From the NCBI GenBank assembly GCA_051362555.1, contig CM120642.1, positions 5,084,001 to 5,148,000 on the forward strand: a stretch of DNA of 64,000 bases, read 5' to 3'. Each line of letters opens with the position of its first letter. Position 1 is the stretch's first letter. A program made the translations under genes and the position numbers. Origin of the DNA: Lingula anatina (taxonomy: Eukaryota > Animalia > Brachiopoda). Positions 1-64,000 of this stretch are shown piece after piece. The notes beneath the pieces are model-generated. The model saw only the letters and a list, made by a program, of their open reading frames with translations, was not told the origin of the DNA and ran no database searches.

Positions 1-250
1 TTCCTTCTCATGAAAAAACAAACAAAAAAAAAATCATTTAAACCGATATACATGAATATACAATATAGACAACAATTCAATTTAGTATCTTTTATAGTGT
101 GGGAAAAGACAGTAGAAAATCCTTGTAGTTTTTATATTTTGTGCCCACAACATTTAAAATGATACAAGTGTTTCATTCCATCTTACATAAAAAACTGCAG
201 TATAAATATTACTGCATAAAAAGTTGTCAATCAAGACCCATTAAGTCTAT

Positions 251-856
251 GGGACCATTCCCAGACCCTATCGTGCTAATTGTGGTTCGATCTATCTCCA
301 AGGGGATTCTAGTTAAATTGCAATCAACTTAAGCAGCTTAAATGTCTGTCACACCTACTAAAGAATATTGTAACCCTTTATTATCATCCAAATACCGAAA
401 ATGAGTTTTTTCTTGTATCTAACTATTCAATAATGCACCTATCTTTGTGCCGATTTTAAATAATGAAAAAACCCTTGGAAATATAGAATATAGAATATTG
501 GCATTGATTATATTTTTTGTTGCAATGTATAACCATTGGTATCTCAAAGCTTTAATCCTCAATTTAACACCTTTTTATTTTCTGGTGAGCAATCGGTATG
601 AGACGAAACTTCATCCCTGAACAAGATTTTTCTTGAAAATTGGCATAGTGGACCGCAATTGTATGAGCTACAATCCCTTGCCAGAGTTTTGGTTTAAATG
701 CTTTTGTCTTGGAGTAATGAGCCTTTAAATAAAGATTTTGATTGAACAAAGGCATTATTTTGCCTGACATCTAAGCTGCTTTAGCTAAAATTAATTTAGT
801 GAGAAACCCCTTGGAGATGGATTGATCCTGTTAGATCGATCTAGGTATGGGAACCC
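251..856. mobile_element. MITE with ~100-bp imperfect terminal inverted repeats in an intron of MS4A-like copy A
   Basis: The left arm (gggaccattcccagacc...tccaaggggattct...aagcagcttaaatgtc) is the reverse complement of the right arm (gacatctaagctgcttt...agaaaccccttgga...ggtatgggaaccc). Flanked by the direct repeat AGTCTAT (244-250, 857-863). The paralogous intron in copy B has a single AGTCTAT (10535-10541), i.e. the empty site. Confidence 0.85.
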
Positions 857-889
857 AGTCTATCAAACACCTCAAGAAGTATGTCATAC

Positions 890-1222
890 CTGAATGGCAG
901 CACACCTCAAGGCAGAATCATGGGGCCAACCAGGTCTGGTCCCGGGGGGGACTGGCTTTGGCTGCTGCTGGTTCATAATAATCACCTGGCCCTGGGGTGG
1001 GGGCATATACTGCCCCTGGGGTACGGGCATGTATTGGCCCTGGGGTTGGGGCATGTATTGACCCTGGGGTGGGGGCATGTATTGACCCTGGGGTGGGGGC
1101 ATATATTGACCCTGGGGTGGGGGCACGTATTGACCTTGGGATGGTCCGTATTGACCTTGGGGAGGTCCATATTGGGGATTGTATGGGGCAGGTTGTGTTG
1201 GATATGGCTTTTGTTGCCCGCC
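890..1222 (-). CDS. MS4A/CD20-like gene copy A, coding exon 2 (PPQGQY-repeat N-terminal tail)
   Basis: ttgcag acceptor and gtatga donor, phase 0, 111 codons ending ...GWPHDSALRCAAIQ. Homologous to the exons at 10559-10846 and 15831-16124 that precede MS4A-type TM exons. By alignment to copy B, the TM exon should begin about 70 bp left of the window. Confidence 0.85.
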
Positions 1223-1511
1223 CTGCAAAGAAAATGATGTCCATTACAAATCGATAACCATACACATGCACAAACACAAACACTGACTTATGTCTCAAAT
1301 GCACTAAACTAGTGTCAGGTTGGCATAATCTACAGATGATCTTGGGTTTTTGAAAATTATCTGAGAAATTTATTGTGGAACCAACACCTACAGGCATGGG
1401 GTTACTTTCAAAACTGGATGAAAATCACAAAACATTAAAAAAAATTTGTAGATTCAGTGTGTAAATCTTTTTTTAAGGAAGAAAGAAAATATACAAACTG
1501 TTACATTTTAC

Positions 1512-1547
1512 CTCAGATTCAGTGTATGAAGGTGGTTGATCACTCAT
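1512..1547 (-). CDS. MS4A/CD20-like gene copy A, first coding exon (MSDQPPSYTESE)
   Basis: ATG at 1547 in an accATG context, 12 codons, then a gtaaaa donor; acceptor tttcag at 1600. The PPSY motif parallels PPAY in copy C. Confidence 0.8.
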
Positions 1548-2368
1548 GGTTGATAAATAAATGTTTGGTAAGTTTTCCTAATTGTAGTGGACCTTTTACC
1601 TGAAACATAACAAAAACACTATAATATATCAAGTTCAAAGCAGTTTTTTAAATATTTGTTTCTCAAACAATTTTTATTTTCAGCAAAGGTTGGAGAAACT
1701 AATTTGAAGCTTTGATATTATTCACAAATGGCATGTGTACTAGCATATGTATGTGTAGTAGCACCAACGCACATGCGTGCTTGGAAATTTCATTTGTCCA
1801 AGACAGCTGGGATAAAAAGACTAACACATTATCAAATTGGTAAGTGAACCAATACAAACACATTTAAAATATGAATTAAATACTATACATATACTGGTAC
1901 TGTTAGTACAAGGTGCAGCAGGATGCGGATATTTATACTAGCATCGAGAGTTTGATTCAAGCTTCAAATCAGCAGGAGAAGGAACCTAAATAGCATCTAA
2001 TACAAAAAGTGAAGTTACAAATAACCAAGGTTTGTGACTATTTAAATGTCACACTTGTGTGTCTTCTCTGGATTCGTTACACATCAGTTATGATTACCAG
2101 TATTTCAAATTTAATGAGATGATTGTTTAATCCTTTAAGTGTGTCAGTGATATGGACACTTGCATCAGTTTTCGGTTGTCCATGCTGTAGTAAGTACCTA
2201 GCATATAAGGCCAAAACTGAGGAAATACTGACACGCATTTTGTCGACCTTTTAATATTATGTTTGCTACTGGTAATATGCTCCTGACACTTATCGGTTAG
2301 GCAGGAAAATTAGGCAAATCCTGATCAGTAACTAAATGTAATATCAAGCTGGAGGTTTATAGAGTTAC

Positions 2369-2560
2369 CTGGGCTTGCAATCTCTACTGGTGATGCCTTA
2401 TTCGACCCGCTTTTTCCACAAACATTACATCACAAAACCCAACGTCTTTACTTGTTTACCACCACTTCCTGGTAGGTTCCTGCATCCGGCTGCTTACGCT
2501 GGAATATGAATTACTACGCGCAAAAAAATCTTCCAAAATAGTCCCCGCACCGTCTCTGCA
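2369..2560 (-). promoter_or_regulatory. Putative promoter and non-coding first exon of MS4A-like copy A
   Basis: CpG-richer block conserved with copy B (about 12233-12490). Contains an ETS-like acttcctg and a cag|gtaact donor at 2369/2368. The transcription start site is inferred, not seen. Confidence 0.45.
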
Positions 2561-2892
2561 TTCTGACATTTCCGACACTGAAAAGTGTTGATATTAGATG
2601 TGCTTGTTAATTTCTTTATCTTTTCGACTGGTTTCAAAACGAAAGTGTTAAGAATGCATCAAAAAGTCCTTAAGAATAAAATTGTTCACTAAAAGAAAAA
2701 ACGGTGAAGCCTCTACCGCGAACTACTTTTTGAAATTATGTGCTTCTTAAAATATAAAAAAAGGCAACAAAAATTTGCATATAGACATTTTTATTATTTT
2801 CTGGGCTTAATTTGCTTCCACACATTCATTAACATATGCTTGGCAAAACTAAAAAAAAAAAGAATGGCGATTACAGGGGGTAGTTCACTTAT

Positions 2893-5395
2893 TAACCGAT
2901 TACAGTGACGTCATATTTGCTCCGTAACACTCGTCCAGCGGCCATTCTGGAGGGAAAGAACGACGGGGAATAGTAGCGTAAATATAGGTGAACCAAATAA
3001 AATGAAGTAATCTTCATATCGTGATCAAGTACACCAAAAGGAAAATAGTATATACATGTGAAAACTTCAGCTGATCAGCGTGATCGACCCATATAAACTC
3101 AAGACAGTCCAAAGACGTGAAATCCTGACCTACCCTAGTTCAGTTATCTTGTACTTCATTTTTCTTGTTCATTGGGTAATAAAAGTTATAGCTTTAGAGA
3201 GTTTACTGTGTAATCATAAGTTCAACCTTTCATAGAAGCAACTTTGTACATAAAGGATAGATATAAGGAGAAATTTGAGCTGACTATCGGGATCAACCCT
3301 TACGGACTCAAAGAAGAGAGTATGCAGGGTTGTGACAAGAAATATTGCTGTCAGATATGATTTAACTGTACATCATGAAGCTGTCAGAAATTAGTTCAGC
3401 ATTCTTGTGCTTCATTTTGGTTCATTAGGAAGTATTTGTAACATGACTGTTGTTTGAGAGTTCAATATTTTACCATGAATTCAACCATTCACAGTAGCAA
3501 CATTGTTAGCATTTTATTATTAGTCCAGACCTTCACAGAAGCAATGTATTTTTCAAACTTATGACATTCAATGTAACATAACAACAAGTCAGTTCATGAA
3601 TTGATCTTTATTTGATTGAAAATATAGGAAAATGCACATTTTGTATGGATAAAAGTAAACATGAAATGCAAAACATTGTTGCACAATTCAATGACAGATT
3701 ATCAGGGTCCCTTTCCTTTTGGTTGATAACACTGACATGAAAAATATTTCCATACTTTTAATGATGCAATGCAACATGTACATGAGCATATTAAGTCGAA
3801 TCAAGCCACCATAATTTGAGAAACCTGTTTAGTATATTTTTAATCTATGTCTAGAGAAATGCTTGATTGAAGACTCACAATTGATATGTGCTGTGTGGGT
3901 ATGTACATATTAGGCCTTAGATGGTGTTACTAAGCAGTTTGTAATTTTATTTAGGAGAATTCCACAACTGGTGGTCACAATTTAAAAATGCACAACAGTG
4001 ACAACCTACATGTACAACAGCCATCTGTTTCTGCATATCAGACCATCTGTGGGAGGTGCACCATACAAAATTTTATATTTCTTGCAAACTTTTCCATTTA
4101 GCCTTTAAACATATGAGAAAGAAAAAAGTGTTTTCATTTCTTCTTGTGCTTCTGCTCACAATTCTAAATAAATAGAAAACCTGTCCTTGTTGTATGCAAG
4201 CTATCAGGATAACAACTTTAAAACAACAAATGAACAATGAAATAAATAAACAAATCCAATTAAATAACTCCTGTCATGCACTGAATTTCACTCTCCTGAT
4301 GTTCAGATCCTGTCTCCTCAGCTGGTCACAAAGATATAAGAATATTTTTTCGCTGCTTCTACCTTGTGTGCCATCTAGCTGCCTTTTGTACCTGTCACCT
4401 TTTTTTTTTTTTTTTTTTTTTGATAACCAAGATTTATTTGCACCCAATCATTCAGTGTGGCTTGGTGGGAAAATTTCAGATCAATTTCCGAAATGTAAAT
4501 TAACAAAAAAAGGTAACAATAGTTATTTTTATTCATATTGTAACTTGCATCATAATACAGTAGGAAAACACAGAATTCAACATTTTTCAAATTCATTTCA
4601 TAAGTTCATTCAATTAAATGGTACCTGAGCTAGAATATAGACTTACAAAACAGATTTACTCTTAACACTACACTAAATCTAAAATCAAGCCACTAACTTC
4701 AAAATACACATGACACAGGTAATTGATTTAATTGGCCCAGCTGAGCTGTGTACATTGTACTGTAGCCTTGACACTAATTGACAATAATGCTAACCAGGTA
4801 TTAAAGAGGTAGATGACAGCAGATAAAATCCAAAGAGCACCATAACTGATAACAAATTACACCCAAGGCAATAAGTGAGTCTTCATAATGAAAGTCGAAA
4901 CCCTGCCTGGGTATTTCCACACGTTTTTACAACACACTCTCCACCAAGACTTTTTGGGCACTACTAATATGCAGTGTACGTGCGCTCATATCTTATACAC
5001 CTCGGTCATTGGTTTTCTACTTTTTTTCTTTTATGGTAAAGGCTGCACAGCTGGGTCTTCATTCTTTGCTGTAAAATAAATTAGTTTTATCCTTTACTTG
5101 TCCGATGAGTCTTGATTAAAAGCCACTCCTCAGTCTCTCCTCCGTTTACGGTTTTCGTCCCTACACCTTGGATTGTTACCACTGCAGGCAGTCTGTGAAC
5201 GCTTGTTAAGTTATTTATCTTCTCTCTATCATATACCCTGCAGTAATTCATCATTTTACTCGGTTTAATATCAAAGAAAACACAGAAATTAAATGCTAAA
5301 TTGTACATGTAGACATGATCATGCACAGCAGACGATTCCGGTCTCCCTCCAGTATGGCTGCCGTTTGTTTTGATGACGAGGGCTACAATGGGTTA
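2893..5395. mobile_element. Decayed ISL2EU-like (PHIS group) DNA transposon, 2.5 kb
   Basis: Termini taaccgattacag / ctacaatgggtta with a subterminal inverted match (gccattctggaggga / tccctccagtatggc). AT target duplication, with the empty site cacttATatgtac in copy B (about 12993-13005). THAP-like remnant MMNYCRVY..HRLPAVVTIQG..EEWL on minus (5254-5120) and a convergent RYKEKF..IGINPY remnant on plus (about 3259-3303). Confidence 0.8.
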
Positions 5396-6893
5396 ATATG
5401 TACATTGTACATGTATATAATAAAACGCATCTAAATGATCCATATAAAAGTGGGAAGTGTTTCGAATCTTTCTAAGGCCTTAATTACAACTGAAAGGGAT
5501 ATTATAAGAAAAAGAAAATTCTAAAAAATTACATATATATGTATGCTGTCATACTTATTGAACATTACTTTTATTTTTTGTTTTGAGAAAGGGGACGGAA
5601 AAGTTTGTGACATTGCCAGCACAGTATATGTTTAACTGACAGATTCAGAATTTTCAAAAGGAAGGTTAGGATATACCAAATGACAGTTTTAAATATACAT
5701 CCATGCCTTCAAAAACGTTTGATGAAAAGTATTTCCATGGCACATCTTACTTAATTTGTACAATAACTCTCCCCTTTGCATTTAACCCAAAGAGGATTCA
5801 TTCTTCTTCCAGAGGAACTTATAAAAATTGTTATGAATTTTCAAAATGTCAAATACTGCACTGGGTGAACAGTAATAAAAATGTCAGAATAATATTTAAG
5901 TTTTTTTTTTATTAAATAATAAAAATATTCCTATATAAACTGATATGTATTAAAACCCTAAGCAATACTGAAAATAATAACCATTTATAAAAATATACAG
6001 CACAAAATCACAATAAAAATATGTAATATTAAAAGTTATTAAAAGTAATATTAAAAGTTAAACTCTATACTGCAAAATTAAAGAAAATAGTTCATGTTCA
6101 CCAAGCTAAGGTTAATTTAATATTTGTAAATCTAAAAAAGAGAAAGTACAGGTAGATACAGATCAACACAAAAAGTCACCCTGCTTGAAAGTATGAAACC
6201 AAGAAACATTTATCCATACCACAAATCTAGAAATATCCAAGTATCCAAAACTAATTTTCAGGATCATATTCACAAAAGCCTTCTGGTTTTTAAGCCAAAT
6301 AATTTTTTCTCTCTTTGTAAAAATGTTTTACTACGAAGTGAGTTCAGTCTACTATGTAAAATATATATCATCACTGTACATTACATTGAAAGAGTACAAA
6401 CTCAAACTAACTACTTTGTAATTCTAATTATGTTGTTCCAGTATATTTTCCTGTAAGTTATATAAAAATATTTTGCATTTTACTTCCTGTAAAAAACTCA
6501 AAATGCAAATAAATGTAAAAGTAAAGAAAAAACACTGAGTGACCATATTGTATACAGTGCATATATTGGCTAAGAGAATAATTTACAATAATATAAAAAG
6601 GGTATCTCATAATCTGAATTGTTTACAGTGTATTTATTGTGAAATATGAATCTCATACAAACAGTTGTTATGCCTTTAACTCATATTTTGAATAAGAATG
6701 ATAACAAATTTCCGTTTTGGTGGAGAGGGACATTAAGAAATTTTACAATATACTTTTAAATTGATAAATAACATTACTTAAAGCATGATTTTTTTGTGTT
6801 TTACAAACAATGTAAGTCTCTTCAAATAGGTTAAAAAAAACATTGACACTTCACATTTTGTGGCACTTTGCATAATCTCTGCACTGTATCCAA

Positions 6894-7036
6894 GGGGCCG
6901 TAGCAATAGTCCGAAGGTTCATTTGTCTGAATGTTTGCTATTAACCTTCGGACCAATGAACCCTTGATTAAAAAAACTGATGCAAAAGTTACCATTTTTT
7001 CGGACAAATGAACCTTCAGACTATCGAGATGCCCCC
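6894..7036. mobile_element. Short MITE (family shared with 12607-12757), Mutator-like ~9-bp TSD
   Basis: Inverted arms atagtccgaaggttcatttgtc / gacaaatgaaccttcagactat and ends gggg../..ccccc. Flanks gtatccaag / gtgtccaag. Confidence 0.7.
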
Positions 7037-7742
7037 GTGTCCAAGACCCTGTTTAACAGAAAAATCTTGAAATTTGGGCTTAGCTAAGACTGCCAAACTT
7101 GGATAACTTACTGAAGGAATAAACTTGCTAAAGCCAACTAATATATCATGAATGATTAGACAGCTAAAACATGCTGTTTTGATACTGGGCTATGTCATCA
7201 CTTGCCTGTCAGAATTGTGCGTACCTAGTGGTACACTACCCTGAACTTGGGACCGGAGTCACCTGACCCTTATTTTCTAATCTATCTTACAATTCGACAT
7301 CTATTACACTGTCAATGAGTTATGAGTTTTTATGTCTCAAAGTAGGAGGAGCTACACAGCAAAATGTGAAAATTGAAAAAATGCTCTTGGTTATCTATGC
7401 AGCATTGGCTACAGGCAATCAAAGAGTTTAACTGATGACTATCCATATTAAAATGAAATCTTACAAAGAAATTTTTTTAAAAATTGAATAAATAAGTAAA
7501 TAAATTTTAATCAATCAGTCAAACCAACTAATGCAAAAAAATACAACAGAAGTTTAATACGTACACTGAAACAATACTGTATTTACTTTCAGTTTTTTAA
7601 AATGCCAGGGGCAGTTATAGCTTTATCCGACCCCAGGTACATAACAAATTTTTAAATTTATTAAAATAACCAATAAGTTTCATTAGTAGTACTTGGTAAA
7701 CAAATGCGATTAATGTCTAAAATTGACCTAGAGATTCAGCAG

Positions 7743-7919
7743 TTATTGAGAGATATGTTTTTCGTTATTTTGCAAACTTGTCCATGATGTTAAAATTTTT
7801 TATCTTTCAAATAATCTACAAATACATCTGGGGATTCAACCATTACTGAGAGAAGTTTTTTGTTATTTTGTACACTTGTACATGATGTTAAAAGTTTTTA
7901 TATTTCAAAAAATCTAAAA
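7743..7919. repeat. Two diverged ~78-bp direct repeats (period 100)
   Basis: tta(t/c)tgagaga...gttattttg...cttgt(c/a)catgatgttaaaa...tttcaaa..aatcta occurs at 7743 and 7843. Confidence 0.7.
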
Positions 7920-7980
7920 CAATGAGAAAAATTTTGAAGAACCAGTCCAGTCTTGGTGTGAACCACAACTAAGAGTCAAC

Positions 7981-10900
7981 TTAAACCTGTTGTGTGGCAG
8001 TGGGGTTGGTAGCTACAGGCTGGGGAGGGGGTGGCTGACCTCCAGGGGTAATATACCCAGTAGTGGTCATCACAGGCTGACCATACTGGATAGTGATTGC
8101 CTGTTGACCATAGGGGGATGTAGTGTACATCACCTGCCCCTGTTGCTGTTTGGGGGCACAACAGGTGCCACGACAGGTTAACGCGGAGGAAATAAGGGCC
8201 ACAACTGCTTCGAGAAATGCAATGATGAGCAACAGGCTATGCTCAGCATACTTCCCAGACACAATTGATTTGCACATGTTGTATATCTCAACTGAATACC
8301 CATCGGTATGGCTATAGCTCTCATAATAACCACTATCTTTAAGGGGTCTAGGATATTAAAAATACGTCTAAAACTCGATTTTTAGTTTTTTATACGTTAG
8401 AAATAATCAATTTTGTATCTAATACTCAATTAAGTTATATTTGTGAAACACGGACTAAAAATAAACATTTGGACGAGTTTTTCTACCTGTCCTGACTGGT
8501 ACGGGTGGCAGGCTTTAGGCTCCGCCTCCGTTGTCAAGCACCGTTACTATGGTGAGGCGGGGCAGGAATGGTTGTCTAACTTCTTAAGCTGTTACGCGTG
8601 CCCTGGCAGCTCATAAGTCTTACGTCAGCTAAGCAGAACACAGTTATATAAACAGTCATGGGAAGAAAGAAAGTCGTGAGAAAACGGATGAGCGAGAAAG
8701 CAAGAGAATTTTGAAAGAGAGTGTACGATATATTAAATTTTCTCCTATAGCGTCTAAATCACGTCTAGGTAAAGACTCGAGATCACACTTGAACTGCTGA
8801 GTATTCGTACAACGTCTGGGGTTGTCAGAAAAAAAATCGTTAGGCAATCATTTTATGCACAATAAAGATTGTAATAGCAAGCAAGTTTTTTAGTAATATT
8901 GCCACCCAAAACATTATCAAATTCGCATATTACGGTCTTGGCACTCTGTGGCATCATGGCATATGCGTACCCACATTCGGCCATTTCTCGGAGTAAATCT
9001 TGCTTTGCTTTCTCAATTTTCGCGTCTTGGCGTGTAGAGCGGCGTCCACGCACGACGGGTGGCAAGTTTCCTCTGCTGGCACACCAAGTGATCCTCTTTT
9101 TGTTTGTAAGCGCTTCCTTAGACACTTCCTAGACAGTGCACAGACTCCTACTGCGTCAGGCACAATTATGATTAATTACGTCAGTGAAACGAGAGAAGGT
9201 AGACCTACTCAGCTGTCAATCATTTCTCAGCGAAGAGCGGCTTTCGTGGTACGAATAAGTTTGCGTACAAAAGTAAGATTTTCTGGCATCTAGATAGAAA
9301 CAAACAACCCAATTTTAACACGTAATGGTGTATAGACCTTCCCGATCAACAAGATGATAACAGGTAAGGTGGAGGTGCAATTATTTTGCTTAAATAGCCC
9401 AATTACCTGAGCAAAATGGTTTAGGAGCGATTTCTCAGCTTTGAAGATTGATAACATAGTCTAAACTTCAATACCCATATCTCATTCTGTAACTGTCAGA
9501 TTGACATGAAATTTGAAGTGTCTCTGTTTCAGTATAATATCTAGTCGACTGAGTCTTGGTTTTTGGATTGACCTTTTATTTTTGAAGTTATTAATACTGA
9601 AATTGGAAGGTCCATATATATTTCGTAAAATTCACGTTTTATCAAAATAAAATCAAAAGCAAAAATAAAAAGAGAAAATCCTGACAGAGATCACTGGAGT
9701 TTGTGCTAACTTTTAGATAGCTATTTCAATCGTATTAATAGGGCTTTTTGTATAAGAAAAATTCTTGATTAAAAAAAGGACAATTTTAGCCTCAAAACGC
9801 TGATATTACGTCACTCGTGTTACACTGTGACTACAAACTTTGAAAAATTGTTTGGCTTGCCAGACCTTATCTTTAAGTTAATAGGAAATTTCATTAGCTG
9901 CATTAGTTTTGGAGTTTTTTGTTAATATCCAAGATCCCTTAAGGCAAAAGTTTATCTCCTCATAGAGGCCAATACTCGCAAAGGAAAGTAACACCGTGGA
10001 GGTCAGTGTCAACAGGATGGACAACATCATGTGACTGACCAGCAAACATGTCGTCTTTTTCTTGGCTGCCCCAACCCCCACTCCGCCAGCAATGATGAAG
10101 GGAACTCCACACCAAATCCCAGTGCCTAGGAAAGCAAGATGTGCACCAATGGCAATCCCTACAATCCATAGTATGACTGCCAAAATGCCACAGGTGATCT
10201 AAAATTTGAAAGTGAAAATATCTATTTATTTTAGATCCCAATATCTAACAGTTATTATACAGAAAAGATTCCCTTCTCATGAAAAAACAAAAATTTTATC
10301 ATTTATACAGACATACATATATACATACATACAATATAGATAACATTACAATTTGGAATAGATAGTGTGGGATAGAGACAGTAGAAAATCCTTGTACTAA
10401 GTAGTTTTTATAACATTCAAAATACGACATACAACATTCAAAATGATACATAAAAGTGTCCTATCCCATATTAGATAAAATTCTGTAGTATAAATATTAC
10501 TGCATAAAACTTTCAATTAAGTCCCATTACTGTAAGTCTATCATACACATTGTTATACCTGAATGGCAGCACACCTCAAGGCAGAATCATGGGCCCAACC
10601 TGGTCTGATCCCAGGGAGGACAGGCTTCAGCTGTTGCTGCTGGTTCATAATAACCACCTGGCCCTGGGGTGGGGGCATATACTGCCCCTGGGGTACAGCC
10701 AAGTATTGACCCTGGGGTGGGGGCATGTATTGACCCTGGGGTGGGAGTATGTATTGACCCTGGGGTGGTCCGTATTGACCTTGGGGAGGTCCATATTGGG
10801 GATTGTATGGGGCAGGTTGTGTTGGATATGGCTTTTGTTGCCCACCCTGCAAAGAAAATGAAGTCCTTCACAAACACAAGCATGAACACTGACTTATGCC

Positions 10901-11407
10901 TAAAATATACTAATCTGGTTTCAGGTAAGCATAATCTACACATGATCCTGGGTTTAAAAAAAAAAACTCCGATAATTTACTGTGGGACCAACACCTACAG
11001 GCCTGGGGTTTACTTTCAAAAATGGATGAAAAGTCATGGAATACCACGATTCCAAGGAAAACCTCATGCCTGGCAATCATAGTGTTATCCTTTTTTAAAA
11101 TTATGGATGTATGCATTTACTTGTTTCATATTAATAATGGAATACCTTTTCCTCGAGTCTTCCACTAGCTAAAAGTACCAATCAAAAAGTACTACAAAAC
11201 ACATGCAGAACAAATTAAAAATCCAAGTTTCCTACCTTAAAGCGATTTTCAAATAACTACTCATGTGTGTCACTACTAGTACACAAAAAAAAAACAACAA
11301 AACTTTGGATTCAGTGTATAAATTTTTTAAGGAAGAAAGAAAACATAGATACTGTTAAATTGATATTTTACCTCAGATTAAGTGTATGAAGGTGGTTGAT
11401 CACTCAT
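7981..11407 (-). pseudogene. MS4A/CD20-like gene copy B, probable recent pseudogene (exons 11407-11372, 10846-10559, 10198-9939 + 8338-7981)
   Basis: Exon 1 reads ATG AGT GAT CAA CCA CCT TCA TAC ACT TAA, where copy A has GAA. The TM exon (ITCGILAVILWIVGIAIG..GTGIWCGVPFIIAGGVGVGAAKKKTTCLLVSHMMLSI..) is split by a 1.6-kb insertion. Removing it restores EEINFCLKDSGYYESY...LLLIIAFLEAVVALISSALTCRGTCC in frame (206 codons including the stop). Confidence 0.88.
8343..9938. mobile_element. Non-autonomous Kolobok-like DNA transposon
   Basis: TTAA duplicated at 8339-8342 and 9939-9942. TIRs ggggtctaggatattaa / ttaatatccaagatccc (15/17 match). A TTAA TSD with 5'-RR..YY-3' ends is the Kolobok signature, whereas piggyBac has 5'-YY..RR-3'. 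No intact transposase ORF. Confidence 0.85.
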
Positions 11408-13131
11408 GGTTGATGATTGAATGTTTGGTAAGTTTTCCTAATTGTAGTGGACCTTTCACCTGAAACATACCAAAAACACTATAATATATCAAGATTTATA
11501 ATGTTCAAAGCAGTTTTTTGAAGTACTTGTTTCTCAAACAATTTTTATTTTCAGCCAAGGATGGAGAAACTCAAAGCTTTATGTGACATTATTTACAAAT
11601 AGTGTGTGTACTACTATATCCAGTATAGTAGCACCAATGCACGCTAGTGCTCGAAAATTTCATTCATCCGAGACAGCTGGGATAAAAAGACTAAAACTTG
11701 GATAAAAAGACTAACTCATTGTCAAATTGGTGAGTGAACCAATACAAAAACACTTGTGAAATAAATACTAAACATCTTATACATAGCGCAGCAGCATATA
11801 GACAGTATGGCCAGAATGAGGATATAAAAACGTCCTTAAAGTCATGTCCATCATTTTACCAAAACCGAACCATAACAAAATATATCGGAACGCAGTTTGA
11901 AAATTAAAATTAAATGACCCGGAACATACGTTACTATTTAGGGCTCTTTGCGTAATGTAAAAGAAAGGATAAAATTAGAATTTGAATTTAAATTGAGACA
12001 GTCGTGGATTTTTGTCCTATACACATATATTTTTTTCAAAAACTGGATACAACTTTGAATTCATTCAATTTTATTTTTTGACACTTCAGCATCTGAAATG
12101 CATTTTTATATTGGGTTTGGGTGTAATATGCTCTAGGCACTTAACGGCTAGGCAGAAAAAAATTACGCAAATCCGGACCAGTTACTTAATTTAATATCAA
12201 ATAAGCTGGAGCCTGGAGGTTTGTAGAGTTACCTGGGAGGACGCTTGTGGACGGTAATTAGTGGTTGTGCACGGTAGAGGACGGTAGCGGTCGGTTGTGC
12301 ACGGTAATTAGGTACATCGACTGGGGATACCTTATTCGACCCGCATTTTACAAAACATTACATGATTAAGTCCAACGTCTTTACTGGTTTACCGCCACTT
12401 CCTGGTAGGTTCCTGCATCCAGCTGCTTACGCTGGAAAATGAATTACTACGCGCAAAAAAATCTTCCAAAATAGTCCCCGCACCGTCTCCCATTCCAACA
12501 GTTCTGACACTGACAAGTAGTGATATTAGATGTGCTTGTAAATTTCTATATCGATTTAACAGGTTTCAAAATGAAAGTGTTAAGAACGCATTAGGTCGTT
12601 CGCGATTGGGCCGTAGCAATAGGTAAGCCCGAAGGTTCAATGGTCCGAATTTTCACTACACATAGAACCTTCAGACCAATGAACCCTTGATTAAAAAAAC
12701 GATGAAAATATTATCATTTTTCGGACCACCGAACCTTAGGACCATCGAGACGCCCCCGTTCGTGATAGAGGCCACCCCGTTTTTCTTTTAGTGTAACGAT
12801 TTTATTAAGGTCTTCTTGAAATTCTGTGCATATATAAACTGACTACTTAAAATATTCAAACAAATAAAACCTCAAATACAAAAACAGCAACAAAATTTGC
12901 ATGTAGACGTTTTTATTATTCTCTGGCTTTAATTTTCTTCCACATACATTAAAATTTGCTTGGCACACCATAAAAAAGAATGACAATTAGTTCACTTATA
13001 TGTACATTGTATATAATAAAACGCATCTGAATGATCCATATAAAAGTGGGAAGTGTTTCGAATCTTTCTAAGGCCTAATTACAACTGAAAAGGATAAAGA
13101 AAAAGAAAATTCTAAAAAATTACATATATAT
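10269..13131. repeat. Segmental duplication partner of 1-5540 (MS4A-like copies B and A)
   Basis: Colinear high identity across introns, exons and upstream region. Similarity ends at ...aaaaaattacatatatatg (about 5541 / 13132). Confidence 0.9.
12607..12757. mobile_element. Short MITE (family shared with 6894-7036), Mutator-like 9-10-bp TSD
   Basis: Same sequence family (gggccgtagcaatag...gaccaatgaacccttgattaaaaaaac...atcgaga(t/c)gccccc). Flanks gttcgcgat (12598-12606) and gttcgtgat (12758-12766). Absent from copy A. Confidence 0.8.
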
Positions 13132-13934
13132 GCAGATGCATGTACTAATAGAAAGAGTAAATGTAAAAAATTATAAATTTTCTATAATGTCAATGGGTTG
13201 TTTCAACACAAAAGTGTTTTATACATACTGTTGATGGAAAGAAGAATATGTGCACATTAAATTTCACAAAACATAGGGCAATGCATCACTAAGTAATCTG
13301 GAATTTTGAGTGGCAATTTATTGTCAGCTCACAGAAGACAATAGTATATACTTAATATTTACATGAATATGCCATGATTTACTATATCTTTTTATCTCAC
13401 CTACAATTATTTCTTCTAGATGAAAACTTAAATGTAATTTGGGTAGGTGACCAGAATTATAATTAGCATACATGTAGATCACTCAATAAATAATAAAAAA
13501 CATTTCATTGATGCACATTAGTGCAGAATTTCTATTTGACTAAATGAGCAAAAATGTTCAATAGCTTGGTTGTTGGATCATAAGTAAAAATTATCAAACA
13601 CAAGCTAAAAAAACTCATACGGTTAGCATTTTCCATCAGACTGATGAAGGCCGTATGTCCAGGTTGGCCGTAAGCTAAGGGTATGAAGGTTTTTCAGCTT
13701 ATGTTTCATAATTGCCATGTATGTTCTATTTGACTAGTTAAACATTCACCCTGATAAAAGAACTCTATCAATGTGTGGTGGTGTTTCCCATTCATACATA
13801 CTACATTGGTCCTTCCTAAGAAAAACTGTTACAGTGATTTTGGTATTGGCAAAAAGACAAGATTTTTTTTTCAAAATAGTAAAGACAAATACTAATAACA
13901 CATGGCAAATATATGGATATTTTTGTGTTCCTAA

Positions 13935-14040
13935 TCATAGTCTTTGTCCTTTGTTTTGTCACGTGGGCATCATCTCACATTCTCATTTCATAGTCTTTGT
14001 CCTTTGTTTTGTCACGTGGGCATCATCTCACATTCTCATT
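13935..14040. repeat. Perfect 53-bp tandem duplication
   Basis: tcatagtctttgtcctttgttttgtcacgtgggcatcatctcacattctcatt x2, followed by an (ATT)n microsatellite at about 14056-14092. Confidence 0.9.
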
Positions 14041-14054
14041 GGTCATGTTATCTC

Positions 14055-14091
<37 letters not shown>

Positions 14092-14907
14092 GATCTTACA
14101 ATTATTATAGTTATTGATAATTATATAGTCGTACATTATACTTGAGTAGCTACAGGTATGCTTCTTCTTCTTTATCACTGTGGTATCTTTTTACAGAAAA
14201 CATGTATTTATAATTTGTGTTCTTTCATTACAAATATACATCTATAAATATACACATCATTATCATCATCATCTTACACACACGCACGCACACACACACA
14301 CACACACACTTCTTTAATTCTAAAACCCTGCATATTTACATACACTACATATGATTTAAGAAAAGCTCTAAAAAATAAAACAATATAAACCCTTCACAAA
14401 GATTATCACAGACTGGGCTGGAATTATGCATCATCACTTTTCACACCTGAGTTTACAGGGAAAAAGTCAAACGGAAGGTGTGCTATGTATACACACACTT
14501 TCACAGCATAAAAAAAAAACATTCAAACAGGTGTTCAGCACTTCAAACTTGGACAATAAACTAATGTCCAAAGCCAGCAGTTTCAGACTTCAACAAAACT
14601 AGTCTCCAAATAGTTGCTCTAATAACTGAAAAAGGTTCTGCTATAATTGTATATACAGTTAGTATTGTAACTTTTTGCTGGAAGTATTGATGTGACAGTC
14701 TTAATTACATACTGTACATTTATTACTGGCATACATTCAATACCTGAAAGCAAATATATAAATGGGATTGCATGTTCTTTTTACACTGAAAATGTTAGAT
14801 TGATTTATCAAAGAGTTTAAGGTATTCTATATAGGATTTTTGCACCAAATTAAATACAAAATTAATTATAATTCAATTAAACTCCGGAGGGGGGGGGGGG
14901 GGGGAAT

Positions 14908-15489
14908 TCAACTTATTCTGGCACTCTCTTGGTAATGCGTGGTTGTGATCATGTTGGTAGTGGCGACGGAGTTTCCAGGGCGTATGTAGTGAACAGTGCC
15001 CCCGCCAGGGATCATCTGCACTTGATGTGTATTTGCGGTGTAGAAGACTTGACCCCCTACTGGAGAGGAGCCGCAGCAGGTGGTACGGCAACACAAAGCA
15101 GCAGAAATGATGGCCACAACAGACTCTACCAGAGAGATAATAATCAGGACAGCATGGATGAAGTTGTGACCCCCAAGCTGAGGCTGCTCGCACTCTTTCT
15201 TGACGGTCCAAATCCAGAAGTAAGAGTTGGTGCAGTGTTCATCTTCTTCCAATGCTGCTCCAATGCTATGAATGACCAGCAAGGGCAAGGAGATTAAACT
15301 GGAAAAGATGGAGAAGATCATGTGGGACACTATCATGGCTGTCTTCTTCTCTCTCCCTACTGCTATGCCTAGACTTCCAGCTATGGTGTAGAAAATGCCT
15401 GCTGTGATTCCCATGCCCACGACACCCAGAGCAGCATCAGAGGCACTTGCAGCAATGCCCAGGATTATGGACATTATTCCAGCAACCAA
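14908..15489 (-). CDS. MS4A/CD20-like gene copy C, last exon (four TM helices, Cys cluster, C-tail)
   Basis: tttcag acceptor; LVAGIMSIILGIA..GMGITAGIFYTIAGSLGIAVG..MIVSHMIFSIFSSLIS..HAVLIIISLVESVVAIISAALCCRTTCC matches the CD20/MS4A four-TM pattern; TGA at 14908. Spliced product is 315 aa. Confidence 0.9.
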   Translation of the reverse strand: MVAGIMSIILGIAASASDAALGVVGMGITAGIFYTIAGSLGIAVGREKKTAMIVSHMIFSIFSSLISLPLLVIHSIGAALEEDEHCTNSYFWIWTVKKECEQPQLGGHNFIHAVLIIISLVESVVAIISAALCCRTTCCGSSPVGGQVFYTANTHQVQMIPGGGTVHYIRPGNSVATTNMITTTHYQESARIS

Positions 15490-15830
15490 CTGAAATAAAA
15501 GACAAATGTTCCAGTTAGTAAATAAATAAGATACTTAAATCTATCTTTGCACAAGGTACCATAAATATAAAAGAAGTAGAACAGACAGACAGCTTGAGGA
15601 ATATTTTTTGACATATATCTTTCGATTTTTATTTTCAGAATCCTGCCCTTATATCATATTCATGTACAGGGGTACTAACAATTATAAGCAATAAATAAAC
15701 CCCTGCAGGCAAATAACCATATTACATACACACACATAAACTCACGCACCAATCAATGCACGCTAAACATGTTGAAAAGTTTAATCTTTGTAATGTACAA
15801 GCTCAGTTTTATTATTATTATTATTATTAC

Positions 15831-16124
15831 CTGTAGAACAGCACACCTCTGAGCTGAGTCACTGGCCCAGCCTGCTCTTTCCCCTGGTCTCACTGGTGGC
15901 GGCTGCCGTGGTTGAGGCTGTTGAATGATCACAACAGGTTGGGTAGGCAAGGCTGGTGTTATCACCTGTTGGCCTTGCATGTAGTAGCCTGTCTGCTGAC
16001 CATATGGCTGTCTGTAATACTGACCACCAAACTGACCCCCATACCCTGGCTGCGGTGGTGGTGGTGGCTGTGGTGGTGGTCCATGCACTGATGCAAATGC
16101 AGGCGGCTGTGCAATAGGTGGGGG
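15831..16124 (-). CDS. MS4A/CD20-like gene copy C, coding exon 2 (Pro/Gln/Gly/Tyr-rich)
   Basis: tatcag acceptor and gtaata donor, 98 codons PPPIAQPPAF...GWASDSAQRCAVLQ, phase 0 on both sides. Confidence 0.88.
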
Positions 16125-16354
16125 CTGATAATTGATAAGATTATATATCAGTTTGGGTACTGGTGCAATGTATATACATATGTTGGTACTTTTGGCTGAA
16201 AAGCTTAAACAAAACAGATACAGTGTATACAGTATATCTTCAACTTACCCATTGTAGTGAAAAGGAAACATGAACTAACTACAGACATACTGACAAGTCC
16301 AATTCTTTTTAAATATCTATACAGTGATTGTCTTCAAAGTGGTTTATTTTTTAC

Positions 16355-16426
16355 CTGGGTATATCCCCCTGCTGAATATGCTGGCGGGTCGTCAGACGGA
16401 CCAGCGGCAGATTTTTCAAATTCCAT
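16355..16426 (-). CDS. MS4A/CD20-like gene copy C, first coding exon (MEFEKSAAGPSDDPPAYSAGGYTQ)
   Basis: aaaATGG start, 24 codons, cag|gtaaaa donor; acceptor tttcag at 16451. Confidence 0.8.
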
Positions 16427-16904
16427 TTTTTTAACTTTAAATATTTGTGTCTGAAATATAGTAAAAATGCATTCGATATTTTTATTTGCATGACAAAAAA
16501 ATTGGAAGCTAAATAAAAAACTAACAAATTGTGTAAATTCATATATGAGCACGCACGCAATCACTAACTCTCTCACGCACCAAGGAGCAGTAACTTTTTT
16601 GACGTTCTTGTAAAACTTTTATAGATCCTATATACAATGGTTTTGAAATATAAACTTGTAATCAATACTGAATTTTGTTAGATCTAGATTGGATTTTGTG
16701 GCATAATAAATCTAATTACGTCATTCACGTTAAATTTTTTTCTCATTCTCAAGGTTAGGATAAGCTTAATAAATGTTGTTAATTTAGACTTCAGAAATTT
16801 AGCAGCAATACAGAACTTTATCTTTTGAAAAAAAAACCTACAAATAAAAGTATAAACAACTGACAGCATGTAGTAAATTTGCGTTTTTTGATGTTGAAAA
16901 TTAC

Positions 16905-16970
16905 CTTCCTTCTTCTTATTCCGCCATATTGTTTATCTTCACAACAGCCTCTTTACTTCCTCAAAAGTAA
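16905..16970 (-). promoter_or_regulatory. Putative promoter and non-coding first exon of MS4A-like copy C
   Basis: aag|gtaatt donor at 16905/16904, YY1-like ccgccatatt (16921-16930) and ETS-like acttcct (about 16956). Confidence 0.45.
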
Positions 16971-17543
16971 ATACTCCAAGTAAAATAATAACACACACAC
17001 AATTATAATGATTCATAAGCGTTAATTACTTTTCAGATATGAATATGTATACAGTTTATTGCAAAATATATATGCTTTGGTCTTCTTATTGTTTCAACAA
17101 AATATGGATGAATACACATTATCTCGCACTACTTCCAGATTGCGTCACACATGGCAAAACTAGGGCCCTCTTTCGGTGAAATTCTGCACTAGCCTAGAAG
17201 ACGAATGTGCTTTTCGAGAGAAATCGTTTTCTGTAATTTTATGAGGTATCTTTTTAAAATGTGTTTGTTACTGCTCATTCAATCCGTTTTGTCGTCTGCT
17301 TGAGCTTAACATCATGATAGGGCCTACTCAAAATGTGATTTTTCTTCTGACAGTTACATTTCCAGGTGTTTTCCATAATATTTATATTTTAAAAACGTAC
17401 AGTGAGCGATGACTGTGTATGTTTAGAGTTTATACATTATCTTATGCTTAGATAAATCATAGAATGATGCCATTGGACTTAGCTGCAGGATAATAAGATA
17501 AAGATTAATCTGTGGCGTCATGAGACCCGTTTCAGACGGGACC

Positions 17544-17570
17544 TGACGTCATAAATAGACAATGACGTCA
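17544..17570. promoter_or_regulatory. Pair of perfect CRE palindromes (TGACGTCA)
   Basis: TGACGTCA at 17544-17551 and 17563-17570 in a CpG-richer patch ~600 bp upstream of copy C; function inferred. Confidence 0.4.
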
Positions 17571-18673
17571 CTGTGGTGACTCCCTTCATCCGGTAACCGA
17601 GTGATGCGTTGATTTATAATTTCCAAAAGTTTTGTGACATTTTTTTTTTCGTGCAATGGCTAACGTATTCACAAGAAAACATCGCTGGCCGCGTAATACA
17701 ACTTTTAAGGATTTTCGAGGTCATTTCGAAGTGGAGAGGGAGGCTTTGCGAATTCTATCTCCAACGAGGCGTCAGAACCCTCATCCTATAGGGCTGAAGA
17801 TACAGAGCCCATACAACAGGGAACATGCGGTAGTGGCATTTCATCTGCTTGAATACTGTTGAATAGGTGTATCAAAATTTTATTCTTTCTTTCTTTCTTT
17901 CTTTTTTTCTTTCTTTCTTTCTTTATTTATTGATAAAGATAACACGAATTTCATAGAATTTTGCTTACCTGTAAAAAATTAATCCAGCAATAGTGCGTAT
18001 AGAGACGCGAGAAACGATTATAGGCCTTTACCGGGGGGTAACTTATTGCATGGTCTGAATCCATCTATTCATTGCCCCCCCCCCCCCCCCCTTTGTATGA
18101 GTGTGTGAGTGTGTGCGTGTGCAATTACCATATTATTACACTTATAACGATAACATGTAAACGATAACACCTTCAGATCTTTGATATTTGGAACCCCGAC
18201 CCACATCGTATAAAAGTGCGACTACCGGAAATGGAGAAGCATACAGGTAAATATCTCGGATGGCTGACAACCTTCTTACATGTAGCTGACCAGAAGTTCA
18301 TGCACAGCATGCACAGCTTACCAGAATCTGAGAAGATGATTCTTTACAACATTTTTGCCACTGAAACTTTTTTAATCTACTTTAATATTCGGGGGGAAGG
18401 GGCTGAAAAAAATATCAAGAGGGTGCTTGGATTTGTTCAGATTAAGATATAAACATAAGTAAATGCAAACAGTTTTGAGTAAAAGCTGTTCTTGTGAAAT
18501 TAGAGGTTGGTAGGTTTACAGGGGCAGCTTTGTGGAGAACAGCATGACCCAAAAAAGTAGTCTTAATGTCACAAACAAAATATTTTTCGTAGGTTCTGAT
18601 TCTATTTATATGTCGAAAGTGTTGAAATATAGTCTCTTCAAAACATCAAGAATGTATTACCAAGGGTGTTCAT

Positions 18674-18715
<42 letters not shown>

Positions 18716-21136
18716 CAGAATTGGTCCTAAAAAGAATGTGCCCTGAAATGGATAACATGCATGAAATCACGTTTTGAAACATTTCCTTACAGCGCGAGTC
18801 AACTTCACTTCTGGGACAATCCTGCCTTCAGCAAAAAGCAAAGGTAAGATGGCACAGATTATATAGTGTCAGTTTGGCAAGGTAGCTGGTAAACCTGTAT
18901 AAAGATATGCAAATATAATGCCGACTTCAAATAAATAGATAAATAAATACCTTCATATTTTTGATTGGTGCGCGCATTATCATTTAACATAAACGAAAAA
19001 TGAAATAGAAATTGGAAGTGTTTTTGTTGAATAATTAATTTTTCCATTTCAACAGCAACTTGCTGATCTGATATTTCCCGTAATTATTTTCCTGATAAAA
19101 CTGGCACCAGAGAGATACACAAGGGCCTTTTTTCAAAACTATATGGCAATTTGCCTGTCTAGATATTTGTCACAGAACCTGAAACCCAAGAATTCTTATG
19201 ACGCCAATAACGGTTGGTTTCAGGTCGTCCTCCTAATGTGCAGTTTACCATTAACTCAATCTCCCGCATTAGCTACCAGGATCCTGCCAATAACCCTCTG
19301 GAGGCCCAGTTCAGGCACATGAAACCGCCCATTACCAGGTTCGGCAAGACGCCAGCAAAGCCAGGGATCGGAATAGGTCCGTATGCTGCTTTTATTTTGG
19401 TTAACCTAAAATAAATTTTGATTAATTTGTTATAGTTGTACTTTTTTTGTCTTTGATTGCATGCTGCATTAGGAAGGTTCAGAAACAGGAAAGGAGTGAC
19501 TCCAACTGTGCTGGGGACAAATGTATATTTCGTTTTATAACGGCTTGAAGAAACTGAGTTTTATTGCTTTAGTGTCTTTCTCATTTCAGTACCGACCGCT
19601 CTACCGCCTCTGTCCACACCTGTTGAACACAACGTATAGGACGACAATTTAAACATTATAAGACTATTTCTCATTAGACTGTATTCAACACCCCCCCCCC
19701 CCCCCAATAATCACGGTTTTGTTGAGCAGAGAAAAAATCTGTGTGATTTAAAATAGTCAGGAATAAAGACAACCATGTGAATATAGCACATATTTGTAAA
19801 CATCATTGAAAATTTGTCACATTTATCTTCTATTACGAAATGTTACGATCAGCATGTTTATTTTCGTTGTTGGACTGATTAAGTACGTATGTTTATAGTT
19901 TTGCGTGCAAACACATTGACTACCTGAAGCGCTTCCTCAGTATAATTGACGCGCGCCCCTAAAGAGACCATTCGGGGAATATGGTTCGGGAAAATCGGGT
20001 TTTTTTCTTGGAATGAGAGCCTTTACTAATGTCCCAAGGCGCGGCGCCCTCCTTACAGATAATATGAAATCACCACACCTGTTCAAAATTGCATCATCAT
20101 TACGCGACGTGAAATGCAGCGACTACACACAGGTAAACAGTACACTGCGTCAGGTCAAGATAAGTGTTGTGTAAATTTTCAAAGTATTTTTGAGTTTAAA
20201 ACCCGACCGAGTAATGTTTGGTATGAGCTTTTAATAATGATAATGGACGTGTTCCGAAAGTCCATGCACCGTCCCTTTAAACGTGAATAATGACACCACA
20301 GAAATAGATTCCAATTTATTTTATAGCTCTTAGAAGTCACATTATGCAAAGTTCGGGTGATAATCAAGATAACTTATTTCACAGTCCTTGTCAATTTTTA
20401 TGCGTCTCCACACAATTTCACGGATCTTGGAGCTCACAAAGTTGTTTTCGTCACATAAGCATAGTCAGGAGAATTGGAGAAAACTACCAAGAATCTTTCT
20501 TAACCCAATTCAAAGAGATCAATAGAAAAGGGTAACAACATTAAACTCTATTTATGGCACATAAAGTAAATTATCTAGCTGGCAATCTTCCAACAAGTGA
20601 CAAAAAGCTGTGTGAATCTTCTGAAAAATATAACGTTTCGTCAATTTGTCTAAAAACGACCCTCGCTTGTAGCCCTTGGGACAAACGGACACGTGGCATT
20701 GCATGTTCCATTTTACGCCGAGAAACTTATAGTAAAAACACGTCAGAAGTACCCTGTTCCGAAATTAAAAGGCGGGAATACGGAAAACGTTGAACTCTTT
20801 TTTTTTTTTTAATTCTGAAGTGATACTCCCTAGCCTACCAATTCAGTCCTGATATGGAAAGTCATCATTGGTCAAATTTAGTTTTATTAAAGGTAATTAT
20901 GAGCGTGAAATATGGACTTTGATCGCACTTCTGATAGTATTCGAGTGGTGAATAATGTCGAGGGCACCTAGCGTTCAATTTATTTATCCAAATGCCTTTC
21001 CCGGATCGATTTATAAATATCAGAAGTATTTACCGTAATCACGATGAAAACAAATTTAACGTCGGAAAAAAGGCAGGTGCATCTTTTTGCACAAAAAGAA
21101 AATGTTCGATATGAATTTCTCGGGCTTAAATTAGAT

Positions 21137-21267
21137 TGAATGGCCTTTGGTGCTTGTTTTATCTTGTTTCTGTCATTTCTGAATTACACATATTCATCGA
21201 TGCCACTGAATGGCCTTTGGTGCCTCTTTTATCTTGATTTTGTCAATTCTCAGTTACATATATTAAT
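21137..21267. repeat. Diverged 70-bp-period direct duplication
   Basis: tgaatggcctttggtgc...ttttatcttg...tgtca.ttct...ttaca.atatt.at at 21137 and 21207. Confidence 0.75.
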
Positions 21268-22965
21268 AAATGCCTGTAATAAATGTCGTGACTGTTCTCC
21301 CACGCTGACATTAAAAACCTTGAAAAACAAGATTTAGTGATAACTGTACTTACACGCCATTTTTGCCAGAATCATTTTATCCAAGTGTACATACGTGTAC
21401 TTTCTAAATTCATGCACATTTCAAGAATTTTTAACGAGCTTTCCCAAGGAAATATTTTACACTAGTCAAAAACGAAGGGAGGCCAAACACTTTTTATATG
21501 ACAATAATGATATGGCTAGGTAATCACCATGGGTTAATCTCGCAGTATTATACTTTCTAAAACATACCATCTTAAAAGGCTCTGGATAGAATTAATAAGC
21601 TACTACTTTTGATTGTTTGATAGCACGAAGAAATATGATGGAGTCAGAGACAATCCACATATTACTGGATTTTTGTTTCATGATTTTTTATAACCCTAGG
21701 AAAATAGTTGACCTGTACCTCCAAAGTTTTTATTTTGACAAGTTGATAAATCGCATGGATGACATGTGAAGGAAGCAAAACGACAATGAACTAATTATAT
21801 TTCATGGTCTCTCCATTTTATCGACTGTACATAAGAGGTTCCTTTTTCCTTTTCTCGATATCCTTTCCACCATATCAATTAAAATCTATTTCTGAAAACC
21901 TTCTGAACCAATCTGTTCACAACAACAGTTTTTAATTATTTTATTGGCCTATAAGGAATAATCATCTGCCCGGTCTATATAAACTACACTGGGGGGAATT
22001 GATGTGAAGATGTTTTACGTCTGTTGGAACATGTAATAATTAAATGAATAATTAGATACAAATAACATAAGAAATGTGGATGTCTCTTATTCAAGGTAAT
22101 TTGGACTGTGTCTTTTGCTGTTTGTGGAAAATATTTCAACATTGTTGTATATAGAATAAGAATCTTATCTCTTAGATTCCGTCAGGCCATAAAATGAACG
22201 CCATCAATTCCAAAGAAAACTGCTCCCACGATACATTTTCCGGGAAAAACTTGAGAGACATATATCGTCCTTTTAAATATAACATCATTATGAATCACAT
22301 GTTGGCAGTGACACGCACAGAATTGATTTATCACAAAGGACACTACTTAGAAATGCCAATTTTGGAACAGGTTGTTCACGATACTATAGGGATATGCGAA
22401 GAAATATAATTAAGCCGCCAAGATCAATATGTTTCGCTTTTTTAAACAAAAATGGGTTTAAAAGGTACCTGAAAAATTCTGGCAAATCTTTATGATTGAT
22501 GATGATGAAATCCATTAATCTCAAAAGAGAGGTCGTATACAAAGGTCTATTTATTAAAGTTAGAATGTGCCCTTATGATCTATTCTTAATATGACTTTTT
22601 TTTTCAATTAAATTCAATTTTCAATGATATAAATTTCACAGTGAAATCAATTTGTTTTTAATATTTTACGTCACAAAGATTATCATATGTACTGTACTTG
22701 TAATATGAATCGGAAACAAATAAGAATAAAAATGACGACTACTACAGACAAGATAAAGTTTGCCAGACTATTCCTCAGTATTACAAAGAGCTTATATTAT
22801 TTCACATAAAATGCGCCATAAAAGACCATATAGTGAATTAAAGTTACTTATACCTGCGTGCGTATGACTCCTGGTCTGCTCAGACAGAGATATTTTGCAC
22901 CGGATATGGGCCTTAGTTCCGTCTTCAGGCGACCCCTTTGATTAAGCAAGGATTAGCAAGTCACT

Positions 22966-23208
22966 GGGTCCTGACTTACAAAGGATTGTTAGCCCAAAAA
23001 CTGGTCTAAACTTTTAGACCAAAAATTGAAGTCTATTGCAACCCTAGATAAACCAGAAGCTGTCCATTTTTTATATAATAAAGACATTGTGTTTCAGATC
23101 CAGTCTTGTTTTAATTATGTACACAAGAATGGATTTATTTTCAACTGAAACAGACCATATTTTTGGACTTAAATTTTAGCCCAGTTTTTAGTGCTATAGC
23201 TCTTGTTA
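22966..23208. mobile_element. Old MITE-like inverted-repeat element (related sequence at about 46340-46900)
   Basis: aaaaactggtctaaacttttagaccaaaaat pairs with atttttggacttaaattttagcccagttttt. Its start gggtcctg..t.acaaa also occurs at 46340. Confidence 0.5.
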
Positions 23209-23210
23209 AA

Positions 23211-23359
23211 CCGATGGACGAGGCAGAGAGTCCCCCATTCATTTGTACAGGTAAGCCTCGTCTTAGATTTTGACCTACTTAGGTCTGGCTAACCCTAACC
23301 ATTGTAACTAATGGAGAGCGGACTTTCTGTTACACAGACCCTCAGTTTTGTTACACCGG
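23211..23359. mobile_element. MITE with internal ctaaccctaacc (family shared with 63733-63903)
   Basis: Long near-identity to 63746-63903 (cattcatttgtacaggta..tagattttgacc..ggctaaccctaaccatt..ggactttctgt..gaccctcagttt.gtta.accgg). Confidence 0.8.
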
Positions 23360-25309
23360 TCCTTGATAATGATTTGATAGCCCTAGCGCTATTTAGCTCG
23401 ATATCCATTCCGTTGATTTTGTAGTCTGTTCAGACTTTTCGTAGAACAGAATCAATGTCAGATAGACGTAGCACTTAGGCTTTTGAAACGTTTAAACTAG
23501 AAATAATTCGTCTTTTATTCTTCTGAGGTTTAAAGAAATCTTGCGCATTGTATGAAGAAAAAGCAATTTATTTCTATGAACTAGTGAGGTTGCTACCTGA
23601 AAAAACAAGAAATTAACAATAAATGAAAGACGAGATATTTGCAATCTTATCTGAAAGTCAGGAAGTTAAAAAGGGGCGTCTTCAGGCGTCTTCATTAAAA
23701 GGGTAAGCGAAGAAGTGGAAATTATGGTTCCCGTCGATGAGTACGAGAAACTTATAATATTTATTAATGTTGTTTGGTATGGAGACAAACGGAAAATTAC
23801 CTGTTTAAAATGAACACGAGATGTTTAACGATGCATGGCTATTATACTTAAAATTTCAAAAAGTATGTTCAACAAATGAAAAATGATATGTTTTCAACCA
23901 GGGATATGAAGACCGTATCTCATTTACAACTAATCAAATGTTGAAAAGTGTTAACAAAGCCATTAAGTGTTAGTAATACCGCAAGGGACGCCTTCAGGCA
24001 AAAGCACGTGCCTAATGAGTCTAATGACCCATCTTACCAAAAGGAGGTAATTTTTGCACGCAAACCTTAAAGAGAGAGAAATAAGAGGATATCCACCAAA
24101 GAACCTTGAAGTTACTAAATTCTGCAGACATTGGTGAATCAGTGAAATATGAAATGGAATCACATATCAGTAAAGATGACAGTCAAGATCCTCAAAGCAG
24201 ATACCACTAACTCTAGCCATGGTTGAAATCCATTATTATTCGAATTAAAGAAAATTACATGAAATGCTGCAAAAAGATATCTTATTCTCACCAGGTAAGA
24301 TATACTACAAAGATGGCAACCACTACTGGTGACAAAATTATTTCAAACAAAATGCATTATTCAATCAATTTTATTTTCATAGCTATATCCGGCGTTAAGT
24401 TAGACATCTTTTAGTCATTGTTAAACATGAAAAATGGAATTCTGTGAATCTTCCAATGTAATCATTGGATCGTTAAATTGGACATGACAACAGAATTTGC
24501 GCAGTGTGGTTTGTTTCGAGTGCAAGGAAATTAATTGAAAAGACTGACGAAACAAACGATTTGACAAGGTGACGTTTTACTTTATGAGTATATTATTTAA
24601 AAGTATCAAACCATTGGATACTGCTTAAATATCAACTGACAATAAACAAATTGTTGAAGATGGAAATGTTTAAATTCCTACATATTAAAACCTTTAGAAC
24701 AAATAAAGTAACCATAGAGTCAGTTGCTGTAAGTCTTTCAAACTAGCTTGCTACTGGTCTTTGTTTTTATAAACCGCGTTCTCGCAAATGCATAACACAG
24801 AGGAAGCCAGCATCACCTGTAGATCTAAAAACTAATCAATAACTCACAGCTCACAGATAAGAACCATACAACGACTAAACATGCCCAGTTGGACTAAGCA
24901 AACTAACGTAATATACACCGGGAAGTCTAGCGATTTTCTCTTCGATTTTCTATTTAACGCTGCTCTAAATAAATTGGCAGAAATTGCACGCAGAGGTGGC
25001 GAATTATGGTAATACCTGTTGTTAAACTGCGCCCCATTCACTGCATTACTCCGTGTTAATTTGCTTTGGTACATGCGATCAATTTAATGTTTAGATCTGC
25101 GTTAAATCTAGCAGATCAACTTATCATTTATGATCAACAGAAGGTTACCTTTAAATGTCAAAATCTCTTTGATACCTAATGTTTCATAGATTTTTTCGTG
25201 TGGTTTGTCATTGTCAGCATCATCCCTTGCGTGGAACAAGATAATTTAATAGCACCTAATGATCCCTTATACTAGTCCTATAGTGCGATATTTGGTGTTT
25301 TCTAAGACT

Positions 25310-25531
25310 GAGTTCCCACAAATTTAGATCGATCCATCTGGATCGACCTAATTCCCTGGGGGTTCACGCTAAATTGCTGTCAGTTTCCGGGAGCCGAGCG
25401 CGCACAGAAGTTAATTACCCCCTTACAGCTTTTAGTAGGCGGGACAGACATTTAAGCCAGCTAAGCTGACAGCAATCTAGTGAGACTCCCCAGAGGGATA
25501 GATCGATCTAAATATCTGTGGAAATGGTCTC
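25310..25531. mobile_element. MITE of the same family as 251-856 (opposite orientation, shorter)
   Basis: Ends gagttcccaca..tagatcgatc and gatcgatctaaa..tgtggaaatggtctc match the ends of 251-856. Inner arms ctaaattgctgtcag / ctgacagcaatctag. Confidence 0.7.
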
Positions 25532-25913
25532 TTAGAAGGCTTGAGAGTGACAAATAACGCCAGTGATGTACATCAATTTCAAATTTCAAAACTGTCAAAA
25601 AAAAAAAAAAAAAAAAAAAACTGGATCATACTTTGACTAAAGTATTGACTAAACTATGGCGAGTGAACAATCAACTATTTATGTGACTTCTACCAAGGTG
25701 GAATTAACGTAGACAGGACCTTTTGAATAATAAAAAAATGCTTTCAGACATGGCTTTAAGATCCCGCGGGTAACTAGTTCTGAGACCTGGGGTTTAACCA
25801 GGCTTTTATCACAAAAAGTGCAAATAACTTTTGTTCGACCGCGTTCAGATTCAAACATCGTACCAGGTGGATCGATCCGGCTCTGCGGTGGATTCTCGCT
25901 GAAGTGCATTCAG

Positions 25914-26018
25914 TGTAATCAGCTTTATTACCTGACAAGCCACCCTGAGTAGCTAGTTAATTAGTTAATTACCCCCTAGCAACTCGAGGAGGGTTGTCAG
26001 GCATTTAAGCTGATTACA
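25914..26018. repeat. Palindromic MITE core related to the 25310 family
   Basis: tgtaatcagcttta..cctgacaa pairs with ttgtcagg..taagctgattaca. Shares agttaattaccccct with about 25409. Confidence 0.55.
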
Positions 26019-26893
26019 GTAACCATCTTTGATCCACTCTATCGACGTCATTTTTGTTCTGCTCAGTGGCTTGATGACAGATTCAATGTGCATTACATTT
26101 CAAGGTAACCTATTACCCGAAAATGGCAACGTTCGTGCGGCAGGTTTCTTTCACCCGTCTTGGGAAAAATATTCATTCCAAAGTTAACTAAAAAAAAAAG
26201 GCAAATCCCTTTTATCTTCCAATGTCTTAAGACTGTGGTTTGACCTTTGGCTGAACAGTAGTGTCATAAACATCTCCGTGTTAAGTGGTATTTCTTGTAC
26301 AGCGTTTCTTATTTTTAAATACATGCCTTTTAAGTGGTTATCAACTACGACATAAGAAATCCTCTCATTTCACTTAAAGATTGCCACACATTTCCATGTA
26401 TAAAGAAACATAATTAACATTTATCTTCATGTGCAAACCCTAATGTTCAGTCTGTTTGAATTCCGTTTGTGGGTGATTCCAATGTGTTGTAGTATCAGCC
26501 TCCTTCCAGATCGTGAAAAGTGAAAAAATAACTGTACTGAAATTGAGGGTACTTGACAGAAAGCTGTCATGTTATGTTGCAAAAATTTGTTCATAAGTGT
26601 TGGTTCGCAAGTCGTTTCATTCAAATTTCTACTTCCAAGAATCTTTAAAACCTATTTATCGTGTATAGAAAACTGTCCTGTACTTACAATTTCATATTCA
26701 GAATCCCTTTCTAATAACCAGTGCTTAATTTTTACCGTGTCAATTGGCATAGTTGTGAAACCAACAAAAAATTTGATTCCGGTTTTTTTGTCGAATACCC
26801 AAGCATTCGATGCATGGTGCTGTAGTTACATACCCAGATTCTTATTTTGAAAATTGTTGCTGTTGTTGTTCATATAATTTGTTGTTGCTAGGC

Positions 26894-27199
26894 CTACATT
26901 AATTCCAAATCGTCCACCAATGACCTAACCCTTGTCGCCTGCTGACCGCTATCTGAGGCTCTCCTGGTTGCAGCTGTAAGCCTTTCTTCACTTATGGTAG
27001 GAATCGACTCGGAACATTGCCGCCTTGGCTTTTGCTTCGATGTCACATTACTAAAACCACCTGTTGCTCCCTCAGCATTGGTTTTATTTTGCAGAACTGT
27101 TTGCGTCGACGACGACGAAGATGATTCCGGAAAATTATCTTCCTTTGTTTCCTTTAGCTGAATTTCTTTAGCGTTGAAGTATTTGTTTCCCGAAGTCAT
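26894..27199 (-). CDS. Putative small disordered protein (101 aa), unknown function
   Basis: aagATG start, hydrophilic protein-like composition, higher GC than the flanks, a good acceptor (ttttactttgcag) at 27287 upstream and an in-frame stop before the ATG. Contains an RRAS motif. No family recognised. Confidence 0.55.
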   Translation of the reverse strand: MTSGNKYFNAKEIQLKETKEDNFPESSSSSSTQTVLQNKTNAEGATGGFSNVTSKQKPRRQCSESIPTISEERLTAATRRASDSGQQATRVRSLVDDLELM

Positions 27200-27992
27200 C
27201 TTAGGTTTCTATGTAGAATTTCAAGTTGTTTCTACCTAGTGTTTTCAGTGTTCACGCCGAGATTTGGTTCTTCACTTTATGCTCCACTGCAAAGTAAAAA
27301 CAGTTGGATTCATTACACTATTCTAGACCCAAGCCTCACATATACTCATATCCCTTATTCAAATTCAAAGAATTGCTTTACAAGCTTAAAACAACCTTAC
27401 CAATAGGAGGCCAGAGATACTCAGAAGAAAAGACGTCTTTTTTTCTGACCCTGGCCCTAGGTGAAAAAATGAGCTGAAAATCGATGCCTTTCTTCCTTTG
27501 AGATCACGAAATATCTGTCTAGGTTCATGTGCGTCACGAGCTGCTTCTAAAAGCTATTAAAAGACTGCTCAAAGCGTGACTATTCGCGAGAGATATTCCC
27601 TCATCTTTTGAACTATTGCGTGTACCCACGTGCGTGGTCAAGGGCCTCTAGTTAATGTGTTTTATGTAGAACATGGCAGACTGTCGTCATAATATGTGTG
27701 CAGAGCAGGAACCCGTAGATCAACCGAATTGGACTACCAGATTGCAGAGATCCTAACGAGCCAAAAGCAATTTGGTCGTCTGCTGAAGACTGTTATGCCA
27801 ATTCAAACACGTCTCATCCCTGATAGCATAGGACATCTACCACCATTATCTCTTATTTCTTAGCTAGAATGCAGTTTGCAGGCAGTTACATGTGTATGTG
27901 ACTTTTTATATGGCTCCCATACTTATAACGTTATGTCATTACCATCTTTTAGAGTATTTTGGCAAAAATCATTTTCATGGCAGTCGCCTATG

Positions 27993-28133
27993 GGGACTAA
28001 CTAGTCCGAGGGTCAAATATGGTGACCCACTACAAAGCTTGCCGTCTAATCCGCTAATGGACACTAAATAGATATCCCTCTGGGAAGTATTCAAGTGGGT
28101 CGGCCATATTTGACCCTTGGACTTGTTAGTCCC
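27993..28133. mobile_element. Palindromic MITE (family shared with 54244-54420 and 60177-60324)
   Basis: gggactaactagtccgagggtcaaatatgg.gacccact is the reverse complement of agtgggtcggccatatttgacccttggacttgttagtccc. Confidence 0.8.
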
Positions 28134-31100
28134 TTTATTCTTAATGGGGTCTATCATTAATGGTTTATTGCTGCGTTCTCTAGTAACACGTCGGCAGAGA
28201 CACGTAATATGATGCCAATAGGATTAATAAATCCACCCATTTAATTACACTTAAATTTTTTTACCATTTATCGTAACTGTAGCACCTGCACAGCCTATTG
28301 AACATACCTAAAAATTTATTTATATTAATTTCTTTTAATCAGTTACATTATTGATGTGTATCGCATTAAAACAAATATCTTTAAGATGGGGTTTCTATCA
28401 TATCTGCATAACCAGTGTGCCTCAATTAGCTATTGGCTATTTTTGTCAGGTATAAATATGTAAAAAGTTCGACAGCTGCTCATTCTTCGGAACTTTACAG
28501 GGAAGTATAACCAAAGGACATATTACCTAAGGTTTTGACTAAATAGCCTTGGGACAATATTTTTGGGGGAGTATTGAGTACCACAATGGTATAGCAAGAC
28601 CTACTGAGCCGAACCTTACATATGCTAGAGGCAATGCCTTGTTTTTGAGTAGATTAAGTTTTTATTTTATTTTGATTGGATATTTTTGAGTTATCAGAAA
28701 CGTAAATCATCCGCTTCAAAATTTGATGCGGAAACTGGGATTAATGCCTGTTGACATTTTCGTTTATCTCAATGGTACAATTGTCATGTGTGTATGCTGT
28801 ATGTACGCCATACCAAGTAATATAGACAATAGGGTAAAAAGATATAAAGGAGCCTTCTTTTGATGGTTTGTACTTTTAAAGTGACAATAATACCATTCTT
28901 TCACGGATTTGGAATCCACGACAAACACCAAATACACGATGACAATTAATATACATGAATAAGTCTTATTTTATACAAACATAAAGTCACATATGGCTTG
29001 GGTAAAAATAATATCCACCATTATTACCACACTGTATGGTTTATTGATTTGACATCTAAAAATGTCATGGCGCAAACATTAAAAGATAAATAAACAAACA
29101 AAACAGATGAAATAAAATTAAAGGGCCTATAAATAAATAAATAAATGCTAAATTAAAAATATATTTATATCAAAATGAATCTACAACTGAATTCACCTTG
29201 CGTGCTTTTACTTTATATGATTTCCAGAAATAATATCAAAAGTAATGTAGGCAAATAACGCATGGCAATAAAACAACATAGGAAAAGCGCAGTTAATTAT
29301 CCTAAAAATCAATAGGATTACGACGCGTACCTCAAAAGCACAAAGATAACGCGATTGCTTGCATGTAAGGGCTATGATATATGTAGTTGAATTCTGCTCA
29401 CCTGGCATTGTCATCACATGGCGTTTTTTGTATAGAAGTTCCTCATATTCTGAGGTGCATAAGATGATGATACACCTACCTCTAAAATACATTGCACAAT
29501 ATTCCTGAAACGAATGGTTTTCCATAGATTCGTATAGAACAGCTTACCTTACTGGACCATTACACTGGGTTAGAATGGAGGCTTAATATACTACATGTAG
29601 TTGCCTCTTGCAATTAGTCACCGCAGAGTTTAAGAGCCCGAATATTAACCCTCTTTTAGACCCTCTTTTACCCCCAGTGTCAGAGGGCGAATGCTTACTC
29701 GAATCCTGAATTTCAGTGTGCGGAGATTTTAAAATCATCTCTTCCACCAGTGCTATCTTTCCATTGCCTTTTTTTAGCTACTTGGTGCCCAGAGAGGCTT
29801 TCGCAATGAAACACTGAATAAATCATTATGGCCTGCGCACGTAGGTCTATCTTGTGCATTTATTTCACTGGGGAAGACGGCGTCGAAGGTCTCAAATCAC
29901 ATCAATTGCGTCCCCGGTTAAAATGATTGATCGATCAACCTACAGCCTGCTACATGTACCTTGAAAAATATATCTGCCTTACCTGTAGATAGGTGATGGC
30001 TTTCGTTGACCTATAAGCTGGTATGCCTACAGTTTCAATCAAATTTGGGGGCGAATCGCCAATTGTGAATAGAGACACAAAAAGAGCGATTATACTACGA
30101 TGGTTAAACTACATTTCATATTGAATCAACCTGTGTTTTTGCCAGACTCAATCAAATAATTCCGATATCTTCCTCTATTAGCAAATGAAAAATTAAACAT
30201 CGTTTTTAAGTCAATGGTTACCATCAGGTGCAAGCATATACATATCGGTATTACATTTGGAGACAAGCTTGTTACAAAGCTGTTCCCATGAAAGAAATAT
30301 GAGATGGAACCACTCCAGTCTTATATTAATGAATAGCACTTAGGTATTGAAAAGGCGTGAACAGCTGGACCAGCTGAGACAAGCAAATTGTTTTGTACAA
30401 AAAAACCTCTTAATGCAATGTTGATTTCTGTTTTTGTCTGCAAAGTCACGGCGATACAATGTTGATTTCGCTGGCATAGAAAGCTACTTTGTAAGCTGTT
30501 ATGGCACAAGCGCAGTAAAACAGAAAAATAAATCGATCACTAATTTCCCCCCAATATTGCTGCAAGGATAGCATCCTGACAGATGCCTGGTGAAAAAATT
30601 AATAAGAAACAGGCTTGTGCAAATGATGGCCTTTTAACACAACTAGAACATAGCCACCGGAATCATATCTGTTTAACATGCAGCCCAGCCTAGAAGTTTT
30701 GAAAAATGACAGAATAAACCACCCCGGTCCTAGGTATCCGGACACGTCCCCTGAGACCATCCTTCTCAGTGAATACCTTTGGGAGAAATTCCGTCTGTAT
30801 AAAGCTTGGTTCAGGGGACACACTCAATGCTCTGTGTGATGTTCATAAGGTTACGTATCAGCGAGAAGCCAAAGCTTGATCGTTTTATTTATGAAATAGA
30901 TTATTGATCACATAGTTGACTGACAGAGAAGGTGGTCGTTTGAGATAAAGGATGCACAAAGGGTTTTGGCTCTATGGTGGACAGCGGGTATTGGCCCACA
31001 CCTACATTACTAAGACCACACACGGATTTTTTTTTTCAAAATGTACAATCAATGAATTTTCATGGGGTAATCAACATTTTTGCATTTCATTGATTATCAT

Positions 31101-32128
31101 TTTTAAAGCGAGTTCAAAAATTCTGAGATACCCTATAAAATTTGTTTTAAGACCATTATTTTCCCTAACTTTGTTTTAAGCGGGGCACGCCGTAACATTA
31201 AATTTTTCATCAATATTACATGCATTTTAATTTGTATTCAATAAAAACTACCAATTAGATTAAAATCTCGTGGATGCGTATTTTCTGCTTTGAGACATTG
31301 GCAACTCCTGGTCACTTATGGACGTAAACACACAACCTCAATCTCCTTATTTGAGATAATTACAACTTGAAGTTTTCTATTGTATTTGAAGACAACGCCT
31401 GTCAAGTTCGCGAAAGCAAATAGCATCCTTTTCACTTAATGACAGAGTATTATATCTATATCTATATAGTCCGACCTCTTACATTTTCCATGTGATCGCC
31501 ATCCGACACGTACTAATAAGCGACTAAAGTTGAATTTAATGGAGAATCTTGTAAGGTATAGAATGCTAAAAATTGTAAAAAGCTACTTAAACGCAAGCTT
31601 GATCAATGCTTTGGACCAGGCTTTACCTTGGTGTTAAAGTTAAAGCTCCGGAAATAGAAAAAAATCCTCTTTTTGTCAAAATATATACATCGCACCTAAA
31701 TGTGTTCAATGTTTCTTTTTAAAAATATTTTGTTTAATGTCTGTTCATGCACTTGTCATGTAGTTCAGTTAGATAATCGCCCTTTATCAAAATATGCAAT
31801 TTTAAGGTAAAAAGGTCAAAGGTAAAATTGCAATGACATTGTTTTCTGACAATTTCCGAGACACGCGATAAGCAAGATAAGTAAATAAAGTGCCTTATTA
31901 TTGAACATTGTCTCGCTGTCGGCAAAACTGATAATTGGAAACCTGATAATTTAATGACTTCCGAGAAATGGCTTTGACATTAAAGCAAAGTCAGAAGAGA
32001 AAATGACGTGATATTTGAGATGAATACCGATGATAAGCATAAGAATTTAACCATTCGAGCTAAATTTATCAAAGGACAAAGACTCTGAGAGAGAAACTAT
32101 TTGCGCCCTTTGTTTTGCTTTGGTTCTC

Positions 32129-32132
<4 letters not shown>

Positions 32133-32197
<65 letters not shown>
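32133..32197. repeat. (TA)n microsatellite
   Basis: Uninterrupted TA run. Confidence 0.97.
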
Positions 32198-32198
<1 letters not shown>

Positions 32199-35100
32199 TA
32201 AAAAAAAAAGAAAAAATGTACAGTAGGCCCAAATTTGTATAACGTACCTAATTCCAAATGAAGCTTTAAACTCAAACCTACATTCCCATAGGTTTTCGTT
32301 TCTTTGAGGGGATTGTGAAAATCAGGAAAGCACAAAAGTAGACACTAAAAAAGATCGTTAATGGAATTTTGCTGGGAAAGAAATAAATACTAGGCTCTAT
32401 CGAACATTCTCTAAAACTAACCGTCTATAACACTGTCGAGTTCCAAAAATCGAAAATATCTCAATAACAAATTTGATAAGACCAGTATTATTCATTTTTA
32501 TTCAAGCTCAAAATTGCATTCAAAAATTGTAGATCCCATGAAGAGTAGTAATTTCATTGCTTCAAAAGATGAATGATACCACCGAGACACAGTCAACGGC
32601 TTACCAAATATAAGTGAAATTGCAGGATTTGTGTGAAAAAAGAAAGTAAGAAAGAAAGAAAAATACCACAGACAGTCCCTTTGCAGACTTCAAAAGCCCC
32701 GCGGCGCACGTGGTGCTAAATAAGCGTTATTTTCTGAAACTTTGTACGTCTGGTTATTTTCGCCCACCAACTAATTGTGGCAATCGGTAGTGACACGGTT
32801 CTCAGAAGAGAGATCACCTTTAATGGAGATGAGAGATGACTTTCTAATAGTGTTAACACTGACCTTTTTTGTCCTCAAGGCCACGATCTACTCGTGTAAG
32901 CATTACCTTTTCTTGTCCGAAATGTAGATGGATTACAACACATCTTTTTCATTTTTTTCTCAAAGACATAACATAGATTCTGAACATCAGTTTACTTTCC
33001 GTCACAATTTATCGCGTCAGTTCCTGACAATACGAGAAAAATATACAAATACAACCTCGAAACTGGAGGTCGAGAGTGATTTGCAAGGTTTAAAGGAGTA
33101 AAGTAGGCGCCTCGCCCCGTCAAATGAAACCAAGTTTTCATCGATTACAAGGGATTCTCTCGGCTTCTCAGACACATAGGGCAAATGAGACAAGAAAAAC
33201 GGATACAGATGCAAATCGATAAAAATTTAAAGCTTCCTGGTATATTAGCCTGAGTTTCAGACCCGACGTGGAGCGGCTTCTTTATTTCCAAATTAACACG
33301 CCAACTTACGTGTGGCACAATAATATACTGTAACAGGTACAGAGCTTGCTAACGCTACGATTTGGTGAACCTTTCGATGCACACTAAAATCGGGGCATAA
33401 GTAAGCTGGTAACCGTGCTAAATTTCAAGCGCACACTTGAGGCAAAGAAAGCTTAGATGAGAAGGTACTCGGCGCACATATTATTTTACGTGTACTGTGT
33501 GTAAAAGAGACAAAATGCCAAAATTATCAATAGACTCAACGTACATCTGTCTTAGGAGTTCACACCCCCCCCCCTTATAGAGATAGGAAAATGTCACTTG
33601 CGCGCGCCTCAGCACTGAAGTTCGGGGTTTCGATAACGATGACAAAACGACAGACATTTGTAAGGAAGCATTTTGATGAACACCAGGGATTGCCAAGATG
33701 GATAAGGAAAGCTGATATGTTTAAGAGTCGATAATCGTCTTGAATGTCCTCATATATCAATAAGGCAATCAGAAAAGGGTAACGTTTAACACAATCTGAT
33801 AATGAAATGTGCTAGTGATTAATTCTCTTTCACTTTTGCGTTTCGCCTTATCTGGAAAGGTCGTGTGAGGTCTAGAAAATTAATACAAATAATAACGATA
33901 CGTAGATGAAGCAAATAAATAAGTAAATGAAAATAATAAACAAAATTAACTTATTTTCCTGGGGTCTTCAATAAATAGTGCTCACCGACCATCATTTCAT
34001 CTAATTCTAAAAAGTAAATAAACGAGTAGATAAATAAATAAATAAATAAATAAATACTGGTCTCTTTACTTTGGTGAACAGTTATTCATTTTTCTTGCAT
34101 TTTACTTCATGTAGAATATCAGTTTTGAGTATTACAGTTAAGGCTGCCCAACAGTAATATCATCCACACTTTAACAGAAATAAGTAAGAATGTTGAAGAC
34201 AATGGAAATCGTGTATGCATTCCCTATAAGTAAAATTCATTGGTCTTTTGAGAAACCTATCAAACACTGAAAACTATGGATTGGTCTTTCATTAAACTTT
34301 AAGTAAAAGACCTATATGACTACCAATGTGTTACGAAAGGTATGAAATGGTATTCAAGGAGAATATACAGTATGTATAAAGCACTTTAAGGATTGAATTC
34401 TACACAAAAAACACTCTCACATCCGGTAAACTATCTACAGTGTAAGTAAACAAGGTCTACTTCAAATTCAACGTCCAACCTGTAAAAACGAGGAAATAAA
34501 CTTCGCTTTTGGTGGTACAACCTGCGTTTATATAACATACCTTTTCAACGGCGAAAGCTGAGTGAAGAAGACCGGATCTGGAGCCCACAAAATGGGTTAC
34601 GACAAGACAAACGCGGACATGCCGAATAAGATTGTTTGTCAACAGCTGTGGTCAGATCCAATGTAGCAGATAATTATACCTGTGTTATATAGTGACAGAC
34701 GTAAACGTTACCATGGATACGTCAGTATCCACTTCTATTCTGACAACAGTTAACCGGTACAAGTGTTCGCTGTCAGAAAGGAGAATAGCATAAGAAATTG
34801 AATTTGTCACCAAAGCCTTATACATTTTAATGAACACGCTTAAGTCTAGGAATAAAATCACGTCAAGCTGTGTATTTGATGTATAAAATCATTTTGATAA
34901 GTTAAAGCAGCTGAGTGATATGAAGTCCGTGCAGTTTCTAGAATCAGGCACAAGCTATATACTGTACATCATTTAGAACAAAATTTTAACTTTTAACTTT
35001 CTACGCGAAGCCTATTAAACTAGTTTAGACTTATTATTTGATTATTATCTGCAGACTACACGCATGGATTTCTATCTGAACACCGAAGATGATCAGATAG

Positions 35101-38100
35101 CTTCCAAAGTATTGGGTGTAAACGAGGAAAAGCTGCTATGGCAAAACTGAAAATGGAAAATCGATGAGCCTGGAACTCAAGGTGGCAATATATCGGCTAG
35201 TTTGTCTTTTTTTTTATTTTGGCAGACTGTCCACTGACAAATAGATCCATCAGTCAACGTATGTTATTACTCCTGGGGTTAATCATTTCACTTCACTGAC
35301 TTGAAAACAATTAGGGAAGGATTCATGGAGAATAAAAGCATCAGGCAACTGTGAATTGAATAAGAGATGCAATGTGTGTATTGAATTGTGTACGCTGTGG
35401 CTTTTTATCGTGTTACTAAAATTCTGGTAGAAAAGTATTTAGCTGTAAACAAATGGAAATACTCGTTAACTGTAATTTAAGAAACATGATACACTATTGA
35501 GGTCATTTTGAGGTTTTTATTTTGCATTTCAAAAGGGATTTTAAAAAAGTTTCCATGCTGAAATCATAAAATGTGAAGCCCCTGCAAACGATCAGTACAG
35601 AGGGCGAATCACAACCACAGTTAGTGCTAGCACTCACCATTTCACAAGTTCAACAGACGAACTACTATTCATTGTCTATTTGTGAGTTTTTATCCATCCT
35701 TTTTCCCATGAACTTCTTTGCCCTAAATGTTTCTTGCATTTAATGCGCTTCTTTCCCTCTGCCAGCCATTTCCAATACTACTGCCAGAGCTATAAAACAT
35801 TTCTCTTTCCGCTTAAATAATAATTTTATTTTAAAGTAATATAGATAATTGGGAATAACCTTAGTTCTTCCTACGTTTCACGACTAAGCGTAAAATCAAG
35901 CAGGATTTCGCCAGGATATGGAGGAGAGTGTAATCAGAAATAATGGCAGACTAGCGAGTGCTACGAGGCAACGAATAAAAGCTGGCAGAATTTATCCAAG
36001 GATTTTTTCCTGAGTGTTATCTCTTAGATTTTGCAGTCTGCGATGCACATGCAACAGTGCGAATTCACCGTTTTGCGCCGCTTAATTGAAAGTTAATTCC
36101 ACCTCACACGCACGCTCGCTCGTTTTCTACGCTCGTATGACGTCACACAGTGCCGACAGCCTCGTTTTAGGCCATCTCGTATGATTCCCTACTCAAAGCG
36201 CCGACGCTGCGATGGTGGATCCAAGATTTTGCATTGACTAAAAATATTGCTCGAAAGGTTTAAAACAGCAGACGGGGTTATTCCGTCGTAATTATGTGAA
36301 GGGCACAAGGATGAGAAAAGTGGTTGGTTTTGTCTTGTTTCGAACAAGAGAGAGCTTTCTCCTAAGCTGAATGGGTGGGGGGAGGGAGAACGTGCAGGCG
36401 GTATTCACCCTGGATTCGCCATTGTCATGTACATTAGAATGTCCGTACGCTACCTACTACTAAGTTTAGAACTCGTCTGTTTCTAAGCTTGATGCAAACA
36501 GTAATTCAACTATAACATTCCATTGATTTTCTAATCCGGAATGAAACAACGTTAATATCCTCCTCACATGCATGAATAGTCTACAAATGCATGGACATAC
36601 AAAAACAGTTCCTATTCCTAAGCCAGGAAAATCCCTATGAAATTGATTCTACAAATGAACAAATACGTGGCATAGCCCACAAATGAATATACAAAGCATT
36701 GTAATATTTGCCAGTTGAGCGTCGGCGATCTCAACCCTAGGTACCTACGAATATGGCTATTAAAACGCAGAATTTTAATTTCAACCGCAAAAAGAAAATG
36801 TGTGCATAAGTGGTTAAACACTCGCACGCGCACGCATGTGTGTGCGTTAACCAAGCACAGGAATCTAATATTATTGGTAAACTAATTAAAATGCCAATAG
36901 ACGGTGACGTCATCATACCTTAATACTCACCCAGCCTGGCCCGGTTGAACCAAAATCTTCTGCTTTAAAGGTAAATACTGAAGACGCCGCCCCTATATCC
37001 TAAGATGCAATGTGCACGTTTGTCGGCAGACAGATTAGCATGCTAATCAATAACAGGTGTCGACGCTTTCCTCGATTGATCTCTGCACTACACCCCAACT
37101 ACTTATAAAGCCTACTTAGTATCGACAATAATTCTCTACGGTAAAACAAATGTTTTGATTTCCGGGTACCAAAAAAATCAATAGAAAACCAAAGTGGCAA
37201 ACATTAATGGCAGATTCCTAGATTATTTGGAGCTAATCATGATGGCAATAATGGCGCCGAAAAACAGAGCCGATTATTTGAACTAAGTATAGTCATTTTT
37301 ACTTGAAATATGATTCCCTTGCGATGTTTTATCTGAAAACTTCATAAAGTCTCAAATAACATTACGTAACGTCACTGATGTAAAGTCTATCACGAGAAGT
37401 CAATTATTTAAAAATTTAACACTTTATGCCAAACTTTCATCGAATAAAGGGAGAACATGCGGGTCGGTGGATCAGAAGAAAATGTCTGTATATGTCTATT
37501 TTGTCATATAACAAAGATTTTCCTGCATTTTATTGATTTTTTTTCAAGTTTATTTATCGTGCAGGTGATTAGCCTCGAAATATCTCTTTACGCGCATATA
37601 ATCCGTATATATATATATAGCAATCATGTTGTAAATATTTAACTGTGATTAGCCAACGGAAGAGGAAATAATTCTAAACTCAATAATTCAGATAATAAAA
37701 AACAATCTGTTCCTTGTGAAGCGCTGTTGGAATCGCGATCACAAGAATCATCCATCTAAAGCTAAATGTGATAGTTGAGAAACCTAGTACGCTCACTGAC
37801 ACAATCAAGGAGGGATGCCCGCAAAACGCATCACATGTTCACATTTCATTTCTTTCTTTGTACTGTCAGTACCGTGGGTTTACAACAAATGGAAACAACT
37901 GTCTCTCGCATGGTTGGTCGTTGAAATCCTTATTCACAGTTTCCTAGTTAAAGCTGTTTAATTCACTAAATCACCTGCTAACATGGTTTGCCTTTGTGCT
38001 TAACAAAAAAACTTCTTTTTACTAGTACTTCATACATGTACATGTTCATCAAGCCCACTCACCGATTTTTAGGTTTTCCTCAAAATTAAAAGCCAATCAC

Positions 38101-38265
38101 AACATTATCATTTTTCATTCATAAAGTAAGTACACTTAGCAGTGCAGGTTATCCCTTACAAATGAAGTGTTCAGGTTCAACCAGCTGATACAGTGTAAGT
38201 GAATGATCTACGGACTCATGGAGTCAACACTGGTATAATACCATCATCCAAATCTCATAAACACC

Positions 38266-38268
<3 letters not shown>

Positions 38269-38334
<66 letters not shown>
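38269..38334. repeat. (TA)n microsatellite
   Basis: Uninterrupted TA run. Confidence 0.97.
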
Positions 38335-38339
<5 letters not shown>

Positions 38340-38836
38340 TTTTTAATTGTATAAAGGTGTCATTTAAAAACGTCTTCCATAGTATGTACAGTTTCAATGT
38401 TTTCAAAGGCATTATGTTACAACTTGACTCAAGGCTACTTACACTACAAACTCAACCAGACATGTCTGTGGTACAGTTTAGAATTCATCATGTATTTTTG
38501 ATCTACATTAGAGTTACACAGCAATCAGGGGATTGATTCTTCACTGTGGGTTAACAGCATGTGGTCCAGCAATAAATATCTGACTGACTGCATTCAAGGT
38601 CTGTAGCCAAGGTCGGGACTGCTTACTCCACACAATGACGTATGTAATATGCATTTTGGATGTCAATTTCCTTCTTTTTCATGTGATATTTTGTTTATCA
38701 ATAAATTGATAAATAACATTTGAGACCTTCAATGAAAACAACCTTGAAGACAAGAATGAACAATTACAAAGTGTCTTTGGGGTGTTTTTAATGTGTAAAT
38801 GTATCACTGAATTCTTTTCTTTTTTGAAACAGAAGT

Positions 38837-39069
38837 TCAATTGCCCTCTTCCTCTTCCTCGCCTTCTTCCTCCTGTCCGCTATCTACTCCATTTTCTTCT
38901 TCCTCCTCATCCTCCTCATCACCATCTAGTTCCACAATATCATCATCATCACCCGCATTTTCAGTTTTTTCTTTGTCCTCATCTGCTGCTTCTGAGGACG
39001 CATTCAATTCTTTTTCTTTCTTTCGCTTTTCTGCAGCATCTTTTTTATTTTTCTGTTCTTTCCTGAATG
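38837..39069 (-). CDS. POLE3: DNA polymerase epsilon subunit 3 / CHRAC17, last exon (basic patch then acidic tail)
   Basis: tttag acceptor, phase 1, (A)FRKEQKNKKDAAEKRKKEK...EEEEEGN-stop, the typical POLE3 C-terminus. Spliced product is 167 aa. Confidence 0.93.
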
Positions 39070-39312
39070 CTAAATTTAAAAAAGGAAAATGTTCAATATT
39101 GGACAAAATGAATACCTTAACGTTAAGATATCTTAACACAAAGCTGGTTGATAAAAAAGAAAAGGATAATATTGTGCAGGACAAGGCAATTGTTTTTACC
39201 TAATTAAGTACTTTCTTCTGTGTTTGACATTATTTATGGTATTATTTATTGTGTATTTCATAAACAAATTCTACTTTTACAAATGGATACTTTGGAGATC
39301 AAGATATTGCAC

Positions 39313-39431
39313 CTTCTAGACTTTGTTGTAAAGACTCTGTGAAGCGCTCAAACTCCATGTCTGACATTGCTGATATCACGTCTTGTCCTGTCAGCGTCTT
39401 CCGCTTGGCTTTCATGGCAAAATTATTTGCA
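39313..39431 (-). CDS. POLE3: POLE3 coding exon 3
   Basis: (C)[39 protein letters not shown], histone-fold helix 3; AG/GT borders with compatible phases. Confidence 0.95.
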
Positions 39432-39775
39432 CTTATGAAAATAAGAGAGAGCATATCTATTTATTACAAAAATATAAAATTTCTCCCTTAAATTACATAT
39501 AATAATAATAATACAGTAAAGAAATAATAAAAATGTATTAATGAATGCTCCAGAAAACAACCCAGAAATAAATATGAAGGTCAAATAGAGAGATTTTTAA
39601 ATAAGTAACATTTTCAAAAAAGCAATCGTGCAAATAATTTGCTTAATATGAAAACATAATGTTATAAGTTTCATAATTTTTCTTTACACATAATGAAAGC
39701 TATCAAAAATCTTAAAAATGCTAAGCAAATTTACGTAAAATGGAGATAAAATAAATATCAAGAAAACCATAATAC

Positions 39776-39861
39776 CATGAGGTGGTATACAGCACAAAAA
39801 CACTGGCAGCCTTGGATATTGCCAATCTGGCATCTTTGGAAATATTCACTCCTTCTGGAAG
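39776..39861 (-). CDS. POLE3: POLE3 coding exon 2
   Basis: [29 protein letters not shown], the H2B-like (NF-YB class) histone fold; ttccag acceptor, gtatta donor. Confidence 0.95.
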
Positions 39862-40058
39862 CTGGAAAAGAACATACACCATACTGAAACATGTCCACCA
39901 TACAAAAATTGAGCATTACAAGAATAAAAACTCATCCAGAGATGATTCCTTTTCTCATCAAAATAAAATATCAACTTCAAGTCTTATATCCACATGGAAA
40001 AGCTATGTTTGTGAGTTAATTATCTATTCGAAAACCATTACGTGTAATATTTACGTAC

Positions 40059-40124
40059 TGCATCTTTGATAATTCTCGTCACCACGGCATTGGGGAGATT
40101 CAAGTCTTCTGGTCTTTCTGCCAT
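40059..40124 (-). CDS. POLE3: POLE3 coding exon 1
   Basis: [22 protein letters not shown] is the conserved POLE3 N-terminus; gtacgt donor. Confidence 0.95.
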
Positions 40125-40512
40125 TTTCTTCATTATTTAAAGAAAAAATTACAGCAATTTACATAATGAAACACGTAAGCTAATGAAATATCATTTTCCT
40201 GAAGTATTCACCAATGACAATAACAAGCAATGCAATAATGACGTTATATCATCAAATTTGTCAACCTAGGAGTTGGTAATTTTGTCGCATTGTCACAGGT
40301 CAGATACATACATGTACACATGACTGAAGTGAAGGTGGTAAACAAAGTTACAAACAAAGATAGTGGAAGGGATCCTAGTATTTTTATCTGTTTAGATTAG
40401 ACGTCCTACAAAACAATGTCTGTCCATTTGCCAGGTCAATATCATTGGTACATTTGTGCATTCGAACTCAAAAGATAAAAAATTAACATAAATAAAAGCT
40501 CACGTTGCTTAC

Positions 40513-40665
40513 CGCTTGTCCTAAACGGAAGTTAAGCGTATTTGGCGCGAGGCATGCGCATATTTAGTTCCGGTGTTTGGCGCAAGCGCAATGTCAGTTA
40601 GTGAATCGGCTTGGTGTAGTGCGGAAGAAATTTCGACAAATATTTAGGGTGGACTATTCACTTGG
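40513..40665. promoter_or_regulatory. Bidirectional CpG-rich promoter with the non-coding first exons of POLE3 (-) and CSNK2B (+)
   Basis: Outward-facing donors gtaagc (minus, 40512) and gtgagt (plus, 40666). Between them: ETS cggaagt (40526), E2F tttggcgc (40541 and about 40576), NRF1-like gcatgcgca (40552), ttccgg (40568). Confidence 0.7.
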
Positions 40666-41093
40666 GTGAGTGGAAGTTCGGTCGTTTGACTCTGAAAATG
40701 CATTTAACAGTTCTCTGACTATTGAGGAACACCAATATTGAAGTTTTTAAGTTGAAAGAAATGCGGTTTAAACTGTGTGTCGAAAATTCAGTAGTCCTTT
40801 TTCTCCGAAGTGCTTGGCAGCTGGGAGGAACAGTAAACGTAGATATACTACGTGAAAGATTTTATCGGCTCAAACTCATATTTCATTCTGAGTATGCGAA
40901 AAGAACTAGTGGCTCTTTTACGTCTTTTATATACCATCATCTGTCAATGTATGAATTTGTAATAAGATCCTACTTAAATAAAATGACTATTACTATCATG
41001 TCCAAGAATCGAGTCAATATCGAAAAGATTGCATGATTGTCATCAAAATAAATAGATATGATTCCATTCCCCTTCTCTTCTTCAGCCGACAAA

Positions 41094-41165
41094 ATGAGCA
41101 GCTCGGAGGAGGTGTCATGGATCTCTTGGTTTTGTGGACTTAGAGGCAATGAATTCTTCTGTGAG
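41094..41165 (+). CDS. CSNK2B: Casein kinase II beta subunit, coding exon 1
   Basis: [24 protein letters not shown], the conserved CK2-beta N-terminus; acceptor at 41085, gtaaat donor. Confidence 0.98.
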
Positions 41166-41328
41166 GTAAATTATGCTCCCTACAGTAAAGTTCAGTCAAG
41201 TTTACTGTCCTTACATTTTAAAAGGATTTTTGAACTAGGATTTACAGTGGTTAAATTAAACCGATATTCGTTATTGTTTGAACCAGCTTCTTTAAATAAA
41301 TAAATGAATTGTATGGTTTTGATTTCAG

Positions 41329-41431
41329 GTTGATGAGGATTATATTCAAGACAAATTTAACTTGACAGGGCTGAATGAACAGGTGCCCCACTATAGACAG
41401 GCTCTGGACATGATCCTGGACCTAGAGCCAG
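41329..41431 (+). CDS. CSNK2B: CK2-beta coding exon 2
   Basis: [34 protein letters not shown]; AG/GT borders. Confidence 0.98.
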
Positions 41432-41681
41432 GTGAGAATTAGCTCAAAATTTTTATATATTTTGCTCCCCTTTTTCCCTGCCTCCCTTGTATAAAAAGTT
41501 TGTTTGTTTTTGCTATAGAATCATATTTAGAAAAGGTAAAATGTCAATATTTAATATTGTCAATATATGAAAATCTTGCAAAAATCATGATTTAATTGGA
41601 CATTTTAGTGCTTTTGGCTATTATTTATAGAAAGAAAGTTGTAGTTATATCTCGTATTAAATTTGTCAAATTTATTTTCAG

Positions 41682-41797
41682 ATGATGAATTAGAAGACAA
41701 TCCAGGTACTAGTGATCTCATAGAGCAAGCTGCAGAGATGTTGTACGGACTCATACATGCCAGATATATCATGACAAATAGAGGAATAGCACAAATG
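41682..41797 (+). CDS. CSNK2B: CK2-beta coding exon 3
   Basis: [39 protein letters not shown], including the acidic loop; AG/GT borders. Confidence 0.98.
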
Positions 41798-42453
41798 GTG
41801 AGGAACTGTGCTTTCTAGTAATATAATGACTAATCAAAGCATAGCAAAAAGGGGTTAATGTTTTATGTAGCATTAGAAGTTAAAGGGATAATAACTCTTC
41901 GTATGAGATCTATATTTCACAATAAAAACCTTGTGAATAACTCACAGAAATATAATATATTCTGTTTTACCACAAAAACAGCAGTTATAGCTATTATTCT
42001 GATATCTGAGCTTGTCTTTAGACCACGTGACCTCCATTGAAGGCTATACTCTGTTAAAATCTCTTAAGAGATTTTAACAAAAAACCAAACTTTTTAGAAA
42101 AAAACCAGGGACTAACTTTGAATGTAAAAATGGATTCATTAACCATTGGTAAGTATGGGAAAATTGTTGTTTACTCCAGGAAAATTCATTTTTTGGCCGA
42201 AACGAAGAGTTATTATCCCTTTAATAGGTCACTTCAGGATTGTAGGAGTCTTTTGTTTGTGTGTTAGAGATGATTACGAAATTGGTTGTGTGTGATAAAA
42301 GATATTTTTGTGTGAAGATAAGCACTTGGAGGAAATTCACCAATTTTATTCCGTTCTCTTTACAATCATATACATCTGTGGTGCAAGCGAATTCATTGAG
42401 GTACCGATTTTTATGGCACAGTATGTTCAAATGGCAAAATATCCTTGTTTCAG

Positions 42454-42529
42454 ATTGAGAAATGGCAGCAGGGAGACTTTGGCTACTGTCCCAGGGTGTA
42501 TTGTGAAAATCAACCCATGTTACCAATAG
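42454..42529 (+). CDS. CSNK2B: CK2-beta coding exon 4
   Basis: [25 protein letters not shown], first half of the zinc ribbon; AG/GT borders. Confidence 0.98.
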
Positions 42530-42838
42530 GTAGGGCAAATAAAAAATAATTTGTTTTTGTTTTATTTCTTTTATTTAATTAAATAATTATAATTTTTTTT
42601 TGTGTGTGTGGGGGATGGGGGTGGGTGTTGTCAAACCAACTACATGCTAAATTGACCCAATAGCACTTTTATGATCAATCATACAACTGTATGTGACATA
42701 AACACAGGCCTTGGGTCAAGCGCCAGAAATTCCAAAATTGAAGCTGGAACTGTTACATTTATTCAGTAACTTGTCACCATTTCTGCTTTGGTAGATTCTT
42801 AGATACTGGCATCTTGAAGGGCTTGTAGACTTAGATTT

Positions 42839-42872
<34 letters not shown>

Positions 42873-43202
42873 TTTCATTATGAAGGCATAATTAGATTAT
42901 AAGGATGCTATAAACCTTTAAACAATGACCCCCCTGTTTCTCTGTAGAGTTTTTAAATCAACTCTGGTTAAGTTGATAGGAAAATATGTGAATTGTTATA
43001 ATGTGCCCTTTGTTTTTATACAGGTAAATTTTGTCTAAATATTTTTAAAATCACTAGAATCTGGAATTGTGGAACAGAAGTTATAATGAAAATATCTACG
43101 GAGTGAGTCTTCATATTTTAAGTCACTTGTAGAAGGTTACAGTGGCTTGTAAATACTTGTCAGTTCATTTCTGTACTTAATAAGATGAAATTTCTCCCTC
43201 AG

Positions 43203-43392
43203 GTTTATCAGATGTTCCAGGTGAGGCTATGGTAAAACTATACTGTCCAAAATGCCAAGATGTCTACACACCGAAGTCATCGCGGCACCATCACACCGAT
43301 GGCGCCTACTTTGGTACGGGGTTCCCACACATGTTATTCATGGTGCACCCAGAATACAGGCCGAAGAGACCAGCCAACCAATTTGTACCCAG
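43203..43392 (+). CDS. CSNK2B: CK2-beta coding exon 5
   Basis: [65 protein letters not shown]|gtatgt, ending in phase 2. Confidence 0.98.
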
Positions 43393-44559
43393 GTATGTTT
43401 TTTTTTTTTTTTCAATTTTCTTATGTGGTTTTCAAGTTTGCTGAGATTGATACTTTATCGCTATGCCAGAATCAAGCTTGTGTTTTTGAAATGTGGGGTA
43501 TGCGCTTAGTTAAAGACAGCTTTATATTTCATTTGTCCAAAAAAGGACACTTTGAACTATCACATAATTTAGAGGGAAGGTAGGTCTTCATCTATGATTT
43601 GGCTTTTTTGAATGCTAATTATTTTAGAATACAAATAATACCAGGACTGTCTTTTAAGTTGGTAGAACTGAAACTTGTGTTAGATGCTAAAAACAAAATC
43701 TTGTTTGATATCAGAAATCCCCTGGCATTATCCCTTATTTGCTTTTTCATTTATTATTTTGTATTTGAAATTGAGGCTTTAGATTGCGTAGTGCATTTAC
43801 ACCATGCCCTGTTATATTAAATTTTCCATTGCCAGATTAAAGAATTTTGTTTTGAAATTGTAAATTACTAGCATGATTGAACTGCGTGTAAAATAACAGT
43901 ATAAGATAAAGACAATTCAAATAGATAATTTGCACATGCACAGTTATCATTTTCCCTCCTAAGACAAAAAAGTGGATTATTATATTTCTCTGAAGAATGT
44001 CTCAGTCTTTAGCTGAAATTTTAAGGCAGTTCTCAAGGCAAGAGCAATATTCCTTCTCCATTTTTTCTTGCAAATTGTACTTTAATTTTTCCTTGTCATT
44101 TATGATATTAGTTTTATATTATTTTTTTCTGGAATATTTCTGGTCAAACAGATCCTTCTTCCACCTCTTCCCTCCCCCCCCCCCCCTGAAAAAAAAAAAA
44201 AAGGAAAAAAAACTTAGAAGAAATTGATTTAGAAAGAAAAACAATTTAATACTCTCCAGATCTGAGAGTTTCAAGTCACCACTTGAGAACACGGATCAAT
44301 GTTGTACTGCACTTGAGTCGTAATCTCTCCAATATGTCATATACAGCTCGTTAATTCCTGGAACTTGGCAATAAAAGACGAACCCATAGCTGGCAGGGAG
44401 CAGGTCTTCTTTTCACAAAACTGGGTGATAGCTTCTCATTGATCACTCTTGCTGTCTTGATTGATTTTAATGTTAGCATTAATTGTATGCTTTAAAAGTA
44501 TTTCCAACAACACCCATGGTCTAAGCTATCTGACCTCATGGACAAACTGTGTTCGACCA

Positions 44560-46028
44560 TTATTAGTACCACCAGCGTGTACGCTGGCGGTACTCATGGT
44601 TTTAGTCCCGACCCGTCTCGTCCGGCTCCGCCGGCTCTGCCAGCTCCGTTGGCTCCGCCGGCTCCACGTACTGGCGCCGGATACAAGTCACCGTTACCGC
44701 TTCTCCTCCTAGACCGCAATGACCCCTGTCCCCATCTCTTGGATTTAGGTCACATATAACCTCAACTTGAACCCCCAGGTTTTTTTGTCTCAGTCGGTAC
44801 ATTGACCTGGGCGTGCACTCCTTGAAATGCACCCTTGTCAAAATTTTTGAAAATTCAATGCCAATTATCTACCCTACGGAAGGAATTATGGGAAAATTTT
44901 CTACAGACGGCTATCCAAAAGTCATATGTGTAGATTTCAAATATGCCCTTGGATTTGACCTTTGACCTTTATTTCAAGGTCAAACGGGCCAAAATTTTCA
45001 AAAAAATGAAATTTTTTACGAAAAAAAATATTATTTGCACTGTTATTCAGACACTACACAGACTTAACCAATAATTATATTGGAAAGGGTTACCCTTTGG
45101 GTCATCTTTCATCTCTGTGAATTTGGGGTCAATCAGTGCATTTTCACAGGAGTAGCGGCCATAAAATACCGAAAATGAAAACTGTCTCTAATTCGGGAAC
45201 CGTTAATGCTAGCGACCCGTTCTTTTTTGCATTTTGTAGAGCATGTAAAGCCCAACACTGAGAGTGGTCTCCGTTTTTTTGTATTTCATACGGTTTTCAT
45301 GTTATGCTGTATTAAAAAGTACTTTGTGGTGGCACATTTTTGTAACTCAGAATTGTAACATTTAGTCCCTTATATCTCCAAAACTGGCAGAGATAGGTCA
45401 ATAGTTATTATTTAAGTTGAATAGGAAGTCATTTACTTGCAATCTAGAAGTGAGCTTGAAATTGACCTTTGACCTACTTTTCACCATGAACTGAACTTTG
45501 CAAATTTTTGTTCCCTTTTATCTCCAAAACTGGCAGAGATAGGTCAATAGTTACTATTGAACTTGAATAGGAAGTCACATACTAGCAATTTAACAGTGAC
45601 CTTAAAATTGACCTTTGACCTACTTTTCACCATGAACTGAGCTTTGCATATTTTCTTGCCTCTCATATCTTTAAATCTAGCAGAGATGTGCCCATTGTTT
45701 CCCCTAGGTTTTCTCTTTTGTCAGCATATATGCACCATTGACAACACATTTCAAGGAAAACCAATAGGCCTTTTGTCTAGAGAATACAGTAGTGAGCAAG
45801 GGTAGGAAAATGCAAGTCAATTTGAAAATCTGCTTGATTGTATCATTTTTAGTTATATTTTTTGCATATTTTGAGAACTCTTGTTGATTGCATCTTATAG
45901 AGCTTGTCAAACACCAGACTGGTGATGGTGTCCCTTTTAGGAGGGGGGGGGGGGGTCCATACGAATGCGCTTACTCCAGCTGGTGGTACAATATCTGGAG
46001 GCGGTATCGCCTCTCTGATCCTCTAGTT
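44560..46028 (+). mobile_element. Helentron-associated non-autonomous element (HINE/DINE-1-like) in the last CK2-beta intron
   Basis: 5' tt, subTIR gtaccaccagc (44566-44576) within a 5' hairpin (44565-44594), ccggctccg microsatellite, internal ~146-bp tandem repeats, 3' subTIR gctggtggtac (45979-45989), hairpin gaggcg-gtat-cgcctc (45998-46013), end ctagtt. Confidence 0.8.
45361..45690. repeat. ~146-bp tandem repeat, about 2.3 copies, inside the HINE-like element
   Basis: tatctccaaaactggcagagataggtcaatagtta at 45373 and 45519, partial at about 45666; each unit has ttgacctttgacctacttttcaccatgaactga. Confidence 0.9.
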
Positions 46029-47806
46029 TAGAAGACAATTTATTTAGAAATTCTCTCAGCTTGAGGTCATACAATTTTATGATCCTGCCAGATGTAATAT
46101 TGAACTGACTGCAAATTTCCAAGCCTGTATTTGCTGGATTGATCGTGTGAAAAAATCTTTGATGACCTCCCTGTCCAAAAATAGAAAGTAAAATGAAAAT
46201 TAGTTTATGAAGTTAAGCAGAATATTGTAAGCTCCTAATACACTCCCCCCAGGGTGACCCCCCACCCCCACCCCCACCCCCACTTTATCAATCTGTATAT
46301 TTTATCTACAGTCTGTTTGACCAGAATATTGATTGTAATGGGTCCTGTCTCACAAAAGAATTTAAGTTAAAGTTGTTTGAAGCTAAGCCTGCTTAGAATT
46401 TGTAGCCAACAACATTTCACTAAAAATCTTAAAAGATGTTTACTTTATTTTTTTAAAAGTTTACTCACACTGGTGACTAGAGCCTATGAAGGGATGATAG
46501 CTGAATATTGTGTGGACAAAATGTTTATGAAATGCTTGAAGACAGTGTGAAGTTGGGGTTCTCCAGTTGGCTATCCAAGTTAAGCAGTCTTAGAAAATCC
46601 AAAAGCCTAAGTTCTTTATTGAGACAAGTTTAGTTCCACAAAAGGAGTTTAGACAGACAGTTGGTCTAAACTGGGTGATTGAATATTTTAGTCTACTTCC
46701 ATTTAGGAGAAATTCATACTAGTCCACTGAAGAAGAAACTTCAGATTTGAAACCCATTTAGAACTATTTAAAAAAACTAGTGGGTGCAATATCACATATG
46801 AGTGGACTATGACTGATTGATCTCAAATAAAAGTAGACGTTAATTTTGGTCTTAAAGTTTAGAACAATTTTTAGTCTGTAGTTCTTTTGTAGAACTGCCC
46901 TATCATCATCTTGGTCTTTTTTATAATATTTTTGTATGTGCATGGTATCGGTGAAGGGCTCTCCTTATCCAGCTGACTGAATAGTAGTGGTCTTTTATTT
47001 TAGAAACCCTCTTCTATATGGACATTGAAATACCATACAGCTGTTTCTGACCATTAAAATCCACTAGCACTTGAAACCAACAATATATCCAAAGCATCTT
47101 CAAAATAAATCGCCCTGGAAATGTGTCGGGTTTAAGTCCAAAATTTAAATTTAAATAATTTGGTATGAAATGAAACTTTTTTGAAAGACCTAACTTTGTA
47201 CTGTATTTATGTTATGGACATGAACATCTATATTTTAAATTATATTTTCCTTTCTTTGCTGCTTGGAAAGTGAAGTTTTTTATAGTTTATCAAAATTGAT
47301 TAACAGAATTTGGCTTGAGGACTGATTGAAATTATACTGCTGAGTAAAGAAGCATGTGTTGCTTCAAATGGATTTCTTTAAAAAATATCTTGTATACATT
47401 TGGCTTGAGTATTTGGAGGAAAGATGATACTGCGGCTGTTGTTTTTTGAAGTGCTCTTCCAGAAATTGTCATGAGGGGGATGGTTGGTTGGCACACACAA
47501 AAAAAAAAAAAAAGAAAGAAAAAAGAAAAATTGTCAGGAAAAATATACTCATGCAAGTTTTTAAGTCATCCATGTGAAAGCCCTAATGCAAAGCTGAAAT
47601 CTTACAAACTCACAGGTTGGCTTCTCCAATACTGTAGAAATGTAAAGGGCATGTTTTAGCCACTGAAAAAATGATAAAGTTTACAAGGGAAAGGGAACTG
47701 CTAGACAGTTTCAGTATTGCCAGCCAGCCACCAGTTTCCCCTCCATGTGTGTAAAAGACTGTTTTTGGATCGGCAAGTGATTGGTGTTCTTCCTATATCA
47801 TTGTAG

Positions 47807-47912
47807 GCTGTATGGGTTCAAGATCCATCCCCTGGCTTATCAGCTTCAGTATCAGGCAGCAGTTAACTTCAAACTACCCATGCGGGGAATGTACAACAAC
47901 GGCAAACGCTAA
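47807..47912 (+). CDS. CSNK2B: CK2-beta last coding exon, proximal variant (220-aa isoform)
   Basis: ttgtag acceptor, phase 2; (R)[37 protein letters not shown]. Confidence 0.95.
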
Positions 47913-48066
47913 CCACCACCACCACCACCACCACCACCCATGTCAATGTATCTCCTAATTTCTACTACTACAACTACAACTAGCATCCTATGGGAAGTAC
48001 TTACTACTACTACTACTACTACTACTATTACTACTGCAACTACTACTACTACTATTGCAACTACTA
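47913..48066. repeat. (CCA)n and (ACT)n trinucleotide tracts at the start of the CK2-beta 3' UTR
   Basis: ccaccacca.. at 47913-47938 and actactact.. at about 48003-48066. Confidence 0.85.
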
Positions 48067-49175
48067 CATGTATTCTGTTGATGCACATGTTTCAGAGCTT
48101 TGTACTTCAGTGTGTTCTATTATTGTTTTTTATGCTGGCATTATATGGCACATAGCATATGTTTAGACAGGAGCAGGAATTGAATGCATTTTGTCCTGTT
48201 CTGCAAGACTTTGTTTAATGCTGCAGCATGTGTTGCCTTTTGTTAAAATGCAGAAGTTGCTGGAAAATATGACTGAGTTATTACCAAGCATACTATAGCT
48301 GGGTTTAAAACTAGTATAAAAGTTTCTGGTACATGTGTGGGTAATGACATCAGTTCTGTGCATAGTTATTAATGGACTGACCAGAAATGTGAATTAGCCA
48401 CAAATATCTGTGAATATTTAACTTGAAAAAAAAAAAAAAAAAAAAGGGAAAAGAAACTCACTGCAGCGTTGGCAGAGTGCAGTGTGCGTAAATGATAAGC
48501 ACACTTCAATATACGCAGCTTTTACCGAACAAGAGAACAATTTTGCAAGCTTTTGTTGTCTTAAGTTGCTGTTATTGCTCGCGTCAATTAAACATCGCAG
48601 TCCAGATGCTTCATTACTAGAATGGGTAAAATTGTCACTTTGGTCATTATTTAGATCAATATTTATGTTGCACTTGACTTACAACACCCAAAAAAGGCCT
48701 TGTCTTTAACAAAATTACATGGGGGAAGAACAGTTGTTAGCAGTGGCTTAACAGAAGACATAATAATGATAATAAACATACTGATGCCCCTAAAAACTGA
48801 CTTCATACAACACCTAGTTCTGGTGTGATTGATGGCTTAATTGCAATCTAACGTATGCAACACTGCCAAATGCTAAATGTGCTTAATTAAAGCCTCAGTT
48901 GAGGATTCCAAGGACAGTGAGGGGCCTTTTCACATCGAGCTCTCTAACTTTGCGTTTCATCTTCAGAAATCTGTTTTGAGAGGTGTTGCTATGTAATAAT
49001 GCTACAAGGTAATTCACTCGCTTCTTGTTGTTTGGGTTTGAAAAATTATACCTGAGGCATATGTTTTTTAATATAACAAAGTGTAAATATGCAGGAAAAT
49101 AATCAAAAGGTCAGTGGAAAGAAATTAGCTGCTGTTTGTTTATTGGCAGGGTAGAGAAGGGAAGTTTTGTCTTGG

Positions 49176-49206
<31 letters not shown>

Positions 49207-49665
49207 GCATGATAGCTGGTCTATTATGCTGCTGATCTTTCATAATAGAAATCTGATGAGGGAATGCTTAAATAGGGCACTTGATGTGAAAAGGCATTAA
49301 CATACTATAAGGATTTGGAAACAAGAAATCTTGTCAAAACACTGTGCACCATATTACTAGTAAACAAGGTATTTTATGGTTCAGCAGGATAAATTTTAAC
49401 CTTTTCAGTATTTTGAATATAAAAAAAACAGCTGATATTACCAATTATCCCATTTGATTATCATTTGTATTAATTTTTATTTTATTATTTTATCTAAGTT
49501 ACACATAATCTATTTATTCAGTTTTTAAATCAGAATGAAAAAGAGGCATTATACTTCAAAATGCAGCTTGTGTCACCTAATTTATGAATTAATCCATTGT
49601 TTTATTATTTAAATACAATGTCATTGTATTTTTTTGACATAAAGTCACTCAAAAGATGACACATT

Positions 49666-49711
<46 letters not shown>

Positions 49712-52636
49712 TCTGCCAAACATTTAGTTTATTTCTTACTTCATCTCCAAATAGTTAAGGTAATTTTGATAACAAGTTTCCTAATATTTCTTATGTTTTG
49801 ATTCCTTTGTTGATAAATACTTGGGTTTACTGCTTTGAACATTTCATATATAAGAGCCAAATCAAAGGAAAACAATTAGAATTGTGAAGAGATTAAAAGG
49901 CTGTGAATGAAATATTTACATCTATGTACATTTTGTTTTGTGTCATTAAATGTATCCCATCTGGAAATTAATCATTTTCTATTAATTTAATAAAATTATT
50001 GTCAAGATCTCTAATTTTGCCAGCAAATGAATTATACTAAGTTATATATATATTTTATCAGATAAAACGTGCTATCACCCTTTTTTCATAAGAGTTTTTT
50101 ACTTTATTTTTAAAATGTCATTCATTTAAAAAAATGAAGCAACAGTTTTATAACTTGATTATGTAAGTTTACTCTTTTATAGGCAGGTCTCTGAAATTAT
50201 TGAAAAATTTGTTACTGATAAGGTAATACTTGTTGCAGGTAAATGTTTTTTTTTAATGTAGCATACTGAATAAAGATGGGCCTTTTAGATTGCTGTCAAA
50301 AAATTTGGGCTCTACAATATTCAGACCATGAATAATGTAAAAGGTCTTCATAAAGTAGATGTTGTATTGGGTTGAGGTCTGCCTTAAATAATGGTAAGTT
50401 TATACACGTATAATGTTGTTCAAATTAAAGCATTTAAGTCCTGGAGAGAGAAAGTAGAATTTTGACCCTTTGTTGTGAAAGTTAGTTTTATTGGTTATAT
50501 CTTTTTAATTTTATTTTATTAAAATACATTGTTTATGGCTATGTCGTCAAAGGGAAGAAGAAACATGATATATGGTAGTTAGTGTTGGTCCATCCAGTAT
50601 TAGATATATGTATTTAAGAAACTTTTCATATTATATGGCATTCCACTTTGGTAACATAATCACATTTGTGTCTTGAATTCAACAATAAAGTGTATAAAGT
50701 AATAGTGTGTTGAGAATTAAAGTTAAGATGATTACTGATTACTCAGTCCACACATCCTAAGAAACTGTTTCTAATGTACTAGTATAATCACCAGGTTCTC
50801 TGTGTTCTACTAAATGCCAGGAGGCAGCTTTTTAGTCAGTAAATGGATTGCAGTCAGCGAGAATCCCTGACATAACTCGTTCTGAAGTGTCCTCAAGAAA
50901 ATAGAGATGCTTAAAAAAAAGACATGCCCTATTCATTCTAGGAGAAAATTTTTGTTATCTTGATTTAGCTTAATTTTGTTTTTGACTTAGAGGAAATTGA
51001 AAGAGAAAAGACAAAGAAAAAGCCAGTAATGTGGCAGATCTTTTGCCCTCAAGGCTGTCTGTGACATGATATTATGCAAGAGAGAGGAAAATATTTTAAA
51101 TTTCTGGGTTTTGGGCAGCTTTAAGAATCTCGCTTGTTGAAAACACGTCAGTAACGATCTGACAAAGGAGACTTCCTTTTGTATAGAATTTGACTTCGTA
51201 TAATTGAAAATAAGGTACGGTAATTACATTATTCGGACATCAGGATTTTTTAAATGTCCCCCCCCCCCCCAAATGTTTTGTTACACCTTATAATGCAGAT
51301 TCAAAAGCTTTAAAAAGTTATTTGGCTTCATATTAGAAAATGCATTGTTTGTCTGAAAATGATAAATTTTGAAGATTTAGGACTTTATATAAAGTGGGAG
51401 CATTTGGAAATTTTACATCCAAGTAATTACCACATATAGCAGTAAAATACTAAGGTTGATGTTTAACTGTTTTTAAACTAATCTGACTTAATCTGCCACG
51501 GATATGGGTTTTGTTTTATAGATAATAAAATTAACATTGAGTAGGTCTTTAGTACTACATGAACTGGCGTGTTGAATAAAGATTTTAATCTCAAAAGACA
51601 AAATGAATTGGACACTAAGTTTGAAAAATCAGATAAGGAAGTGGTGTCGGAAGGATCTGCAATAACATGTCAGTGTCCTTTATGATATAGCTGTAACATG
51701 ATTATGTGTGACATGTATTATTCTATGACTCTAAGTAATAAGTAAACATTAAACTTTGTGAACTGTTTTTTAGTTGTTGTTCTTTTGATTACCATAATGG
51801 TGAGTGACAGGCAAAATTGACGATGTAAAAATTGACCCCTTGGAAAGATTGATGTAAAAATATTAATTCAAAAACTATGATTGTGGATTAAAAAATTTAT
51901 TGTTAATTTTTGGGTATCAGTCTAAATTATCATGAAATACAGAAATTAACTAGGGTTTAACTTTAATGCCACTGTTATTTTGTAATTTAAATTTCCTCCA
52001 CATTAACATCAGTAGCAACTTGCCATATCTGCTTTGGTGTGGTTTTGCAATTTTATCAGTCATTTTTTGAGGATTTTTCTTTTTCTTTGTGAAAGTGGCT
52101 GGATTTTGTAGGAAAAAAAAACGATTACAAGTACAGGGAATTCATGATAGGGAGGGCATTTTCCTCCTTTTTTATGCTCATCACTTTAATATTTCTGAAA
52201 TTTAAAAAGGTGAATGGTCAAAACTATTGAATGTGGTTGTATACATGTTTTCTTGCATGCCTTTTGCCTGTCAGAAGATAAATTCTTCAGCTGTGATATG
52301 TACTAAGAATAAAGCAGTGATTCTGCCTCAATCAACTAATGTTGAAATTTTTGTTTACCTCCAATATTTTGAAGTCTGTCTAGAGCATCTTCACCAGGGA
52401 ATCAGCAAAACAATTTCAGCATTGGTTGTTGATTGAAGAAAAATCACTACTTAATTCTCTTGGTAGTGAGTTTTTTTAATTCTCTTGGCAGTGAGTTTTG
52501 ATATATATTGACATCAAGCACTCTAATCTGTCTCTATTATTTAAAAGTGTGATATTAAATGGTGTTTAAAAGTTGGTATGCAGAGTTTTCTTTTAAGTGG
52601 CTGTTTCTAATCGCATCTTGTCTTTTCTTTTTGCAG

Positions 52637-52757
52637 ACTGTATGGCTTCAAGGTGCACCCCCTGGCCTACGAGTTGCAGTATGCGGCTGCCGCACGGACG
52701 CGCTCATCTGGAATGTCGAGACCAAGAACATCTGCCAGGTCGCCAGTCTACAAATAG
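52637..52757 (+). CDS. CSNK2B: CK2-beta last coding exon, distal duplicated variant (225-aa isoform)
   Basis: Branch-like ttctaat, polypyrimidine tract and ttgcag acceptor in the same phase 2; (R)LYGFKVHPLAYELQYAAAARTRSSGMSRPRTSARSPVYK-TAG. Differences from the proximal exon over the homologous part are mostly synonymous. Confidence 0.88.
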
Positions 52758-54243
52758 GGACCCCAATCCAGCCTTTGTATTTGTATGCCTTTTGCTTCTA
52801 CTACTGCTAGCATGGAGCGGGCAGTCTTTGCCTTGCCCAGCCATAGATTCTTGTAACAAGCTCTCAGCAGTCAGCAAAGGAGTTTTTTTTTTTTTGTTGA
52901 TAAAGAAACTAAAACATTTTCCCATTCAGACCTGTCAACTCTTTATTCTATTTTCAATGACAATTTCAATATTTACTGAGTTGCTCACTCTCCAAAATTG
53001 CATTTTTGATATGTTTTATTTCTTAAGCAGCTGCTTGGTGATGTAAACATCTCTAAATATGGCTGTAAGTTGATTAATTTTGCTGAGGCTTTTTACAAGA
53101 ATTTTCTGCTTGCCTTTTCAAACCCAAAATGCAGGATGTTTGGCGATCTCATATTCACCATTCATATGTAGAAGTCTTAATCAAGGATATGTGTCTTCAG
53201 TGGGAATTACCCGAGATAACCCTAAAGTTAGCATAAAATCAAGCAAGATTGAGTGCGATGTGGAGGGGGGGGGGGGGGGGGGTCAGAAATAACGGCAGAC
53301 TAAGGAGTGCAGTACACCAACAAATAAAAACTGACAATTTTTTTCAACAGATATTTTTCTGTTAGTTTTCCAAGTTCCATTCAATTGCACAACAATGCAC
53401 AATAGCCTTGTTGCTTTCTAAGAAGACATCCCTGTATGTGGAATTTCACCCTTATCACTAAAAAAAGTTAACCCAACTTAATGTGGAATCTTGCACATTT
53501 TCGCATCTCATATGACAACACGATGTGGAGGACCTAGTTTTAGGCTGTCTCGGATGATTTCCATTTCATTGCGCGAAAAGGTGATTTTTTCTCTCCTCAA
53601 CAATAATATCTGTCAAAGTGGGGGCTAAGGTAGAACTTAGTGTGATAATTTTTTAGGAGTGTCATAAAACACTTTCCTCTCCCCTGGGTCATGCTGTCCT
53701 TAGTTGTTTCAGCTATTTTTAGTAGTCACAGTTATGAGTTTCCAACACACGGAAAACTTCAGATGAAGTTCAGTGACAAATAGTAAATTTGTTTTACATC
53801 AATTCTTATACATCTTGGTGCTGGTAAACAATATTGATTTGAGCTGGGTATTAGAATAAACATGATTTCTCTATTGAAGATTTCAAAATTAATTCTGAAA
53901 GTACTAGTTACATCTGTTGCACTGCTTATTATCCTTATGGGTGAAGGTCCTGGGTGAATGTGAGTCAACAAGTGAAATGGATCCAAAAATTGATTTAACA
54001 AAACAATATTGCCTTGAGCTTCAGATGGTTTGGGTCCCTAATAAAATCTTCTTTTGCCTTTCCTCTCTCAGGGAATGGTAGGTTCTCTTTAATAGAACAT
54101 TGATTGAATAAAACTACTAAGAAGAGGTTTTTTTTTACTAGTAAAACTAGGATTGGCTGAAATTTGACTAGAGTTTTCATGGAGATATCAGGGTGTAAGA
54201 GTGGATTCAGGTCAAGTTGATCTGCAGACAAACAAATCCCCGT

Positions 54244-54420
54244 CCGATCCACCTGAAAGCAATGCCGACTAATCTCCTGATGGTCTCCCAGCCTCCACAC
54301 ATGCCGTTACTGCTGGGGACTAGCAATTAAAACTCGGAGCCAAGATTTAATCTGTTTAATCATGTGTGGAGGCTGGGCAACCATCACGGGATTAAGGCAA
54401 CTTAATGGGGTCGGCCATAT
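54244..54420. mobile_element. Palindromic MITE relic (27993/60177 family)
   Basis: tgatggt.tcccagcctccacacatg pairs with catgtgtggaggctggg.aaccatca. Outer ccgatccacctgaaagc and gggtcggccatat match the family. Confidence 0.6.
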
Positions 54421-57400
54421 GTAGTGGGTCGGCCGTATTCTGAATGCACTCAAAGAATACCCTTTACTTCATCTAAAAACGTTTGTCTTTTATTATAAGA
54501 TTTGAATTAGTTTTTCATGTTTGAAGTGGTTATTTCATGTACAGTAGATGAAAGGGTGCATCCTTTTGATTTCATTTTCCTTTTCTCTGTGCATTTTAAT
54601 GCATCTGCTGGTAATTAACAGTTAGATGATTTAGTATTTTTTAAAATTTCCTTTGCATCTTACTGTATATTTGCAGAGAGACTTTACATGGTATGACAGT
54701 ATGATTGCTTTTTGTTAGGAGAATTTTCTTGTGCTTGCAATGCTTCAAAAATCAATGGTTGCTTAAATATCTTGGATAAGAAGCATGGTTGTTGCCTGAA
54801 CATTTATACATTTTTCAAATTGTTTAATTTGGTGTTTAGTTAGTATTCAAACGAAGGAAGATTTGAGCAGAAATTTTCCTCCTTTGGGAGGAGATTTCTT
54901 TCTTTTTATGCTGAACAGAATAAAATCTCCTGAATCTCCCCCCCCCCCCAAAAAAAAAAATAAAAATAAAATAAATCAAATAATAAAAATTAAATAAATA
55001 AAAGGGAGGTTATGTGAGTGGTAGGGTTTCTCATTTGGTAGCATACTGTTTTCTCATTCCAGGGTAAAAAAAATTACAGATTGAATGAGAGTTATTATGA
55101 TGTTTTTAGTGAGGCAGATGAAATAAGTCTTAGTGGCATATTGTGACCGGCCAAAGTGAGAGGGGACATGAGAGAAATGTCTGCTCTCCTTAGCTTTCAT
55201 AATATCTCCATAAAAACATGCATATAATTGCCATGTAAAATCAAACCAGTATTTAACAAATTACTGAAACGTATGCTGTACTGAATTCTTACATACAAAT
55301 GCTTTCTCTTTTGTACAGGGTGGTCCCTAAAAACGACCCATTTTACTTTCCATCTCAATTTTGATACAATTAAGATGTTTCCATCTTTCTTTTACCAAAT
55401 TGTGTCATAAGGACGACCATTCTACCCTTGCAAATTCTACAGAAATTGGAAACCTATCAGGCTATTTTTTGGATGTTAAAATGTTTCTTATTGACTGTTG
55501 TTGTCATGCAAACTGATGAAGACAGAATGCTTGAAGGAATTGTGCAAACCACACAGCTAATATGGTTCAGTAATATATTATTTGAACACTTTTAATCAGA
55601 AGAGCCCCTGTCTACATACGAATGTAACATGATTTTATTGTGGCAAGCTGTAATGCCCAACCTTTTTTCTTGAATTTCTCTTTTTATTCTTTTTCAGTCT
55701 ACTTGGCTTCCAAAAGATGAAAATTCCAAAATGAACAAAAACCACAACAGTTGGAAAAAGTCAGGGACAAAAAAGGACTTCAGTTTGCAGTTGCTTGCAT
55801 TCAGGTGGCTTGTTTATAATACACCAAAAAATACAACAGTAACGGAATTTAGGTGTATATCTACAGAATACATATATATGACATGTTAATTTAACTTTCT
55901 GCGTGGCTGTGACCATAAAACCAACAAAAGGAACATAAATGGATGGAGTTGCTCTGAATAAGTGACTAACTCTGCTTAAAAATGGTAAAAAATACACGTG
56001 AAATGAGACTTTGACTTTGTAATAGAAGATGTAGCTTAAATAAGTTAGAACCAGGACGGTTTTGTGAGCGAACAAATGTCAAGAATTAATTAATGTGAAA
56101 TAACAAGGGGTGTTACGAGGCCTGTCGACTTGTACATTTTCACATATTTCATTTATTACAGAGCATTTTGTAAAAATTATTTGTTTAAGGTAATGGTTTT
56201 CTCCACAAATTATTGTAAAGGCTTTATTTGGTAACTTGCCTTTTTATTTTTTTGAATAGCAATAAGATCAGAGTTAACAAGTAATACGTATTTTGGTAGC
56301 GGTCAAGGCATGGCTGAGTAATTATTTTCATTCAGATTTTTTTCTGCTTTGTGTCACGGTGGAAACCATGCCAATATTGAAGTTTTTTTTTTTTTCAAAA
56401 ACGCTATTTACATGTCTTTAAAAAGGACAATAATGACGGTCAAATTAATGTCGAAACGACTTCTGGAGTGTTGTGATTCTTGGGTTAAATTCTTACCTAA
56501 CCTAACCTCATCGCTTCTCTTGTGTTGGCTAAAACTGCTAATTCTGTTGAATCTATCAAAGGTTTCAAGAACACCAAGTGGAGGAAGATGATACTTAAAT
56601 AGATGAGTAAAAATGTTTTAAGAAGATGATATCGTTGTATTTTAGTGGTCATTTGAGACCCCCTTCGTTGGTGAGATCCAATATTTTATCATCATCATGA
56701 CATATTGAAGCATGTTGAGAACAACATCTGTGCTGACGCTCTGTCACTCCAAAGTTTAGATTTTGCCGACTGCCTGTTGAACAATTTAATTTGGGACAGA
56801 ATTAAACGTGGGATTTTAGCGCTTTAGTTCGCGGGAAATAGCAATTGCATGACGTCATTGGCAGTTTTCTGGTACTAATTGCACTCTCTTGAGGCTGAAA
56901 CTCACAAGCAAAAGTAAACATGATACTTCTTTAGACCAGTATGTGAATGGCTCTCATGAAAAGGCATTTTTGAACACACTTGTCAATTATATTGTGATTT
57001 TATTAAAAGCGACAAAATTCCTACTTAATGGTCCAATACGTATATGATCGTCATAGCGGCAACGAAGCCGTTTCTATAATTATCCGGAATTACTTTGTGA
57101 GTGCTTTATAAGGTAAATAATTTGCCGCCCTAGGATTGCAGTAAAATTTTATCATCATGCTGGAAGTACAATTACGTCTGTGCAGACAGTGTGGGATGCC
57201 TCCCTTAAAGTCTTGACTGATTCACTTCCTAAATTTTACTACACCGATTAATTTGTAATAATATGTATATTGCTCGCTTAAAAGCCCAAGCTTATTTCTA
57301 ACCGTAAAGTGCTGCTGTCGCCACGGATCAAGAAAGAGAGGGTGAAGGTGGGTGGAAACAGCAGAGCCTGAAGTCGTTGACCAATGGAAATCATTTGATG

Positions 57401-57823
57401 AGATATCGATGAGTCTTTCGACTTTGAAACGTGTCAGTTGAACAATAAATCTCTCAGTCATGTCACCGTTCAACGTTGCTTGTTTTTTTATTTTATCATA
57501 ATTAAGGCAATATGCATACAATATTAATTCTAATTTGATACGGTTTTTCCTAAAGATTATATTGCATGTCTCATTAGTCAGAAGAATTTGGAGCAGGTGT
57601 TCTAAAAGTTCTAAAAGAATAATATGTAGTGGCAAACGTCAAGTAATATATCTGGGAATGCACGTTTCGGGAGGACGCACCGTTACGTTTGTTCATATGT
57701 ATATTAGAACCAAAGGCGCTGTATTGTTGTCATTTTTTGGCGTCTCTAAAATTCGATGTAAAGATATTTTGAAAAACTGGATATGGATAGCATGAGGAAG
57801 TTCTCTCATTCACACGTAATATT

Positions 57824-57967
57824 CAGGCCTGGGCCTCGAAAGCATCGTATATTGCGAATAGCGATATCACATAGAGGCTACAATATGGGGCGAGTATGGA
57901 CGAGTAATGGAATCGAGACGCTTGCGCTCGGTCGCAATGCGCGATGCTTTCGAGTTACGGGGCCCTG
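57824..57967. repeat. CpG-rich inverted repeat (MITE-like) upstream of the last gene
   Basis: ctcgaaagcatcgtatattgcga (57835-57857) vs tcgcaatgcgcgatgctttcgag (57932-57954), 20/23 complementary; ends cagg../..ccctg. Confidence 0.65.
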
Positions 57968-58658
57968 ATGCGTGCTAATGACCCCCCTCCCCCCCACACA
58001 CACAAACTGTCAAACACGATGATGCCATGAAAAACACAGACTACCGTCCGTTTCTCTCTGTATCGCTGTCGCTCTCTCCTATTACTCGAATCTATCAACT
58101 GAAACAACTAAGTCTCTCGCGAGGCGATTCCACCCAGCGCGAGGTAAAGCGTCTGAAGTGTTTTTACAGCACGTCTGTATTACTTAAACTATTTCTCCCA
58201 TCGGTTTGCACGTGTCAGCACCGACAGTAAGCATAACGTGGGGCCCGCAGCCACAAATAGGCAGATTTATGACTATGAACAAAGGGAATATATCCAAATT
58301 AATGTGACACCGACAAGGAGTTGAGGGTTATGATTGGGGAGAATTATTGTTGCAAATTTAGAGCGACCCCATGATTCTCCAACTCTGTGGAATAATTGAG
58401 GTGGAATGCTCAAAGAGAGGGCTATGTATAGGGCACTGCGGTGTTCTACACGAAGTTAAAAGCGACTAGAAGGAAGTGGTCAAAAAGACGCAGAGTTGGC
58501 TTTGGCATCTACTCGTAAATCGGGCGTCAAAACAGAGTTCAACTTCGGTGAGAAGTGAACTTATCTACTCCATGGAAAGGATTTTTATACACTTTCACTG
58601 AGCTTTTCTCTGTTTTCACTGTGGTTAGTTATTCACTGACAGGTTAGCCCGCCTTAGG

Positions 58659-58688
58659 ATGGACCGAGTTCCCATTGAGGAAGACGAG
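58659..58688 (+). CDS. Probable first coding exon (MDRVPIEEDE) of the coiled-coil protein gene
   Basis: aggATGG start, 10 codons, strong gag|gtaagc donor, phase 0 matching the acceptor at 62032. Confidence 0.65.
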
Positions 58689-58957
58689 GTAAGCGTTACG
58701 GAGTGAAATAAAGGTCGCATTCATTGCGCTGTATCACATAATTATATATTTATGAACACATTGAAATATATTCAAACATAGCGTGGAGCATCGTAGCCTG
58801 GGTTTGTAGTTCAACATGACTGCTCCTAGACTAATATTACTCCAATATCAAAGGTAAAAAGTGAATAAATGCTTCCGACGCTGTATACATGTATTTAACA
58901 AGACTTCGTAGAGTATTTTCTGAGCCAACATTGGTAAAGTCCCACACAGCAATAAAT

Positions 58958-59256
58958 ATGTGATGAAGGTTTGGAGGTGCATGTAACACTTGACAGGACA
59001 CATAATATGCAGGCACTCAGCGTTGTATTAATTATAATGACATGATATTAATCCCAGTAAATCTTGTAAACTTTGACATTTGCCAATATCAAGTATCACA
59101 CAGCATTAAACATGTGATTAAGGTTTGGAGGTGCATATGTAACACTAGGCGGCTAACTTAAAAGATAATATGCAAGTACTCAACGTTGTATTAATTATAA
59201 TGAACACATGAAAGTTTATGTTGCTGGAAGATCAGTATCACATGATATTAATCCCA
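58958..59256. repeat. Diverged ~100-bp direct duplication in an intron
   Basis: atgtgat.aaggtttggaggtgcat..gtaacact...ataatatgca.g.actca.cgttgtattaattataatga...catgatattaatccca occurs twice. Confidence 0.75.
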
Positions 59257-59767
59257 ACCAATTAATTGAAATTGAACCAATTAATTGAAAATTGCCTATA
59301 CTCTTTCGTCATATTTTTTACCGCCTTCTCCGATCTGGATTTCTCTCCCGTCTGTACATGTCAGTGTTTACGTCTAAAACGTACGTGTAATACTTCACTT
59401 CCGATGAGCGCGTCCACGGGATATCAATATTCTTGAAGTAGTGTTTTGAAAAGAGCGGCGCCTTTTTTTCTGACGGGCTTAATTGAAATTGAAGCATTAC
59501 GCACTTATATCTTAAATGTTGCAAGGTTAACTTAAGGTCTATAAACTGGGCGAGTTATGTATAAGATGAACAGACTAAACAGGCTGCTCAGGCACTATAT
59601 AAAGTAACGATCTGGAAGTGCAGGTGTATTCTGCCATATTGGACTGACTGATTTATCTGATATGAAAGTAATTCTATCTAGACTGCCGCATGGCACATTA
59701 GGCTTGTTTTAATATTGTCTACTGATATAATTTCGTTAAGATGTATTATTATTTTTCTTATGGTTTT

Positions 59768-59771
<4 letters not shown>

Positions 59772-59810
<39 letters not shown>
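59772..59810. repeat. (CT)n microsatellite
   Basis: Uninterrupted CT run. Confidence 0.95.
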
Positions 59811-59812
<2 letters not shown>

Positions 59813-60176
59813 TCACACACACACATCCCAATATCGAATTATACACAGAAATTATCACCAGCAGTTCCTATCCCTTCAAGGCCTCTTCAACATGAAAGTA
59901 TTTGCGCTATAAAATTAATGCAGGAGCAGAAATGTCTTTGAGGAGTACATCGAGTTCAGTCACCCCAACGAGACCTCTTCCTCTTTTATTTCATTGAGTA
60001 TGGAAGGTTGGATGAATCAGCTCTGTTTGCTCATGGTTAACTATATTTTGCTCACCAAGAATACCTAAGATGAAGTCACGTATGACGTCCATTTAGTGGG
60101 CTAACTTCTGAATCTGCTGTAGATTTTTTCCGGTGTAATTTTGATGTGGAAGGCTGTATTCACAACCAAAGTTGAT

Positions 60177-60324
60177 CCTTGGACTAACAGATCCGCCGAT
60201 CAAATATGGCCGATCCACTTGAAAGCTTACCGCGTAATCCCCGCGTGGAAACTATTCAGTATTAATTAGGAGATTATGCAGCAAGCTTTCAAGTATTTGA
60301 TCCGCGGATCTGTTAGTCCGAAGG
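60177..60324. mobile_element. Palindromic MITE (27993 family)
   Basis: ccttggactaacagatccgc.gatcaaata..cttgaaagctt pairs with aagctttcaag-tatttgatc.gcggatctgttagtccgaagg. Confidence 0.8.
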
Positions 60325-61293
60325 TATTGACATCCGTACCTTGCCTGTCACCCTGAATGTTGGTGTAACTTGTAACCCACCTTCGGAACTCAGGGTACGT
60401 GGTGACCATATAAATATTGTGAATTTTGGTGGAAAGGCTTGATAAGGCATGATCTAGTATACACAGTACTCAGGATGTTGTTCAAAACGGGGTCTGTGGG
60501 TGAGCGATCATGTTATAAGTAGGAATAAGTGTTCACATTCCCTTTCAGGCCCTTAGGCTGGGGAGGGGGTGTATAAAGGGTTAGAAAAATAAGATCTTTC
60601 AGGTCCAGTTTAAACCAAAATTTGATCTAGAGTCCTTGTCATTTCTCACGTTGGGTCAACTTAAAGTTTAGAAAGCGTTCCACATTTTCAGTAAAGAGAA
60701 CCTCCTTTGAAAGCGGTGGCTATTCAGACAGTGTGGGCCATTTTTCACGAAATAATCTTCATGCCAGCTTAATTTGTTTTTGTTGTCTCCAACTCTAATA
60801 TATATAATATATGTATATCATAGAAGGGATAATGGTCCAGTGTGCCGATCCCGTCGTGATAATATATATGTGAATGTGAAGTGTTAAAATAATGTATAGC
60901 TTCAGTGCGGAAAATTAGGGGTTTGCTTACGGCCTCGGACACTTTGACCTCTGGAGGGGTTAATATCTCCCTTTAGGCAATCTTAATGCCATTTTCCGGC
61001 CATGTTATTCATTTGACCAAGGAGTTATAACTCCTTGATTTGACTAACCTGAGAAGGTTTTTGTACGCGGCACTTTCGTCCATTTTGCAGAATGTCATAT
61101 ACACAATCTTAATTGCAGCATCAGTCGAGTCCACATTAAGGACAGTAAACAGGTTTAATACTAATGTTTTATATAAATATATCACTATTGATAAACCCCC
61201 CTCTTTTTCTATGATTACGAGTTTTTTTGTCGAGAAAAACTAGATTACAAATTACTTGTCAGGTCTTCCTATATACTGTAGTACACAAAGTGG

Positions 61294-61295
<2 letters not shown>

Positions 61296-61337
<42 letters not shown>
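61296..61337. repeat. (GT)n microsatellite
   Basis: Uninterrupted GT run. Confidence 0.95.
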
Positions 61338-61339
<2 letters not shown>

Positions 61340-62032
61340 CTCCTTTACAGTGACATTGTACAGCATTCGGCAAGTAGGGGCTGTTTGGTCCGCTATGAGT
61401 TTTACTTTACTGCTGTATCATCGGATATTCAGTTATTCATTTTCACTTATGTAGCACTTTCATTGTTCGCAATTACATGTGCATCACTTTATGCCCATTT
61501 GTTATGTGAGGTGCAGATACAATGGCAACTTACTGAGCAAGACTAGTATGGGCATTATAAGTGGGTGATAATTCATCGTAACAATTAAGGTTTGCATCTG
61601 AATTTGACAAGCTTTGCATGTAGCTCACACATTTATCTTCATTTATTATTTCAAAAAGATTGTTATGCATCCAAAATGATGCCGAAAATTATAAGAAAAT
61701 CCACCTGCAGAGTACACATGTAAAAGAAAAAAATCCGGTCTTTCGTATGTCGGACATAGTAGCCCACAGTAGAACTATACTAAGTGTGTGTGAACATACA
61801 GGTGGTGCGAGATATAAGGGACGTCACACTCAAAACACACACACACACACGGACACACACACACACACACACACACAATTTTGACTGTATTACAAGTGAA
61901 ACCGTTTTTAACACGAGGTACCATACATGTATTTTAATTATCTATACTATGCAGTATTTTGCTGTAAGATCAGACTTAAAGAAACCCATAATCTGGGAAA
62001 TAATCTCATAGGTTGATTGATTACTTTTCCAG

Positions 62033-63493
62033 GACCTTCACAATGAAATCGAGGAACTGCGTGAAGATTTGTTGCAGGCAGAGATTATCATAAAGACTCT
62101 GAGAGAAAAGTTAAGAAAACAGAAACATGGAACGCAACAACTCGTTGTCGCCTGGAAAACAAAGCTTCGAGATCTAGAACGCGAAACGAAGCAAAAAGAA
62201 CAAATGCGCGAAAAACAATTACAAAATATAACGTCCAGTCTTTATTATTTGGAAGGACAGCTAAGGAAAGAGAAAAAAGAAATTGAGCTTTTATTGCAAG
62301 AAAAGGATAGGACTATCGAAAACCAAAGGCAGACGATTGAAAAATTAAAGCAAGAATGCGACACGAACCAAACTGCTTTGCAATGGAAAGAAAGCCAGGG
62401 TAAATATAATAATAATGAGAGAGAGCGGGAAATATTTAGCCGACGTAAGGAAAATGATTCTCCTGCAATGAAAATTAGGCCAAGCTATGCAAGGGAAACA
62501 AGCTTGGAGAACAAAACTGAAAAGGCCAAGCTGCCGGGTTCTTCCACCAAAACACCCGTTCCTTTAAGTGGGAAAGATGTTAGCTGGCAGGCCACCGAGA
62601 TGCAGCAAAAAACAGCGATGTTCCAAGCAGCAGATCACGATTATTCACATCAAAATGTACGCGGAGATACCTGGTTGGAAAAACCGTACGATGAAAGACG
62701 CCAATATGGCCATTATGACCATTATCAGGAGACATTCCACCAAAATGTGGGCGTACAAAAAGAGAATCAGTCTCCAAAAGAATCAAAATACTTGAAGGAA
62801 CATCCTGCAAAAATTTCAAGAGAGAGTCCAAGATTTCAGATTCCTTCTTCTGAGAACACACGTGATCCTTCTGGCAAGAGACGGGGAGAAATTAAAGAGT
62901 GTTACACCACCAACAGAAGCAATGCCAAGCAATATGCGCGCAGCTCACAAGACATGAACTATCATTTAGCAAAAGATTATGGTCTGAACCTTGAACATCG
63001 CGATATCTCATCGCAGAGCTGCAGTTCCCCGAAGGTGCGGGTAAGCGAGAGTCCGACGTCTCCACCAAGTCCACATCCGCCCTGGGGTGCGGTGTCCGTT
63101 AATCCGGCGCCCAGTAATCCGATACCACGGAGAACGGTTTCTGGGACTTTTCCAGGGCTCGACCCACGGATGTCGCCTCTACAGGTCTACAACAGAGACG
63201 GTTCACCAAGGTGGTCTCATCAAAGTACCCAGTCTTCATCAGTCTATTACGATGACAATGATACCAGTAGCTCCTCAAATAGCAGTTACGAGAATGTGTT
63301 CTCGTCCCCTGGGGTCTATGACCCAGTGTATTCATGGAACGACCAGGACGGTGAGGAGGGAGAGAAAGAAGGAGCTGCGTGGAAGAGAAAAGCTGCGTCC
63401 TTGCCCGCGCACCCGACCGGAGCGTTAGAGAGAAAAGGGACACCTGCCCACAGAACAGCGTCTTGTTATTCACAGGGGTATGAGCAAAAATGA
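62033..63493 (+). CDS. Uncharacterised protein: N-terminal coiled coil followed by a long disordered Ser/Pro-rich region (about 496 aa with exon 1)
   Basis: 1.46-kb stop-free frame after a ttttccag acceptor; heptad-like DLHNEIEELREDLLQAE...IEKLKQEC. A possible donor gtatga at about 63478 means the gene may continue past the apparent stop. Confidence 0.85.
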   Translation, partial: DLHNEIEELREDLLQAEIIIKTLREKLRKQKHGTQQLVVAWKTKLRDLERETKQKEQMREKQLQNITSSLYYLEGQLRKEKKEIELLLQEKDRTIENQRQTIEKLKQECDTNQTALQWKESQGKYNNNEREREIFSRRKENDSPAMKIRPSYARETSLENKTEKAKLPGSSTKTPVPLSGKDVSWQATEMQQKTAMFQAADHDYSHQNVRGDTWLEKPYDERRQYGHYDHYQETFHQNVGVQKENQSPKESKYLKEHPAKISRESPRFQIPSSENTRDPSGKRRGEIKECYTTNRSNAKQYARSSQDMNYHLAKDYGLNLEHRDISSQSCSSPKVRVSESPTSPPSPHPPWGAVSVNPAPSNPIPRRTVSGTFPGLDPRMSPLQVYNRDGSPRWSHQSTQSSSVYYDDNDTSSSSNSSYENVFSSPGVYDPVYSWNDQDGEEGEKEGAAWKRKAASLPAHPTGALERKGTPAHRTASCYSQGYEQK

Positions 63494-63732
63494 ACTGTTC
63501 AGCATACCCGTTCTTCTATAAAATAATTAACAAGAAAATATACTGATAGAAGAAGGATCAACTGTAAATTGTCCAAAATGGTGGTTTGCATGAGAGAAAT
63601 TACCACAATCTACAAACGGTGCTGTACCCATATCTTCAGGGCTACTCTCTCGTTCCGCGTTTTAGTTGATCCCAAGGAAAGGTCACCTCACCTATTCGGT
63701 AGGCCAAGGAGTTGTATGCGACTAGTTGGGTA

Positions 63733-63903
63733 CCGGTGTAACGTGGCAGAGAGTCCCACATGAAAGAAAGTTTGCCTCTCATTCATTTGTACAGGTAGGC
63801 TTCGCTCTAGATTTTGACCCACTAAGGCCAGGCTAACCCTAACCATTATAACCAATGGAGGTAGGACTTTCTGTCACACGGACCCTCAGTTTCGTTAAAC
63901 CGG
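63733..63903. mobile_element. MITE with internal ctaaccctaacc (23211 family)
   Basis: Ends ccggtgtaac / gttaaaccgg, inner arms gcagagagtcc / ggactttctgt; second copy at 23211-23359. Confidence 0.8.
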
Positions 63904-64000
63904 CTGCACTCCTACTATGTGTACGGCCTCGTTCAAGACATTATTTAAAAACACACACAATGTACGTTAGATCAATCTACAGAAAAACAATTACTGGAAT

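What the first reader, a model, noticed from the sequence alone, without database searches (positions are those of the whole stretch)
47807..52757. CK2-beta has a tandemly duplicated alternative last exon that swaps its regulatory C-tail
Seen: about 4.8 kb after the normal last exon ([35 protein letters not shown]) lies a second exon with a clean acceptor in the same phase 2 (RLYGFKVHPLAYELQYAAAARTRSSGMSRPRTSARSPVYK*). It is invisible in the ORF track. 13 of the first 15 exon-encoded residues are identical while many third codon positions differ, which points to an old duplication under purifying selection rather than a dead copy. Known: RLYGFKIH is the hairpin that docks CK2-beta onto CK2-alpha; the vertebrate tail ends ..NFKSPVKTIR with the CDK1 site S209; Drosophila CK2-beta has alternative C-terminal isoforms. 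Inference: both isoforms can form holoenzyme, but the proximal tail lacks the SP site (NFKLPMR) while the distal tail is Arg/Ser-rich and carries SPVYK. Poly(A)/splice choice could therefore toggle cell-cycle phosphorylation or localisation of CK2.
Basis: partly seen in the sequence, partly recalled or inferred. Interest (0 to 1): 0.85.

Follow-up and report, generated by a model that had tools for sequence, protein, structure and literature searches.

The report
CK2-beta gene swaps three regulatory tails
In this invertebrate, the gene for the regulatory subunit of the kinase CK2 splices to either of two duplicated exons, one of which can continue into a further exon, so its RNAs encode three different tails behind the same docking hairpin in sample-dependent proportions, which likely tunes how the kinase assembles or is regulated.

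Summary
Confirmed and extended. Both exon-6 copies exist as described, and RNA reads join exon 5 to each: proximal 19 and 16 reads in two runs, distal 17-29 reads in four runs. The shared 19 codons show purifying selection (dN/dS about 0.1).

The distal copy is not a last exon. It splices to a further exon at 55698 through two donors, before or after its stop, so three proteins are encoded (220, 225, 231 aa). Exon and donor use differ strongly between studies. The exon at 55698 starts like a third, decayed copy.

The proximal tail is the common protostome/vertebrate type. The distal Arg/Ser tail resembles the tail of acoel CK2-beta and of unnamed animals that carry it alone, so it may be ancient (moderate support). 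The CDK1-toggle idea is weak: the SP is not at the S209 position and one distal isoform loses it.

No second genome with both exons was found among the few informative loci. Tail isoforms are known in Drosophila and duplicated C-terminal exons are a known class. The scan had not noted this in CK2-beta before.

The parts
41094..41165 (+). CK2-beta first coding exon (from the ATG)
   Evidence: translation; GT..AG joint to 41329 in 4 of 4 runs
41329..41431 (+). CK2-beta coding exon 2
   Evidence: joints
41682..41797 (+). CK2-beta coding exon 3
   Evidence: joints
42454..42529 (+). CK2-beta coding exon 4
   Evidence: joints
43203..43392 (+). CK2-beta coding exon 5; its phase-2 donor at 43392 feeds both exon-6 copies
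   Evidence: its last 30 nt are the loose ends seen before 47805 and 52634
47807..47912 (+). Exon 6P, proximal copy: hairpin plus NFK-x-P..NNGKR tail (common protostome/vertebrate type), 220-aa isoform; 3' end of the RNA unresolved
   Evidence: 19 and 16 junction reads in X1 and X3, none listed in X6 or X9; tail type
52637..52738 (+). Exon 6D, distal copy, short form: internal phase-2 donor at 52738 removes the SPVYK end and continues into exon 7 (231-aa isoform)
   Evidence: joint 52738>55698: X1 1, X3 0, X4 20, X6 8, X7 23, X8 22, X9 22 reads
52637..52782 (+). Exon 6D, long form: Arg/Ser tail ending SPVYK, stop at 52755-52757, donor 25 nt after the stop (225-aa isoform)
   Evidence: joint 52782>55698: X1 27, X3 20, X4 19, X6 7, X7 5, X8 0 (+5 with a variant base), X9 0 (+2)
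55698..56450 (+). Exon 7, terminal exon (end approximate, by depth). Coding 55698-55734 in the short-donor isoform (55696-55731 reads SLLGFQKMKIPK), pure 3' UTR in the long-donor isoform; its start resembles a third, decayed copy of exon 6
   Evidence: joints and depth; 3 of 725 acceptor-like AG sites in the window score >=16 against the hairpin start, and they are 6P, 6D and this one

Best explanation
The CK2-beta gene splices exon 5 to either of two tandem copies of exon 6, and the distal copy continues through one of two donors into a further exon, so its RNAs encode three tails behind the same CK2-alpha docking hairpin, which likely all form holoenzyme and likely differ in how the tail controls kinase assembly and partner binding. 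Shown: the exons, both exon-5 junctions, both distal donors, sample-dependent use, and selection on the shared 19 codons. Inferred: (a) exclusivity comes from a choice between ending the RNA after 6P and skipping to 6D, since 6P has a stop and no onward joint was listed; (b) the long-donor RNA escapes nonsense-mediated decay because its stop is only 25 nt before the last junction (50-55 nt rule, recalled); (c) the tails change regulation. The proximal 16 residues have no Ser/Thr, whereas the distal 21 have 6 Lys/Arg, 7 Ser/Thr and two R-x-x-S/T motifs, so distal tails would be open to basophilic kinases and to electrostatic contact with acidic CK2 surfaces in holoenzyme filaments or rings.
For: Junction reads. 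Proximal:distal acceptor use is 35:37 in study P1 against none listed:49 in X6+X9. Short:long donor use is 1:47 (P1), 28:26 (P2), 67:12 (P3); Fisher p 5e-9 and 7e-5 for neighbouring pairs. dN/dS about 0.1. The three read variants seen in distal coding sequence (52661, 52682, 55699) are all synonymous, while X9 shows more than 20 listed differences in the exon-7 UTR. The hairpin 186-193 with hot spots Tyr188 and Phe190 (PMC9608649, passages) is intact in both copies. The two distal changes occur in other animals' standard-type tails: Val192 in Macrostomum and Spirometra, Glu198 in Helobdella. In Drosophila, CK2-beta tail isoforms are non-redundant in vivo, and the tail affects filament/ring formation and can compete with ATP (review PMC5374408, section 8).
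Against: There are no protein-level data. Samples are coded, so tissue or stage control is not shown. P3 reads differ from the window at many fixed positions, so part of the donor shift may be strain or species rather than regulation. Only 7 of 9 listed runs were laid, at 6-30% of each, and junction counts are tens of reads. The proximal 3' end was not found. No other genome with both full copies was seen: 0 of 11 genomic loci with >=5 kb downstream (8 distinct tails), none known to be a close relative. The 12 members of the Octopus/bivalve cluster all have the proximal-type tail. CK2-beta tails vary widely among animals, so some tail variation may be neutral.
Confidence: 0.72

Rival explanations
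1. Tolerated redundancy: only the docking hairpin is selected, the tails after residue 204 are interchangeable, and isoform ratios follow general splicing or polyadenylation differences or strain polymorphism.
For: Measured selection covers only codons 1-19. Tails vary freely in length and sequence across animals. Truncated upstream copies of this exon occur in two other loci (L075, L080), so the exon duplicates readily. P3 is a diverged strain or species.
Against: The distal tail matches a conserved tail family in register: mean score 28.9 against 12 Arg/Ser tails, shuffles 11.8+-3.4, 0 of 2000 reach it; the proximal tail scores -5.3. The read variants seen are synonymous only. Acceptor use shifts between P1 and P2, both close to the window sequence. 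Drosophila tails are non-redundant.
Confidence: 0.17
2. One reading: exon choice toggles a CDK1 site (SPVYK), restoring the cell-cycle phosphorylation that vertebrate S209 provides.
For: The proximal tail has no Ser/Thr at all, and the long distal tail has the only SP. S209 phosphorylation is described as a Cdc2/cyclin B mark in human cells (PMC4466633, passages). One unnamed tail type ends in a similar S-P-M-F (P0308, P0261). The short donor removes exactly this motif.
Against: The SP is not at the S209 position, has no basic +3 residue (consensus recalled), and is missing from the 12 Arg/Ser tails aligned.
Confidence: 0.1
3. The distal exon is a dead copy, transcriptional noise or an assembly artefact.
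For: None found.
Against: It is the major spliced form in most runs, has canonical junctions on both sides and dN/dS about 0.1, and is expressed in three studies.
Confidence: 0.01

Closest known systems
Drosophila CK2-beta isoforms VIIa, VIIb, VIIc, VIId, VII-VI (review PMC5374408, passages and section 8; primary paper not seen)
   Same: One CK2-beta gene gives several proteins that share the core and differ in the C-terminal tail.
   Different: The review describes about 15-20 unique residues appended to the tail and does not mention exon duplication in the parts read. Here the switch is upstream of the hairpin, and the hairpin-coding exon itself is duplicated. The 2016 review says this complexity had not been described in other metazoans.
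Tandem duplicated exon substitutions (PMC9741552, passages: 77 of 236 human events swap a C-terminal region; most are ancient; convergent cases occur)
   Same: Homologous tandem exons used as alternatives, conserved functional residues, diverged disordered tails.
   Different: CSNK2B has 0 mentions in that main text and none in the one held supplement of PMC8373072. Here an alternative donor and a probable third copy are layered on top.
Human CK2-beta (PDB 1JWH chain C, 215 aa)
   Same: Hairpin 186-193 aligns to both copies; the proximal tail keeps the N-F-K-x-P register.
   Different: The proximal tail has Leu where human has S209; the distal tail is unrelated after residue 204.
Acoel CK2-beta (Symsagittifera roscoffensis XP_063725947.1; Convolutriloba macropyga XP_075248664.1)
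   Same: Arg/Ser-rich tail with R-T-R-S-S near its start and a terminal Y-K, like exon 6D.
   Different: It is the only tail seen in their cluster (4 full-length members of 6), has no SP, and their gene structure was not examined.
Lepidopteran CK2-beta isoforms (e.g. Cydia, Papilio, Spodoptera)
   Same: Two endings per group, one ending I-P-K like the short-donor isoform here (13 of 350 fetched proteins, all moths or butterflies).
   Different: They branch near the end of the proximal-type tail; the match is only 3-4 residues, so this is a lead and homology is not shown.

Membership tests
CK2-beta regulatory subunit | Conserved core (N-terminal MSSSEE, zinc-finger cysteines) and similarity to named CK2-beta proteins | tested here: met
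   Residues 1-185 are 98% identical to Sinanodonta, Nucella and Octopus CK2-beta
CK2-beta regulatory subunit | C-terminal hairpin 186-193 with Tyr188 and Phe190 | tested here: met
   Present in 6P and 6D; hot spots from PMC9608649
CK2-beta regulatory subunit | Forms alpha2-beta2 holoenzyme | not tested
   No CK2-alpha sequence was in hand; inferred from the intact hairpin
Tandem duplicated exon substitution | Two homologous exons in tandem, same phase | tested here: met
   E=5e-13, both phase 2
Tandem duplicated exon substitution | Both exons expressed, spliced as alternatives | tested here: met
   Exon 5 joins each; no 6P>6D joint listed (short reads only)
Tandem duplicated exon substitution | Both exons conserved in related species | tested here: inconclusive
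   Kept in the diverged P3 samples; 0 of 11 informative metagenome loci have both; no related genome available
Tandem duplicated exon substitution | Tissue-specific use and protein-level support | not testable with these tools
   Sample identities are coded; no proteomics
Alternative last exon pair | Each exon is terminal with its own poly(A) site | tested here: not met
   6D splices onward to 55698; the 6P end is unresolved
Vertebrate CDK1-regulated CK2-beta tail (S209) | Ser-Pro at the position of residue 209 | tested here: not met
   6P has Leu-Pro and 6D has Ser-Ser there

The most novel reading that the evidence does not exclude
The distal exon is a survivor of the ancestral animal CK2-beta tail, the Arg/Ser..(Y/F)K type that acoels and some unnamed animals carry alone. 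It is kept in tandem with the NFK-type tail used by protostomes and vertebrates. This gene would then record an early-bilaterian exon duplication that most lineages resolved by losing one copy, with a third decayed copy recycled as the terminal exon, and this animal would switch CK2 between the old and new regulatory tails.
Probability: 0.4. Interest if true: 0.68.

Novelty: new variant of a known kind. Interest (0 to 1): 0.47.

Why it matters
CK2 is constitutively active, and how it is regulated is an open question. The beta-subunit tail is one candidate lever: it affects filament and ring assembly and can compete with ATP (review PMC5374408). Natural tail isoforms were described only in Drosophila as of that 2016 review. 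This gene offers three naturally used tails on an otherwise identical protein, a clean comparison for testing what the tail does. If the distal tail is homologous to the acoel type, it also dates a switch in CK2-beta tail type in early animal evolution. The event class itself (duplicated C-terminal exons) is well known, and no function is shown here.

Tried and rejected
No genome is held for the window, so copy number elsewhere and related genomes could not be checked. The run search listed no RNA holder by index; all runs came by species label.

In the first read lay the exon-5 junctions were not listed, because reads are cut at the T-run after 43392. The second lay left exon 5 out so that its sequence showed as loose ends. 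Direct exon 5 > exon 7 splicing and onward splicing of 6P were not listed; rows need 3 reads and 14 loose-end rows were not shown.

A homologue search with the distal exon alone found nothing (10 candidates, none at E<=10). Double hits in Choristoneura and Leptosia (P0001-P0003) are fused whole-gene repeats with the same tail type, not exon duplicates. My first tail-similarity test included three residues of the shared core and was inflated, so one search replaces it. In one search the unbiased set (87 tails found with the proximal query) gives only weak support: best global score reached by 22 of 1000 shuffles, best local score by 340 of 1000. The stronger values (2 and 24 of 1000 among 224 tails; 0 of 2000 for the 12-tail mean) use tails found with a profile that contained the distal exon, so they are partly circular.

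Cluster look-ups for ten Arg/Ser-like tails gave no organism names. The tree of CK2-beta cores had 4 of 31 branches starred and does not place the window or the unnamed Arg/Ser-type protein. The clade is unresolved: the core is closest to molluscs but no named echinoderm was in the set, and a neighbouring CD20-family gene scores best with an echinoderm cluster (0.93). No other exon of the gene is duplicated in the window. No fold or complex job was run: the tails are short and low in complexity, and the alpha/beta pair is a solved structure.

Ten paper searches listed no report of a duplicated CK2-beta exon; subscription papers are not covered. Earlier scan notes: nothing by sequence or place, one analogue by words.
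Full report
OBSERVATION. The window holds a CK2-beta gene on the + strand with coding exons at 41094-41165, 41329-41431, 41682-41797, 42454-42529 and 43203-43392; all four introns are seen as GT..AG joints in 4 of 4 RNA runs. Exon 5 ends in phase 2. Two downstream exons continue it in frame: 6P at 47807-47912 and 6D at 52637-52757. They share 13 of the first 15 exon-encoded residues. One finds the other at E=5e-13 in the window, the next hit being at E=0.3. Over codons 1-19 pS is 0.64 and pN 0.126 (dN/dS about 0.10, Fisher p=0.0013). After codon 19 only 8 of 48 bases match, and the flanks are unrelated. This is an old duplication with the shared part under purifying selection.

EXPRESSION. Nine RNA runs of the same species label were listed; I laid seven, at 6-30% of each. 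With exon 5 left outside the target, its last 30 bases appear as loose ends before the 6P acceptor in X1 (19 reads) and X3 (16), and before the 6D acceptor in X1 (17), X3 (20), X6 (20) and X9 (29). None is listed before 6P in X6 or X9 (14 rows not shown). Depth agrees: the bin with 6P has 3.4, 0, 0.7 and 0.4 in X1, X4, X7, X8, against 10.3, 13.3, 12.0 and 10.6 for the bin with 6D. So 6D is the usual exon, and 6P reaches about half only in study P1. Sample identities are coded, so I can say sample-dependent, not tissue-specific.

6D is not a last exon. It splices to an exon at 55698 from two donors: 52738, inside the coding part, and 52782, 25 nt after the stop. Short:long joint counts are X1 1:27, X3 0:20 (P1); X4 20:19, X6 8:7 (P2); X7 23:5, X8 22:5, X9 22:2 (P3; the X8 and X9 long joints carry a variant base). 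The gene thus encodes proteins of 220 aa (6P), 225 aa (6D long, ending SPVYK) and 231 aa (6D short, ending in the 12 residues read from 55696-55731, SLLGFQKMKIPK). P3 reads carry many fixed differences from the window, so its donor preference could be genetic. In those reads the variants seen in distal coding sequence (52661, 52682, 55699) are all synonymous, while more than 20 differences are listed in the exon-7 UTR (99 rows not shown). The start of exon 7 resembles the hairpin in the same phase: of 725 acceptor-like AG sites on both strands, 3 score 16 or more against it, namely 6P, 6D and exon 7 (5 of 7011 for all AG). This was noticed after the fact, but it suggests a third, decayed copy that has lost Tyr188. 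Direct exon 5 > exon 7 splicing was not listed. The 3' end of the 6P RNA is unresolved: reads are cut at the repeat 47901-48067, depth drops from about 16x to a patchy 0-4x that runs to about 51.5 kb in X1 and X3, and no onward joint is listed.

RELATIVES. The 6P tail (N-F-K-x-P..N-G-K-R) is the common type in molluscs, arthropods and tapeworms, and it keeps the register of human N206-F-K-S209-P with Leu at 209. The 6D tail resembles a second family: the acoels Symsagittifera and Convolutriloba and about ten unnamed proteins, which run A-x-x-(K/R)-(S/T)-R-S..R-x-R-S..(Y/F)-K. With the shared core removed, the 6D tail scores 28.9 on average against 12 such tails (shuffles 11.8+-3.4; 0 of 2000; 6P tail -5.3), but those tails were picked by eye or by a profile containing 6D. 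In the unbiased set of 87 tails the best global score is reached by 22 of 1000 shuffles and the best local score by 340 of 1000. Homology is therefore plausible, not proven; Arg/Ser tails can converge.

A metagenome scan kept the best 80 of 119 confirmed loci. I classed 59 as genomic; 11 have 5 kb or more downstream (8 distinct tails), and none has two full copies. In L001 and L003 an Arg/Ser exon is the only exon 6 seen (L001: 57-base intron after exon 5 and 10 kb downstream without a copy; L003: 1.9 kb downstream). Their compact genes recall sponges, which is my recollection and was not tested. L080 has one truncated upstream copy and L075 two, so this exon duplicates repeatedly. The window's clade is unresolved: the core is 98% identical to molluscan proteins, no named echinoderm was in the comparison, and a neighbouring CD20-family gene is nearest an echinoderm cluster.

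MECHANISM. Shown: three spliced RNA forms in sample-dependent ratios. Inferred: 6P is used when the transcript ends before 6D, otherwise exon 5 skips to 6D; the long-donor RNA avoids nonsense-mediated decay because its stop lies within 50 nt of the last junction (rule recalled). All three proteins keep hairpin 186-193 with the hot spots Tyr188 and Phe190 (PMC9608649, passages), and the two 6D changes (Val192, Glu198) occur in standard-type tails of Macrostomum, Spirometra and Helobdella, so all likely bind CK2-alpha. They differ from residue 205: 16 residues without Ser/Thr (6P); 21 residues with 6 Lys/Arg, 7 Ser/Thr, two R-x-x-S/T motifs and one SP (6D long); or 15 of those followed by 12 from exon 7. 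In Drosophila such tails are non-redundant in rescue tests, and the tail affects filament/ring formation and can occupy the ATP site (review PMC5374408, passages and section 8). I therefore favour tuning of higher-order assembly and partner binding, adjustable by phosphorylation of the Arg/Ser tail (0.72 for functional tail swapping overall; the specific route is untested). Rivals are neutral redundancy (0.17), the CDK1 toggle (0.10) and artefact (0.01). S209 is described as a Cdc2/cyclin B site in human cells (PMC4466633, passages), but the SP here is at a different position, lacks the +3 basic residue (consensus recalled) and is not shared by the 12 aligned Arg/Ser tails.

COMPARISON AND NOVELTY. 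It works like the Drosophila tail isoforms, and it meets the tested criteria of a tandem duplicated exon substitution, a known and often ancient class in which 77 of 236 human events are C-terminal (PMC9741552, passages; CSNK2B not mentioned there, nor in the one held supplement of PMC8373072). Conservation in relatives is inconclusive. It fails as a simple alternative-last-exon pair and as an S209-type tail. Ten literature searches listed no duplicated CK2-beta exon. PMC4883820 (passages) only cites a mussel CK2 cloning paper, which I did not see; the primary Drosophila paper was also not seen and may describe exon structure more like this one. Verdict: real, expressed, more complex than first read; a new variant of a known kind; interest 0.47. 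The ancient-tail reading has probability about 0.4.

Noticed in passing
proteins P0011 vs P0072/P0077 (Octopus): Octopus CK2-beta isoforms carry two different versions of the exon-3 segment (acidic loop region), suggesting a duplicated, mutually exclusive exon 3 in that lineage. The window has a single exon 3.
   Followed up: partly
proteins P0098-P0111, P0144, P0211 (Lepidoptera): 13 of 350 fetched proteins end in I-P-K, all from moths and butterflies, by an alternative ending after the proximal-type tail; the window's short-donor isoform ends the same way.
   Followed up: partly
L080:2493-2531; L075:2445-2653: Truncated upstream copies of CK2-beta exon 6 with in-frame stops after 11-12 codons: one in L080 with its own AG acceptor, two in tandem in L075.
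   Followed up: partly
window 845-16618, - strand: Tandem array of CD20/MS4A-family genes with Gln/Pro/Gly-rich repeats.
   Followed up: partly
window 41880-42225 and 44560-46030: Intronic stretches with very high read depth and mixed loose ends, i.e. dispersed repeats transcribed elsewhere in the genome.
   Followed up: no
window 62021-63493, + strand: 490-aa open frame with a coiled-coil-like start; nearest Atlas clusters are unnamed (0.93-0.94), no Pfam family.
   Followed up: partly
window 38837-39199, - strand: Basic-then-acidic open frame about 2 kb upstream of CK2-beta on the opposite strand, likely an exon of a divergent neighbour.
   Followed up: no
runs X7-X9 (study P3): Reads differ from the window at many fixed positions (122 of 298 reads only 90-95% alike in X9), so these samples are a diverged strain or a related species under the same label.
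   Followed up: partly
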